A program made the translations under genes and the position numbers. A DNA stretch of 64,000 nt from Alphaproteobacteria bacterium (GTDB lineage Bacteria; Pseudomonadota; Alphaproteobacteria; MPNO01). The notes beneath the pieces are model-generated. The model searched no databases and was not told the origin of the DNA. It worked only from the letters and a program-made list of their open reading frames with translations. Below, piece after piece: positions 1-64,000 of the stretch. Within the stretch, counting starts at the first letter, position 1, and every line of letters begins with the position of its first letter. The stretch covers positions 2,112,001-2,176,000 of the forward strand of contig CBDFLJ010000001.1 of assembly GCA_965248835.1 (NCBI GenBank), given 5' to 3'.

Positions 1-518
1 AGGGGCTCAAGTTTCGCGTTCCCGGAAAGGCCGAGGCCGATGTCGTCAAGAAACTCGGCGGCACCCCGGTCGGCATGTCCATCCGCGGAGTGGCCGAGGC
101 TCTCAATCGCGGCGTTATCCAGGGCACCCTGGCCGGATGGTCCGCGCTCGGCACGTTCCGGATCACGCCTCTGATCAAGACTCACATCGATATGCCGCTC
201 GGCGTGCGCACATTCTTCATCGGAATGCGCAAGGACTTGTACAATCAGCTGTCGCGCAAGGCCCAGGACGCCATCGCCCGCAACGGAGGACTTAAACTCA
301 GCCGTGCGCTGGGCGATTACTACGAGGCCGAAGGCACAACACTGCGTGCCGATCCGGGCAGCCGCTCGGTCATTCGCCTGCCGCAAAACGAGCATGACCG
401 GCTGTACAACGACATCTTCAAGGCCTATCACGCGCAATGGATCGCAAACAATAAGGACGGCGAGCGGAAGTACAGCGCCTTGCAGGCAATTCTGAAGGAT
501 CTTCGCGCCGGGAACTGA
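1..518 (+). CDS. dctP: TRAP transporter substrate-binding protein (DctP family), 5'-truncated by window edge
   Basis: Frame open from nt 3: GLKFRVPG...KKLGGTPVGM...EALNRGVIQG, the DctP C-terminal motif set; followed by small and large TRAP permeases. Confidence 0.88.
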   Translation, partial: GLKFRVPGKAEADVVKKLGGTPVGMSIRGVAEALNRGVIQGTLAGWSALGTFRITPLIKTHIDMPLGVRTFFIGMRKDLYNQLSRKAQDAIARNGGLKLSRALGDYYEAEGTTLRADPGSRSVIRLPQNEHDRLYNDIFKAYHAQWIANNKDGERKYSALQAILKDLRAGN

Positions 519-523
519 AGTCG

Positions 524-1090
524 ATGCCGCGGCGGCGGAACGAAGTAGCGGAGGACGTTCCGTTCGATTCCAACGCCGCGCTCGGCCCCGCCGCGAGCTG
601 GATCGCGCTGGTCGGTGCGTTGGCCATCCTCGGACTCGCGGCGGCGATCGTGGTCGACGTGCTGATGCGTTGGCTGTTCAACGCGCCGATATTAGGGGTG
701 GACGATCTGGGCAAGTACAACCTTGCCGTGATCGTCTCGAGTTTCTTTCCGATCTGCCTGATCGGCGGGCATTTCGTGACGATCAGGTTCCTCGGCCGGG
801 CGGTCGGGCCGATCCGCGCTCTCTGGCTGGAAACCTTCGGTAATCTCGTCACATTGTGCGTCTTCGCGCTGCTCGGTTGGCAGTTCTTCCGCTTCACGCT
901 TCATGACGTGACGCTGACCGGGCTCGCGACGGCGGTTCTCGAACTCCCGCAGGCGCCGTGGTGGTGGATGGTCACCGCGATCATTTTCGTATGTACCGCC
1001 ATTCAGGTTGTGGTGCTTCTGGAGGCTGTTCTTCGGGCTTGGCACGGCGTGCCCAAGGCCCCGGCAACCGCGGTCGATTCCGGTGTGTAG
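524..1090 (+). CDS. dctQ: TRAP transporter small permease
   Basis: Four TM segments, DVLMRWLFNAPI motif, lies between dctP and dctM. Confidence 0.88.
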   Translation: MPRRRNEVAEDVPFDSNAALGPAASWIALVGALAILGLAAAIVVDVLMRWLFNAPILGVDDLGKYNLAVIVSSFFPICLIGGHFVTIRFLGRAVGPIRALWLETFGNLVTLCVFALLGWQFFRFTLHDVTLTGLATAVLELPQAPWWWMVTAIIFVCTAIQVVVLLEAVLRAWHGVPKAPATAVDSGV

Positions 1091-1121
1091 GCAATCGAAT
1101 ACGCAGGGGAAGCGTTGAGCC

Positions 1122-2432
1122 ATGGATCCGGTGATCATAGCGGTCATCGGGATCGCGGGCATGCTGCTGCTGATCGCCCTGCATGTGCCGATCGGTATCG
1201 CGATGGCGACCGCGGGGTTCTTCGGGGTCTGGTTGCTCCTCGATCTCGAACCCGCGATAAAGATGTTTGCCACCGCGCCGACGCAGGTTCTTGTAACCCA
1301 GGAACTGGGTGCGATCCCGATGTTCCTGTTGATGGGAAGCTTCGCGTCGGCGGCCGGCCTGTCCGGCGATCTCTACCGGTTGTTCTACGCGCTGATCGGG
1401 CATTATCGCGGCGGTCTGGCAATGACCACGATCGGCGGGTGCGGCGGTTTCGGCGCCGTTTGCGGCTCGTCGCTGGCGACCGCGTCGACATTCATGCGGA
1501 TCGCTCTTCCGGAAATGCGCGAACGCGGTTACCGGCCGTCGCTCGCGGCGGGCTCGATCGCGGCCGGGGGGACGCTCGGCATCCTCATCCCCCCGTCCAA
1601 CCTCATGCTGCTATACGGCGTGCTGACAGAGCAGTTCGTGATCGCGCTGTTCGCGGCGGCAGTCATACCGGGACTCGTATGCATCGTGGTGTATTTCGCG
1701 ACGATCATGATCTACGTCCGGGTTCGGCCCGGGTCGGGTCCGGCGGGTCCCCGCATGCCGTGGCGCGAACGTATTGCAGTTGTCAGAAGTTGCTGGGGGG
1801 TCCTGGTACTCGCCGCGGTGGTCAGCGGCGGGATCTATGGCGGCATATTCACCGTCCTCGAAGCGGCGGCAGTCGGGTGTTTCATGGCGTTCGGCTTCAC
1901 GTGGTTCCGAGGACGTCTCACGGTCGATGTCCTGCGCGATGTTCTGGTGCAAACCGCCGCGTCGACCGGTCTGATCTATATCATCATCATCGGCGCGACC
2001 ATATTCACGTTCTTTATCACGCTCAGCCAGATGCCGACCGTGCTGGTGAGTGCGATCGAGGGCTCGGGCCTTGATCCCTGGATGATCATCGTGCTGCTGC
2101 TGATGATGTACATCATCCTCGGCAGCATCTTCGAGACCGTTGCGGCGATGATCATCACACTCCCGGTCGTGTTCCCGCTGGTGGTCGGGCTTGGCTTCGA
2201 TCCTATCTGGTGGGGCGTCATCAACATCATGGTCATCGAAATCGGCCAGATCACCCCGCCCATCGGTATCATCCCCTTCGTCCTGCATGGAATAGCGCCG
2301 GAGGTACCGCTGAAGACCATATTCAGCGGCATCGTGCCGTTTTTCATCGCAGATCTCACGCGTCTCGCGATAATCGCTCTCTTTCCAGCACTTAGCCTGT
2401 GGCTGCCTGGTGTTCTGGGATTGATGGTCTGA
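1122..2432 (+). CDS. dctM: TRAP transporter large permease
   Basis: 436 aa hydrophobic protein with AIPMFLLMG, GTLGILIPPS and GQITPPIG motifs. Confidence 0.95.
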   Translation: MDPVIIAVIGIAGMLLLIALHVPIGIAMATAGFFGVWLLLDLEPAIKMFATAPTQVLVTQELGAIPMFLLMGSFASAAGLSGDLYRLFYALIGHYRGGLAMTTIGGCGGFGAVCGSSLATASTFMRIALPEMRERGYRPSLAAGSIAAGGTLGILIPPSNLMLLYGVLTEQFVIALFAAAVIPGLVCIVVYFATIMIYVRVRPGSGPAGPRMPWRERIAVVRSCWGVLVLAAVVSGGIYGGIFTVLEAAAVGCFMAFGFTWFRGRLTVDVLRDVLVQTAASTGLIYIIIIGATIFTFFITLSQMPTVLVSAIEGSGLDPWMIIVLLLMMYIILGSIFETVAAMIITLPVVFPLVVGLGFDPIWWGVINIMVIEIGQITPPIGIIPFVLHGIAPEVPLKTIFSGIVPFFIADLTRLAIIALFPALSLWLPGVLGLMV

Positions 2433-4804
2433 TGCCCAGTCGCAATGGCGCCGAGTCGGGGGCCGAGGCGGTAATCGGCCGGCCGGTTCTCCGTAAGGAG
2501 GATTTGCGCCTTCTCGCCGGCCGCGGCCGGTTTTCCGACGATGTGAACCTGACCGGCCAAGCCTACGCGGTCATGTTGCGCTCGCCGCACGCCCATGCGC
2601 GGATCGAGGCAGTCGATCCGTCGGCGGCACTTGCCGTCCCCGGTGTCATTTCGGTGTTGACCGGCAAGGATTTGCTGGCCGACGGATTGGGCAGCATTCC
2701 CCACACACCGGCGCCGACGAGCCCGCCCGACATCGAGCTCGTCAATCGCGACGGTTCCGCAAGGCGGGAAGTACCGCAATTTCCGCTGTCCGCCGACCGG
2801 GCGCGGTTCGTCGGCGAAGCCGTGGCAATGATCATCGCCGAGACCCCGGATTGTGCGAGGGACGGTCTCGAACGGGTCGAGGTCGCGTACAAGCCCCTGC
2901 CCGCGGTTACGGAGGCCGAAACGGCGACGACGGCGGATGCGCCGATCCTCTGGGAAGGCGTGGCATCGAATGTCTGCATCGACGCCGATGTCGGCGATAT
3001 CGCGGCAACCGAACGGGCCTTCGAGAAGGCGGACCACGTCGTTCGCCTGCAATCCTGGATCCGGCGGGTCACCGGTGTCCCGATGGAGCCTCGTGCGGCC
3101 GTCGGGGTCTACGATCCGAAGACCGAACGGTACACCCTTTATGCGGGGGGCGGCGGCGTCGTTCGCCCGAAGCGCGAGCTCGCCGAGATACTGGGGGTAG
3201 CCCTGGACCGGGTGCGGGTGATCGCCGGGGACGTCGGAGGGAACTACGGAACCCGCAATGCCTTCTATCCCGAGTTCGCGCTTGTGGCGTGGGCGGCGAG
3301 GCGTCTGGGCCGTCCGGTGAAGTGGACGGCCGATCGGAGCGAGGCGTTTCTGTGCGATTACCAGGGCCGAGACCTTGCGGTCACCGCGGAACTCGCACTC
3401 GACCGGGACGGGCGGTTCCTCGCTATGCGCGGTTCGAACACAAGCAATGTGGGGGCCTATACCGTCTCTTTCGTGCCGCTGACCAAGGGCGTCGAAATCA
3501 TGACCGGCCTCTACGATATTCCGGCGGCCCATTTCCGTGCCCGTGCGGTGGTTACGAACACACCGCCCACCAACCCCTATCGCAGTGCCGGCCGCCCGGA
3601 GGTCATGTTCGTGCTGGAACGGCTAGTCGATCTGGCGGCCGGGACCCATGGCTTCGATCGGGTGGCCTTGCGGCGACGCAACCTGATTCCGCAAAGCGCG
3701 TTGCCCTATGCAAATCCGCTCGGAATGACCTACGACAGCGGAGACTACGGATCGGCGACGGACGCGGCATTGGCGGCTGCCGATTGGGCCAGGTTCCCGG
3801 AACGTCGCGAAGAAAGTCGGCTACGGGGCAAACGACGCGGCATCGGCGTTGCCAACTACATCGAGACGTCGACGGGGGCGCCGCGGGAACGCGCCGAGAT
3901 GACGGTTCGACCGGACGGGGAAATCGATGTCGTCATCGGCACGTTGTCGAGCGGTCAGGGCCATGAGACAAGCTTCGCCCAGCTCGTCTGCGAATGGTTC
4001 GACGTTCCGCTCGACCGTGTGAACCTGGTTACCGGCGATACCGACACTGTCTCGGTCGGCGGCGGCTCCCATTCTGGGCGGTCGATGCGCCTTGCCGGCA
4101 TCACGATGGGCAAGGCGACGGAGATCATCCTCGAAAGGGGATCCCGGATCGCGGCCTGCCTGCTGGAGGCGGCGGCGGAGGACATCGTCTTCGCGGAGGG
4201 CCGTTTCACCGTTACCGGCACCGATCGTTCCATCGGCCTGTTCGAGGTCGCGCGCGCGGGTGACCGGGGCGACCCGCTGCCGGTGGAACTGCAGGGGCCG
4301 CTGGCGGGCGTTTCGGACGAGACGGTGCGGGTCCCCGCTTTCCCTTACGGTTGTCATGTGTGCGAGGTCGAGGTCGATCCGGAGACCGGCATGGTGGAGG
4401 TCGTCCGCTATTCCGGTGTCGACGATGTCGGCCGCGCGATCAACCCGCTCATCCTCCACGGCCAGGCGCATGGCAGTATCGCCCAGGGCTTGGGCGAGGC
4501 CATGATGGAACACAGCGTCTACGATGCGCGGACCGGTCAGGCGCTGGCGGCTTCGTTTATGGATTACGCAATGCCGCGGGCCGATGATTTTCCGTTCTTC
4601 ACAACTGAGATCAGCGAGGTGCCGACGCCCGACAACCCGCTCGGCATCCGCGCGGGCGGCGAGGGAGGAACGACCCCGTCGCTTGCCGCCTACGTCAATT
4701 CCGTCGTGGACGCGTTGAAGGAATTCGGGGTCGACCATCTGGAAATGCCGACACGGCCGGAAAGCGTCTGGCGGGCCATTCGGTCGGCCAACCGCCCAAG
4801 TTGA
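2432..4804 (+). CDS. Xanthine dehydrogenase family molybdopterin-binding (CoxL-like) large subunit
   Basis: RKEDLRLLAGRGRFSDD, LRSPHAHA, GGNYG, PYRSAGRPE, SSGQGHET, GGEGG motifs; ATG overlaps the dctM stop (TGATG). Confidence 0.92.
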   Translation: MPSRNGAESGAEAVIGRPVLRKEDLRLLAGRGRFSDDVNLTGQAYAVMLRSPHAHARIEAVDPSAALAVPGVISVLTGKDLLADGLGSIPHTPAPTSPPDIELVNRDGSARREVPQFPLSADRARFVGEAVAMIIAETPDCARDGLERVEVAYKPLPAVTEAETATTADAPILWEGVASNVCIDADVGDIAATERAFEKADHVVRLQSWIRRVTGVPMEPRAAVGVYDPKTERYTLYAGGGGVVRPKRELAEILGVALDRVRVIAGDVGGNYGTRNAFYPEFALVAWAARRLGRPVKWTADRSEAFLCDYQGRDLAVTAELALDRDGRFLAMRGSNTSNVGAYTVSFVPLTKGVEIMTGLYDIPAAHFRARAVVTNTPPTNPYRSAGRPEVMFVLERLVDLAAGTHGFDRVALRRRNLIPQSALPYANPLGMTYDSGDYGSATDAALAAADWARFPERREESRLRGKRRGIGVANYIETSTGAPRERAEMTVRPDGEIDVVIGTLSSGQGHETSFAQLVCEWFDVPLDRVNLVTGDTDTVSVGGGSHSGRSMRLAGITMGKATEIILERGSRIAACLLEAAAEDIVFAEGRFTVTGTDRSIGLFEVARAGDRGDPLPVELQGPLAGVSDETVRVPAFPYGCHVCEVEVDPETGMVEVVRYSGVDDVGRAINPLILHGQAHGSIAQGLGEAMMEHSVYDARTGQALAASFMDYAMPRADDFPFFTTEISEVPTPDNPLGIRAGGEGGTTPSLAAYVNSVVDALKEFGVDHLEMPTRPESVWRAIRSANRPS

Positions 4805-4807
4805 AGC

Positions 4808-5548
4808 ATGGGATATGCAGCAATGTCCGACGAAATCCTGATCCGGAAGCTCGACCGCTTAACCGAGATCACACTCAACCGTCCGGAAGCTGGCAACGGT
4901 GTGACAAACGAAATGGCGGCGACGCTGGGCCGGGCGATCTCGGAGGCCGGCGATTCGCATTTTGTCGTTCTACGGGGGGCGGGCGAGGATTTCTGCACCG
5001 GACGGGCGGGAATGGGAAGGCCGCCGGAGGAGCGCCCGGGAGCCTACGAACGCCGGGCCCAAAATGAGGTGATTTTCGACTGCTACGGCGCCTTTCGTCG
5101 ATCCCCGGTTCCGGTGGTAGGGCTCGTCCAGGGTCGCGCCGCGGGTTTCGGTTGCGCGCTTGCGGCGCTCTGCGACATTACCGTGGCGAGCGCCTCGGCC
5201 ACGTTCCAGCTGCCGGAGATGGGCCACAACATCATGCCGACCATGGCGATGTCTTCTCTGGTCGACCGCGTGCCGCGCAAGGCGCTGATGTACCTTGTCT
5301 ATTCGACCATGGCGATAGACGCCCATAAGGCTCTCTCCTTCGGCATCGTCAGCGACGTGGTTCCGGGCGATGAGCTGGAGAGCAGCTTCGAGGCGCTTTG
5401 CGCCGCGCTTGAAAAAGCGCCGCGCCCGGCGGTCCTCGCGGTCAAGGAGTACGCGCGTTCGGCACTGTCGATGGACATCGCGAGCGCGGTCGATTTCGCG
5501 CGCAATCTGCACGCGACCGCAAATTCGGCACCCGGGATGCGCGGCTGA
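4808..5548 (+). CDS. Enoyl-CoA hydratase/isomerase (crotonase) family protein
   Basis: ITLNRPE, GAGEDFCTG, GFGCALAALCD, FQLPE motifs; start may be 4823. Confidence 0.88.
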   Translation: MGYAAMSDEILIRKLDRLTEITLNRPEAGNGVTNEMAATLGRAISEAGDSHFVVLRGAGEDFCTGRAGMGRPPEERPGAYERRAQNEVIFDCYGAFRRSPVPVVGLVQGRAAGFGCALAALCDITVASASATFQLPEMGHNIMPTMAMSSLVDRVPRKALMYLVYSTMAIDAHKALSFGIVSDVVPGDELESSFEALCAALEKAPRPAVLAVKEYARSALSMDIASAVDFARNLHATANSAPGMRG

Positions 5549-5709
5549 GGAACCGACGGACCAGCGCCCCCGCAGCCGCTGCGTGACCGCCCCCACTGGC
5601 TGGTCCTGATCGCGGTGGCGTCGGGAGGAGGCGTCCACTCCATCATTTTGCGCCGCCGCGACCGCACTGCGCAGCCGCCTCGCGTGGGACATCTTTGCTC
5701 CGCCGGCTA

Positions 5710-5937
5710 CACCCTCGACGTCACCGGCGCCGAGGGCGTCGCCAAGGTGGCTGACATATGCGGCGACGTCACCTTGCTCGTCAGCAACGCTGGGGTGTGC
5801 TTCCCTGCGCAGCTCATCGGGTCGCCCGACCTCTCGCGGCGCGCCGCGAGATGGAGGTCAGCTTCTGGGGCACGCTGATGATGTGCTGGGCCTTCTCGCC
5901 CGTGCTCGAGGCCCACGGCGGCGGTGCCATCATCGTC
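5710..5937 (+). pseudogene. Short-chain dehydrogenase (SDR) internal remnant, frameshifted
   Basis: TLDVT...GDVTLLVSNAGV in one frame continues as REMEVSFWGTLMMCWAFSPVLEAHGGGAII in another; no Rossmann N-terminus or YxxxK. Confidence 0.7.
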
Positions 5938-6104
5938 ACCCCTTGCGCCGGCGCTGGCGATAGGATTCGTTGCGCTTCATCCATTCGCCGCGGGTCGCCT
6001 GGGCGGCGTTGGCATCCCATTCCTCCGACCATTCGCGGACGGATTAGCCGTATCACGGCAGCTTGGGGCACCAGCGCCGGCAGCCCGAGGTGCTCCCGCA
6101 GCGC

Positions 6105-6134
6105 TTGACAGCCATTCTAGCCGGCCTGCAGACT
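6105..6134 (+). promoter_or_regulatory. Candidate sigma70 promoter for the second TRAP operon
   Basis: TTGACA at 6105-6110 and a weak -10 (CAGACT) 18 nt downstream, about 120 nt before dctP. Confidence 0.4.
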
Positions 6135-6255
6135 TCGACTCCGCGCGCTTGCTGATTTGCGACCGGGGCAGGCGGCCGGACGCGCACGCACCTCTGGCAC
6201 CGAACGACACGAATAAGCAACCACGGTGCCCCGGGGATCACAGGGAGGAAACGAC

Positions 6256-7257
6256 ATGATAGGACGCAAAGAATGGTTTGTTGCCGCGCTCGTCGGCGCC
6301 ACGGTCGCGTTCGGCGCGCCGCCATCTGTCGCGGCGGAGGTCGGGTTCAAGGCGATCAGCGCCTGGCCGAAGACGTTCCCGTTCGTCTCCGAGAGCTTCC
6401 TGCCGTTCATCGAGCGCGCCAACAAGGCGGGCAAGGGCGAGTACCGGATGAACTATATCGGCGGCCCGGAGATCTCCAAGGCGCCGGCCCAGCCGGAAGG
6501 CTTCAAGATCGGGCTGTTCGACCTGATGTTCACCGCCATGAGCTACCACCGCGGAATTATCCCCGAGGTCGACGCGCTGTCGGGCAACACCACCGCGCCC
6601 TGGGTCGCGCGCGCCAACGGGGGGCTTGCGGCGCTGAACGAGGCGATCTCGGCCAAGATCAACGGCCGGGTCCTGGTCTGGAACGCCGGGGTGTCGTTCA
6701 ACCTCTATCTGCGCAAGGAACCCAAGATGCGCGCCGACGGGCTGGTCGATCTTTCCGGCCTGAAGATGCGCTCGGTCCCGACCTACGATGCGTTTCTCAG
6801 GGCGCTCGGCGCGACGACGGTGACCATCCAGCTGCCGGAGATCCACTCGGCGCTCCAGCGCGGCATCGTCGACGGCCTGGCCTTCCCGGAGCTGTGGTCG
6901 CGGCGGTTCGGATACGCCAAATTCATCAAATACCGCATCTATCCGAAGTTCATGCAGCTCGACACCGTGATCGCGATCAACAACGACTCCTGGAACAAGC
7001 TGTCGCGGCGGGGCAGGGACACGCTGGCGCTGGTCTCGACGCAGTTCGAGATCGACGACTATTTCAGCTGGAAGCCCAAGATCGCCAAGGAGCGCGAGAT
7101 CCTCAACGGCAAGTTCGGCCAGAAGGAGGTCCATCTCGACCCGAAGGCCGGGGAGAAATACCGCCAGCTCGCCAACCAGCTCGTCCAGGACCGGTTGGCG
7201 TCCGTCGGGACTCCGCTGGCGAGGAAGCTCGGCCGGCTCTATCACGGGCGGAAATAG
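6256..7257 (+). CDS. dctP: TRAP transporter substrate-binding protein (DctP family)
   Basis: GGAGG RBS, signal peptide (PSVA-AE), GGPE, LSGLKMRS, ALQRGIVDG. Confidence 0.92.
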   Translation: MIGRKEWFVAALVGATVAFGAPPSVAAEVGFKAISAWPKTFPFVSESFLPFIERANKAGKGEYRMNYIGGPEISKAPAQPEGFKIGLFDLMFTAMSYHRGIIPEVDALSGNTTAPWVARANGGLAALNEAISAKINGRVLVWNAGVSFNLYLRKEPKMRADGLVDLSGLKMRSVPTYDAFLRALGATTVTIQLPEIHSALQRGIVDGLAFPELWSRRFGYAKFIKYRIYPKFMQLDTVIAINNDSWNKLSRRGRDTLALVSTQFEIDDYFSWKPKIAKEREILNGKFGQKEVHLDPKAGEKYRQLANQLVQDRLASVGTPLARKLGRLYHGRK

Positions 7258-7267
7258 GCGGCATCGC

Positions 7268-7314
7268 CGCGGGGCCGGCGGACCGGCTGGTTCCGGTCCG
7301 CCGCACCCCGCGGA
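7268..7314 (+). terminator. GC-rich stem-loop between dctP and dctQ (mRNA stabiliser or attenuator-like)
   Basis: CCGCGGGG..CGGCGGACCGG-loop-CCGGTCCGCCG..CCCCGCGG inverted repeat, no U-tract. Confidence 0.55.
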
Positions 7315-7333
7315 GGCTCGCCGAGCGAGCGCC

Positions 7334-7846
7334 ATGAACACCGTCTCCGCCGCCTACCGGCATCTGATCCACGGGCTTGCCGTGCTCGGGGCGGTCATTC
7401 TCGCCTGCGTCCTTGCCGGCATCATCGCCGATGTGAGCCTGCGCACGATCGGGCTGCAGCCGCTGCAATGGTACAGCGCGCTCACCGAATACAGCCTCCT
7501 GTTCGCGACCATGCTGGGCGGGCCGTGGCTGGTCCGGGTCAAGGGCCATGTGGCGGTGGAATCGCTGCTGCTCGCGATGCCGCCCGCGCTCCGCCTCGCC
7601 GCGGGCAAGTTCGCCTACGCGCTCTGCATCGTTCTATCGCTGCTGTTCGTCTGGTACGGCGGGGAGAAGGCGGTCTCGGCGTTCGTCTCGGGCGAGATCG
7701 ACATCCGCTCGATCGACATGCCGCGCTGGGTGCTCTACGCCTCGTTCCCGCTCGGTTTCGGCCTGATGGCTATCGAGTTCGCGCGCTACCTGCTCGGATT
7801 CGACAGCTACTATTCCGACCGGGCCGGCGCCTCGGAATCGCTCTAG
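7334..7846 (+). CDS. dctQ: TRAP transporter small permease
   Basis: Four TM segments, TEYSLL and GHVAVE motifs. Confidence 0.9.
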   Translation: MNTVSAAYRHLIHGLAVLGAVILACVLAGIIADVSLRTIGLQPLQWYSALTEYSLLFATMLGGPWLVRVKGHVAVESLLLAMPPALRLAAGKFAYALCIVLSLLFVWYGGEKAVSAFVSGEIDIRSIDMPRWVLYASFPLGFGLMAIEFARYLLGFDSYYSDRAGASESL

Positions 7847-9163
7847 ATGGAGTGGTACGAGGCCGCGGCGCTACTGGTCGGGTCGGTGGTCGCGCTGATG
7901 CTCCTCGGCGTGCCGGTGGCGTTCGCTTTCCTTGCCAGCAACCTTGTCGGCGCGCAGGTGTTCATGGGCGGGTTCCGCGCCTTCCCACAGATCATCGTCA
8001 ACGCGACCGAGTCGGTGACCATCTTCGCGCTGGTGCCGGTGCCGCTGTTCATCATCATGGGCGAGCTGTTCTTCCACACCGGGCTCGCGATCCGCGTCTT
8101 CGATGCGCTCGACAAGTGCTTCGGCCGCATCCCGGGCCGGCTCAGCTATATCACCGTGGCCGGCGGCACGATCTTCGCCACCCTGTCGGGATCGACGATG
8201 GCCAACACGGCGATGATGGGCGCGCTGATGGTGCCCGACATGACGCGCCGCGGATACAAGCGGCACATGTCGATGGGGCCGATCCTGGGCACCGGCGGGC
8301 TCGCGATGATCATCCCGCCGTCGGCGCTCGCGGTGCTGCTGGCGAGCCTCGCCGAGATCGATATCGGGGCGCTCCTGATCGCCGGCGTCGTACCGGGGCT
8401 GATCCTCGCGGTGCTCTACGCGGTGCTGATCTACGGCCAGGTGAGGTTCGACCCCGAAGCGGCGCCGGTCTACGACGTCGAGAAATCGACGCTGGCCGAG
8501 ATCGCCCGCGCGGTGGTGGTCAACATCCTGCCGATGAGCGTCGTGGTGTTCTGCGTGATCGGGCTGATCATCCTCGGCGTCGCCACACCCACTGAGGCGG
8601 CGGGGTTCGGCGCGTTCGGCGTGATGGTGCTCGGCGTCGCCTTCCGTGTGCTGACCTGGGACGCGCTCGCCAAGTCGTTCATGGGCGCGCTCCGCATCAC
8701 TGCCATGGTGCTGCTGATCATCGTGGGCTCGTCGACGTTCAGCCAGATCCTCGCCTTCTCCGGGGCGACCGCCGGGCTGATCGGCTGGGCGACAAGCGTC
8801 GAGGTGTCGGCGATCGTCATGCTGCTGGTGATGTTCGCCATCCTCCTGGTGTTCGGCATGTTCATGGACCAGGTCTCGATGATGCTGATCACCGTGCCGA
8901 TCTTCTTTCCGCTGGCCCAGACGCTGCAATTCGATCTCGTCTGGTTCGCGTTGGTGATGCTGCTCGGGCTGGAGATCAGCCTGACCACGCCGCCCTTCGG
9001 GCTGCTGCTGTTCGTGATGATGGGCGTGGCGCCGGCCGGCACCAAGCTCGGCCACGTGGCGCTGGCCGCCGCGCCCTATATCGGATGCGCCTTCGTCGTC
9101 CTCGTCCTGCTCATCGTCTTCCCGCAAATCGCGCTCTATTTGCCGGGTCTGATGTCCAACTGA
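7847..9163 (+). CDS. dctM: TRAP transporter large permease
   Basis: VPLFIIMGE, GGLAMIIPPS, SLTTPPFG motifs. Confidence 0.95.
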   Translation: MEWYEAAALLVGSVVALMLLGVPVAFAFLASNLVGAQVFMGGFRAFPQIIVNATESVTIFALVPVPLFIIMGELFFHTGLAIRVFDALDKCFGRIPGRLSYITVAGGTIFATLSGSTMANTAMMGALMVPDMTRRGYKRHMSMGPILGTGGLAMIIPPSALAVLLASLAEIDIGALLIAGVVPGLILAVLYAVLIYGQVRFDPEAAPVYDVEKSTLAEIARAVVVNILPMSVVVFCVIGLIILGVATPTEAAGFGAFGVMVLGVAFRVLTWDALAKSFMGALRITAMVLLIIVGSSTFSQILAFSGATAGLIGWATSVEVSAIVMLLVMFAILLVFGMFMDQVSMMLITVPIFFPLAQTLQFDLVWFALVMLLGLEISLTTPPFGLLLFVMMGVAPAGTKLGHVALAAAPYIGCAFVVLVLLIVFPQIALYLPGLMSN

Positions 9164-9392
9164 GCTGCGGGAGCCGGAGTTCCCGCCGTTTCGAGGTCGA
9201 GCAGGAAGCGCTTCGTCCCGGCGCCGCCCCGGCTGGAATAGCCGCCGAGCGCGCCGTTCGCGCCAACGATCCGGCGGCAGGCGACGATTATCGGGACCGG
9301 GTTGCGGCTGCAGGCATTGCCGACCGCGCGCGGGCTCGACCCGACGGCCCGGGCGACATCGCCGTAGGTTCGGACCTCGCCCGGCGGGATCT
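9136..9392 (-). pseudogene. ogt: C-terminal domain of methylated-DNA--protein-cysteine methyltransferase (Ogt/MGMT), fused in frame to an IS3 OrfA stub
   Basis: IPPGEVRTYGDVARAVGSSPRAVGNACSRNPVPIIVACRRIVG; the active-site PCHR reads ACRR. Confidence 0.8.
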
Positions 9393-9549
9393 CCTCGACG
9401 GTCGTTCCTTCCTCCGTCTGGAGCAGAATGAACGCTATCTGCTGCGCGCTGAACTTCGATCGCTTCATCAAGTCTTCCCCGGCCGGTCACGGAAAACCTG
9501 ACCGAGAATTTTCTCAGACCGAATGGTCCAACTTTGTGGAAGCAGGTCA
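9393..9549 (-). mobile_element. IS3-family left-end remnant (inverted repeat plus first ~27 codons of OrfA)
   Basis: Minus strand starts TGACCTGCTTCCACAAAGTTGGACCA, then MKRSKFSAQQIAFILLQTEEGTTVEE. Confidence 0.8.
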
Positions 9550-9564
9550 CGGTTGCTCCGTCAA

Positions 9565-9719
9565 GCTGGGTAGTCGGCAAGGAACGGGTCATCGCCGGCG
9601 CCGACTGCGGCTTCGGCACATTCGCCGCCAGCAAGACGATCCACACGACAATTGCGTGGGCGTGGTTCGACACCCTTGTCAAGGGCGCGCGGCTGGCGTC
9701 GAAGGAGGTGTGGAATTGA
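9565..9719 (+). pseudogene. C-terminal remnant of a cobalamin-independent methionine synthase II-like protein
   Basis: VVGKERVIAGADCGFGTFA...IAWA...LVKGARLASKEVW matches the MetE-like C-terminus containing the DCGF Zn-ligand motif. Confidence 0.7.
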
Positions 9720-9726
9720 AGCGCGG

Positions 9727-9831
9727 TTAAGCCGGCCGCGCGCCCTCGACCGTGGTGCGGTGCATGTGACGGCGGTATTGGGGGTCGTAGAGCGTGCCGT
9801 GATGGATCGTGCCGCGGTTGTCCCAGCACAG
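9727..9831 (-). pseudogene. C-terminal remnant of a TauD/TfdA dioxygenase forming the tail of the chimeric ORF
   Basis: WDNRGTIHHGTLYDPQYRRHMHRTTVEG is the WDNRxxxH...RxMHRTT TauD signature. Confidence 0.8.
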
Positions 9832-11749
9832 ATAGTCGTTGGCCGGGCGGGCGGTCGCGCCGTCTTGCCACAACCGCTGCACGCCGCTTTGGGTCTCGCC
9901 CCAGGCCGGTTGCAGGCTCAGAGACAAGCCTCGGCGGGCAGCGCCCAGATCGAGCCGGACCAGACCGCCGATGCCCCATTCCTCGTAGTTGCCGCCATGG
10001 GCCAGCACGGTGCGGCTGTGGCCCTCGACGGTAAGACCGCTCGCCGGGTCGTGGTAGCGGAGGCTGCCGCCGAGCTCGACGCCGGCGCCGGTCTCGCCGT
10101 CGCCGCCGTCATGGCGAAGACCAAGCTCGACCGCGGGCGTCAACGTGCCGCCCGAGGCGAGTTTGTGCGCATGGCTGCCCTCAAGGCTGAGCCGCACCTT
10201 GCTGGCATCCACCGTCAGCTCGTTGATGTCGGCACCATTACCCTCGACGTCGACCCGCGTCAGCGAGCCCTCGCCCTTGAGCGTGAGTCTTGTCGTACCG
10301 CCTTTGATCAGATCGTCACTGGAGAGCAGCGTGCCGCTCGCGCCCAGCGCCGCCGACCACTGCGTCAGGTCGCTCAACTCCGGGATCCCGCCATCGTCGT
10401 CGATTTCAAGCTCGCCCCAGCCGTAGCCAACCGTCCCCCAGAGACTGAAACCTTCGTTCGCCGACCAGCTCACATAGGGGTTCACGCTGGTCATACGGTT
10501 CTTAAGCGTGCCGCCCGCCGCAGTGCCGGTGCTCCAGTCCGTGTAGTCGAACGAACCCCTGGAGATCGAGCCCGAAAGACCGGCCAGCAGGTTCTCGCGC
10601 AGCCGCGTATCGGCGCCGAGATGGGCACTCCACAGGTCGCCGTCCCATTCCACCGCGCTGCTACCACCGCCCGAGAGACTGCGGTAATCGCCGCTGCCCC
10701 AGACCCCGATGTCGCCGACACCGCCGGCCTTGCCGCCTTCCGCCGCGTTGAGCGCGAAGGACGAGCCGCCCAGCACCCGTGCCAGGTCGAGCGTGCCGTC
10801 CTCCAGCGCCTGCTGGTTCGATTTCAGGACATGGTAGAGCGTCGATTGACCGGCAATGCTGGCCGTCGCCGCCGGCACGTTGCCCGAGGCGACCGCCTCG
10901 ATGCGCTCGGTCACCGCCGCGAGCGTGCTCGCCGCGATCGCCCGCGTGACCTGCGGGAGCACCGTGTCGATCACACCGCCCGGGCGGTTCACCCGCGTCT
11001 GCCGGATCTCGGATAATCTCGCCTTCCAAGCATTGCTCAACGCCTCGAGACTGAGGCCATAGACGCCTACCCACCGATCAGCCGCCCCGCTGTTTCTGGC
11101 ACCGGCGTCCAACGGGGTCAGCGCGTAGAGTAGGCCAAATTTGTCCATCCCGTACGTTTCAATGAGAAACCGCACGAAAGAACCGGCACGAATATAGGCC
11201 CGTCTCTCAGGTGTTCTGTCGGGGTCCAACCGGTCAGGCGTTGCAATTGCATCCAGAACGAGGAGATTCGCCTCATCCGCAGATTCCCCTGCGGCATTAT
11301 GCAGGTCCCGACCAGAGTTGGGATACGCCGCTTGGCCCCCTAAACGCTCGTGTCCATAAACGGCAAACCCTTCCGCCAGAAACCGGTTCGCGTTTGGGGC
11401 GAACACATGAATAACTTCGTGGGTGATCGCCGATCGGCCTGCCACCGTCGTTCCCGTCCGAAACAGCATGTTCCCGCGATTGCCCTCCCAAGCTGGGATC
11501 AAAGCCATCGATGGTCCCGTGCTGTCCTCGATATCAATAGTGAAGGACCCGGTATTAAGTGTCCCCCCACCAGTTACAAACCTTGTTTATCGCCGCACGG
11601 AGAGTTTCCTCGAATACCCGCACGTCCTCGCTCGATATGTTTTCGGGTTCTTCGATTGTTATAGTGGGGTCAGCGCATTGGGCAAACGCCGATCCCAACG
11701 CCAAATAGCCCGTCAGAAGGAATGCGATAGCAAATCTCATAATTACCAC
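9727..11749 (-). pseudogene. Chimeric, frameshifted gene: signal peptide + HExxH metallopeptidase-like domain + incomplete autotransporter beta-domain + TauD tail
   Basis: ORF 11555-11749 has a signal peptide and joins ORF 9727-11508 after removing 1 nt near 11555-11568; THEVIH...LAEGFAVY gluzincin-like motif; beta-strand-rich region (VWGSGDY, HLGAD, LTPAVELGLRHDGG). Confidence 0.72.
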
Positions 11750-11789
11750 ACCTCCCGATTCACCGCAGTAGAACTGCCCCGCACGCTAG

Positions 11790-12241
11790 CCCGGATTATT
11801 CATCCTGGGCCTGAATTTGGGTTGGCGGGCATGGCGTAGAAATTCGTTGTCGAAGCGACATTCTTTCCGGGCAACGAAAACGCCACGCCACACCCACCAT
11901 GGCCGATGATACGCTTTTCTCTTTCGATCTTCCAGCCGTTCGGCGCAAGAAGGGGCGCGCTGCCTTCGACGGCGGCCTGATCTCCTCTGACGGTGGCCTG
12001 GTTCTGTTGCGCGAGGATGAACGTATACGTTCATCGCCGCCTCGGCCTGGCCGGTCTGCTGGCCGGGTGCATCGGGGATCGGCGCGCCCCGGTTCTGATC
12101 ACCCACACGCTGGCCGAGATGCTGCGCTTGCGCATGTTCGCGACCGCCTGCGGCTACGAGGATGCCGACGACTGCGACCGCTTGCGATCGAACCCTGTGT
12201 TCAAGCTTGCGGTGGGACGGACGCCGGAAAGCGGCCGCGAT
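11790..12241 (+). mobile_element. IS1380-family transposase 5' remnant with left inverted repeat
   Basis: CCCGGATTATTCAT end at 11790; AFDGGLISSDGGLVLLRE then, frameshifted, RRLGLA...ACGYEDADDCDRLRSNPVFKLAVGR; truncated after about 110 codons. Confidence 0.85.
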
Positions 12242-12372
12242 CACAACTTCGTTGCTCATATCCGCTACGCCCCGAACAACAGTAGGCGTTACGTCAGCCC
12301 TACCTGGCTACCGGTGTGAGGCAGGACTGAACCGGGATTCTCCGTATGGCAAATCCCCCTTAGAGTGTTGCT

Positions 12373-13223
12373 ATGAAAAAGATCCCACTCTCGCGGGACA
12401 GCCGCCGCCGTATCAAACATGCCAATGCGTATTACGTTGAGAGCCGAATTGGCGCTTACTCCTACGACCATATATACGGAGCCGCCGCGTCTGCCGCGGC
12501 AGATTTTTCATCGATTGGGCCACGCAGTTCGGCGGCCCGGTGTTGGAACTCGGCGCCGGGACCGGGTTGATAAGTTGGCCCGTCGCGGCGGCTGGTTTCA
12601 ACGTCGTCGCGGTCGATCTGTCGGCCGAAATGCTCGCCCTCGCTGAGCGAAAGCAAGAGCACTACCCGCAGGATGTCGTCGATCGCCTCCGGTTCATCCG
12701 TGCCGACATGGTCGACTTCGAGATCGAGCAGCGGTTTCGAACGGTGATGCTGCCGGGACGATCGTTCCAGCATCTGCTGACGCCCGAGGACCAGCGCGCC
12801 GCGCTGCGGCAAATCCACACCCACCTCGAACCGGGCGGTGGCCTGGTTCTGACGCTTTTCGACCCCGATCTACGATATTGCGTTCCCGGCGCACGGCCGC
12901 CGATCGAACGGGAGCAGTTCGAAGACCCGGCCTCGGGACACCGGATGCGCCGGACGTTTCTCGATCGCCAAACCGATCCCCGACGTCAGGTTTTCAGCGA
13001 AACGATTCGCCTGGAATTGCTCGAAGCCGGCGGCAGGATTTTAGTCTCCCAAAAAACACGATGGTCGATGCGTTGGAGCTATCAACAAGAAATGCGCTAT
13101 TTGATCGAAGCCAGCGGCTTTGAGATTGACGCTTTATTTTCCGATTTTTCCGGCGCCCCGGCGGATTATGGTGAGGAACAAATCTGGATCGCCCACCGCG
13201 GGAAATCTCTGCCAACGCGATAA
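12373..13223 (+). pseudogene. Class I SAM-dependent methyltransferase with a 1-nt frameshift in a T5 run (12504-12508)
   Basis: YDHIYG...ADF frame joins FIDWATQFGGPVLELGAGTG on adding one T; motifs VDLSAEML, ADM, HLEPGG. Confidence 0.8.
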
Positions 13224-13356
13224 ACCGACATTTCCCGGATGACCTCCAATTCGCAGCCAGTCGCAGGTGACTCCTATCACCGATTGGAGGACTTTTCCTC
13301 TGCGGCAATCCGACAGTGCCGATTTGATGATTGGGCCAACGTGGTGCGCCGCGGGC

Positions 13357-13673
13357 CCGCGGCCGAGATCGAAGCCGCCGTCATCGACCGGCTTCGGGGC
13401 CTGCTGCGCCAACCCGAGATCGTCGTCGCCACCTGGCGCGCGGTTCGGGAACGGGACGACGCGCTCACCGAGGCCGAGGTACGTGAGGCCCTTCACGGCC
13501 TCGATCCCCTGTAGGACGAGTTGTTCCCCGCCGAGCAGGCCCGCCTGGTCCGGCTTCTCGTCCGGCGTGTCGAGGTCCAGCCAAACGGGTTGAGGCTGCA
13601 TCTCCGCGTCGACGGGCTTCGCAGCATTGTCGCCGACATGAGGGCGGAACAGAGCCAGCGGAGGGCCGCCTGA
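13357..13673 (+). pseudogene. C-terminal remnant of a large serine recombinase (in-frame TAG at 13512)
   Basis: AAEIEAAVIDRLRGLLRQPEIVVATW...LDPL*DELFPAEQARLVRLLVRRVEV resembles the C-terminus of alphaproteobacterial prophage/IME resolvase-family recombinases. Confidence 0.75.
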
Positions 13674-14092
13674 TGACCGACGCCCGGCTCAGCGAAGACG
13701 GCGCCACCTTTACCGTCTGGATCCCCATGACATTCAAGGCCCGGGGCGGGCGCAAGCTGGTGGTTTCGCCCGACGGCGTGCCCGCCTGGACCGGGCCCCG
13801 AAGCCGGGTCGACGACACCCTGGTCAAGGCGCTCGCCCGCGCTTTCCGCCGGCGCCGGCTGCTGGAGACCGGCGTCCACGGCACGGTCGACGAGATCGCC
13901 CGCGCCGAGGGCATCAACGATTCCTACCTGAGCCGCATCCTGCGCCTCACCCTGCTCGCGCCCGACATCGTGGACGCGATCCTCGACGGACGCCAGCCGC
14001 CCGCGCTCACGATGGCGCGGTTGATGAAGCCGTTTCCGGCGGCGTGGGAGGATCAGAGGGCGCGGTTTATGAGCCCGGACGCCGCCCGATAG
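13673..14092 (+). CDS. Recombinase-associated HTH protein of an integrative element or prophage
   Basis: IPMTFKARGGRKLVV...DDTLVKALARAF...SYLSRILRLTLLAPDIVDAILDGRQP; TGATG coupling to the recombinase remnant. Confidence 0.75.
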   Translation: MTDARLSEDGATFTVWIPMTFKARGGRKLVVSPDGVPAWTGPRSRVDDTLVKALARAFRRRRLLETGVHGTVDEIARAEGINDSYLSRILRLTLLAPDIVDAILDGRQPPALTMARLMKPFPAAWEDQRARFMSPDAAR

Positions 14093-14241
14093 GTTCGATA
14101 TACGAGAACGCTAAGCTTGGCGTGCTGCAGCTTCATGACCAGCGACACACACTCGTCAATCAGGCCGGAATGTTGGGTAAGTACCTGCCTGTCGTTGCCA
14201 TTACGATCAGTCTGGCAGCGGGACTCGATTGGAGGCGGCAA

Positions 14242-14658
14242 TCAGTTGTCCGGAATCGCGGGAGCAACGTTCGACGATGTCTGGCCAATCTTGACGCGGG
14301 CCCGCGGCATGTCGCAGCGTTTGCGAGCGCCGAGTTCCCGTAGCCAGGCATTACGCTCGAAATAGGCGCGGATTTCGATCGAGTCAGCTAACCGCAGGTC
14401 CATCGCAAACCAAGGTAGGATCAGGAACACCCCCGCGCCGTAAAGTACGGCGTTTCGACCGCTTTGATCTTGCGCTGGCAGGCGCCGGATGATTTCGGTT
14501 TCGTTGTGTGTCACCTCCTCGATCAGCTTCGAGCAGGAGGACGCTTCGTCGCCCGATTGGTTCCACGGAACCGGCCGGGGATCGCGACCGCCGCAAGCCG
14601 ATAGCGCGAGCACCGCGACAATGGCCGGCGCGACGCGGACAGCTCGTCGGGCTTTCAT
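14242..14658 (-). CDS. Hypothetical lipoprotein
   Basis: Lipobox LSAC, paired cysteines, one internal hydrophobic segment. Confidence 0.7.
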   Translation of the reverse strand: MKARRAVRVAPAIVAVLALSACGGRDPRPVPWNQSGDEASSCSKLIEEVTHNETEIIRRLPAQDQSGRNAVLYGAGVFLILPWFAMDLRLADSIEIRAYFERNAWLRELGARKRCDMPRARVKIGQTSSNVAPAIPDN

Positions 14659-14688
14659 CCGTACTGGCGGACACTTTTCGCCACGCCC

Positions 14689-15198
14689 TTAGCGCAGCGC
14701 AATGATCATATTGCTAACAGCCTCGCGAACTGCATCATCCAGGCCGCTCTCGCTCGACATCGGGTGTGAGGCCGATACTCCTTCGACCTGGAATGCAGTC
14801 CTGGTTTGCCCTGTCGCCTGATCAATCAGTGTGACGTTGCACTTGAGCCGGTTGGATCCTGCAAACACGCCCAGTAGGACACGCGCCGCCCCTGAAACCG
14901 CTGTTCCTTCGACAACGGCAACGTCGAGTTTGTAGTCGGCAGCTTCATTGGCGTGGACCACCTGGCGAAAGACGTGCTCCGCCACTAACCGCCCGAACAG
15001 CTCGCTGCGCAACCGTTGGACAACGCGGGTCGATCCCACATCGGCGCCCTGGACGACGTTCAGAGATACCGTTTTGTTGGCACCAATCGCTCCGACCTTC
15101 TCTTGGGTAATATTCAGTTTCCCGCTCGAACTGCACGCGGCGACGATCAGCATCACGCCAACCAGAGCGGTGATCCGACTCCAATTCCCCAGCATCCT
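14689..15198 (-). CDS. DUF4410-like lipoprotein
   Basis: Lipobox VAAC and VSGAARVLLGVFAGS motif; start uncertain (15198 or 15258). Confidence 0.65.
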   Translation of the reverse strand, partial: RMLGNWSRITALVGVMLIVAACSSSGKLNITQEKVGAIGANKTVSLNVVQGADVGSTRVVQRLRSELFGRLVAEHVFRQVVHANEAADYKLDVAVVEGTAVSGAARVLLGVFAGSNRLKCNVTLIDQATGQTRTAFQVEGVSASHPMSSESGLDDAVREAVSNMIIALR

Positions 15199-15321
15199 AC
15201 TCTCCCCGCCATCTTGGATAACCGATGCGATTTTAACGTCTTTCACTACGCGAGCCAATAAGCGGGACGGAAGGGTGACAGGTCACAAAACGTCGCACAT
15301 CAGCGTGACCTTCTCCCGACA

Positions 15322-16250
15322 TTAGGGCCAGGTCGGCTGAGAGTGTTCCGTGTTGATCATAGCGCTCAAGGGCAGCTGAGTGGAGCCGTTGCGGAGCTCA
15401 TGCGAAGCTGCCCGTGTTGCCAGATAGGCGGCCGGCGTCTGATAGCCGAGCGCCGAATGCGGCCTGGCGGTGTTGTGGTGCACGCGCCAGGCCTCGATCA
15501 CCGACCGGGCATGGGCCAGGCTGGTGAACCATTCCTCGTTCAGGCATTGATCGCGGAACCTTCCATTGAAACTCTCCACGAACGCGTTCTGCACCGGCTT
15601 GCCGGGCTCGATGAAGTGAAGGCCGACGCCGGTGCGCCGGGACCACTCGAACATCGCCCGGGAAGTCAGCTCCGGACCGTTGTCCATGACCAGCGTCTCG
15701 GGCAGGCCACGGCGGGCGGCCATATCCTCGAGGAAGCGGACCAGCCGCGCCCCGGAGATCGACACGTCGACGATCTGGCCCGGGCATTCTCGGCTGTGGT
15801 CGTCGACGATGTTGAGGATGCGGAACCGCCGGCCCGAGGCGAGCTGGTCGGAGACAAAGTCCACCGACCAGCGCTGCATCGGCCGCTGCGGCACAGCCAG
15901 CGGCATGCGATCACGGCGTGGCAGCCGCCGGCGTACGCGACGGCGCACCTGCAGGCCTTCCTCGCGGTAGAGCCTGTCGGTCCGCTTGGCATTCACCACC
16001 AGGCCCTCACCGGCCAGCAGCACATGCAGGCGCAAGTAGCCATAGCGCCGATAGCGCGCCGCCAGATCCTTCATGCGAACACGCAGAACCTCGTCCTGCT
16101 TGGGCGTCGGGCGATACTGCGCCACCGAACGCGACAGGCCGACCACGCGACAGGCCGACCACGCGGCAGGCCCGCCGCTGGCTGTAGCTGCGCCGTTCCA
16201 TCAGATAGCCCACGGCGTCCCGCCGCGCCGCGGGCTTCACCAGTTTTTTG
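15322..16250 (-). pseudogene. IS3 transposase OrfB (DDE), frameshifted by a 16-bp duplication
   Basis: [33 protein letters not shown] motifs; ACGCGACAGGCCGACC repeated at 16129-16160. Confidence 0.9.
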
Positions 16251-16503
16251 ATAGCAGATCCTTCAGCGAGGCGTTGTCCAAGTGCGCTTCCGCCAGAAGA
16301 CGCTTCAGTTTGGCGTTCTCCGATTCCAGATCCTTCAGGCGCCGCGCTTCGGACACGCCCATGCCGCCGTACTTCGACTTCCAGCGATAGAAGGTCTGCT
16401 CCGAGATCCCATGACGACGGCACAGATCCCGCGCCGTCCCGCCGGCCTCATGCTCCCGAAGCACACCGATGATCTGTTCGTCCGTAAACCGATTCCGCTT
16501 CAT
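16237..16503 (-). CDS. IS3 transposase OrfA
   Basis: MKRNRFTDEQIIGVLRE...GISEQTFYRWKSKYGGM...LLSKNW. Confidence 0.92.
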   Translation of the reverse strand: MKRNRFTDEQIIGVLREHEAGGTARDLCRRHGISEQTFYRWKSKYGGMGVSEARRLKDLESENAKLKRLLAEAHLDNASLKDLLSKNW

Positions 16504-16699
16504 GTCGAGTTCTCCCTTCAAAAGTCTCCTCCGGAAAACTCTCTTCCGCTATGGCCCGGATCACGGGGGGAAGGTCAAGCGCACTCTCATTGCCGTATCG
16601 AGAGATCAAAGAAACTCAATGAATTCAGTGCTCGGGTTGGATGCCGGTCTCGCCCGTTCGGGCGAACGAAATTCCAACTCCGGGAATTCCAAATCCCGC

Positions 16700-16925
16700 T
16701 AACCCATTGAAATTTCTACGGTCTGAAAAGCCGTACAGAATTGGCGCAGTCAACAGTCGCGGAGAATATCGGCGGAGAGAGCGGATTCGGCCCGAATCGC
16801 GGGACCGGCGGTCAACGGTTGTCGGCTGAAACCCGCGCGAATACTGAGCTTTTTGCGTTGCCCGAAGCGAACAGAGAAAGTTGGGCGTGGGGCTTGGCGG
16901 AGGGATCGCACCCCGGTTCGAACCT
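16700..16925. repeat. Degenerate att-like element end resembling the tRNA-Ser 3' end and its flank
   Basis: TGGCGGAGGGA..TTCGAACC near 16895-16924 vs TGGCGGAGGGAGAGGGATTCGAACC at 21274; both preceded by TAACnnATTGA and GAGAATATnGGCG..GAGAG motifs. Confidence 0.6.
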
Positions 16926-17191
16926 TCTCCGGTTGGGCGTTCGATGTGGTGGAGATGGTTTGCAATCACCGTCGCATAGCGACCGAAACCCTGATCGGAC
17001 CTGCGGTTATGCGAGGGACGATGTCAGAGCCGCATCTACTCCTTGGCGTGACGCCGCAACCAGACGCGGAACAAGCTCGGTAAATGCCAGGGGAAAGCTT
17101 GATCTCGCCAACCCGATTAGAGAAGGCGTCCACTTGCCCAATCCGACCTTCTACAATAGGAATGCCGAACTCGAAGTGGGGTTAACGCAAA

Positions 17192-17989
17192 ATGGCGATC
17201 AAGCGCGAATTATGGAAACCGCCATTCAGAACGTTTCCTTCCTGGCCATGCCCCACTTGCGGTATCGGCACGATAGCCCTTATTGACGAGACGTTGACCG
17301 TTGCCGAAACGGGCCCCTCAAAAGAGGCCCACGGACATGATGCTTGGGAGCCGGAATGGATCGACGAGCGGTTCGTCGCTATGTTGGTTTGCAATAACGC
17401 GGACTGTAAGGAACGTGTTGTTGTCTGCGGTCGAACATCTCATGAGGAGGATCACGATTACGAGTGCCAAGAGCAAAACTGGGCGAGGCTGTTCGAGCCA
17501 ACATCCTTCAATGAGGCACCGCCAGTATTTCCCATCCCCGAGAACTGCCCCCATGAAATCGAACAGGAGTTGAAGCGAGCTTTCGCGCTGGTGTGGTTGG
17601 ACATCGGTTCAAGCGCCAACCGGTTACGGTCCGCAATCGAGGCGTTCTTGAATGAGCGTAAGGTTCCGAAGACTACCAAGAACAAGAATGGAAAGCGCGT
17701 TCGCCTCGACCTTCATAGCCGTATCATTCGGTTTCGGACCAAGAACGTGGACGCGGCCAATTCCCTGGAGGCGGTCAAGTGGCTCGGAAACGTCGGTAGT
17801 CACGCGAATCTTGATAGTCTGGCCATCGACGACCTGTTGGACGGATTTGATTTGTTCGAGGATGCAATCGAGCGCGTCTATGTTCGCCGCGCTGAGCGCC
17901 TAAGTAAAATGGCTGCGAAAATCAACAAACAGAAGGGCAAACGGCCCAAAACCGAAAAAAAACGACGTTCTGGGAGGCGAAACATCTGA
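17192..17989 (+). CDS. DUF4145 (HEPN-like) domain protein with N-terminal Cys motifs
   Basis: CPTC and CNNADC; SSANRLRSAIE...WLGNVGSH typical of DUF4145; lower GC than the backbone. Confidence 0.78.
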   Translation: MAIKRELWKPPFRTFPSWPCPTCGIGTIALIDETLTVAETGPSKEAHGHDAWEPEWIDERFVAMLVCNNADCKERVVVCGRTSHEEDHDYECQEQNWARLFEPTSFNEAPPVFPIPENCPHEIEQELKRAFALVWLDIGSSANRLRSAIEAFLNERKVPKTTKNKNGKRVRLDLHSRIIRFRTKNVDAANSLEAVKWLGNVGSHANLDSLAIDDLLDGFDLFEDAIERVYVRRAERLSKMAAKINKQKGKRPKTEKKRRSGRRNI

Positions 17990-18114
17990 CAAGGAGGGTG
18001 AGGGATTTGAGGAAAAACCCTCTAAATTTCGGGGAAGAAACATTAACGCCCACCGCTCTGCCGCTTACCAAACCGTTCCAATGATTTGCCGTGACATTCC
18101 AGCAATCACAGGCT

Positions 18115-18239
18115 CTGATCGGCGGCCGCTTCGAGATCGGTCGTCGCTCAACCTCAGCCTCGAGGGCGAGCGCCGTGAGCCGGCCAATGATGCGGCCTCG
18201 GACCACGCGATCAAGCTGCCCATGCAGGCAAACTGGTAG
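18115..18239 (+). pseudogene. Detached C-terminal beta-strands of an autotransporter
   Basis: LIGGRFEIG / (1-nt shift) SSLNLSLEGERREPANDAASDHAIKLPMQANW-stop, ending in a Trp beta-signal. Confidence 0.65.
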
Positions 18240-18353
18240 GGCCGAGGCCGAAGCCGGTCGCGCGGCGGCACGGCGCCTTCCGAGGCACCGCGTCCTCGCT
18301 CTTCAGCCGATTGCCGGCCTCGTCCCGTGTCGGCCTCCCGCATAGAGGGCTGG

Positions 18354-18610
18354 CTCCGCCATCATCGGGGCGGTGGTGAAGGCTCACCGCTGGCGGCGGC
18401 GGATCGAAAGCGGCAAGGCAAAGTCGATCACAGACCTCGCCGCCCGGGAGGGTGTGACGGCGAGTTACGTCAGCCGGTTTCTGCTACTCACCTGTCTCGC
18501 GCCCGAAATCGTCGCGGCAATCCTCGACGGACGCCAGCCCAAGGGCCTCAAGCTCGCGGACCTGCTGCGCAACGCGACCTTGCTCGACTGGAACGAGCAA
18601 CGCAGTGCGT
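18354..18610 (+). pseudogene. Second remnant of the recombinase-associated HTH module
   Basis: VKAHRWRRRIESGKAKSITDLAAREGVTASYVSRFL.LTCLAPEIVAAILDGRQP, paralogous to 13673-14092. Confidence 0.75.
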
Positions 18611-18619
18611 CTCACATGA

Positions 18620-18790
18620 CACCTCGCGCACCGCACGATCGGGATACCCGGATTGCGGCTTGATGCCGGCGCCGACCACATTGTCGACCGGGCTGTCTAC
18701 CGCCACCGCCACGCACGGGTTTTTCCCCGCGTGCCAGCCGCCCGGGCGCGCCGCCGTGGTCGCGCCAGCCAAGATCGCCGGTGTTCGGGC
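18620..18790 (-). pseudogene. Lambda-family phage portal protein N-terminal remnant
   Basis: AILAGATTAARPGGWHAGKNPCVAVAVDSPVDNVVGAGIKPQSGYPDRAVRE reads as a decayed RNNPW...NVVGxGIxP portal motif. Confidence 0.6.
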
Positions 18791-19184
18791 CGGGAACGGC
18801 GTGTGCCGACTGCCGACGGCGACCGCCGCCTGTCGCGATCTCAACCCGAAAGGTTGCGTGATCCAACGGCTCTCGGTCGGCCTTGTATCGGTCCAAGCAA
18901 CGCAGTCCGTGGAAGAAGGCAATTGCGGTCTTCGACCCCCGCCTTCCCTCAGGGCACTGCGGCGATGACGAGCTCTCGTGCCTTTCGCAGCCTGAATTGC
19001 AGCCTGGTCCAGGCGCGAGCTGCCCGTTGTCCGGCCCCTTCCTCGACCGGCCAGGCTCCGACCCCAGGGTTCGCCCTCGTTTTGTAGGCGCACGCCCTGA
19101 ACCCGATCGGCTTCCCCTCCCAATCGCCTGTGGAGTAACATGGCAACGCTTGGGAAGTCTGCGGAAGGGTGACCCGGTTTGGGC

Positions 19185-20552
19185 ATGAGGTCGACGCGTG
19201 CACGCCTTCTTCGACGGCCACCGGCGAACATCGACGCCCGGATCGCCTTTGAACTGGACGTTCCGAAGTTGACCGCGTTTCGGGTCAACACCAGGGAACT
19301 CCCGCATTATCGCTTCGTCGACCTATACCGAGCCACGGAGGAGTACTGCGAGGGTGTACTAGGCGTAACGACGATCGAGTCGGAGCATCGCAACGAATCT
19401 CTGAACAGCATTCTGCACGGCAAGCACCAAGAATGGATGTCTCGACGCATCAATCGATCGAGCAACGTCTCGTGGCTCGTCGGGCCGGGAGAGGAACTGT
19501 TCCTCCCCGTTGATCGATTCTGGCTCTGTACATCGCAAGCCGAAGGTGGGCGCCTCATCCTACGTCTGCGGTACGACCAGCACCGCGAGAAGGCGGTTCT
19601 CGAAATCGCGGCGGAAGACGCCGACCTTGCCGAGCGTTGCCTGAACAAGATCGTCGAGCGAAGCGTGGAAGCGTCGATCTATCGGAACAAGGTGCTGGTG
19701 CTCTCGTTCGAGCCGGGAACGAAAGACGAATACGGGGATGTCGAACAGGGCGACAGACTCCGGATCCTGTTCAGGGGCGACGAGCCCATCGGCGATGATG
19801 ACATCGTGATCGATGAGGATGTCCAGGAAATTCTCCAGCGCAACGTGATCGACCTCCAAAACAAACGCGATATCCTCAAGGCGCATCGCGTTCCGGTCAG
19901 GCGAGGGGTGCTGTTCTACGGGCCGCCCGGCACGGGCAAGACGTTCGCGTGCCGCTACATTTGCGGAAGACTGCCCGATACCACGAGGATCATTGTCACC
20001 GGTACGGCGCTGTCGCAAGTAAACGCAATCTTTAGCCTCGCGAGGATGTTCCAGCCGTCCCTCCTGATTCTGGAGGATGTGGATCTCGTCTTTGCCTCGC
20101 GCGAGATCAACCTCTACAGCTCGGTTCTCGGCGAATTGCTCGACCAGATGGACGGGCTTCGACCGTATGAGGACGTGGGATTCATCCTGACTACGAACGC
20201 CATCGACAGGATGGAAGCGGCAATCCGGGATCGTCCCGGACGGATCAGCCAGTGCATACATTTCGGTGCTCCCACGGCGACGCTGCGCAAGCGGTATCTG
20301 CTCCGCTACCTGAGGGATTACGCGGCGCAGAATCTCGACCTGGATCAGCTTGTTACCGAGTCGAGCGGAGCGACGCAGGCCTTCCTCAAGGAGTGGGTGC
20401 ATCGCTCCGTCCAGATCGCGCTGGAGCGTTTGGGCGACGAGAACCAGGAACTCGAGCTCAGAAACGACGATTTTTCCCGGGCTATGGAAGAGATGAAGAA
20501 GTTCAGCGAAGGATCGACGGGCCGGATAATCGGGTTCCGCGCCCCAAGCTGA
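19185..20552 (+). CDS. AAA+ ATPase (classic clade) with an uncharacterised N-terminal domain; start uncertain
   Basis: Walker A GVLFYGPPGTGKT, Walker B LLILEDVD, SRH TTN...RPGRI. Confidence 0.85.
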   Translation: MRSTRARLLRRPPANIDARIAFELDVPKLTAFRVNTRELPHYRFVDLYRATEEYCEGVLGVTTIESEHRNESLNSILHGKHQEWMSRRINRSSNVSWLVGPGEELFLPVDRFWLCTSQAEGGRLILRLRYDQHREKAVLEIAAEDADLAERCLNKIVERSVEASIYRNKVLVLSFEPGTKDEYGDVEQGDRLRILFRGDEPIGDDDIVIDEDVQEILQRNVIDLQNKRDILKAHRVPVRRGVLFYGPPGTGKTFACRYICGRLPDTTRIIVTGTALSQVNAIFSLARMFQPSLLILEDVDLVFASREINLYSSVLGELLDQMDGLRPYEDVGFILTTNAIDRMEAAIRDRPGRISQCIHFGAPTATLRKRYLLRYLRDYAAQNLDLDQLVTESSGATQAFLKEWVHRSVQIALERLGDENQELELRNDDFSRAMEEMKKFSEGSTGRIIGFRAPS

Positions 20553-20699
20553 TGGCGACTGCCGACAGAGCCGCTGATCCGCGCGCATCCCGGAGCAACG
20601 GCACGGTTGTCTTCAATACAGGGCTCACCGTAATAAGGGGCTCACCGTCTGTTTTGCATGACATGAGGTCGTCCGAGGGTGGTCGACTTCGACAGCCCT

Positions 20700-20970
20700 C
20701 CTCCGCACAGAGAGTTCCGCCTCCGCCTCGCGCCGCCGGATCAGCCCCTCGAGCTTGCGCCCACCGGCCCACACCCGGCGCCGGAACTCCCGCGGCACCG
20801 CGCCGTGCTCCTGGCGGTTGACCTGGCGCCTCAGCGTCGAGCGCTGCAGCGCGCCAGCGCCGAGATTGAAGGTGAACGAGCCCAGTGCATCGAACCGACC
20901 GTCCTCGAGCGGCACCGGGATGAGCCGCAGCACCGCCCCCTCGGCGGTCTCGACGTCGCGGCGCAGACCG
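20700..20970 (-). pseudogene. Phage lysozyme (GH24 endolysin) C-terminal remnant
   Basis: LRRDVETAEGAVLRLIPVPL...FDALGSFTFNLGAGALQRSTLRR...WAGGRKLEGLIRRREAE; catalytic N-terminus absent. Confidence 0.82.
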
Positions 20971-21273
20971 ACCCAATCATTGTTGGTATTTTGATTTCAG
21001 TCGATTTCGCAAGGCAATAAGCGTTCAAAACGGTGCGCAGCAGGCTCCGAGTAACAGATTGATTTACCTGGTGTTTTTGACGTTACCCGAAACGGGTACC
21101 TCGGCCCGAAGTGCACACCCTTTAGAGAATATGGGCGAAGAGAGAAAGAAAACGGCCCAAAACGACGGTCTGGCCGGCGGACGAGGTTCACGGCTACTAG
21201 CGCCAATGCCGCGGTAGTCTTGCGGCTCGGGGCCATGCCGCGCTGCGGCAGAGAATTCACTCTCTCAAGGTAA

Positions 21274-21366
21274 TGGCGGAGGGAGAGGGATTCGAACCCT
21301 CGATAGAGGTATCACCCCTATAACGGTTTAGCAAACCGCCGCCTTCAGCCGCTCGGCCACCCCTCC
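21274..21366 (-). tRNA. tRNA-Ser (anticodon GCT)
   Basis: GGAGGGGTGGCCGAGCGGCTGAAGGCGGCGGTTTGCTAAACCG, long variable arm, GGTTCGAATCC T-loop, encoded CCA; 93 nt. Confidence 0.97.
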
Positions 21367-21395
21367 GGTCCGGTGCGCCTCACGCACCGCCGGCC

Positions 21396-21425
21396 CTTCT
21401 AGACGGCGGGATCGGGTGCTGTCAA
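21396..21425 (-). promoter_or_regulatory. Sigma70 promoter for tRNA-Ser
   Basis: TTGACA (21425-21420) then TAGAAG 18 nt downstream on the minus strand, about 30 nt before the tRNA. Confidence 0.6.
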
Positions 21426-21582
21426 TCGCCCGGCCAGGCGCGATCCGGTTGGGACAGGCTCCGGCCGGTTGCGCCGAACGATCGCGCGGCGACGGCGCCT
21501 CGCCGGCGACGGAGCGCCGCCGAGGGATCGGTCGCAATGTCGGCGCTCGAATATTCACCGGCCGAATAGCCCGGCCCGCCAA

Positions 21583-21706
21583 GCCGGCGGTCGAGGGCTG
21601 CGCACAGCCGCTCGACCGCCGCGCCGCGCCGCCTTGCTGCGCCTGGATCTTGCCGTAGAACAGCTCCCAGGCCTTGTCGGAATAGCCCGGACCGGCGCGC
21701 CGATGC
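21583..21706. repeat. Direct repeat copy A: displaced 3' end of the GST gene plus hairpin
   Basis: Aligns to 29722-29865 with a few substitutions and a 20-nt deletion that removes the stop codon. Confidence 0.92.
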
Positions 21707-21830
21707 CGGCCTCTCGCGCGAGCACCCGCGTGGCGGAGACCGAGGGCGCCAGCCGCGATATCTTCCTCGCGCCCGGAAGGCCCGCAACCTCGCGCAGCAT
21801 GGTCGTTTTGCCGCTGCGGGTATGCCCCGC
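21701..21830 (-). pseudogene. Remnant of a conjugative relaxase-helicase (TrwC/TraI/TraA-type helicase motifs I and Ia)
   Basis: GHTRSGKTTMLREVAG...LAPSVSATRVLAREAGI resembles GxAGxGKTTML...LAPSASAA..L..EAGI. Confidence 0.62.
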
Positions 21831-22113
21831 ACGCCGACCAGAAGGGTGTGCGAGCACAGCACCGTCTTGCCCGCCTCCTTCTGGCCCCGGCGCATTGCCC
21901 AGCGTCGCCGCCGGCGCCTCACGCGCCTGGATTGTCGGTCGGCACGCGAGTTTGGCCGCGACAGGCGTGCTATCCTGTTGATTGCGTGCGGGTACAGGGG
22001 GACGGTCACATGTGCGCCAAACTTTGCGCCGGTCGAGAGGCCGGAAATTGCCACGCGGACGTTGTGGCGGTGAACGCGGCCGGCGGCGGATAGAGACAAG
22101 CGGAGGTCTGAGG

Positions 22114-23205
22114 ATGGAATTCGGTTATTTCACGCTGAGCGACAACCGCTATCGCGACAACCCCCGGACGGCGGAAGCGTTCATGATGGAGATCCGCGAC
22201 CAGGCGGTCTTCGCCGAGTCGATCGGCATGCACTCGGCCTGGATCGGCGAACATCACTTCAACCGGCGCGGCTGCGTGCCCATGCCCTCGATGGTGCTGG
22301 CTTCGATCGCCGCGGGGACGACGCGGATCAGGCTCGGCCCGGCGGTCGTGGTGCTGCCGATCCACCATCCGGTCCAAGTTGCGGAGGAATGGGCGAGCCT
22401 CGACGTGCTGTCGGGCGGGCGCGTCGACTTCGCGCTCGGTCGCGGCTACGACAGCCACGAATACGCGCCCTTCGGCGCCGACTTCCAAGCCTCGGCGGAG
22501 GTCTTCGCCGAGGGCGTGGAGCTCCTCTACCGCTGCTGGAACGACGAAGGCCCGACGACCTTCGAGGGCAGGCACTACGCGGTACACGATATCGAAGTCT
22601 GCCCGAAGCCGGTGCAGAAGCCGTTCGTTCCCTACATGGGATCGTTCTCGCGCTACAGCATGGAGGTGGCGGCCCGCTACGGCTGGAACCTGATGCTCGC
22701 CCCGTTCGCCGCCTCCCTCGTCTTCGGCGGGCTGAACGAGGCGGTCGCCGCCTACCGCGAGGTCTGCGAAGCAGCCAAGACCGAGCTCGGACGCGTCAAG
22801 TGCAGCTACTTTGTCCACATCGCCGACACGCCGGCGGAGGAAGAGGCCGCCCGTGATCGGCTGGTCGACTACTTCACGATTTCGGGCCTCCGAAACAAAA
22901 AGACCATGGGCGCGAAACTGCCACCGACGATGGAGTACTACCGCCGCATCGGCCAGGCGCTCGCCGATCTAAAGACCGACGACCTCGGGCCCAACTCCAT
23001 CCTGCTCGGCCCGCCGCAGGCGATCGCCGACCGGCTCGGCGAAGTCGAGGCCGCGGGGATCGAGGAGGTGATCCTCTACTTCAACTACGGCCGGAAGCCC
23101 GATTCGATGGTCCGCGAGCAGATGGAGCGCTTTATGGCCGAGGTGGCGCCCGCCTTCGACGGCGGCCGTCGGCGCTTCGCCGCAGCCGAGGCGCGGGTCG
23201 GCTGA
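22114..23205 (+). CDS. LLM class flavin-dependent oxidoreductase
   Basis: MEFGYF, AWIGEHHF, TTRIRLG, HPVQVAEEWASLDVLSGGRVDFALGRG. Confidence 0.93.
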   Translation: MEFGYFTLSDNRYRDNPRTAEAFMMEIRDQAVFAESIGMHSAWIGEHHFNRRGCVPMPSMVLASIAAGTTRIRLGPAVVVLPIHHPVQVAEEWASLDVLSGGRVDFALGRGYDSHEYAPFGADFQASAEVFAEGVELLYRCWNDEGPTTFEGRHYAVHDIEVCPKPVQKPFVPYMGSFSRYSMEVAARYGWNLMLAPFAASLVFGGLNEAVAAYREVCEAAKTELGRVKCSYFVHIADTPAEEEAARDRLVDYFTISGLRNKKTMGAKLPPTMEYYRRIGQALADLKTDDLGPNSILLGPPQAIADRLGEVEAAGIEEVILYFNYGRKPDSMVREQMERFMAEVAPAFDGGRRRFAAAEARVG

Positions 23206-23388
23206 TTCCATCGGGGCCAGCAGGAAAGACGTCCTGCACCGACGGGCCGGATATAGACCTGCAACTTGTCGACCGGAAACGCCAAATCGTCCCTCGCAAA
23301 CCGGGAGGCGTCCAGGAGGCGTCCATATAGCTTGCCCCGAGCCTGCCGAAGGGAGGTATCGAAGCTCCGGTCCCTGACTTCGCCCTTC

Positions 23389-24081
23389 TCACACATGCAT
23401 GTGTGCCGCCAGCGCTTCTTCGGTCATGTCCGCTGCCGCACCGGCGAGCACGACCTCGCCATGGTCCATGACGATCACCCGGTCGGCGATCTTCAGCGCG
23501 AAGGCGAGATTTTGTTCGACGATCAGCAAGGCTCGTCCCGCGGCTTTGGCCCGGTGCAGGAACGCGGCCATGCTCTCGACATTTTCCTGCTGTACGCCTT
23601 CGCTGGGCTCGTCGAGCAACAGCAGTTGCCCGGTTTCGGCGACGCCGCGCACGAAGGAGAGGATTTTTCGTTCGCCGCCGCTCAGCGTCCCCGCCGACTG
23701 GGCCATGCGCGCTTCGAGAATCGGAAAGGCGGCGAGGAGCGGGGCATAGCGGTCTGCGTCGGCGGACGCCATCAGGGTGAGATTTTCCCGGACCGAAAGA
23801 TTGTCGAAAACCGGCCGGTCCTGCGGGCAGTAGATCAGGCCCAGACCGTGCCGTTCGTTGGGCGCAAGGCCGTCGAGAGACCGCCCTCCGAGCCGCACCG
23901 TGCCCGACTGGGGCGGCAGGTGGCCGGTCAGCAGGCGCATCAGGGTCGTCTTGCCGACGCCGTTGCGGCCGAGCACGCAGCAAGCCTCGCCCGCCGCCAC
24001 CGCGCCGTTGACCGACCGGACCACCGTCGTTGCGCCGTAGCCGCCGGTCACGCCGGCGAAGGAAAACAACGCCGCGCTCAT
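23389..24081 (-). CDS. ABC transporter ATP-binding protein (UrtE/LivF-like)
   Basis: GRNGVGKT, LSGGE, LLLDEPSEG, IVEQN. Confidence 0.92.
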   Translation of the reverse strand: MSAALFSFAGVTGGYGATTVVRSVNGAVAAGEACCVLGRNGVGKTTLMRLLTGHLPPQSGTVRLGGRSLDGLAPNERHGLGLIYCPQDRPVFDNLSVRENLTLMASADADRYAPLLAAFPILEARMAQSAGTLSGGERKILSFVRGVAETGQLLLLDEPSEGVQQENVESMAAFLHRAKAAGRALLIVEQNLAFALKIADRVIVMDHGEVVLAGAAADMTEEALAAHMHV

Positions 24082-25808
24082 GCCGAGGCCCCGACATAGA
24101 CGGCGCGGACCCGTTCGTCCGCCTGGATCTGCGCAACCGTTCCCGATGCCAGCAGCCGGCCCTGATGCAGCACGAAAATCCTGTCTGCCAGCTCCCGGAC
24201 GAAGGTCATGTCGTGCTCGACGATCACCGTGCAGGAATTCAGCCTTCCGCTGACCCAACGGATCGCTTCGATCACCTCCTGGGTTTCGGTCTGAGACAGG
24301 CCGGCGGACGGTTCGTCAAGCAGGATGAGCCGCGGCTCGGCGATCAGGACCATGGCGAGTTCCAGGATCTGACGCTGGCCGTGTGAGAGGTCGCCGGCCC
24401 GCCGGTCCTCCTCGGCGAGAAACGGGAAGCGGGCCTGCGCTTCGCGCAGAATCGCGCTGGACCAGCGATGGCTGCGCATGCGGACCAGATCGCGCAACCG
24501 GGCGCGGCCGCCCCACAAGCCGATGTTGAAATTCTCCGCGACCGTAAGATCCGGGAACAGGCTGGGCGCCTGGAACTTGCGGCCGACGCCGATGCGGCTC
24601 AAAAGGTCGGCCGCCGTACCGGTGCGCGGCTTGCCGAATATCCGGATCTGTCCGCTCCGGACCGGCAATTCTCCGGTCATCGCGTTGAAGCAGGAGGTCT
24701 TGCCGGCGCCGTTCGGTCCGATCAGACAATAGGTGCCGGGCTTGTCGATCGAAAGGTCGAGACCGTCGAGAATGCTTACCGATCCCATGCGGACGCTGAC
24801 CTCCGCCAGCGCAAACCCGGTGGTGCCCTGGGCGGATTGCCGGTTCGGGCTCTCGAGGCTGCGCTCGGTGCGGCGCCGCACCATCCGCTCGAACACAGGC
24901 TCGATGAACCCCATCAGCCCTTGCCGAAAATACAGCACCACGACAATGAACAGGACGGCCAGGATGACCTCCCAATAGGTGATCTCGTCCCGCAGATCGG
25001 CGGTCACGATGCCAATCAGCACGGCGCCGACCACCGGACCGTAAAGCGTCGCCCTTCCCCCGACGGCGGCCCAGATCACCAGGTCGGCCGAGAGGATGAA
25101 GCCGCACAGTTCCGGGGTGACGAGATTCTGCTGGGGCGCATAGAGGGCGCCCCCGACGCCGGCCAGCGCGCCGCTGAGTCCGAACACGGCAGCCTTCGCA
25201 TTCTGCACCGCAAAGCCGCAGAAGCGCACCCGTTGCTCGTTCTGGGAAACCGCCCGCCACAGGACGCCGGCCGGCGCGCGCCGAAGCCACGCGACGGCCA
25301 GCAGGCAGACCGCCAGGGCGACCGCCGAGACATAGTAGAGATCGGTGAGTTCGCTTAGCCCCGGCAGGCTCGGGATATTCTTTAGGCCGTTGAAGCCGCC
25401 GGTGACATCGTTCCAGCTGTTCGCGATCTGAAACGCCAGCAGCGTGAGCGCAAGCGTGATCATGGCGAAGAACGGTCCGCTCAGGGTCCGTCCGCGGAAC
25501 ACCAGCAAGCCGATGCCGTAGGCGAGCAGGCCGGGCGCCAGCGCCGCCGCCGGCAGCAGGAGCAACAGCAGCCAGCTATCCTTGAAATGGATCAGCGAAA
25601 GGCCGGAGAGATAGGCCGCAAGCCCGAAGAACATCGCCTGGCCCAGCGGCAGCAAACCGGCCTGGCCCCAGCACAGGCCGATGCCGAGGGCGGCGATGGC
25701 GTACAGGAAATACAGCGCCAGCGTGTAGGCCCAGAATTCGCCGACCAATTGCGGCAGGATCGCGAGGGCCGCGATCAGAGCGGCGCTATGTCCGAGAAAA
25801 GAGGCCAT
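24078..25808 (-). CDS. Fused ABC permease/ATPase (UrtC-UrtD or LivM-LivG-like)
   Basis: N-terminal TM domain (TGGFNG, AVGGRATL) then GPNGAGKT, LSHGQ, LLDEP, IVEHD. Confidence 0.9.
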   Translation of the reverse strand: MASFLGHSAALIAALAILPQLVGEFWAYTLALYFLYAIAALGIGLCWGQAGLLPLGQAMFFGLAAYLSGLSLIHFKDSWLLLLLLPAAALAPGLLAYGIGLLVFRGRTLSGPFFAMITLALTLLAFQIANSWNDVTGGFNGLKNIPSLPGLSELTDLYYVSAVALAVCLLAVAWLRRAPAGVLWRAVSQNEQRVRFCGFAVQNAKAAVFGLSGALAGVGGALYAPQQNLVTPELCGFILSADLVIWAAVGGRATLYGPVVGAVLIGIVTADLRDEITYWEVILAVLFIVVVLYFRQGLMGFIEPVFERMVRRRTERSLESPNRQSAQGTTGFALAEVSVRMGSVSILDGLDLSIDKPGTYCLIGPNGAGKTSCFNAMTGELPVRSGQIRIFGKPRTGTAADLLSRIGVGRKFQAPSLFPDLTVAENFNIGLWGGRARLRDLVRMRSHRWSSAILREAQARFPFLAEEDRRAGDLSHGQRQILELAMVLIAEPRLILLDEPSAGLSQTETQEVIEAIRWVSGRLNSCTVIVEHDMTFVRELADRIFVLHQGRLLASGTVAQIQADERVRAVYVGASA

Positions 25809-26640
25809 TCGGGCGCAGCCAGAGGAACAGGATCGCGATGACAAGAACGGTGGTGTAGCCGTAGGTCCGGTCGAACACCGCGCTGACGATGCTTTCCACG
25901 CCACCGATGACGCCGGACCCCGAGATCAGGCCGACCAGGCTGCCGAGCCCGCCGACGACCAGGACGAAAAAGGATTTCAGGATGAAGTCGAGGCCCAGCA
26001 TCGGCTGAACGGGCAGCAACGGCGCCAGCATCACGCCCGCGAGCGCCGCAAGACAGCATCCGAATACGAAGGTGTTGCGCGCCAGCGCCGTGACCGGGAT
26101 GCCGACCGAACCGGCGAGTTCCGGATTGTTGACGACGGCGCGGATGCGGCGGCCGGTGGCGCTGCGCACGAACCACCAGACCAGGCCCGCAACCAGCGCG
26201 ATCGAGACGACCGTCAGGAGCAGCCGATAGCTGGGATAATCCGCGCCCAGAACGTCGATGCTGCCGGTCAAAGGCACCGTGACGCTGCGGAAGCCCCGGC
26301 CGTACACGGCCTCGACGGCCTCGCGCAGCAGCATGCTCAGCCCCCATGTCGCCAGCAGCGTATCGAACGGCCGGGCATAGAGAGGCCGCACGAGAAGCCG
26401 CTCGACAACCAGTCCCACAAGGCCGCACACCAGCAGCCCCAGCGGCACCGCGGCCAGAAACGGCAGGCCCTGGGCCTGGGTGAAGAATGCACAATAGGCG
26501 CCGATCATGACGAACTCGCCATGGGCGAGATTCATCACGCCGAGAAGCCCGAACACCACGGCGAGGCCGAGAACGACGATCGCCAGGGTCGATACCTCAT
26601 ACACCACATTCAGGATGTTAATGGTGAGGATCGGATCCAT
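25786..26640 (-). CDS. ABC transporter permease (UrtB/LivH-like)
   Basis: GLAVVFGLLGVMNLAHGEF and LRPNGLF motifs. Confidence 0.92.
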   Translation of the reverse strand: MDPILTINILNVVYEVSTLAIVVLGLAVVFGLLGVMNLAHGEFVMIGAYCAFFTQAQGLPFLAAVPLGLLVCGLVGLVVERLLVRPLYARPFDTLLATWGLSMLLREAVEAVYGRGFRSVTVPLTGSIDVLGADYPSYRLLLTVVSIALVAGLVWWFVRSATGRRIRAVVNNPELAGSVGIPVTALARNTFVFGCCLAALAGVMLAPLLPVQPMLGLDFILKSFFVLVVGGLGSLVGLISGSGVIGGVESIVSAVFDRTYGYTTVLVIAILFLWLRPNGLFSRT

Positions 26641-26751
26641 CGCGGTCGTCGTTCCGGGCGCCCTTGCAACCGGGGCGGTCTTCGCTGCGTTCGTCGGGGC
26701 GGCGGCCGGTCGCACCCCGGCCAACGCCCCGACCCTGGATCGGAGGCGGAA

Positions 26752-27936
26752 TCAGCTGCAGGTCTGGCCGTGCGCCACCGCGTTGAAGGTCTGGACGATA
26801 TCGAAGCTCGTTCCCTTGCATTCGGCAAGGTACATGTCCTTGACGACATGTCGGTTGGTCATGACGGCGGTCCCGGTGGCGGTCCGGTAGCTGAGGTTGT
26901 TGGCCGCGGCCATCAACTTGCCCGCGTCCGTTCCGCCGGCCTTCTCGATCAGGGCCTTGGCGCAATAGACGCCGGAGTAGGCGTCGACGCCGAGCATGCT
27001 GAGCGGCGGCGCCTTCGGGCCAAACGCTTTCTTGAAGCTCGACTTGAACTTCGCGTTGGCCGCGCCTTTTTCGTTCACGAAATAGGACATGGCGCTGTAC
27101 AGGCCGTTGCTGCTCTTGTCGCCGATACCTTGCAGGGTCAGCTCTTCCAGCAGATAGGAAATGCGCTTGATCGACTTGTCGAGGCCGAAGCCGGCGAAGG
27201 TCCGGTTGAAGTTCACGTTGTCGCCGCCGACCAGCGTGATGACCACAAGATCGGGCTTCTTCGCCTTGATGCGGGTCACCGCATCCTCGAACTTGTTGGG
27301 CGCGCCCAGCGGCACATACTCCTCGCCGACCACCTTGCCGCCGGCCGCCGCGATGTATTTCTTGGCCTGCTCGTTGGTCTTGCGCGGCCAGACATAGTCG
27401 TTGCCGATGAGATAGTAGGTCTTCGCGCCGAGCGATTTTGCCAAATGGGTGATCGAAGGCTGCACCTGCTGCTGCGGCGTATCGGCCGTCACATAGACGT
27501 TGGGGTTGCATTCCCCACCTTCGTAGAGCGGCGTGTAGACATAGGGCACACGGCCTTTGAGCGCGGCGACGATCGCTTCCCGGACGGCGCTGTTGTGGGA
27601 GCCGATCACCAGATCGACCTTGTCCCGCAACATCAGGCGGATCGCCGCCTTGGCCGCCTCGGCCGGCGGTGCGCCGCCGTCGGCGGGGATGACCGTCACC
27701 TTGCGGCCGCCGATGCCGCCGCCCGCGTTGATCTGATCGACGGCGAGCTTGGTGCAGGCCGTGCCGGTCGGGCCGAACAGCGCCGCTGGACCGCTGAGCG
27801 GAAAGAAGGTGGCCATCTTCAGCTCGTCGGCGGCCCGTGCGCCGGTCAGAACGGCCGGCGCGGCGACCGCCGCGCCCGAACCCAGGGCGCCGACGATGAA
27901 GCGGCGGCGCGACATCTGGCCAATATTCTTCAGCAT
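26752..27936 (-). CDS. Amide/urea-type ABC substrate-binding protein (AmiC/UrtA-like) with Tat signal
   Basis: SRRRF Tat motif, PLSGPAA, YTPLYEGG, GNDYVWPR. Confidence 0.88.
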   Translation of the reverse strand: MLKNIGQMSRRRFIVGALGSGAAVAAPAVLTGARAADELKMATFFPLSGPAALFGPTGTACTKLAVDQINAGGGIGGRKVTVIPADGGAPPAEAAKAAIRLMLRDKVDLVIGSHNSAVREAIVAALKGRVPYVYTPLYEGGECNPNVYVTADTPQQQVQPSITHLAKSLGAKTYYLIGNDYVWPRKTNEQAKKYIAAAGGKVVGEEYVPLGAPNKFEDAVTRIKAKKPDLVVITLVGGDNVNFNRTFAGFGLDKSIKRISYLLEELTLQGIGDKSSNGLYSAMSYFVNEKGAANAKFKSSFKKAFGPKAPPLSMLGVDAYSGVYCAKALIEKAGGTDAGKLMAAANNLSYRTATGTAVMTNRHVVKDMYLAECKGTSFDIVQTFNAVAHGQTCS

Positions 27937-27988
27937 GGGGTTCACTCCCTGTTTGTGGCCCATATCGTCGGCCCTTGCGACCAAGGGG

Positions 27989-29437
27989 TCAAATGCCGGT
28001 TTCCGCCGAAGGCGGGGCCGGGATGGCCGGCAGAACCGCTTCGACGGCCGCGCTCAACGCCAGCAACGCACGGTCGCTCCCTGCCGGGCCGTCAAGTTCC
28101 ATGCCGATCGGCAGACCGTCGGCGGAGAGACCGGCCGGCAGGGTGACGCCGGGAAGGCCGGCAAGGCTGGAAGGTCCAGTATTGCGAATGAAGGTCTGGA
28201 AGGTCGGGACCCGTTCGCCGTTCAGCTCGACCGTCTCGTCCTCGCCGATGGGTGCGGCGGGGAGCGGCGTTGTCGGAAAGATCGCCGCGATCAGATCGTT
28301 CGACGCGAAATAATCGGCATAGGCGGCGCGGAGCGCCGGCCGCGTCTGCGTGAGCGCCTCGCGGTAGATCGGCTCTGGAATGGCGCCCTCGGGCGTCAGC
28401 AGGCTTTGCAGGAGGCCCTGGACATCCGGGCTGCCCGCGGCGGCCGCAAGGCCGGCAAAATCGAGCGACAGGCCGCTTCCCGAAAGATACCGGTTCAGTT
28501 CGACCACGGTCTCGAACAGGGCGATCGGAAATCCCGCCGCCTCATCCAGTTTCGGAACCTCGGCCATCTCCGCTTCGACCAGAACGGCTCCCGCCGTTGC
28601 GAGCGCGGCCAGCGCCTCGTCCGCCACGCGCGCGGTTTCGGGATCGAGGTCCTCGTAGAAATGGGCGCGCGGGACGCCGATTCGGGCGCCTTTCAGGGAT
28701 AGGTCCGGCAGATCGTCCGGCGCCCCGGTAATGACGCTGTCGAACAGAGCCAGGTCCTCGACCGAGCGCGCGAGCGGCCCGGCTGTATCCCGCGTATTGG
28801 AGATCGGGACGATGCCGGCTTGCGCATATCTTCCGGTCGTCGGGCGCAGCCCCGCCACGCCGCACAGCGCAGCCGGGATCCGCACCGACCCGCCGGTGTC
28901 CGTGCCCATCGCAACCGGCGCCAGCCGGGCAGCGACGGCGGCGGCGGAGCCGCCGCTGCTGCCGCCCGGGATCCGGGCGGGGTCGTAGGGATTGCGCGCC
29001 GCACCGAAGGCGCTGTTGTTCGACGTGATGCCGAAGGCGAGCTCGTGCATGTTGAGCTTGCCCATGACGTAGGCGCCCTCGTCAATGAGCCGCTGGAGGA
29101 CGGGTGCATTCTGGGCCGGGCGGTGATCGCGCAGGCCGGGGGTGCCGCCGGTTGTCGGCATGTTGTCGGTATCGAAATTGTCCTTCACGGGCACCGGCAG
29201 CCCGGCCAGGCGGCCGCCGGCTCCCGATGCCGCGCGCGCCGCGGCGTCGAGCACCTGCTCCGGATCAAGATGGATGAAGGCGTTCAGCCCACCGGCGCGC
29301 TCGCATTGCGCCAGCAGCGCTTCGGCGTATTCGCGGGCGGAAATACGCCCGTCGCCGATCTCGCGCAGCGCCTCCGACGCGGTCCAGTCTGCAGTATGAC
29401 TCACGACAGCTTCCCTTTGTTGTGGGTCGGCGCGCAA
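27989..29437 (-). CDS. Amidase signature enzyme (indoleacetamide hydrolase-like); true start probably near 29404-29407
   Basis: [23 protein letters not shown] (Lys-Ser-Ser triad). Confidence 0.9.
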
Positions 29438-29721
29438 TGTTGATCTCTATGCTTACGTAATATCAATCACTTAACGCGCCGATCGGCGCCGAACCGATGC
29501 GCCGGCTCACACCCGGTGCGATGCTTCTGCTGCCGGTGACGGAGGCTCAACGAAACCATGAATGTCGATTGGGCGTAGTCGAGGCGACCTTCACACCCGT
29601 CGCGCACTTCGACGCACGGCTTGACACCTCTGTGAGCGTCATGACCGAAAGCGCCCTTGCGCCGCCTCGAGACCGCCGAGGCGGTCATCACCGACAAGCG
29701 CACGATGCACGCGCTCGCCCG

Positions 29722-29865
29722 GCCGGCGGTCGAGGACTGCGCACAGCCGCTCGACCGCCGCGCCGTGCCGCCTGTTAGGCGGCCGCGCCGCCCTGCTGCG
29801 CCTGGGTCTTGCCGTAGAGCAGCTCCCAGGCCTTGTCGGAATAGCCGGGGCCGGCGCGCCGATGC
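29722..29865. repeat. Direct repeat copy B: functional GST 3' end and downstream hairpin
   Basis: Matches 21583-21706; contains GGCGGTCGAG...CTCGACCGCC stem. Confidence 0.92.
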
Positions 29866-30500
29866 TCCGCCAGCGTCTCGACCGCCTTGGCCACCGCCGG
29901 CCGCGCGGCGATCTTGTCGCGCCAGGCTTTCACCCGCGGATAGCGGTCTATCTCCACCCCCTGGTTCTCGGGGAAGCGAAGCCAGGGGAAGATAGCCATG
30001 TCGGCGATGGTGTACGCGCCCGCCGCCACCCAATCGCGCCCGTCCAGCCGCTTTTCCAGCACGCCGTAGAGACGGTTGGCCTCATTGACGTAGCGGTCGA
30101 TGCCGTATTGCAGCTTCTCGCGCTCGAAGCGCTGCGGGGCGTAGTTGTTGAAGTGGTGCGCCTGGCCCAGCATGGGACCGATCCCGCCCATCTGCCACAT
30201 CAGCCATTGCAGGGTGTCGTAGCGCGGCTCCGGATCGGTCGGCAGGAAACGGCCCGTCTTGTCGCCGAGATAGATCAGGACCGCCCCGGACTCGAAGACC
30301 GCGATCTCCTTGCCGCCGGGTCCGTCGCGGTCGACGATCGCCGGCATCTTGTTGTTCGGGCTGATCTTCAGGAATTCGGGGTCGAACTGGTTGCCTTCCA
30401 TGATGTTGATCGGGTGCACGGTCCATTCCAGCCCGCACTCTTCCAGCATGATATGGACCTTGTGCCCGTTCGGCGTGGGCCACGTGTAGCAGTCGATCAT
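29775..30500 (-). CDS. Glutathione S-transferase family, YfcG-like disulfide oxidoreductase
   Basis: WPTPNGHK, ISPNNKMPAI, FESGAVL, YTIADMA. Confidence 0.92.
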   Translation of the reverse strand: MIDCYTWPTPNGHKVHIMLEECGLEWTVHPINIMEGNQFDPEFLKISPNNKMPAIVDRDGPGGKEIAVFESGAVLIYLGDKTGRFLPTDPEPRYDTLQWLMWQMGGIGPMLGQAHHFNNYAPQRFEREKLQYGIDRYVNEANRLYGVLEKRLDGRDWVAAGAYTIADMAIFPWLRFPENQGVEIDRYPRVKAWRDKIAARPAVAKAVETLAEHRRAGPGYSDKAWELLYGKTQAQQGGAAA

Positions 30501-30601
30501 TCGCCTTTTCCCTGGGTTCGGTTCGGGGTGGTCTGGCTCGAAACTAGGGCGCGGCGCCCGCCCGGGCAATTCGCCGGGGCCTATTCCGGTCCGGACATGC
30601 C

Positions 30602-32053
30602 TCAGGCGTGGAGCCTGGCGCGCAGGATGTCGTTGACCGCCTTGGGGTTGGCCTTGCCCTTGGTCGCCTTCATGACCTGGCCGACGAAGAAGCCGAAGAG
30701 CCTTTCCTTGCCCGATCGGTATTCGACCACCTTGTCGGCCTGGCTGGTGAGAATCTCGTCGACCACCGCCTCGATCGCGCTCGCGTCGGTGACCTGCCTG
30801 AGGCCGCGCGACTCGACGATGGCGGCGGCGTCCTCGCCGGTCTCGACCATGGCCTGGAAGACATCCTTGGCGATGCGCCCGGAGATCGTCCCGTCGGCGA
30901 TCAGGTCGAGCAGCCCGCCGAGTGCGGCGGCGCTCACCGGGGATTCCGCGATCGAGATCCCGGCCCTGTTGAGCGCCCCGAACAGGTCGTGGATCACCCA
31001 GTTTGCCGCAAGCTTCGCATCGCGCCCGTGCGTGACGGCCTCGAAATACTCGGCGTTCTCGCGCTCGGCGACCAGGACGTCCGCATCCTCGGCCGTCAAC
31101 CCGAACGCCGCAACGAAGCGCGCGCGCTTGGCATCGGGAAGCTCCGGCAACGCGGCGCGGATGCGGGCGATCCGCTCCTCCGAAAGCTCGACCGGCAGCA
31201 GGTCGGGGTCGGGAAAATAGCGGTAATCATGCTCTTCCTCCTTGCTGCGCATCGGCCGGGTCACCCCGCGCGCATCGTCGAACAGCCGGGTCTCCTGGGC
31301 GACCGCCCCGCCGCCCTCGATCACTTCGATCTGGCGCCGGGCCTCGTAATCGGCGGCCTGGCGGATAAAGCGGATCGAGTTGAGGTTCTTGATCTCGCAG
31401 CGCGTGCCGAGATCCCCGCCCGGCCGGCGGACCGAGACGTTGACGTCCGCGCGCAGCGAGCCCTCCTGCATGTTGCCGTCGCAGGTCCCGAGATAGCGCA
31501 GGATCGAGCGCAGCTTCGTCATATAGCAAGCCGCCTCCTCGCCCGAGCGCATGTCGGGCTCCGAGACGATCTCCATCAGCGCGACCCCGGCGCGGTTGAG
31601 ATCGACCAGGGTGCGCCTGGGATCCTGGTCGTGCAGGCTCTTGCCGGCGTCCTGTTCCAGGTGCAGCCGGGTGATGCCGACCCGGCGGGTCGTACCGTCC
31701 TCGAGCACGATGTCGAGATGGCCGCGGCCGACGATCGGCCTCGAATATTGCGAGATCTGATAGCCCTGCGGCAGATCGGGATAGAAATAGTTCTTGCGGT
31801 CGAACACCGAGACCCGGTTGATCTCGGCCGCCAGCCCGAGACCGGTGCGCACGGCCTGCTCCAGGCAGTGCTCGTTGACCACCGGCAGCATGCCCGGCAT
31901 TGCCGCATCGACCAGCGAGACCTGGCTGTTGGGCGCGGCGCCAAAACCGGCCGCGGCACCGGAAAACAGCTTCGATGCCGCCGTGATCTGGGCATGGACC
32001 TCCATGCCGATCACCACTTCCCACTGGCCTGTCCGGCCTTCGATCACGCCCAT
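30602..32053 (-). CDS. gatB: Asp/Glu-tRNA amidotransferase subunit B
   Basis: [33 protein letters not shown]. Confidence 0.98.
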
Positions 32054-32054
32054 C

Positions 32055-32372
32055 TCAGCCGCCCGCGCCGCGCACGATGGAGGCGATCAGCAGGCTCAGG
32101 ATGCTGAACGCCGAGACCCGGAAGATAAACATGCGCGCGAGCCGGTTCCAGTATCCGCGCCGGGCAGCCTGAACCTGCTGCATGCCGGCCCCGCGGCCGA
32201 TGCCGGCCTCGAACCTCGGCCAGGCGATGCGGTGGATCTCCCAGACCGCGTAGCCCTGAACGACCGCACCGGCGAGCACGCAATAGAGCGCACCGAGATT
32301 GGTAAAGGTGAAGGCATCCTTGCCGATCAGCCCGAGGCTGACATGGATCAGGATGTACCAGACGATGGTCAC
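32055..32372 (-). CDS. Small hypothetical membrane protein
   Basis: Fills the gatA-gatB gap on the same strand, three hydrophobic segments. Confidence 0.6.
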
Positions 32373-32393
32373 CGCCCATCGCTCCGCCGCGCT

Positions 32394-33866
32394 TCAAGCC
32401 TGCGCGTTCGGCCTGACATCGAATCCGGCCGCCTTCTCGATCACCCGACCGGCCCGGAACATCGTGTCCTCGTCGAACGGCCTCGCGATCACCTGCAGCC
32501 CGAGCGGCAGCCGCGCCGCCGAAAGCCGCGCCGGCACCGACATGCCGGGCAGGCCGGCGAGGCTCGCCGGCACGGTGAGCACGTCGTTGTAGTACATCGC
32601 GATCGGGTCGCCGCTCTTCTCGCCGATCGCGAACGCATCGAACGGGCAGGTCGGCATCAGCAGCAGGTCGCAGGCCTCGAAGGCCCGGGTGAAATCGCGT
32701 GCGATCAGGGTCCGCACCTTCTGGGCCTTTATGTAGTAGGCATCGTAATATCCGGCCGACAGCACGTAGGTGCCGATCAGCACCCGCCTGCGGACTTCCG
32801 CGCCGAACCCGGCGCCGCGGGTTGCGGCGTACATCCCCGTCAGGTCCTCGTCGTCGACGCGAAGCCCGTAGCGCACGCCGTCATAGCGCGCGAGGTTGGA
32901 CGAGGCCTCGGCCGGGGCGATGATGTAATAGGCCGGCAGGGCGTAGGACGTATGGGGCAGGCTCACCTCGACCGGCTGGGCTCCGGCATCGCGGAGCCAT
33001 GCGATGCCCTGCTGCCACAGATCGTTGATCTCCGCCGGTGCCGCATCGAGCGCGTATTCGGCCGGCACGCCCACCTTGAGCCCGGCGATGCCGTCCTCCA
33101 GCGTCGCCTCGAAATCCGGCACCGGGACATCGGCCGAGGTCGAATCCTTGGGATCGAACCCCGACATCGCCGCCAGCATGATCGCGGCATCGCGCACGGT
33201 CCGGGTCAGCGGACCAGCCTGGTCGAGCGAGGAGGCGAACGCCACCGTCCCCCAGCGAGAGCAGCGGCCATAGGTCGGCTTGACGCCGACGATGCCGCAG
33301 AACGCGGCAGGCTGGCGGATCGATCCTCCGGTATCGGTGCCGGTCGCGCCCAGGCAGATGCGGGCGGCCACCGCCGCGGCCGAACCGCCCGAAGAGCCGC
33401 CGGGCACCAGGTCCGCATCCTCGCCGTTGCGGCGCCACGGGTTGATCACCGGGCCGAAATAGCTGGTCTCGTTCGATGAGCCCATCGCGAACTCATCGAG
33501 ATTGGTCTTGCCCAGCATCACCGCGCCTTCATCGCGGAGCTTCGCGGTCACCGTGGATTCGTAGGTCGGCGTGAACCCGTCGAGGATGTGCGAGGCGGCC
33601 GTGGTCGCGATGCCTGCGGTGCAGAACAGGTCCTTGATCGCAATCGGAATGCCGTCCATCGCGCGCGCCGCGCCCGCCGCCCGCCTGGCATCGGAGGTCT
33701 CGGCATCGGTGATCGCGCGCTCGGGGGTCTCGGTGATGAACGCGTTGAGTCCGCGCGCCGCCGCGACCGCTTCGATATGCGCCTCGGCCAGCTCGCGGGC
33801 GGAAAATTCGCCGGCGGAAAGGCCGTCGCGCGCCGCCGCGATGGTGAGATCGGTCAGCGCCGTCAT
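32394..33866 (-). CDS. gatA: Asp/Glu-tRNA amidotransferase subunit A
   Basis: [28 protein letters not shown]. Confidence 0.98.
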
Positions 33867-34150
33867 TCGACGACCTTGGGGACGGCGAAGAAGTCCGCCA
33901 ACGGGTCGGGCGCGTTCGCGAGCACGTCCTGTCTTATCCCGCCGTCGGTCACCGAATCGGCGCGGCGCCGGAGCGTCATCGGCGTGACCGCGGCCATCGG
34001 CGCGACGCCTTCGGTGTCGACCTCGCCGAGCTGCTCGACCCAGCCCAGTATGTTGTTGAGCTCTCCCGACAGCGCATCGAGCCGGTCCTCGGGCACGCTG
34101 AGCCTGGCGAGCATGGCGATACGGCGTACCGTATCCCTGTCCACGGACAT
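33863..34150 (-). CDS. gatC: Asp/Glu-tRNA amidotransferase subunit C
   Basis: [17 protein letters not shown]...FFAVPKVVE; ATGA overlap with gatA. Confidence 0.96.
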
Positions 34151-34238
34151 GGCCGATCTCCGGTTCGCGGGATTGCGCGAAACTACTCTGGCATGCGGCG
34201 ACCGGCAAGCTGGTGGACCCTGCCCCCGGCGTATAAGA

Positions 34239-34721
34239 ATGACCGCCGCAGGGGAGGGATTCGCCCGGGCCTTGGCTATCTTGTCACTCGATGCGTTCGA
34301 TCCACGTTGGCGCCTTATGGGCCTGGATGTCGGCGCCAGAACCATCGGGCTTGCCGTCGGCGAGCCGACGCCGGGCCTGGCGACACCGCTGGAAACGATC
34401 CGCCGGACCCGGTTCTCGGCCGATGCGCACCGCCTGTCCACGCTGATCGAGGAACACCGGATCGACGCCCTGGTGATCGGGTTTCCGGTCAACATGGACG
34501 GCAGCGAAGGACCGCAATGCCAGTCGGTTCGCCAGTTCGCGGCCAACATGCTGGACCGGCGCGACATCCCGATCGGATTCTGGGACGAGCGGCTTTCGAC
34601 CGCCGCGGTCACGCGCGCGATGATCCAAGCCGACGTCTCGCGGCGCAAGCGCGCGGCCGCCGTCGACAAGCTTGCGGCCTGCTACATCCTTCAGGGGGCG
34701 ATGGACTTCTTGCGCCGCTGA
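34239..34721 (+). CDS. ruvX: YqgF/RuvX pre-16S rRNA nuclease
   Basis: [31 protein letters not shown]. Confidence 0.93.
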
Positions 34722-34768
34722 TCAGGCGGGCCCTATGGTCGCGGCGCTTCAACCGGAGAGGCAGGGAT

Positions 34769-35317
34769 ATGGGACGGGATATCAGGCGCATCGTCACCGG
34801 CCACGACGAGGCGGGCAAGGCGGTGGTCGTGTTCGACGGGCCGACCCCCAACGTCTTCCGGCCGGAACATCGCCCGGGCGTTCAGATCAACAATCTGTGG
34901 CTGACCGGCGAATCGCCCGCCCGGCTCGCCGGCAACGCCGAGACCACCGAGGGACGGGTCCCGCTCGAGCCGCCGGCCAACGGTGCAGTCTTCCGGGTGA
35001 TCGAGTTCCCGCCGGAAAAGGACTGGATCGACAAGATCGACCGTGCGGCGGCGCACGCGAGCTTCACCCAGTTCGGCGCCGCCCACGCCGCGGACGCCTC
35101 CGAGACCCCGCCGCATCCGCTGATGCACCGGACCGAGACGATCGACTACGCGATATGCCTGGAAGGCGAGATCTGGCTGGTGCTCGATGACTCCGAAGTG
35201 CTGATGAAGGCGGGCGATACCTGCGTCCAGCGCGGCACCAACCACGCCTGGTCCAACCGCACCGACGCGCCGTGCTTCATGGCCTTCGTCCTGATCGACG
35301 GCACGTTCGGGGGATGA
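34769..35317 (+). CDS. Cupin domain protein
   Basis: RRIVTGHD, MHRTETIDY, VQRGTNHAW. Confidence 0.9.
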   Translation: MGRDIRRIVTGHDEAGKAVVVFDGPTPNVFRPEHRPGVQINNLWLTGESPARLAGNAETTEGRVPLEPPANGAVFRVIEFPPEKDWIDKIDRAAAHASFTQFGAAHAADASETPPHPLMHRTETIDYAICLEGEIWLVLDDSEVLMKAGDTCVQRGTNHAWSNRTDAPCFMAFVLIDGTFGG

Positions 35318-35376
35318 CGCGCGGAGACCGCGAAGACCTGCGGACTTGATCCCGTAGAGCGTGTTCCGAACACGCC

Positions 35377-36519
35377 CTAGGCCGCCGCCCGGCTGGGCGG
35401 CGTGCGGTGGACATGGGGTAGCACCTCCTCGGCGATCTTGCGCATCATGCCGAGCTGATCGGGCGAGGCGATGACAAGCTGGAAGATGGTCACGCCGAGG
35501 TCGATATAGCGGTTGATCTTCTCGGCCATCTGCTTGCCGGTGCCTGACAGCGCCCAGCGGTCGACGAGGTCGGGCGAGGCCTTGTCCTTGCCGGGCGGCG
35601 GGCCATGGAAATCGGTGAGCTGGTTCTGCACGCCCCGCCAGGCGATCTCGGGCTCGTCGTCGCAGTTGGCGAACCAGTTCATGCCCATCACCGTGCCGCC
35701 GCCATAGGCCGCGCCGGTGCCCGGCCCCTTGCCGATCGAGGCCGCGATACCGGCGATGTCGGCCCGGATCGCGGCATATTCCTGTTCCGTCGGATGGACG
35801 GCGAGCCAGCCATCGCCCTGCTCGGCGACCACCCGACGAATCTTGGGACCCATCATCAAGGTGCCTGCAACCTCGCGGTTCCAGGTGTAGTGGTGCGCGC
35901 CGACGCCGTCGCGCGGCACGTAGATGCCGCCGCCGACCAGGATGGGCGGCTTTTCGGTCGGACGCGCGACACCCAGGGTCATCTCGCCGAATTTGAAGAA
36001 CGCGCCGTCAAAGGCGAACTTGTCCTCGGTCCACAGCCGGTTCATCACCTCGAGCGATTCCGCGAACAGCGCGGTGCGGTGCTTGAAGAACTGGGCGGGC
36101 TGCAGCGCGTCCTTGTTGGGGCCACGCACCGCGACCAGCGAATCGAACTGGCGCTTGAAGATGGTCGACTTGCCGGCGCCGGTGCCGGCCCCCATGACCG
36201 CGCGGCCCTCGGAGACCTCCCACAGCGTCGCCCATTGCTGGGCGACATGGACCGGGTTGCGGATCTGCGGGATCAGAATGCCGGTGCACAGCTTGATGCG
36301 CTTGGTCTGAGCGGCCGCCGCGGTCAGCGCGCCGATCGGGCAGTAGGCCGCCGTCGTCCGCCGGCCGCCCAGCGCGTCATGGACCCAGACCGCATCGAAA
36401 CCCATCGCCTCGGCCTCGCGCGCGGCATTGAGAAGCTGCGGGATGTCATAGGACTTCCCGGTGATGCCCATGGTGTTGTTGATCGATGATCCGATGATGA
36501 TCTCGTTGCCGAGGCTCAT
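35377..36519 (-). CDS. LLM class flavin- or F420-dependent oxidoreductase
   Basis: AEAMGFDAVWVHD, TKRIKLCTGIL, RNPVHVA, PPILVGG. Confidence 0.85.
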   Translation of the reverse strand: MSLGNEIIIGSSINNTMGITGKSYDIPQLLNAAREAEAMGFDAVWVHDALGGRRTTAAYCPIGALTAAAAQTKRIKLCTGILIPQIRNPVHVAQQWATLWEVSEGRAVMGAGTGAGKSTIFKRQFDSLVAVRGPNKDALQPAQFFKHRTALFAESLEVMNRLWTEDKFAFDGAFFKFGEMTLGVARPTEKPPILVGGGIYVPRDGVGAHHYTWNREVAGTLMMGPKIRRVVAEQGDGWLAVHPTEQEYAAIRADIAGIAASIGKGPGTGAAYGGGTVMGMNWFANCDDEPEIAWRGVQNQLTDFHGPPPGKDKASPDLVDRWALSGTGKQMAEKINRYIDLGVTIFQLVIASPDQLGMMRKIAEEVLPHVHRTPPSRAAA

Positions 36520-36553
36520 GGACGGGGCTCCCTGGACAATTGCGCGAAGTGGT

Positions 36554-38185
36554 TCAACGGCCGAGCTCGCGCCGTCGAAGCACCGCGCGCTGCAGCTTGC
36601 CGGTCAGGCTTTTCGGTAAGGCGTCGACGAACTCGATCTTGCGAGGATACATGAAGGGCGGGCCGTTGCGCTTGAAGAAATCCTGGATCTCGGCCTTCAG
36701 CGCCTCGTCGGCCGCATGGCCGTCGGCGAGCGCGATGAAGGCCTTGACCACCGCCGCCCGCTCGCCCGCGTCATCGGGCGAGGCGACACAGGCGCATTCC
36801 TCGACCGCTTCGTGGCGCAGCAGGATGCGCTCGACCTCGACGGGGGAGATGTTGAGCCCGCCCGAGACGATCACCTCGTCCTGGCGGGCGAGAAAATGAA
36901 TGAACCCCTGATCGTCCATCCAGATCAGGTCCTGGACGACTGTCCAGCCCTCGCGCACCGCCTCGGTCTGGATCTCGCCGGGGCTCCAATAGACCGTGGC
37001 CGTCGGCCCGCGCACGCACATCAGCCCGTGCTCGGCGTGGCCCAGCGGCGCGAAGGTCTCGGGATCGCGCACCGAGATCTCGTAACCCGGGCAGACCTTG
37101 CCCAGGGTCTCGCGCCTGATCTCGTCCTCGCCGTAACGAAAGCCGACGAAGGCGTGGAACATCTCGGTCGTACCGATGAGCTGGCTGAACGGGACACCGG
37201 TCTCCGTGTGCCAGGCCGCCTCGAATTCGGGGTAGAGCGGCTCGCCCGCGCACAGCAGGATCCTCACCGAGTCCAGCGGCACCGCGCCGCCGGACCGGCG
37301 ATGCTCCAGCAATCGGTGATAGAACGTCGGAACGCTGATGAAGATGGTCGGCCGGTGGGCGGCCAGCGCCTCCAGATAGGCCTCCACGGTCTTTTGCGGG
37401 CACAGCACCGATGCCGCGCCGAAGCGCAGCGGGTAGTACATGAAGAACGACATCCCCATTGTGAACGGCAGCGCCGGCGGGCCGGCGAAGACGTCCTCCG
37501 GTCCGGCCTTCAAAACGTAACGCGGGAAGGTGTCGCCGGCCGCCATCAGGTCGCGGTGACAATGGGCTGCCGCTTTGGGCCGGCCGGTCGTCCCGGAGGT
37601 GAACACGATCAGGCTCAAATCGTCGGCGCCGGTATCGGCCCAACCCGCGATCGGCGGCGCCGTGGATGCGAGGTCTTCCAGCGAGGCGAACCGCCCGCTG
37701 GGGTCGCGCGGGGCAACGATGACGTGCTCGGCCGCGCAGCCCGAATCGATCGCGCGCGCCACCTCGTCCAGCAGATCGGCGGCCACGACGATGAACCGCG
37801 CCCCGGTATCGGCCACCCGGTAGGCGATGTCCTCGGCGCGGAGCTGGACGAAGCTCGGCACCGCGATCCCGCCCATTCCCTGGACGGCAAGGAGCATCAT
37901 GACCATTTCCGGCGAATCGTGCTGGCGGATCACCACGCGGTCCTCAAGCCCCATCCCGGCGGCGGTCAGCGCTGCGGCGACCCGCCTGGTGCCCTCGATC
38001 AGCGCCCGGTAGCTCCAAGTCGCGCCCCGGTAGTAATAGGCCGGCCGATCGTGCCAGCCGTTGGCCTCTGCGGCCGCGAAGATCGCCGCGGTGGCGTTGA
38101 GCCGTCCGGGATAGCAAAGCTCCGGCAGCGCGTTGATCCGATGGGGCATGCCGGCCGGATCTCGCACCAGATCGAACTTGTTCAT
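36554..38185 (-). CDS. Acyl/aryl-CoA ligase (benzoate/2-aminobenzoate-CoA ligase-like)
   Basis: FTSGTTGRPK, IGTTEMFH, YPRKIEF, PKSLTGKLQR. Confidence 0.88.
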   Translation of the reverse strand: MNKFDLVRDPAGMPHRINALPELCYPGRLNATAAIFAAAEANGWHDRPAYYYRGATWSYRALIEGTRRVAAALTAAGMGLEDRVVIRQHDSPEMVMMLLAVQGMGGIAVPSFVQLRAEDIAYRVADTGARFIVVAADLLDEVARAIDSGCAAEHVIVAPRDPSGRFASLEDLASTAPPIAGWADTGADDLSLIVFTSGTTGRPKAAAHCHRDLMAAGDTFPRYVLKAGPEDVFAGPPALPFTMGMSFFMYYPLRFGAASVLCPQKTVEAYLEALAAHRPTIFISVPTFYHRLLEHRRSGGAVPLDSVRILLCAGEPLYPEFEAAWHTETGVPFSQLIGTTEMFHAFVGFRYGEDEIRRETLGKVCPGYEISVRDPETFAPLGHAEHGLMCVRGPTATVYWSPGEIQTEAVREGWTVVQDLIWMDDQGFIHFLARQDEVIVSGGLNISPVEVERILLRHEAVEECACVASPDDAGERAAVVKAFIALADGHAADEALKAEIQDFFKRNGPPFMYPRKIEFVDALPKSLTGKLQRAVLRRRELGR

Positions 38186-38318
38186 CGGCCTCAACCGTCC
38201 GGCGGCAGCAGATCGCACGGAGAACATCACAGTTGCGTCGGGCGGACAAGCGAGGCGCTTTCCAAGTTGCGCTCAAGGCTCGATAATCGGCGAAACGTCA
38301 GTCAACCCGCGAGGCAGC

Positions 38319-38972
38319 ATGTTTTACGAACCGGCCAACAACGACCACGGCCTTCCGTTCAACCCGTTGAAGTCGTGCGTCGTTCCGCGCCCGATCGGCT
38401 GGATCACGACGATGAGCACCGATGGGGTGGTCAACCTTGCGCCGTTCAGCTTTTTCAATCTGCTGAGCTACAACCCGCCCTTTGTCGTCTTCTCCGCCGG
38501 CACGCACGCTGAGGACTCCGCCCACAAGGACACCGTCGTCAACGTCGAGGCGACCGGGGAGTTCGTCTACAACATGGCAACCTGGGCGCAGCGCGATCAG
38601 ATGAACCAGACCGGGCTGATCGTCGAGCGCGGCGTCGACGAGCTGGCCGCGGCGGGGCTGGAGCCGGTGGACTCCCGCCTGGTGAAGCCGCCGCGCGTAG
38701 CCGGCGCGCCGGTCCATTTTGAATGCAAGCATCACCGCACGATCGCCCTGCCGGGCAATTCGCCCAGGCACGTCCACCAAGTCGTGTTCGGCGAGGTGAT
38801 CGGCGTGCACATCGCCGATGACGCGCTGACCGCCGACGGGCTGCTCGACGTGGTCGGGATCCGCCCCATCGCCCGGCTCGGCTACAAGGACTATATCAGC
38901 ATCCAGAGCATCTTTTCGATGGACAAGCTTTCGCCCGAGGACAACATCCCGGCGCGCCAGGCCGCAGAGTAG
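38319..38972 (+). CDS. Flavin reductase family protein
   Basis: [27 protein letters not shown]. Confidence 0.9.
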
Positions 38973-39006
38973 CAACCCGCCGGGCCGGGCGGCCGGTGCC
39001 GGGCAG

Positions 39007-39618
39007 ATGATCTATCCGATAAGCTGGGCCCACGCTTGGCCCTATCTCGCCGCCGCGTTGGTGCTGGGCTATGCGATCGGCGCGATCCCGTTCGGGCTGC
39101 TGCTGACCCGGCTCGCCGGCCGCGGCGATATCCGCAAGATCGGCTCGGGCAATATCGGGGCGACCAACGTGCTCAGGACCGGCAGCAAGCCGCTCGCCGC
39201 GGCCACGCTCCTGCTCGACGCAGCCAAGGGGGCGGCCGCTGTCCTCCTCGCCGCGCGTTGGGGGCCCGACATCACGATCGTCGCGGCACTGGGCGCCTTT
39301 TTGGGCCACCTGTTCCCGATCTGGGTGGGTTTCCGCGGCGGCAAGGGCGTGGCAACCGCGCTCGGCATCCTGCTGGCGCTCGCCTGGCCGGCGGGGCTGC
39401 TTGCCTGCGCCACCTGGCTCGCGGTCGCCGCGGTGCTGCGCTATTCCTCGCTCTCCGCGCTGGTCGCGCTCGGGCTTGCGCCGGTATTCATGTGGCAACT
39501 GGCCGATCCGCAGCGGATGGAGTTCACGGCCCTGATGACGGTCATGGTGTGGCTGCGCCACGCGGCCAATATCCGACGCCTGCTGGCCGGGACCGAGCCA
39601 AGGATCGGCGCCGGATGA
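39007..39618 (+). CDS. plsY: Glycerol-3-phosphate acyltransferase
   Basis: [27 protein letters not shown]. Confidence 0.96.
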
Positions 39619-40709
39619 ACCAGGCCGAGCGCCTCGCCCGGCTCCGCCTCGCCCGCAGCGAAGGCGTCGGGCCGAGGACGTTCGCGCGGCTGATTGCACA
39701 TTGCGGCACGGCTGCCGACGCGCTGGCGGCGTTGCCGGAGATGTCGGCCAGGGGCGGCCGCAGAAAGCCGCTCCGGCCCTGCCCGGCCGAAGACGCCGCC
39801 GAGGAGATTGCCGCGGTCGAGGCCATGGGAGGCCGCTTGATGGTCCTCGGCGAGGACGACTACCCCGAAGCCCTGTCGGCGATCGCCGATCCGCCGCCGG
39901 CGCTGGCGGTGATGGGCGATGCGGGCATGCTCGGCCGGACCGTCGTCGCTGTGGTCGGCGCCCGCAACGCGTCGGCCGCCGGGCGCAAGCTCGCGCGCGG
40001 GCTGGCCCGCGACCTGGGCGCGGCCGGGGTGGTCGTCGGCTCCGGCCTGGCGCGCGGGATCGACGGGGCGGCCCACGAGGGAGCGTTGGCGACCGGGACG
40101 GTCGCCGTCATCGCCGGCGGCATCGACGTGCCCTACCCGAGAGAGCACACCGAGCTCTATCGGCGCATCGCCGAGGCCGGCGCGGTGGTTTCCGAGCACC
40201 GGCCCGGCACCGTGCCGACGGCACGCCACTTCCCGGCGCGCAACCGGCTGATCTCCGGCCTCGCGCTCGGCGTCGTGGTCGTCGAGGCGACGCTGCGGTC
40301 GGGCTCGCTGATCACCGCCAGGACGGCCAACGAACAGGGCCGCATGGTCTTTGCGGTGCCCGGTTCGCCGCTCGACCCGCGCGCCCGAGGGACCAACGAC
40401 CTGCTCCGCCAGGGCGCGGTCCTGGCGGAAGGCGCCGACGACGTCATCGCCGGCATCCGGGACATGGCGCCGGCGCCGCGCCCGGTGCCGGTCGAGGCGG
40501 CCGAAGACCGCGCCCCGGCCGCGGCCGAAATGGGCGAGGCGGCGCGCACCCTGCTCGCCACACAGCTCGGCCAAGCGCCGCTGACGGTTGACGAACTCGT
40601 TCGCGAGTGCCAATTGTCTGCCGCAACGGTGCAGACGATCCTGCTCGAGCTTGAACTGGCCGGCCGGGTCTCGCGCCAGCCGGGGAACCGAGTCTGCCTG
40701 GTAACATAA
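39615..40709 (+). CDS. dprA: DNA-processing protein DprA
   Basis: [29 protein letters not shown]. Confidence 0.96.
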
Positions 40710-40781
40710 GGGAACCGAAAGGAAATTCGGTCTCCGGTTCGAGGTCCTGGCGGACCCGAGAGTGAGTGGACGCGCCGTTTC

Positions 40782-43391
40782 ATGGATGTTGTCGTCGTCG
40801 AATCGCCGGCCAAGGCGAAAACGATAAACCGGTATGTCGGCGGTGGTTACACCGTTCTGGCCAGCTACGGCCATGTGCGCGACCTGCCGCCCAAGGACGG
40901 CTCGGTCCGCCCCGAGGACGGCTTCGACATGAGCTGGCAGGTCGACGCGAAGGCCGAGAAGCATCTGTCGGCGATCGCCAAGGCGCTCAGCGGCGCGCGG
41001 CACCTCTATCTCGCCACCGATCCGGACCGCGAGGGCGAGGCGATCTCCTGGCATGTCTGCGAGGTGCTCAGCCAGCGCGCCGCGCTCAGCGGGATCGACG
41101 TCAAGCGCGTGGTCTTCCACGAGGTCACCAGAGATGCCGTCAACGAGGCGCTGCGGAACCCGCGCGACCTCGACCGCCGACTGGTCGATGCCTATCTCGC
41201 CCGCCGCGCGCTCGACTATCTGGTCGGGTTCACGCTCTCGCCGGTGCTGTGGCGCAAGCTCCCGGGCGCGCGCTCGGCCGGGCGTGTGCAATCGGTCGCG
41301 CTACGCCTGATATGCGAGCGCGAGGCCGAGATCGAGGTCTTCAGGCCGCGGGAATTCTGGTCCGTCGAGGCCGATTTCCGCACGTCGAGAGGGGATCTGC
41401 TGACCGCGCGGCTGTCTCATCTGAATGGCGAGAAACTGGACCGTTTCGATTTGGCCGACGAGGCGGCGGCACGCGCTGCGGTGGCGGCAATCGATGCCCG
41501 GACCTACCGGGTCGCCGGGATCGAGCGCAAGACCGTCCGGCGCAACCCGCAGCCGCCGTTCACGACCTCGACCCTGCAGCAGGAAGCCTCGCGCAAGCTG
41601 GGCTTCGGCGCGAGCCAGACCATGCGGGCGGCCCAGCGGCTGTATGAGGGCACAGACATCGGCGGCGAGACCGTCGGCCTGATCACGTATATGCGGACCG
41701 ACAGCGTCAACGTCGCCGCCGAGGCGCTGCGCGCCATGCGGGCGATGGTCGCGAGCCGGTACGGCGGACAATACGTCCCCGAGCGCCCGCATGCCTTTCG
41801 TTCCCGGGCGAAGAACGCCCAGGAGGCCCACGAGGCGATCCGGCCGACCGACGTCAACCGGACGCCGGAATCGGTCAGCGCGGCGTTGGGCAAGGACGAG
41901 CGCAGGCTCTACGACCTGATCTGGAAACGCGCGGTCGCTTCGGCCATGGAGCGTGCCACGCTGGAGCAGGTGGGCGTCGATGTCGCCGCGCATGACGGCG
42001 CCGTGATCCTGCGCGCGACCGGATCGATCGTCCTGTTCGACGGCTTCCTCAGACTCTACCAGGAAGGACATGACGAAGGCGCCGACGAGGACGGCAAGGA
42101 GCGGATCCTGCCGCCGGTGAACGAGAACGAGCCGTTGGACCGCATCCAGACCCAGCCCGAGCAGCATTTCACCAAGCCGCCGCCGCGGTTCACCGAGGCG
42201 AGCCTGGTGCGCCGACTGGAGGAGCTGGGGATCGGCCGCCCGTCAACCTATGCCGCGATCATCAGCGTGCTGCAGGACAGGAATTACGTCCGGCTGGAAA
42301 AGCGCGCCTTCATTCCCGAGGACCGAGGCCGGATCGTGACCGCCTTCCTGTCCGGGTTCTTCGGGCGCTACGTCCAGTACAACTTCACCGCCGACCTGGA
42401 GGACAAGCTGGATGCGGTCGCCAAGGGCGAGGTCGACTGGCGCGCCGTGATGACCGAGTTCTGGCGCGGCTTCTCGGCCGCGGTCGAGGAGACAACGGGC
42501 CTGACCATCTCCAACGTCATCGATGCGCTGGACAAGGATCTCGGCCCCCATTTCTTCCCGACCGACGGGGCCGCCGGCGCCGACCCGCGCGCCTGCCCGG
42601 CCTGCGCAGACGGCCGGACAGGCCTCAAGCTCGGCCGGCACGGCGCCTTCATCGGCTGCTCGAACTACCCCGAATGCGCCTATACCAGACCGCTGTCGGT
42701 CGATCCGGACGGCGCCGAGCCGCTGACCGGGCCGAAGGCGCTGGGCACCGACCCGCAAAGCGGAGAGACGGTCTGGCTCCGCAAGGGCCCCTACGGATTC
42801 TACGTCCAGTTGGGCGAGCCGGCCGAGAAGCAGAAGCCCAAGCGTGCCTCGCTCCTGAAATCGATGAGTCCGGCCGAGGTGAGCCTCGAGCAGGCGCTCG
42901 GGCTGCTGTCGCTGCCGCGCGAGATCGGCGCGCACCCGAGCACGGGCAAGACGATCCTCGCCGGGATCGGCCGGTTCGGACCCTATCTGCTCCACGACAG
43001 TGGATATACCTCGCTCGGGCCCGAGGAGGACGTGCTGTCGATCGGGCTCAACCGGGCGGTTGCGCTTATCGATCAGGCGCCCAAGCGGGCCGGGTCCGCG
43101 CCGCTGCGCACGCTCGGCAACCACCCCGAGGACGGCAAGCCGGTCGAGCTGCGCGACGGACGCTACGGCCCTTACGTCAAGCACGGGCGGGTCAACGCCT
43201 CGGTTCCGAAGGGCGAGGAGATCGCCGATATGAGCTTGGAACGCGCGATCGGGCTGCTGGCCGCCCGCGCGGCGAAGACGGGCAAGCCCGCCCGCCCGCC
43301 CGCCAAGTCCAGGGCGAAGGGTGGGTCCAAGGCCGCCAAACCCGGCGCGAGGCGCCGCAGGAAGGCAGATCCGGCGCCGAGCGAGGCGTGA
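40782..43391 (+). CDS. topA: DNA topoisomerase I
   Basis: VESPAKAKTI, ATDPDREGE, SAGRVQS, ITYMRTD. Confidence 0.98.
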   Translation: MDVVVVESPAKAKTINRYVGGGYTVLASYGHVRDLPPKDGSVRPEDGFDMSWQVDAKAEKHLSAIAKALSGARHLYLATDPDREGEAISWHVCEVLSQRAALSGIDVKRVVFHEVTRDAVNEALRNPRDLDRRLVDAYLARRALDYLVGFTLSPVLWRKLPGARSAGRVQSVALRLICEREAEIEVFRPREFWSVEADFRTSRGDLLTARLSHLNGEKLDRFDLADEAAARAAVAAIDARTYRVAGIERKTVRRNPQPPFTTSTLQQEASRKLGFGASQTMRAAQRLYEGTDIGGETVGLITYMRTDSVNVAAEALRAMRAMVASRYGGQYVPERPHAFRSRAKNAQEAHEAIRPTDVNRTPESVSAALGKDERRLYDLIWKRAVASAMERATLEQVGVDVAAHDGAVILRATGSIVLFDGFLRLYQEGHDEGADEDGKERILPPVNENEPLDRIQTQPEQHFTKPPPRFTEASLVRRLEELGIGRPSTYAAIISVLQDRNYVRLEKRAFIPEDRGRIVTAFLSGFFGRYVQYNFTADLEDKLDAVAKGEVDWRAVMTEFWRGFSAAVEETTGLTISNVIDALDKDLGPHFFPTDGAAGADPRACPACADGRTGLKLGRHGAFIGCSNYPECAYTRPLSVDPDGAEPLTGPKALGTDPQSGETVWLRKGPYGFYVQLGEPAEKQKPKRASLLKSMSPAEVSLEQALGLLSLPREIGAHPSTGKTILAGIGRFGPYLLHDSGYTSLGPEEDVLSIGLNRAVALIDQAPKRAGSAPLRTLGNHPEDGKPVELRDGRYGPYVKHGRVNASVPKGEEIADMSLERAIGLLAARAAKTGKPARPPAKSRAKGGSKAAKPGARRRRKADPAPSEA

Positions 43392-45394
43392 GCGGGGGCA
43401 GGACCCGCGGCCGTCAGAAGGGTCCCGGGACCAAGGGCCTGCCGCCGGTCGGCGTCATCCAAATCCTCAGCATCGATTCGGACGGCTTTGCCCGGGCGCG
43501 CCCTGCGCGCTGGCCCGAGGGCGCGCCGTGTCCGGAGATCCGGCTGGAGCCCGACGGCAGGCCGGGCCGGGCCGTCGGCGCCGGCGACCGGGTGCTGGCG
43601 AAGCTGAACCGGGATCGGTCGGGCGGCTATCTGGCCAAGACCATCCGCCGGCTGCCTGCCGAGCGGCCGAACACGGTGCTCGGCATATTCGAGATCGTCG
43701 ACGGCAAGGGCCGGCTGCGGCCGACCAACCGGCGGGTCAAGTCGGAGTTCCGCATCACCCGGCGCGACGACAAGGGCGCCCGGCCGGGCGAACTGGTGCG
43801 CGCCGAGGTGCGGCCGTCCGACCGTGCCGGTTTGCCGGAAGCCCGGGTGCTCGAACGGCTGGGCGGCGGCGAGCCCTGGCGGACCGCAAGCCTGATCGCG
43901 ATCGAAGAGCATGGCATCCCCGACCGGTTCTCCCCGGCGGCCCTGGGCGAGGCCGGGGCGGCGGACGCGGCACCGTTGGGTCTGCGCGAGGATCTCCGCG
44001 CGGTCCCGCTGATGACCATCGACGACGAGACCGCGCGCGATTTCGACGACGCGGTCTGGGCCGAGCCCGATCCGGACCCGGCCAACGCCGGCGGCTTTCA
44101 CCTGATCATCGCCATCGCCGACGTGGCCTGGTACGTCCGCCCACGCTCGGCACTGGACGCCGATGCGCGCGTGCGCGGCAATTCGGTCTACTTTCCCGAT
44201 CGCGCGGTCCCGATGCTGCCGGCCGCGCTGTCGAACGGCTGGTGCTCGCTCAAGCCCGGCGAGGACCGGCCCTGCCTCGCCGTCCACATCCGCATCGACG
44301 CACACGGCAACAAGCGCAGCCACCGTTTCGTGCGGGCGATGATGCGTTCGGCTGCACGCCAGACCTATGAGGGGGTGCAGGCTGCGATCGCCGGCGACGG
44401 CGCGGTCGCGCTGAACGGGGAGATCGCCGCGCTGTCGGCCGCCTATGCCGCGCTGGCCGGCGCCCGGGACCGGCGCGGCACGCTGGAACTCGATATCCCT
44501 GAACGGCGGATCCGCATGGGTGCGGACGGACGCGTCGCCGGGATCGAATACCGCCAGACCCTGACCGCGCACCGGCTGATCGAGGCGTTCATGATCGCCG
44601 CCAACGTGGCCGCGGCCGAGACTCTGGAGGCGCGCAGCGCCCGGTGCATCTATCGCGTGCACGAGGCGCCCGACGCCGCCCGGGTGGAGGCGCTGCGCGA
44701 GCTGTTGAGCACGTTCGGTCTGCGGCTGCCGCGCGGCCAGATTCTGCAACCGCGCCACTTCAACGCCCTGCTCGAACGGGCGGCGTCGACCGGGTCTGCC
44801 GAACTGCTGCACGAAGCGGTCCTGAGAACACAGGCTCAGGCGGCCTACGGTGTCGATAATCTCGGCCATTTCGGCCTGGCGCTGCCACGCTACTGCCATT
44901 TCACATCGCCCATCCGGCGCTATGCCGATCTGCTGGTCCATCGCGCGCTGATCAGCGCGCTGAAGCTCGGCGAAGGCGGGCTGGGGGACGGCGAAGACCA
45001 CACGCTGGATGAGGTGGCGCGCCACGTCTCGACGACGGAGCGGCGCGCGACGGCGGCCGAGCGCGAGGCGGTCGACCGGTTGTGCGCGAGCTATCTCACC
45101 GACCGGATCGGGGCCATCATGCCGGCCCGCATCAGCGGCATCACGAAGGCGGGCCTGTTCGTCCGACTCCACGAGGCCGGAGCCGATGCGCTGGTTCCGC
45201 TTTCGATGTTGCCGGTCCGCCCCGCGCGGGTGGATCCGAACGGGTTTCGGCTGACCGACAGACGCGGCCGCACGTCCTTCCAGCTCGGCGAGACGCTGGA
45301 GGTACGGGTGCTCGAAGTCGACACCACGACGGGCTCGATCCTGTGCGCGCCCGCGGCGTTCGACCAAAAGCCGATGGGCAAACGGCAGCGTTGA
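43388..45394 (+). CDS. rnr: Ribonuclease R
   Basis: TIDDETARDFDDAV, HFTSPIRRYADL, C-terminal S1 domain; GTGA overlap with topA. Confidence 0.94.
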   Translation: MSGGRTRGRQKGPGTKGLPPVGVIQILSIDSDGFARARPARWPEGAPCPEIRLEPDGRPGRAVGAGDRVLAKLNRDRSGGYLAKTIRRLPAERPNTVLGIFEIVDGKGRLRPTNRRVKSEFRITRRDDKGARPGELVRAEVRPSDRAGLPEARVLERLGGGEPWRTASLIAIEEHGIPDRFSPAALGEAGAADAAPLGLREDLRAVPLMTIDDETARDFDDAVWAEPDPDPANAGGFHLIIAIADVAWYVRPRSALDADARVRGNSVYFPDRAVPMLPAALSNGWCSLKPGEDRPCLAVHIRIDAHGNKRSHRFVRAMMRSAARQTYEGVQAAIAGDGAVALNGEIAALSAAYAALAGARDRRGTLELDIPERRIRMGADGRVAGIEYRQTLTAHRLIEAFMIAANVAAAETLEARSARCIYRVHEAPDAARVEALRELLSTFGLRLPRGQILQPRHFNALLERAASTGSAELLHEAVLRTQAQAAYGVDNLGHFGLALPRYCHFTSPIRRYADLLVHRALISALKLGEGGLGDGEDHTLDEVARHVSTTERRATAAEREAVDRLCASYLTDRIGAIMPARISGITKAGLFVRLHEAGADALVPLSMLPVRPARVDPNGFRLTDRRGRTSFQLGETLEVRVLEVDTTTGSILCAPAAFDQKPMGKRQR

Positions 45395-45437
45395 CGTTTA
45401 TGGTTGTTCGTGCGGCCGGCAGGGCCGCCGCAGGTGG

Positions 45438-47060
45438 ATGAGAACCGATCGGATTCGCCCGTTCCGGTCGTACGGGCGCGAGCCCGAGGTGCGCCGCGTG
45501 ACCCCACCCCCGACCCGATCGATATGTGCGACTTGCCTCGTCCTGGCCGCGTTCGGCTGCACCGCCCCGCCGGAGGGGTCCTACCCGAACGCCTCTCCGC
45601 GGGAGGTTCTCCAGGCGAGCTATCAGAACCTGTCGTCCCGCTATATCGATCCGGTCGACTTGAAGGCGATCAGCCTGGCCGGTTTGAACCGGCTGCATCG
45701 GATCGATTCGAACCTCGATTTCGTCCACCGGCGCGGCACGATCGCGCTCATGGCGAACGCGGTGCGCGCCGGAAGCTGGCCCACCCCGCGCAGTCACGAT
45801 CCGCAGGGCTGGGCCGATATGGTGGCCGATGCAATGCAAGCCGCGCGCATCGCCTCGCCGGCAGTCGCCATTCATTCGGACGCCGCATTGTCCAACAAAA
45901 TCCTGCGCGGGGTGATGTCGTCCTTCGACCGTTATACCCGTTATGCCGGACCGGGCCTCGCCCGGCGCCAGAGGGCCTCGCGCGAAGGCTTCGGCGGGCT
46001 CGGCATCTCGGTCGACCAAGATGACGGGATCATCTCGGTACGGCAGGTGCACGAGAACACGCCGGCCAGCCGTGCAGGCCTGCGCAGCGGCGACCGTATC
46101 ACCCATGTCGACGGCAAGCCGGTCACCGGCATGGCCCGCGCCAAGGTGATCGCGTTGCTGCGCGGACCCATCGGCTCGTCGGTGAGACTGGAGATCGCCC
46201 GGGCAGCCGGACCGCGCACCCTCACGATCGAGATCAAGCGCGCGCTGATCGTCGCTCCGACCGTCACCTCGCGCCGCCAGGAGGGCCTGCTGATCATCAA
46301 GGTCACGGGGTTCAACCAGGGGACCGCCGGGTCGATAAGCGAAACCCTTTCGGGCGCCGAGCGCGACATGGGCCGAAGGCTGGGCGGTATCGTCCTCGAC
46401 TTGAGGGGTAATCCGGGCGGGCTGCTCGACCAGGCGGTCGCGGTCGCCGACCTGTTCCTCGACGACGGCCCGGTGATCTCGACTGTCGGCCGGCACCCCT
46501 ACAGCTTCCAGGTCTTCGATGCGACCTGGGGGAAGGCGGTCGCCGAGGTTCCCCTGGCCCTGCTGATCAACGGCAAGTCGGCTTCGGCCTCGGAGATCGT
46601 CGCGGTGGCCCTGCGCGACCGCGGCCGCGCCGTGGTGATCGGCTCGGCTTCTTACGGCAAGGGAACGGTGCAGACAATCATCCGCCTGCCCAATGACGGC
46701 GAGCTCGCCATGACCTGGGCGAGGATGAAGGCGCCGTCGGGCTTCGCCATCCAGGACCACGGGATCATTCCGGCAATCTGCACCAGCGGCCAAGGCGTGA
46801 CCAAGCTGCTGCGCGCTCTGCGCCGGGACGACGACGCCCGGCTCGCCATGATCGACCGCCGGCTCCGTGCCCGGCGGTCGCACCGGCGCAACCCCGACCT
46901 CGCCCGGGCGGCCTGCCCGCCGCGGGTCGAACAGCCTGAGGCCGACATGGAGATTGCCCGGTTCGTGCTGCGCGACCGCAAGCTCTATAACCATGCGCTG
47001 GTCGCCGGCCGGCCGGCGGTCGCGGGCCGTGACAATGCCAGCGCCGCCGCGCGCCCTTGA
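45438..47060 (+). CDS. ctpA: S41 family C-terminal processing peptidase with PDZ domain; start uncertain
   Basis: GFGGLGI, LDLRGNPGG, SASASE, SYGKG; possible lipobox AFGC. Confidence 0.88.
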   Translation: MRTDRIRPFRSYGREPEVRRVTPPPTRSICATCLVLAAFGCTAPPEGSYPNASPREVLQASYQNLSSRYIDPVDLKAISLAGLNRLHRIDSNLDFVHRRGTIALMANAVRAGSWPTPRSHDPQGWADMVADAMQAARIASPAVAIHSDAALSNKILRGVMSSFDRYTRYAGPGLARRQRASREGFGGLGISVDQDDGIISVRQVHENTPASRAGLRSGDRITHVDGKPVTGMARAKVIALLRGPIGSSVRLEIARAAGPRTLTIEIKRALIVAPTVTSRRQEGLLIIKVTGFNQGTAGSISETLSGAERDMGRRLGGIVLDLRGNPGGLLDQAVAVADLFLDDGPVISTVGRHPYSFQVFDATWGKAVAEVPLALLINGKSASASEIVAVALRDRGRAVVIGSASYGKGTVQTIIRLPNDGELAMTWARMKAPSGFAIQDHGIIPAICTSGQGVTKLLRALRRDDDARLAMIDRRLRARRSHRRNPDLARAACPPRVEQPEADMEIARFVLRDRKLYNHALVAGRPAVAGRDNASAAARP

Positions 47061-47084
47061 CAGAGTCATCCCGGCCCTTATCTT
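47057..47084 (+). promoter_or_regulatory. Sigma70 promoter for rpmG overlapping the ctpA stop
   Basis: TTGACA-N16-TATCTT with a GANTC site in the spacer. Confidence 0.55.
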
Positions 47085-47114
47085 CCGGGTCTACCGGAGC
47101 ATGATGGAAGACCC

Positions 47115-47282
47115 ATGGCCAAACCAACCACGACCCTGATCAAGCTCGTCAGCAGTGCCGATACCGGCTACTTCTACGTCGCCAAGAAGAACACCCGAAC
47201 CACGACCGACAAGCTCGAGTTCCGCAAGTACGACCCGATCGCCCGCAAGCACGTGGTCTTCAAGGAATCGAGGATCAAGTAA
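47115..47282 (+). CDS. rpmG: 50S ribosomal protein L33 (absent from the ORF track)
   Basis: [26 protein letters not shown]...[18 protein letters not shown], 55 aa. Confidence 0.97.
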
Positions 47283-49068
47283 CCGGCGCCGCGCCGGCCG
47301 GCGGCGAGTCGACGCGTATCGACAGCTCGCGCAGGCGATCCTCTGCGACGGGTGCCGGCGCCTGCATCATCAGATCCTGGGCCTGCTGGTTCAAGGGGAA
47401 CAGGGTGACCTCGCGGATGTTGGGCTCATCGGCCAGCAGCATCACCATGCGGTCGATGCCCGGCGCCGAGCCGCCATGCGGCGGCGCACCGAACTTCAAC
47501 GCATTCAGCATGCCGCCAAACCGCTGCTCGACCTCCTCGCGGCGGTAGCCGGCGACCTCGAAGGCCTTGTACATGATGTCCGGTCGGTGGTTGCGGATCG
47601 CCCCGCTGGACAGCTCGACTCCGTTGCAGACGATGTCGTACTGATAGGCCATCACATCCAGGGGATCTTGGGTTTCCAGCGCTTCGAGACCGCCCTGCGG
47701 CATCGAGAACGGGTTGTGGCTGAACTGGATCCGGCCGGTGGCCTCGTCGCGTTCGTACATCGGGTAGTCGGTGATCCAGCAGAATTCGAACCGGTCGGCG
47801 GCGATCAGGCCGAGCTCCTCGCCGATCCGCGTGCGCGCCAACCCGGCCAGCCGGGCCGCACCCTCGGCCTTGTCGCAGGCAAAGAACACCGCATCGCCGT
47901 CGCCCACACTGGCCCGGTTGCGCAGCGCCGCCATCCGGTCCTCGTCGAGGAACCGGGCGATCGGGCCCTTCGCCTGGCCGCCTTCGAAGATGATGTAGCC
48001 CAGCCCGCCCGCGCCCTGCTCGCGCGCCCAGTCGTTGAGCTTGTCGAAGAAGCTGCGCGGTTGGGACGCGGCACCGGGCGCGGGAATCGCCCGGACCACC
48101 GCCCCGGTCTCGATCGGGCGCGCGAAGATCTTGAACGCCGTGCCGCACCAGACGTCGGTAGCGTCGGCGATTTCCAGCGGGTTGCGCAGGTCCGGCTTGT
48201 CGGTGCCATAGCGCAACATGGCATCGGCGAAGGCGATGCGCCGGAACGGCGCGGGCGAGACCGCCCGGCCTTCGGCGAACTCCTCGAAGAGACCGCCGAG
48301 CACCGGCTCGATGGCGGCGAACACGTCGTCCTGGGTGACGAAGGACATCTCGACATCGAGCTGGTAGAACTCGCCCGGCGAGCGGTCCGCGCGCGCATCC
48401 TCGTCACGGAAGCACGGCGCGATCTGGAAATAGCGATCGAAGCCCGCGACCATGATGAGCTGCTTGAACTGCTGCGGCGCCTGGGGCAAGGCGTAGAACC
48501 GGCCGGGGTGAAGCCGGCTCGGCACGAGAAAGTCGCGCGCACCCTCCGGACTGGCCGCGGTCAGGATCGGCGTCTGGAACTCGGTGAAGCCGGATGCGGT
48601 CATCCGGCGTCGGATCGATTGGATCACCGAGCTGCGCAGCATGATGTTGCGCTGCATCTTCTCCCGCCGCAGGTCGAGGAAACGGTATTTGAGCCTGACC
48701 TCCTCGCCGTAATCGCGGTCGCTGTTGACTTCGAGCGGCAACGTCTCGGCCGGCGCCTGCAGGGTGAAGACCTCGATCGACAGCTCGACCTCGCCGGTAG
48801 GCAGGTCGGGATTGACCGTGTCCGCACTGCGCGGCACGACCGGGCCGGTCACCGTGATCACCGCCTCGAGTCGGGCCGCCTCGACCGCTTTGAAGCTCGG
48901 GCTGTCGGACTCGATCACGCACTGGGTGACGCCGAACTGGTCCCTCAGATCGATGAACAGCAGGTTCCCGTGGTCTCGCTTGCGGTGAACCCAGCCCGAC
49001 AGCCGCGCGGTCTGGCCCTGGTGCCCGAGCCTCAACTCACCGCAGGTGTGCGTGCGATAGGCATGCAT
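47275..49068 (-). CDS. aspS: Aspartate--tRNA ligase (probably non-discriminating)
   Basis: [29 protein letters not shown]. Confidence 0.97.
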
Positions 49069-49229
49069 CGGTCTGCCTCTGTCGATCGATCTTGGGACGG
49101 CCTCGCGATGGGGTACGGGTCTGCCGCGAGGCGGGCGCAAAAGCGCATGGGCGGCTGGTTTTGTCAAGCAAACCGGGGCCTTGCTGCGCGCGCTTTTCGG
49201 GTCGGGGCAAACCGTGTATAGACCGCGCC

Positions 49230-50384
49230 ATGGACGTCATCGTCGACACCGATACACTCAGCGCTTTCTGTCATCGGGTCGGTGAATCGGACTACGTCAC
49301 CGTCGATACGGAGTTCATCCGCGACAAGACCTTCTGGCCGCTTCTGTGCCTGGTCCAGGTCGCCGGACCCGAAGAGGCCGTAGCGATCGACGCGCTGTCG
49401 AAGACGATCGACCTGGCGCCGCTTTTTGTGCTGATGAACGACCCCCGCGTGCTCAAGGTCTTCCATGCTGCGCGCCAGGATGTGGAGATTTTCTACCATC
49501 TCGACGGGCGCGTGCCGGCGCCGCTGTTCGACACCCAGGTCGCCGCCATGGTGTGCGGCTTCGGCGAATCGGTCGGCTACGACCGGCTGGTCTCCAAACT
49601 TGCCCGTGCCACGATCGACAAGTCCCAGCGCTTCACCGACTGGTCCCGCCGGCCGCTGAGCAAGAAGCTGATCAACTACGCGATCTCGGACGTCACCCAT
49701 CTCCGCGTAGTCTACGAAAAGCTGTCGGCCCAGCTCTCAGGCAACCGCCGGGCCGGATGGCTGTCGGAGGAGATGGCGACGCTGACCGACCCGGCGACCT
49801 ACCGCCAGGCGCCCGAGGATGCCTGGCGGCGGGTCAAGAACCGGTTGCACAAACCGCGCCACATCGCGATCTTTCGCCGCCTGGCCGCCTGGCGCGAGGC
49901 GGAGGCGCAGCGTCGCGACGTGCCGCGCAACCGGATCCTGCGGGACGAGGCGCTGTGCGAGATCGCCGCACGCGAGCCGCGGACCACACAGGATCTGTCG
50001 CTGTTGCGCGCGCCGGGCCGCGAGCGGATCAGTCATCAGACGGCGCAGGCGGTCATCGACATCGTCGCCGAGGTCTGCGCGGCCCCGCCCTCGACCTATC
50101 CCGAGGCCAAGCCGGTTGCCCCGCCGGCCAATCACATCGGGCCGACCGCCGATCTGCTCAAGGTTCTGCTCAAGATGCGCTGTGAGGAGTACTGCGTCGC
50201 CCAGAAGCTCATCGCCACGGTCGGTGACGTCGAGGCGATCGCCGCCAATGACAAGGCCGATGTCGCGGCGCTGTACGGCTGGCGGCGCGAGATCTTCGGC
50301 AAGGATGCGCTCGCGCTCAAGCACGGCCGGATTGCGCTGACTATCGACGACGGCGATCTCAGAATCATTCGCCGTGAGCGCTGA
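49230..50384 (+). CDS. rnd: Ribonuclease D
   Basis: [32 protein letters not shown] domain. Confidence 0.96.
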
Positions 50385-51138
50385 ACGGGGCGAGCCGGGG
50401 CGGATCCGTAGCGCCACCGTCATTTCCCATGTCGGGTTCGAGGATCTCGGCCGGCTGGCGCCGCTGCTGGCCGAGCGCGGCGTTGCCGTGCGCCATGTCG
50501 ACGGCCCGCGCGAGGACCTCGCGGCGCTGGATCCGGCCGAACCGGACCTGTTGGTGGTTCTTGGCGGGCCGATCGGCGCCTATGAAACCAATTCCTATCC
50601 GTTTCTCGTCCGCGAGACCGCGATCATCGAGGCGCGGCTCGCCGCCGATCGGCCGACGCTCGGCATCTGCCTCGGCGCGCAGCTCATGGCCCAGGCGCTG
50701 GGGGCGCGGGTCTACCCATCGGGCGTCAAGGAGATCGGCTGGTCGCCGCTGGACCTGAGCGCGGCAGGGCGCCGATCGTGCCTGGCGCCGGTCGGCGCGC
50801 CGGGGCTGTCGGTGCTGCACTGGCACGGCGATACCTTCGACATGCCCGGCGGGGCGGTCCATCTGGCATCCAGTGCGGTGTGCGACAACCAGGCCTTCGG
50901 CTGGGGCGTCAACGGGCTGGGGCTCCAGTTCCATCTAGAGACCGGTCACGCGGCTCTGGAGTCATGGTTCGTCGGGCACGCGGTCGAGATCGCCGGGGCC
51001 GGGCTCTCGGTCGAGGCCTTGCGGGCCGACAGCGCGCGTCTGGCGCCGGCCTGCAACGCAGCGGGACGGACGGCGCTGGCGGCCTGGCTCGATGGCCTGA
51101 CTACCGGTGGAGGACACGGCGGATCAGCGGGACCGTGA
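50374..51138 (+). CDS. Type 1 glutamine amidotransferase-like protein
   Basis: LGICLGAQL, WHGD, QFHLE triad. Confidence 0.9.
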   Translation: MSAERGEPGRIRSATVISHVGFEDLGRLAPLLAERGVAVRHVDGPREDLAALDPAEPDLLVVLGGPIGAYETNSYPFLVRETAIIEARLAADRPTLGICLGAQLMAQALGARVYPSGVKEIGWSPLDLSAAGRRSCLAPVGAPGLSVLHWHGDTFDMPGGAVHLASSAVCDNQAFGWGVNGLGLQFHLETGHAALESWFVGHAVEIAGAGLSVEALRADSARLAPACNAAGRTALAAWLDGLTTGGGHGGSAGP

Positions 51139-51751
51139 TCGGCCGGTGTTCGGCGAGCGCCAGGGCGTCGGCCTCCGCGATGGTCCGTCTGGCGGCCTCG
51201 AAGCTTCGCTCCATGTGGCGGACGAGATAGCCGATCACATCCTCGCCCGCATCGAGTTGGCGGTCGCGCAGCATCTTGGCGAGGACGGCGGCGATCAGGG
51301 CGTCGTCGGGTCGGCCGATCGTGACGGTGGGCGCCGAGCGCAGCCGCGAGACCAGGTCCGGAAGACGATCGTGCCATCGCCCCGGGGGCACGCGTGCGGT
51401 TGCAAGGACATCGACGGCGGCATCCTTGGCCCGGTTGAGCGCGTGGAACAGCGCGACGTCATCGTCGGCCTCATCGACCGCCTCGATCACCAGATGGCAC
51501 GGACCCACGGCGTCGGGGTCGATCCGCTCGGCGCCGAGCATGGCCGCGCCCGACACCGCACGCCAGACATGGGCAAGGTGGGTCTTACCGCCGCCTTCCG
51601 GGCCGCACAACACCAGCACCCGCCCGGGCCAGTCAGGCCAGGCATCGACCCACCTGAGCGCATCGCGGTTGCTGTCGGCGACCAGAAAATCCTCGCGCCC
51701 GTAGGCCGGCCGCTGCTCCAGCGCCAGGGGGAGCTGCGTTTCAGCCGCCAT
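51101..51751 (-). CDS. hdaA: HdaA/DnaA regulatory inactivator-like ATPase
   Basis: QLPL clamp-binding motif, GPEGGGKTHL, LPDLVSRL, MERS. Confidence 0.88.
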   Translation of the reverse strand: MAAETQLPLALEQRPAYGREDFLVADSNRDALRWVDAWPDWPGRVLVLCGPEGGGKTHLAHVWRAVSGAAMLGAERIDPDAVGPCHLVIEAVDEADDDVALFHALNRAKDAAVDVLATARVPPGRWHDRLPDLVSRLRSAPTVTIGRPDDALIAAVLAKMLRDRQLDAGEDVIGYLVRHMERSFEAARRTIAEADALALAEHRPITVPLIRRVLHR

Positions 51752-52817
51752 CGGACTCCGGGCCGTCCGGGGCATAGAGTGGGCTCGCCTGATACCGGGT
51801 GATGACGAAGCGGGCCAGCACGCCGATCGTGGCCGCGGCCGGCACCGCCAGCATGATGCCCAGGAACCCGAACAGCGCACCGCCGGCAAGCAGAGCGAAG
51901 ATCATCCAGACCGGGTGCAGCCCGACCCGGTCGCCGACCAGCTTGGGGGTGATGAAATTGCCCTCGGCGATCTGGCCGATGGCAAAGACGCCGGCGATCA
52001 TCGCGACCGGCTGCCAGCTATCGAACTGGGCGAAGGCGAGCCCGAGGCCGAGCACCAGTCCGGTGAGCATGCCGAAATAGGGGACGAACGAGATGAGTCC
52101 GGTGACCAGCCCGACGACGATGCCGAATTCGAGCCCGACGACCGACAGGCCGATCGCGTAGAAGATCCCCAGCCCGAGGCAGACGACCGCCTGGCCGCGC
52201 GCGAATCCGGCCAGGGTCCGGTCGATCAGCCGGACCTGCTCGCGGATGGTCTCGGCGTTCCCGCGGGGCAGCCAGCGATCGATGCTTGCGATGATCAAAT
52301 CCCAGTCGCGCAGCAGGTAGAAGGCCACGATCGGGGTGATCACGACCAGCGACAGCAGGTTGAACAGCGCCAGTCCGCCGCTCCAGATCCCCGACGCGAG
52401 CCGGCCCAGCCAGCCGACGACGGTCGCCGCCGTGCCGCTGGCCGCCTCGCGCAGGCGCGCGATGTCCTCTTCCGACATGTTCGCCTGGACGATGTTCAGC
52501 GCCTCCTCCGCGCCGGCGCGCAGAATCTCGGCATAGACCGGCACCCGGCTGATGAAGCCCAGCACCTGGGATTGCAGCAGCGGCACCAGAAGGACCAAGA
52601 ACGCGGCGACTGCGACCAGGAAGACGATCGTCAAGGCGGTCGCGGACAGCGCGCGCGACAGTCCCCATCGTTCCAACCGATCGGCTACCGGGTCGAGGAA
52701 GTAAGCGACCGCCATGCCGAGCACGAAAGGCAGCAGGATCGCGCGCAGCAGGTAGACAACGATCAGGAGCGCCAGCAAACCGAAGAGCCAGAGCGCGAGC
52801 CTGCGATCCCGGCTCAT
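51741..52817 (-). CDS. AI-2E family transporter
   Basis: AYFLDP, FVPYFG, PKLVGDRVGLHP. Confidence 0.92.
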   Translation of the reverse strand: MSRDRRLALWLFGLLALLIVVYLLRAILLPFVLGMAVAYFLDPVADRLERWGLSRALSATALTIVFLVAVAAFLVLLVPLLQSQVLGFISRVPVYAEILRAGAEEALNIVQANMSEEDIARLREAASGTAATVVGWLGRLASGIWSGGLALFNLLSLVVITPIVAFYLLRDWDLIIASIDRWLPRGNAETIREQVRLIDRTLAGFARGQAVVCLGLGIFYAIGLSVVGLEFGIVVGLVTGLISFVPYFGMLTGLVLGLGLAFAQFDSWQPVAMIAGVFAIGQIAEGNFITPKLVGDRVGLHPVWMIFALLAGGALFGFLGIMLAVPAAATIGVLARFVITRYQASPLYAPDGPESDGG

Positions 52818-53359
52818 TGCACCCGTTCCGGCCGCAGCAGCCGGCGCCAGCACCAGACCAGGTACCAGCTCCCCGAGGCGATCGTCGAGGCGATGACCAC
52901 ATACCCCAGCACGTCGACCATGCCGAGCAGGTCGAGCGCAAGCGCCAGGTCGCCCAGCACGACGGCCACGAAGAATACCTGGACGCCGGTATTGATCCGG
53001 CTGAGCTGGGCCGCGCGGTCGGGGAACGGCGCATTGAGCAGCACCATCAGCCCGACGCCGCAAACAATCAGGAAATCACGCAACACGACGATGGCGACCA
53101 CCGGCATGGCGATTGCGCCCTGGAGGCCGAGCACGATGTAGACGCTGACGATCAGGGCCTTGTCGGCGAGCGGGTCAAGGATGCGCCCGGCGCGCGAGCG
53201 CTGATGGAGCAGCGTGGCAATCGTCCCGTCGACGGCATCGGATACGCCGGCGAGCGCGAAGGCAACGAACGCCCAGCCATAGCGACCTTCGAGGATCAGA
53301 TGCACGATCAGCGGGACGGCCAGAAGCCGCGCCAGCGTGATCGTGATGGGTATATTCAT
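52814..53359 (-). CDS. CDP-alcohol phosphatidyltransferase
   Basis: SDAVDGTIA...GRILDPLADK. Confidence 0.9.
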   Translation of the reverse strand: MNIPITITLARLLAVPLIVHLILEGRYGWAFVAFALAGVSDAVDGTIATLLHQRSRAGRILDPLADKALIVSVYIVLGLQGAIAMPVVAIVVLRDFLIVCGVGLMVLLNAPFPDRAAQLSRINTGVQVFFVAVVLGDLALALDLLGMVDVLGYVVIASTIASGSWYLVWCWRRLLRPERVQ

Positions 53360-54546
53360 TCCGGCCCGGCCTCCCCGGTCTCCTCGTCGGCCGCAGGAGT
53401 GCTCTTGGGCAGGGCCCGCGCGTTGCCTCGGTCCGTCTCCCGGCGCGCCAGGCGGAGCACCCAGTCCTCGTCCTCCCGGGACAGGCGCAGGTCCCTGCGG
53501 ACCAGCGCGCCGGCAAGCTGGCGTTGATCGCCGTAATAGCGCAGCCTGATGTGCGCCTGCCCGCGGGACAGCGACAGGACGCGGCTCTGCTCGATCGAAG
53601 GGATCTCGGCCAGGGCGCGGGAGATCCGCACCCATTGCGCGAGCCCAGCGATGGGAACGACGGCCTGGAGCTGGTTTTCCTGATCGAAGCGCAGCATGTG
53701 GCGCGCCTTCCACGCCTCCTGGAGTCCGCGCGCGGTCCGGTGCGCCGCTGACCGGACGAGCTGGTCCACCGTTTCCGCGGCCGCCGCCCGATAGCTTTCG
53801 ATGATCGTCCGGCGGCCGGGGCCCATGCCGTACCGGCTCAATGTCACCTGGACCAGCGGGCGCCGGTCGATCCCGTGGGACAGGGCGGCGATGGCGACGA
53901 CGATTTCGGCAGTGTCGTAGCGCGCAGCGATCGCCTGCAGCCGGGCCGGATTGCCGTTGGCGGCCTGTGCAGCGCTGATGTCCCGGACGTCCTGCAGGTC
54001 GCCCAAGGGGACGACCAGCGGCACCAGATCGCCGGTATCGGGAAGGTTCGACCAGGCCTCGCGCCACAGGTTGGGCTGGTCCCACAACAGGTAGGTGCCG
54101 GCGCTGCGCAAAACCGGCAGGACCAAGGTCGGCCGGCCCGTGGTTTCGGCGAACGCAATGCCGGTCGCGCGCAGGAATCGGCGCACCGAGTCGCGGTCGA
54201 ACTGGAAGGTCAGCCGAGCGAGGTAGCGAACCGTGGAGGTCTTTTCGTCGGCGACCTCGAAGCTGCGGACCATCGGGGCCACCTCGGCATGGCCCAGGCG
54301 CGGGACGTTCGCCGAATCGGCGGCCTGGACGATGCGATCGATCAGGCGCCGGAATGCGAGCACATGGCCCTGGGCGATGGCGAGCTCGCGCGCCGCGTTC
54401 GCGTTCGCGGCGGTCGCATCAACGGCGACCCCGGTGACCCGAAAGACCGGGTCATCGGCCGCCCGAGACCCCGCCCCCCCAGCGGCGGCGACGAAGATCG
54501 CCACGGCAAGCCCGCCCACGCGCGCGGCAGCAAGGAGGAATGTCAT
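53356..54546 (-). CDS. DUF2066 domain exported protein; start uncertain
   Basis: Signal peptide, VAVDATAANA.AAR, VPLGDLQD; usual position divergent from purM. Confidence 0.75.
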   Translation of the reverse strand: MTFLLAAARVGGLAVAIFVAAAGGAGSRAADDPVFRVTGVAVDATAANANAARELAIAQGHVLAFRRLIDRIVQAADSANVPRLGHAEVAPMVRSFEVADEKTSTVRYLARLTFQFDRDSVRRFLRATGIAFAETTGRPTLVLPVLRSAGTYLLWDQPNLWREAWSNLPDTGDLVPLVVPLGDLQDVRDISAAQAANGNPARLQAIAARYDTAEIVVAIAALSHGIDRRPLVQVTLSRYGMGPGRRTIIESYRAAAAETVDQLVRSAAHRTARGLQEAWKARHMLRFDQENQLQAVVPIAGLAQWVRISRALAEIPSIEQSRVLSLSRGQAHIRLRYYGDQRQLAGALVRRDLRLSREDEDWVLRLARRETDRGNARALPKSTPAADEETGEAGPE

Positions 54547-54691
54547 TTTTCCCGTTCTCTGAGACGCCATACGAACACGGAAAACCGACGATTGAAAACC
54601 GCCGCCGTTCAACTATCCTCGCAACACCTGGAGGAGCGCCGACGCCGGCTCGTCCGGGTCATAGTACCATTTTCGACATTGCGGAGCAGTC

Positions 54692-55753
54692 ATTAACCGT
54701 TCCCGTTACAAGCAGGCCGGTGTCGACGTGGACGCCGCCGCAGATCTGGTGGATGCGATCCGGCCGATGGCGCGCGCGACCGCCCGGCCCGGCACGATGG
54801 GCGAGATCGGCGGGTTCGGCGGGCTGTTCGACCTCAGGGCGGCGGGCTTCGAGGACCCGGTTCTGGTGGCCGCGACAGACGGCGTCGGCACCAAGCTCAA
54901 GATCGCCATAGACACCGGCAGGCACCGCACGATCGGCATCGATCTGGTGGCGATGTGCGTGAACGACATCGTGGTGCAGGGCGCGGAGCCATTGTTTTTC
55001 CTTGATTATTATGCGATGGGCAGGCTCGAGCGCAGGGTCGCCGAGGATGTCCTGGCGGGCATTGCCGCGGGCTGCGAGCAAGCCGGATGCGCGCTGATCG
55101 GCGGCGAGACAGCGGAGATGCCCGGCCTCTACGGTGTCGGCGACTACGACCTAGCGGGCTTCGCGGTGGGCGCGGCCGAGCGTGGTGGATTGCTCACCGG
55201 CGAAACGATCACCGAAGGCTGCACCGTTCTTGGTCTCGCCTCGAGCGGCGTGCATGCAAACGGGTTCTCGCTGGTCCGCCGCATCGTTGCCGACGCCGGT
55301 CTTGGCTACGAGGACGCAGCGCCGTTCTCCGGGACAAGCCTCGCCGAGGCGCTGCTGGCGCCGACCCGGATCTATGTCCGGGCGGCGCTTGCCGCCCACA
55401 GGGCCGGCCTGGTGCGCGGCCTGGCCCACATCACCGGCGGCGGGCTCATCGACAATATCGCGCGTGTTCTGCCCGAGGGCCTCGCAGTCGAGATCGATCC
55501 GGCCGCCTGGCCCCTGCCGGCGGTCTTTTCCTGGCTCGCGGAGGCTGGCGCAGTGCCTCCGGCCGAGCTTGCCCGGACGTTCAACTGCGGAATCGGAATG
55601 GCGGTGATCGCCGATCCCGGCGATTCCGCCCCGGCGCGGCGCGTTCTGGAATCCGCTGGCGAGCGAGTCTGGCCGATCGGTGCGGTGGTTCGGCGCACGC
55701 CCGGCCTGCCGGCGGTGCTGTTGTCCGACAACGGCGCGGCATGGCGCGGCTGA
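54692..55753 (+). CDS. purM: Phosphoribosylformylglycinamidine cyclo-ligase (probable ATT start)
   Basis: [36 protein letters not shown]. Confidence 0.96.
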
Positions 55754-56406
55754 GGCTCGCGGTCCTGATCTCCGGACGCGGGTCGAACCTGCAAGCCCTG
55801 ATCGATGCCTGCGCGGAGACGGGCTATCCCGCCGAGATCGGCCTGGTGATCTCCAACCGTGCCGATGCGGCGGGGCTCAAGCGCGCCGAGAGGGCGGGCA
55901 TCGCAACCCGGGTGATCGACCATCGCGGGTTCCCCGACCGGGAATCCTTCGAGCGCGCGCTCGATGAGGCGATCACCGCCTCGGGCTGCGGCCTGGTGTG
56001 CCTGGCCGGGTTCTTGCGCCTTCTGACCGCTTGGTTCGTCGGGCGCTGGCGCGACCGGCTGATCAACGTCCACCCCTCGCTGCTGCCGGCCTACAAGGGC
56101 TTGGACACCCATGCCCGCGTGCTGGCCGATGGCGTCCGGATCACCGGCTGCACGGTGCATTTTGTGCGCGCGGCGATGGACGCGGGACCGATCATCGTCC
56201 AGGCCGCCGTCGCGGTTCTGCCCGATGACGATGCCGGGCGGCTCGCGGCCCGCGTGCTGGAGGCCGAACACCGCTGCTATCGGCTGGCCGTGCGCCTGAT
56301 TGCCGAAGGGCGCGTGGCGGTGTGCGAGGAGCGCGTGGCGATCGCAGGGCCGGTTGCGGTCGGGGAGACGCTGTTCGTGCCGGCTGGCACGGCTTCGCCG
56401 TCCTGA
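55741..56406 (+). CDS. purN: Phosphoribosylglycinamide formyltransferase
   Basis: [21 protein letters not shown]. Confidence 0.97.
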
Positions 56407-56470
56407 GCACCGCTGCGGCCGCGCCGGCGCCCGTGCCGATGGCGTTCTTTCTTATGCCGGCGGGGACGCC

Positions 56471-56893
56471 TCAGCCGACGATTTCGAGGTCGGAGAAAAA
56501 GAATCCGATCTCGATGGCCGCGTTGTCCGTCGAATCGGAGCCATGCACCGAGTTCGCTTCGATCGATTCACCGAACTCGTTGCGGATCGTCCCCTTCGCG
56601 GCGTTGGCCGGGTTGGTCGCCCCCATCACCGCTCGGTTCTTGGCAACGGCGTCCTCGCCCTCGAGCACCTGGACCACGACCGGGCCCGATGACATGAAGG
56701 TGCACAGATCGTCGAAGAACGCCCGCTCGGCATGGACGGCATAGAACCGTTCGGCCTGTTCCTGGCCCAGCCACAAGCGGCGCTGAGCGACGATCCGAAG
56801 GCCAGCGGACTCCAGGCGCGCGTTGATCTGACCCGTCAGGTTGCGGCGGGTCGCATCAGGCTTGATGATCGAGAGGGTTCGTTCAACGGCCAT
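56471..56893 (-). CDS. ndk: Nucleoside-diphosphate kinase
   Basis: [18 protein letters not shown]. Confidence 0.98.
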
Positions 56894-57029
56894 ATCTTGC
56901 TTATCGTCCCTGTGCCAGATGAGCGCGGCCTTATATCTGCATCCCCGACGGGCTTCAACCGGCTTGTCTCGATCGGCGCGGCGGGTTTGAATCGGTCGGC
57001 ATCCGACCGCAAGGCTGGGATATGTGCCG

Positions 57030-57905
57030 ATGGATCAGAAAAAGGTCGTCGTAACCGGCGGCAGCGGCAATCTCGGTGCGACAACCATCCAGGAGCTGAT
57101 CGCGTCCGGCTATGCGCCGCTGAACCTCGACCTCGCCGCGCCGCGCGAAAAGCGCTGCGAGTCCTGGACCTGCGACCTGACGCGCTCGGGCGACCTCTAC
57201 GAGGCCGTCCGGGGCGCGGATGCGGTGATCCACCTGGCGGCCTATCAGGCACCGGACATGGCATCGGACAGCGAGGTGTTCAGGAACAACGTCACCGCCA
57301 GCTACAACGTCCTCAAGGCGGCGACGGACATGGGGGTGCGGCGCGTGGTGATGGCCTCGTCGGTGGCGGCCTACGGCTTCCTCTACGCGCCCAGGATGTG
57401 GTCGCCGGACTATCTGCCGCTCGATGAAGACTATCCCTGCAGGCCGCAGGACCCGTACGCGCTGTCGAAGGTGTTCGGCGAACAGCTCGCGGATTCGTTC
57501 GTCTCGCTGGGCGCGACCTCGGTAGCCAGCCTCCGGCTGAGCGGGGTCAATTTCGATCCCACCTTCGCATCGCTGCCTCAACGGTGGGCCGATCCGGGGG
57601 CCAAGATCGGAACGTTCTGGAGCTATGTCGACGTGCGCGACGCCGCCCTCGCCTGCCGGCTCGCCGTCGAGGCCGAGATCGGCGGGCACCGGGTCGTCAA
57701 CATCGCCGCGGCGACCAGCCGCCACCTCGAGCCCACCGCCGATCTCGTGCGCGAGCATCTGCCCGGAACCAGGATCAAAGAGGGCTTGACGGGACACTGG
57801 GGCGGGCTCGACACCACCCGGGCGAAGGATCTTCTGAGGTTCGAGGCCAAGCATGTGTGGCGGGACTATATCCGTCCCGACGGCAGCCCGATCGCAAGGC
57901 GATAG
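57030..57905 (+). CDS. NAD-dependent epimerase/dehydratase family protein
   Basis: [17 protein letters not shown]. Confidence 0.9.
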
Positions 57906-57936
57906 AGCCCGTTGCCGACGCGCCGGACCTGGCCGC

Positions 57937-58389
57937 TCAGCCGTCCTTCCTTTCCCAGCCGCCGCGCCCGGTCTGCTGCCAATAGGTGAGGCCGTGGCCA
58001 TCGGCGGCGTAGGCCTTCCAGCGCGTGCGGGCGGTTCCGACGGCCGCCTCGTCGTTGCCGTCAAACATCTCAAGACAGCGCTGGAAGGCGCCGACATCGG
58101 CCGAGCACGCGCCGTCGGTCAGCACCAGAATGGCGGCCCCGTTGGGGTTCTCGTCTTCCTCGGTGATCCAGATCGGCTGGTCGGCAGCGGCGCCGCTGCG
58201 GGCGGTGCCGTGCGGCAGGAAGGAGGCCGGATCGTAGGTCCAGAGCACCGAATCGAGCATGTCGACCCGCTCGGCGGAGCCCGCCATCACCACCGCACGC
58301 GCGCCGCTGGCATAGACCTTCTCCAGCAGCTTCGGCAACGCACGCTCGAGCGGGCTGCGCGTGAGGTGGTAGAAGCCGATATCGGTCAC
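57937..58389 (-). CDS. holC: DNA polymerase III subunit chi
   Basis: FYHL, LWTY..SFLPHG, ARTRWK. Confidence 0.93.
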   Translation of the reverse strand: MTDIGFYHLTRSPLERALPKLLEKVYASGARAVVMAGSAERVDMLDSVLWTYDPASFLPHGTARSGAAADQPIWITEEDENPNGAAILVLTDGACSADVGAFQRCLEMFDGNDEAAVGTARTRWKAYAADGHGLTYWQQTGRGGWERKDG

Positions 58390-58414
58390 TGATGGCGCCT
58401 CCTCGACCGGGAGC

Positions 58415-59914
58415 TCAGCCCTCGTAGTTGGCGCGCACCAGCTCGTCGAGCAGCCGGACGCCGAACGCGGTGCCGCCCTTCGGCACGGTGGGCGTGTCCG
58501 CCTTCGACCAGGTCACCCCGGCGATGTCGAGATGGGCCCACGGCGTGCCGTCCTTGATGAACCGCTTGAGGAACTGGGCGGCGGTAATCGACCCGCCGTC
58601 GCGCCCGCCGACATTCTTCATGTCGGCAATGTCGGAGTTGATTTGCTTGTCGTAGGCCTCGCCCAACGGCATCCGCCACACCGGCTCACCGACGGCGTTA
58701 CCCGATCCCAGGAGCCGCTCGGACAGCGTGTCGTCGTTGGCAAACAGGCCGGCACGCTCGTGGCCGAGCGAGATGATGATCGCGCCGGTCAGCGTCGCGA
58801 GATCGACGATCGTGTGCGGGTTGTGCTTCTCCTGGCAATACCAGAGGGCGTCGCCCAGCACCAGCCGGCCCTCGGCATCGGTGTTGATCACCTCGACCGT
58901 CTGACCCGACATGGTGGTGACCACGTCGCCCGGGCGCTGGGCGGTCGCCGAGGGCATGTTCTCGACCAGGCCGACGATGCCCACGGCGTTGACCTTGGCC
59001 TTGCGCCCGGCGAGCGCCCGCATCAGCCCGATCACCACCGCAGCGCCGGCCATGTCCCACTTCATGTCTTCCATGCCACCGGCCTGCTTGATCGAGATGC
59101 CGCCGGTGTCGAACGTCACGCCCTTGCCGACGAAGGCGATCGGCCGCTTCTGCTTGGTCCGCGGCACGCCGTTCCAACGCATCACGACCAGGCGGGGATC
59201 GTGGGCGCTGCCCTGGGCGACGCCGAGCAGGGCGCCCATGCCGAGCTTCTTCATCTGCCTTGTATCCAGGACCTCGACCGCGACGCCGAGCTCGGTCAGC
59301 GCCGCCGCACGCTCGGCCAGGCTCTGCGGGAAGATCACGTTAGCCGGCTCGGAGACCAGGTCGCGGGTCATGAAGACGCCTTCGGCGACCTTGGCCAGCG
59401 GCGCGAAGGCTTTCCTCGCCGCGGCATGCGCCGACGTCATCACGCTCAGGGCGCCGAGGCTGGGCTTGTCCTCGGTCTTCTCCTTGGTGCGGTACTTGTC
59501 GAACCGGTAGGCCCGCAGCATCGCCCCGTAGCCGAGATTGGCCGCAAACGCGCCGGCCGCCATGACCGCCGCTGGTGGGCTTTCCAGGGAGACCGCCACC
59601 GACTTGTCGCCGCCGTTGGCGAGGCTGGCGACGATGGTGCCGCCAGCGGACTGGGCGGCCTTGGCGTCGAGCTTATCGGCCTTGCCGAGGCCCAGCACCA
59701 TCACCCGACTCGCCGCCAGCCCGACGGGTGCGATCAGCATCAGCGTCTGGTTGGCCTTGCCGGTGAACCGGCTCGATTTGATCGCCCGCGAGACTCCCCC
59801 GTCCATCGCCTTATCGACCCGCGCCGCAGTCGCGTCCAGGGTGCCGCCCTCGAATGCGCCGATCACGAGTGCGCCGCTGCGTGGAAGGTTGGGCGCCGCA
59901 AAACTGATCTTCAT
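58415..59914 (-). CDS. pepA: Leucyl aminopeptidase
   Basis: GKGVTFDTGG, MKWDM, NTDAEGRL, HLDIAG. Confidence 0.97.
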   Translation of the reverse strand: MKISFAAPNLPRSGALVIGAFEGGTLDATAARVDKAMDGGVSRAIKSSRFTGKANQTLMLIAPVGLAASRVMVLGLGKADKLDAKAAQSAGGTIVASLANGGDKSVAVSLESPPAAVMAAGAFAANLGYGAMLRAYRFDKYRTKEKTEDKPSLGALSVMTSAHAAARKAFAPLAKVAEGVFMTRDLVSEPANVIFPQSLAERAAALTELGVAVEVLDTRQMKKLGMGALLGVAQGSAHDPRLVVMRWNGVPRTKQKRPIAFVGKGVTFDTGGISIKQAGGMEDMKWDMAGAAVVIGLMRALAGRKAKVNAVGIVGLVENMPSATAQRPGDVVTTMSGQTVEVINTDAEGRLVLGDALWYCQEKHNPHTIVDLATLTGAIIISLGHERAGLFANDDTLSERLLGSGNAVGEPVWRMPLGEAYDKQINSDIADMKNVGGRDGGSITAAQFLKRFIKDGTPWAHLDIAGVTWSKADTPTVPKGGTAFGVRLLDELVRANYEG

Positions 59915-60025
59915 GGAGGCTCTCCCGTTCGCCGTGGCCGATGTCGGCCCGGACCTTAAGCACGCCGGGCCGGGCATGCAAAGACCGGTTTCCGTTTTCG
60001 CCGATTCCCTGTCGGGTTCGGCGCC

Positions 60026-60964
60026 TTAGCCGATCAGGTCCGGCGTGCCGGGGGCGAACAGCGCCTCGATATCGAGCCTGTGCGGGATGATATGCTGGTC
60101 GCACGCGGTCTGGATCAGGGCTTCCAGGGCCTTGCGGTTGGGCTCCACACCATAGGGAAACGGGTCGCCGCCGAGCCCGTCGCCGAGCGAAACGGTCAGT
60201 TGGTCCTCCTCTGACAGGCTGCCCGATCGGTCGAGTCCGGAAAGATAGGCAGCCTTGGAAACGGCGAGCGCGCCGAACAGGTCGGCCGCCAGGCCCGGGT
60301 GCCGCCGCAGCAGGTCGTCGCGCACCACGACGGTGTGATTGACCGGATAGACGCCGGTCCTGCGATAGGAGGCGAAACCCGCCTCGACGGCATCGGGGAT
60401 CAGCGGCTCGACCGTCGGCGGCACCGCGCCCACCGCGCCGATTGCCGCGACGGCTTCGCCGGATGCAAACAGGTCCGCGATCGCACGGCCCTGCAAATCG
60501 TAATCGGCATTGGGCGGTGGGCGGAACTCCGCGACATGCTCGTCATCGGTCGCGGCCCAGCGCACGCGGTCGAGATCCACACCCAGCTCGTTGGCCAGTA
60601 CGTAGCGCGCCCAGACCCCCGTGGTCACGGTGTAGCCACGGTTGACGGCAACCGTCTTGCCCTCCAGGTCCTTCGGTGTCGAGATCCCGGCGGTGGTGTC
60701 GTAGAAGATCGCCCCATGATGGAAATTCCGGGTCAGGAACACCGGCAGTGCGGTGAACGGCTTGCCGAAGGCCTTGGCGCACAGGTAGGTCGTGATCGGC
60801 ATCTCGCAGATGTCGAAGGCGAACTCGCGCACCATCCGGCGGGCGGCGACCAGGATGTTGTCGAAGGCCGGAAAGTCGATCCGGAATTCCTCACCCAGCG
60901 CGCCGCCGGCCTTCATCTGCCGCATCAGCCCGTAATCGCGCGTCGGCATGCTGAGCGTTTGCAT
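60026..60964 (-). CDS. 4,5-dihydroxyphthalate decarboxylase-like protein (periplasmic-binding fold, no signal peptide)
   Basis: FDICEMPITTY, LPVFLTRNFHH, YTVTTGVW, GVYPVNH, DPFPYGVEPNR. Confidence 0.75.
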   Translation of the reverse strand: MQTLSMPTRDYGLMRQMKAGGALGEEFRIDFPAFDNILVAARRMVREFAFDICEMPITTYLCAKAFGKPFTALPVFLTRNFHHGAIFYDTTAGISTPKDLEGKTVAVNRGYTVTTGVWARYVLANELGVDLDRVRWAATDDEHVAEFRPPPNADYDLQGRAIADLFASGEAVAAIGAVGAVPPTVEPLIPDAVEAGFASYRRTGVYPVNHTVVVRDDLLRRHPGLAADLFGALAVSKAAYLSGLDRSGSLSEEDQLTVSLGDGLGGDPFPYGVEPNRKALEALIQTACDQHIIPHRLDIEALFAPGTPDLIG

Positions 60965-61165
60965 CACCCCGGTCCCTTCAGCCAGGTCGTGCGGCACCGT
61001 CGTGGTCCGGCGCAACGCCGGGGACGGTATCGGAGGGGCTCGCGTCCAGCAACGGCGAAGTGCGGTCCTGCCGCTGAGACATGCTTGAATGGACCGCAGC
61101 GCGGCGCACGCGTATATAATCCGGTTGCGCGACGAAACATCTCACCTGGGTTGCGAAGCCGAACG

Positions 61166-62422
61166 ATGCGTTTGTTTCCATTGGTCGCAATCGTCGTCTC
61201 GGCCCTTGCCGTCACCACCGCGTGGGGGCAGGGCGTCCAGCGGATCGCCGCGGTGGTCAATGACGATGTCGTCTCGATCCACGACGTCAGGCAGCGCGCC
61301 CAATTGGCGATCTTCAGCAGCGGCATCCCCGACACCGCGGAGAACCGGCAGAGAATCGCAAGCCAGGTCCTGCGCGCCCTGATCGACGAGCGGCTGCAAC
61401 TGCAGGAAGCGAAGAAGCGCAGCATCTCGATCTCCCGGCGTGAGATCCGCGGCGGCATCGCCGAGATCGAAAAACGCAACCGCCTGGAGCCCGGCGCGCT
61501 CGAGAAGACGCTGCGCGACAACGGGCTGGGCTTTCAGACCATGGTCGACCAGATTACCGCGGGCATCGCCTGGCAAAAGCTGGTGCAGCGACGGCTGAGC
61601 CCGCGAATTTCCATCGGCGATGACGAGGTCGCCGAGGTGATCGCGCGCCTCAAGGCCACCAGGGGCCAGGACGAATATCGTCTGGCGGAGATCTATTTGG
61701 CCGTGGATTCGCCCGATGATGAGGCCGCCATCCGCCAGACCGCGGAACGGATGGTCGAGCAGATCCGCGCCGGCGCCCGGTTCGACGCGCTGGCGCGCGA
61801 GTTCTCCCAGAGTGCGACGGCCGCGGTCGGCGGCGATCTTGGCTGGGCGGCGCTGTCGGAAATCGACCCTGAAATCGTCGCGGCGATCAAGGAAATGGAG
61901 GAGGGCACGGTGCTCGATCCGGTGCGCACCCTGTCCGGGTTCCGCATCATCGCCCTGATCAGCAAGCGCAAGGTCGCGACCGCCGATCCGAAGGACATCA
62001 AGGTAACCTTGCGCCAAGTCTTGGCGCCGATCGAAGAGGGGGCCGGCGAGGGCGATATCGCGGCGAAGATCGACCGCGCAAATTCCGCGCGGGCCACGGT
62101 CTCGGGCTGTGATGAAGCGCCGGCGCTGGCCCGGCGCCTGGACGCCGAGACGCCCCTCGACCTCGGGACGCTGGCCATGGCCGACCTGTCGCCCCAGATC
62201 CGCAAGGCTATCTCCGGCGTCGCCGTCGGCGGCACGTCCGAGCCCGTGCGCGTGCCCGGCGGGCTGGTCATGCTGATGGTCTGCGACCGCCAGGCTCCGA
62301 TTGTTTCGCTGCCCGATGACCAGACCGTCCTCGACCAGATCCGCAACCGCCGGCTCGACCTGATGGCGCGGCGCTACCTTCGCGACCTGCGGCGCGCGGC
62401 GGTCATCGATGTCCGCGTCTGA
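61166..62422 (+). CDS. surA: SurA-type peptidylprolyl isomerase chaperone
   Basis: Signal peptide, IAAVVND, LIDERLQLQEA, FSQS..GGDLGW. Confidence 0.92.
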   Translation: MRLFPLVAIVVSALAVTTAWGQGVQRIAAVVNDDVVSIHDVRQRAQLAIFSSGIPDTAENRQRIASQVLRALIDERLQLQEAKKRSISISRREIRGGIAEIEKRNRLEPGALEKTLRDNGLGFQTMVDQITAGIAWQKLVQRRLSPRISIGDDEVAEVIARLKATRGQDEYRLAEIYLAVDSPDDEAAIRQTAERMVEQIRAGARFDALAREFSQSATAAVGGDLGWAALSEIDPEIVAAIKEMEEGTVLDPVRTLSGFRIIALISKRKVATADPKDIKVTLRQVLAPIEEGAGEGDIAAKIDRANSARATVSGCDEAPALARRLDAETPLDLGTLAMADLSPQIRKAISGVAVGGTSEPVRVPGGLVMLMVCDRQAPIVSLPDDQTVLDQIRNRRLDLMARRYLRDLRRAAVIDVRV

Positions 62423-62433
62423 GGCGGCTTAGC

Positions 62434-63477
62434 GTGCCCGAAGCCACAACGCGCCCGCTCGCCCTGACCATGGGCGACCCCGCCGGGATCGGCGGCGAGA
62501 TCGCGCTCAAGGCCTGGCAGAGGCTGCGCCGGTCCGACGACGCCGCGGTTTTCGTCTATCTGGGCGCACCCGACCCCCTGCGGGACCTGGCGGCCGGCAT
62601 GGGCCTCGCGGCCGAGATCCGCACGGTCTCCGCCCCCGCCGAGGCCTTGCGCGTCTTCGCCGATGCCCTCCCGGTCCTGCCGGTCGAGACCGCGGCGCCG
62701 GTCCGGCCGGGCATTCCGGACCCGGCCAACGCGCCGGCGGTGATCGCAGCGATCGATCGCGCGGTCGCGCTGGCGCGCGGCGGCGAGGTCGCCGGCGTTG
62801 TGACCAACCCGATCAACAAGGCGGTTCTCTACCGGCACGGCTTTCGCCATCCCGGACATACCGAATATCTCGCCCATCTGTGCGGCATCGCCACGCCGCC
62901 GGTGATGATGCTGGTCTCCGAGCAGCTCCGCGTCGTCCCGGTGACCATCCACCTCGCCCTTGCCGAGGCGATCAAAAGCCTCACGGCCGAGGCGATCATC
63001 GCCTGTGGCAGGATCACCGCGGCGGGGCTGGTCGACGATTTCGGCGTCAGCGCGCCGCGGATCGCCGTGGCCGGGCTCAATCCCCATGCCGGGGAGGCGG
63101 GGCACCTGGGTCGCGAGGAGATCGAGATCATCGCCCCGGCGGTGGCGGCGCTGCGGGCCGACGGTATCGCGGTCGCGGATCTGGCGCCGGCGGACACCCT
63201 GTTCCACGAGCGCGCGCGGCAAGGCTACGATGCGGTCCTTTGCATGTATCACGACCAGGCGCTGATCCCGCTGAAAACGCTCGACTTCGACGGCGGGGTG
63301 AACGTCACCTTGGGGCTGCCGATCGTGCGCGCCTCGCCGGATCATGGGACGGCTTTCGACATCGCCGGCCGCTTCATTGCCCGGCCGGACAGCCTGATCG
63401 CGTCGCTGCGGCTCGCAGCGCGGATGGCAGCGACCCGCGCCCGCGCCGAGCCGCGCCCGTGGAGCGTCCTTGCCTGA
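62434..63477 (+). CDS. pdxA: 4-hydroxythreonine-4-phosphate dehydrogenase
   Basis: [30 protein letters not shown]. Confidence 0.97.
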
Positions 63478-64000
63478 GGCGCTGCCGCCGCTCAGGGACC
63501 TGATCGCCCGGCATGGCCTGGGCGCCAGGAAGAAGCTGGGCCAGCATTTCCTGCTCGACCTCAACCTCACCCGCCGGATCGCCCAGGCCGCGGGCCCGCT
63601 TGCCGGTCGAACGGTGGTCGAGATCGGCCCGGGTCCGGGCGGACTGACCCGCGCGCTCCTGGAGACCGAGGCGGCCCGGGTCATCGCGATCGAGCGCGAC
63701 AAACGCTGCATTGCGGCCTTGGACGAGCTCGCTCGGGCCTGCCCCGGCCGGCTGGAACTGGTCGAGGCCGACGCGCTGGAGGTCGATCTCTCTCGTTTCG
63801 GGCGCGACCTCGCGGTGGTCGCGAACCTGCCCTACAACATCGCCACACCGCTCCTGATCGGCTGGCTGCGGTCGATCGGCGTCATCGCCGCGATGACCCT
63901 GATGTTCCAGAAGGAAGTCGCCGAGCGCATTCTGGCCGCGCCGGGAAGCGCCGCCTACGGCCGGCTGGCGGTCATCACCCAATGGCTGTGCACGCCTCGG
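63470..64000 (+). CDS. rsmA: 16S rRNA adenine dimethyltransferase, 3'-truncated by window edge
   Basis: [33 protein letters not shown]; TTG start after GGAG. Confidence 0.95.

Follow-up and report, generated by a model that had tools for sequence, protein, structure and literature searches.

A decarboxylase homologue in place of lptF-lptG-lptD between pepA and surA in an uncultured Rhodospirillales-like alphaproteobacterium

Introduction

In Escherichia coli, the genes relevant here lie at two separate loci, namely an lptD-surA-pdxA-rsmA operon and a divergent pepA / lptF-lptG arrangement. Many Alphaproteobacteria have these gene families too, with both adjacencies fused into one cluster. The resulting canonical order, pepA / lptF-lptG-lptD-surA-pdxA-rsmA, which the initial annotation of the present locus had taken as its reference, can indeed be seen complete in Sinorhizobium meliloti and Pseudorhodobacter: the annotated S. 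meliloti sequence CP090106.1 reads holC-pepA / lptF-lptG-lptD-PPIase-pdxA-rsmA, and Pseudorhodobacter turbinis, examined by tblastn, carries the same full cluster.

Other Alphaproteobacteria show partial versions of this arrangement. Methylobacterium bullatum has pepA / lptF-lptG-lptD-pdxA-rsmA, with surA not detected, and Sphingomonas parapaucimobilis has holC-pepA / lptD-surA-pdxA-rsmA, with lptFG absent from the slot. In Azospirillum brasilense 2020WEIHUA_K and Sp7 the order is holC-pepA / one LptF/G-family gene - surA - pdxA, the slot permease being 36% identical to S. meliloti LptG, and the annotated A. thermophilum reads GNAT / lptG-PPIase-pdxA. Finally, in a MAG (L004) an MFS transporter gene is followed by surA-pdxA-rsmA. 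Among the eight loci that hold surA, apart from that of the window (the whole stretch of 64,000 nucleotides analysed here), lptD is found directly upstream of surA in three and not in the remaining five, which include the two A. brasilense strains; these comparators come from PLSDB matches and one SurA search and were thus selected by match, so that they form neither a random nor an unbiased sample.

For Azospirillum, the whereabouts of lptD can be followed, as the gene is present in all seven matched records. It lies at 634306 in NZ_CP059450.1 and at 869070 in Sp7 p1, where the lptG-surA loci are found at 75737 and 471194, respectively; the distance amounts to about 560 kb in the former and to about 400 kb on the same replicon in the latter. 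Its neighbours are a RhlE-like helicase gene in Sp7 p1 and metNIQ in Niveispirillum. A literature search for lptD together with surA and pdxA in Alphaproteobacteria found no paper. Here, we describe a locus in which both ends of the canonical cluster flank a single gene of a different family.

Results

Both ends of the canonical cluster enclose one gene on the pepA strand

The interval from 59915 to 61165 of the window extends exactly from the start codon of pepA to the start codon of surA; the pepA ATG is at 59914, so that the interval begins with the base directly in front of this gene. On the minus strand, pepA (58415-59914; leucyl aminopeptidase of family M17; 732 bits with NCBIfam NF002077, whose cut-off is 471, and E 2.6e-125 with Pfam PF00883) is contiguous with holC downstream of it (57937-58389, minus strand; DNA polymerase III chi subunit; Pfam PF04364 with E 6.8e-37). 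On the plus strand, surA (61166-62422) is followed by pdxA (62434-63477; 476.6 bits with NCBIfam NF003699, whose cut-off is 378, and E 1.5e-101 with Pfam PdxA) and by rsmA, also named ksgA (about 63470-64000; TIGR00755 with 164.8 bits, Pfam RrnaAD with E 1.7e-33), which is truncated by the window end and whose exact start is uncertain. These three genes are contiguous and tightly packed, with a gap of 11 bp between surA and pdxA and an overlap of 8 bp between pdxA and rsmA. Both ends of the canonical cluster have thus persisted.

The surA product, a periplasmic chaperone/PPIase with one parvulin domain, starts with the ATG at 61166 and has a signal-peptide-like N-terminus, MRLFPLVAIVVSALAVTTAWGQ. 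It matches the Pfam families SurA_N (2e-15) and Rotamase (2.4e-21) and scores 97.8 bits with the NCBIfam SurA model, which is under the cut-off of 394. A longer plus-strand frame of 707 amino acids (60299-62422) overlaps this gene, and the SurA families match it from residue 285 onward only.

Between the two blocks lies a single gene of 312 amino acids on the minus strand (60026-60964), hereafter gene X. It is separated from the pepA start by a spacer of 111 bp behind its stop codon (59915-60025) and from surA by a divergent spacer of 201 bp (60965-61165). The GC content at the three codon positions is 0.67/0.50/0.83 in X and 0.65/0.50/0.90 in pepA, and by this coding pattern X is a true gene. 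Across the region GC content is flat at 0.65-0.69 with no step, and a repeat search around the slot revealed short pairs at chance level only, with no repeats or IS ends at the junctions. Elsewhere in the 64-kb window a mobile-element island is present.

Compared to the clusters of S. meliloti and P. turbinis, the locus shares holC-pepA on one strand and surA-pdxA-rsmA on the other in the same orientation. It differs from them in having none of the three lpt genes, a stretch of about 4.6 kb in S. meliloti, and in carrying instead a single gene that is unrelated to these and shares the strand of pepA. With regard to the two E. coli loci, the window is without either group of lpt genes.

No lpt gene or remnant is found in the slot

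In all, 54 ORFs of the window (8 + 46) were scanned with Pfam, and none of them matched LptF_LptG (PF03739), LptD/OstA, LptC/E or any Lpx family. Using S. meliloti LptF, LptG and LptD as tblastn queries, there was no match at E<=1e-3 in the window, in the related locus of OZ241868.1 described below or in that of L004. With LptD of Sphingomonas and the LptF/G-family protein of Azospirillum as queries, E values did not fall below 0.7 in the window or 0.32 in OZ241868.1, and for the LptD queries the best window matches had E 2.9 or worse. Altogether, neither the 64 kb covered in the source nor the 21 kb covered in OZ241868.1 contained an lpt or lpx gene.

The layout agrees with these searches. 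No lptF-lptG pair diverges from pepA, whose upstream neighbour, X, is encoded on the same strand as pepA itself, and no lptD lies directly upstream of surA, where the 201-bp spacer is followed by X on the opposite strand. The spacers of 111 and 201 bp are too short for lpt remnants. Since the Pfam and tblastn searches were negative, the spacers are short, the GC content is flat and neither repeats nor IS ends are present, the absence of the lpt genes from this slot is confirmed in full. Thus, the initial annotation was right about the content of the slot, that is, lptF, lptG and lptD missing from it, one decarboxylase-like gene between pepA on the minus strand and surA-pdxA-rsmA, and no recognisable lpt debris.

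Gene X is a homologue of 4,5-dihydroxyphthalate decarboxylase

Gene X is truly homologous to 4,5-dihydroxyphthalate decarboxylase and shares its fold. A phmmer comparison aligned residues 43-308 of X with residues 64-344 of the enzyme from Comamonas testosteroni KF-1 (PDB 9jp7) at E 1.4e-26, and the AlphaFold model of X (pLDDT 95.8, based on an alignment of 41 sequences) had this 9jp7 structure as its top Foldseek match in the PDB, with E 3.9e-28, TM scores of 0.89/0.85 and 28% identity. The next fold matches, periplasmic binding proteins and THI5, reached TM scores of only about 0.5-0.57 (TauA 0.53). The label "decarboxylase-like" is also borne out by the names of the homologues: among the best 120, 29 rows are named, comprising 22 as 4,5-dihydroxyphthalate decarboxylase, six as ABC-type binding protein and one as hypothetical. 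In the 41 aligned homologues 61 columns are invariant; a literature search gave no paper on the 9jp7 active site among the matches listed. Pfam assigned no family to X at E<=1e-3, and at E<=1 NMT1/THI5 appeared with 16.7 bits, under its cut-off of 20.5.

As the binding-protein name is in use at NCBI for homologues, we also considered X as a periplasmic ABC substrate-binding protein and rejected this assignment: by eye, its N-terminus, MQTLSMPTRDYGLMRQMK, has no hydrophobic leader, no ABC permease or ATPase genes adjoin it, and the NMT1 score stays below the cut-off. Because of the missing leader and the missing ABC genes, X resembles a cytoplasmic enzyme and not a transporter subunit.

Besides the homology and the shared fold, X differs from the 9jp7 enzyme in lacking phthalate-pathway genes as neighbours: neither a dioxygenase nor a dehydrogenase gene is found at X, which is surrounded by pepA-holC and surA-pdxA-rsmA. 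On plasmids, paralogues with 35-42% identity to X are accompanied by amidohydrolases, by a gene of the aldolase/citrate-lyase family and by one resembling protocatechuate dioxygenase, and these contexts fit a decarboxylase of aromatic carboxylates. X is probably a non-oxidative decarboxylase of some aromatic or hydroxy-carboxylate. It has no connection to LPS.

A second genome shares the arrangement

The SurA search of genome contigs matched 599 stretches, two of which encoded relatives. The close one is OZ241868.1, the 3.87-Mb chromosome of an alphaproteobacterial MAG, which has the order holC-pepA-X / surA-pdxA-rsmA as in the window; the other is the L004 locus with its MFS transporter gene. 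Protein identities between the window and OZ241868.1 are 88% for HolC, 87% for PepA, 81% for X, 77% for SurA, 87% for PdxA and 86% for RsmA. Left of holC, OZ241868.1 has purQ and purC and the window has ndk together with an epimerase gene; given this difference, the conserved unit is exactly the holC-pepA-X / surA-pdxA-rsmA block.

This second genome bears directly on the concern, already raised in the initial annotation, that the junction might be an assembly artefact. In that case, a misjoin in a metagenome-assembled contig would have cut out the lpt genes, about 4.7 kb, or brought unrelated segments together. Such a scenario draws some plausibility from the fact that the closest relatives are MAGs and that the source may be one too. 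Against it, a separately deposited genome with 13-23% protein divergence shows identical junctions, with parts of the spacers conserved to either side of X, coding signal and GC content run continuously through the region and the junctions are free of repeats. Hence, the identical order in OZ241868.1 answers the misjoin concern, and we regard an artefact as having next to no probability.

Another possibility, in fact a variant of relocation, is that X was recently acquired by horizontal transfer and displaced the lpt genes in the source genome only. The X family is large, patchy and rich in paralogues, with 98 matching PLSDB records, up to six places per replicon and identities all below 60%, and the mobile-element island of the window would be compatible with such an event. 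But X occupies the same place in OZ241868.1, and its divergence runs parallel to that of GatB across three relatives: the identities of X and GatB are 87 and 88% for a 2,804,115-bp contig, 81 and 85% for a 3,868,867-bp contig and 68 and 78% for a 3,443,779-bp contig. In addition, the third-position GC content of X (0.83) is genome-typical, and neither IS ends nor repeats flank the gene. Because its divergence tracks that of GatB and there is no GC step, repeat or IS end, X looks like a long-standing resident of the lineage and not a fresh insertion, and a recent insertion confined to the source is accordingly improbable, even if it ranks ahead of the other alternatives considered in this work.

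The spacers contain conserved blocks next to pepA and surA

In the pepA-side spacer, the window and OZ241868.1 hardly differ from 59915 to about 59983, and the remainder has diverged. These conserved ~65 nt at pepA may act as a promoter or leader. In the spacer between X and surA, the conserved block comprises the 83 bp adjoining surA (61083-61165). It includes the TATAAT at 61115-61120 that had been pointed out ahead of surA and that the sequence confirms, 45 nt in front of the ATG. This hexamer is the sole exact copy in 64 kb; 1.77 copies are expected by chance, and 85 of 100 shuffled sequences contained at least one. As there is no -35 element at 16-18 nt from it and its counterpart in OZ241868.1 is TATAGT, a role as -10 element is plausible, though unproven. 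In line with this, a scan with the sigma-70 consensus returned no promoter-like site.

An ECF-sigma-like reading of the block upstream of surA (GGACC, 15 nt, CGTA) was also considered and set aside as speculation: no tool backs it, and the second element is AGTA in OZ241868.1. Rfam had no match at E<=1 in 59700-61400. The one terminator-like site found is located inside the start of surA, with 0.7 expected by chance, and there is none between X and pepA.

The source belongs to a Rhodospirillales-like lineage

With Azospirillum the window proteins share more identity than with Sphingomonas, namely 63 versus 55% for PepA, 65 versus 52% for PdxA and 59 versus 39% for HolC. In SurA, Azospirillum, Niveispirillum, Sphingomonas and Sinorhizobium are only 33-37% identical to the source lineage. 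For GatB, all relatives above 74% identity are MAG proteins, and the nearest ones with a taxon name come from a Stellaceae MAG (74%) and a Rhodospirillales MAG (73%). Judged by these protein identities, the source is an uncultured Rhodospirillales-like lineage. With the possibility of a chromid in mind, the window was also compared to PLSDB, which yielded four weak partial matches only, with identities of up to 80%.

The window, part of a 2.29-Mb contig and with a GC content of 68%, encodes SurA and an autotransporter, besides a periplasmic protease of family S41, numerous transporters and a broad set of catabolic enzymes. This inventory suggests an organism that does not look reduced, and the window gives no sign of a reduced or unusual envelope.

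Discussion

Our data allow a comparison of the vacant slot with the two lineages that are most informative for it. Azospirillum, which is nearest to the source among the named lineages whose DNA could be read, resembles it in having no lptD upstream of surA and no lptF in the slot. It differs in retaining one LptF/G-family permease in the slot and in the absence of X there; on Azospirillum chromids, no X orthologue was found among the matches listed (25 of 98 PLSDB records, with 10 organism names). S. parapaucimobilis shares with the window the lack of lptFG in the slot and the synteny of aspS-rnd-hda-purM-purN-ndk-holC-pepA, and it differs in retaining lptD beside surA.

These two lineages are also those for which the LPS status can be set against the slot. 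The LPS of A. brasilense, strain Sp7 included, is chemically characterised (review PMC4153317). According to a preprint, Sphingomonas makes no LPS and is without LpxC, LpxB and WaaA, encodes the whole Lpt system nonetheless and has its only reported lptFG homologues in a sphingolipid locus (10.64898/2026.04.12.717747). Since LPS-making Azospirillum has neither lptD nor lptF in the slot and LPS-free Sphingomonas has lptD there, slot occupancy does not predict the LPS status, and in these two informative cases the two are uncorrelated. The Azospirillum slot, without lptD and lptF, further illustrates that the cluster can come apart in an organism that makes LPS. The initial annotation had left open whether the three genes were moved or lost and had taken a loss as pointing to an LPS-free or remodelled outer membrane; the step from the slot to an LPS-free outer membrane is unsupported, and its logic is undermined by the comparison with Azospirillum and Sphingomonas.

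Based on these considerations, the locus would best be explained as an ordinary synteny break that became fixed in an uncultured Rhodospirillales-like lineage, with the lpt genes relocated elsewhere in the genome, and we assign a probability of about 0.9 to this explanation. Of the widespread alphaproteobacterial cluster holC-pepA / lptF-lptG-lptD-surA-pdxA-rsmA, both ends persist and the three lpt genes are gone from between them. These genes are predicted to reside elsewhere in the genome, as in Azospirillum, and X, on the strand of pepA-holC, now fills the slot. With lptD gone, surA-pdxA-rsmA would have to be transcribed from within the X-surA spacer of 201 bp, where the conserved block of 83 bp at surA is a candidate for promoter and leader. 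On the other side, pepA would retain its own conserved leader of about 65 nt, and as no terminator-like site lies between the genes, X may be read through into pepA-holC.

Some Rickettsiales are LPS-free, and a genuine loss has to be weighed for the present lineage as well. In that case, the lineage would be without LptF/G/D and perhaps without a lipid A pathway, and its outer membrane would be LPS-free or would receive LPS exported in another way. The usual slot is without an lpt gene in two related genomes (within 64 kb in the source and 21 kb in OZ241868.1), and LPS-free Alphaproteobacteria do exist, as described for Sphingomonas (preprint 10.64898/2026.04.12.717747). On the other hand, the slot is also empty or partly empty in LPS-producing Azospirillum, and Sphingomonas, the one free-living group of this kind, still encodes the whole Lpt system, as reported in that preprint, and keeps lptD in the slot. 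Moreover, the genome shows no signs of reduction, and the window represents only about 3% of the 2.29-Mb contig. Literature on the phylogenomic absence of lptD or lpxC contained nothing on Lpt-less Alphaproteobacteria among the matches listed. Taking the comparison and base rates together, on which this weighting is founded, relocation is far more likely than loss, and a genuine loss has only a very slim chance, somewhat below that of a recent insertion of X.

Relocation of the lpt genes thus remains the preferred reading. In its most specific form, the alternative would mean that a free-living GC-rich Rhodospirillales-like clade, comprising the source, OZ241868.1 and the genome on the 2.80-Mb contig, lost LptF, LptG and LptD and kept SurA and autotransported outer-membrane proteins, which we consider very improbable, at the lower end of what we concede to loss in general. 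If true, such a clade would be the first among free-living alphaproteobacterial lineages to lack the Lpt machine, going beyond the Lpt-keeping Sphingomonas. As it stands, the finding matters little and represents another rearrangement of a commonly conserved envelope-biogenesis cluster; it would become important only if lpt and lpx genes were co-ordinately absent from the closed chromosome of the relative, OZ241868.1. Its lesson is a methodological one: the absence of lpt genes from the slot between pepA and surA says nothing about the LPS status of the organism.

Gene order around pepA and surA in related loci

To the left of pepA, the order aspS-rnd-...-hda-...-purM-purN-...-ndk-...-holC-pepA is common to the window (47275-59914) and the Sphingomonas parapaucimobilis locus (L002, 1-13449). 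This long-range order is kept although the PepA protein of S. parapaucimobilis is only ~55% identical to that of the window, whereas in the much closer relative OZ241868.1 purQ and purC replace the flank left of holC.

In Methylobacterium bullatum (L012, NZ_LR743510.1), ~380 bp (10133-10513) lie between lptD and the next gene, pdxA. No surA was found in this locus at E≤1e-5; here surA itself is gone from the cluster. In Azospirillum thermophilum (L008, 8160-9640), the annotation divides the surA-like gene into two CDSs, one for a peptidylprolyl isomerase and one for a hypothetical protein, and its match to the window SurA is likewise in two parts. A frameshift or a split gene could account for this.

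The PLSDB records CP090106.1, NZ_CP104127/131/135, NZ_CP069303.1 and NZ_LR743510.1 are labelled 'plasmid' at sizes of 2.8-4.6 Mb. Core genes (holC, pepA, lptFGD, rsmA) are present on them, and the records have the look of chromosomes or chromids that were entered as plasmids.

Upstream regions of pepA and surA

In the alignment of the window with OZ241868.1, ~65 nt abutting the pepA start (59915-59983) are nearly the same, while the remaining spacer differs. This stretch is probably a conserved promoter or leader of pepA; a scan of 59700-61400 against Rfam gave no matches for it at E≤1. Upstream of surA, a conserved block (61083-61165) includes the elements CTTGAATGGACCGCAGC and GTATA(G)T, which are not spaced as in a sigma-70 promoter; an ECF-like promoter is possible.

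Other features of the window

An ORF on the reverse strand (9727-11586) joins a Peptidase_MA_2-like N-terminal part, which scored 27.9 bits and thus under the cut-off of 32.4, to an autotransporter beta-domain, an uncommon combination in one ORF. The region 11600-21900 is an island with lower and irregular GC3. Within it, a DDE transposase fragment lies at 11981-12319, an rve integrase at 15322-16200, an AAA ATPase at 19173-20552 and a truncated phage-lysozyme ORF at 20625-20996. The island looks like the debris of a mobile element or prophage.
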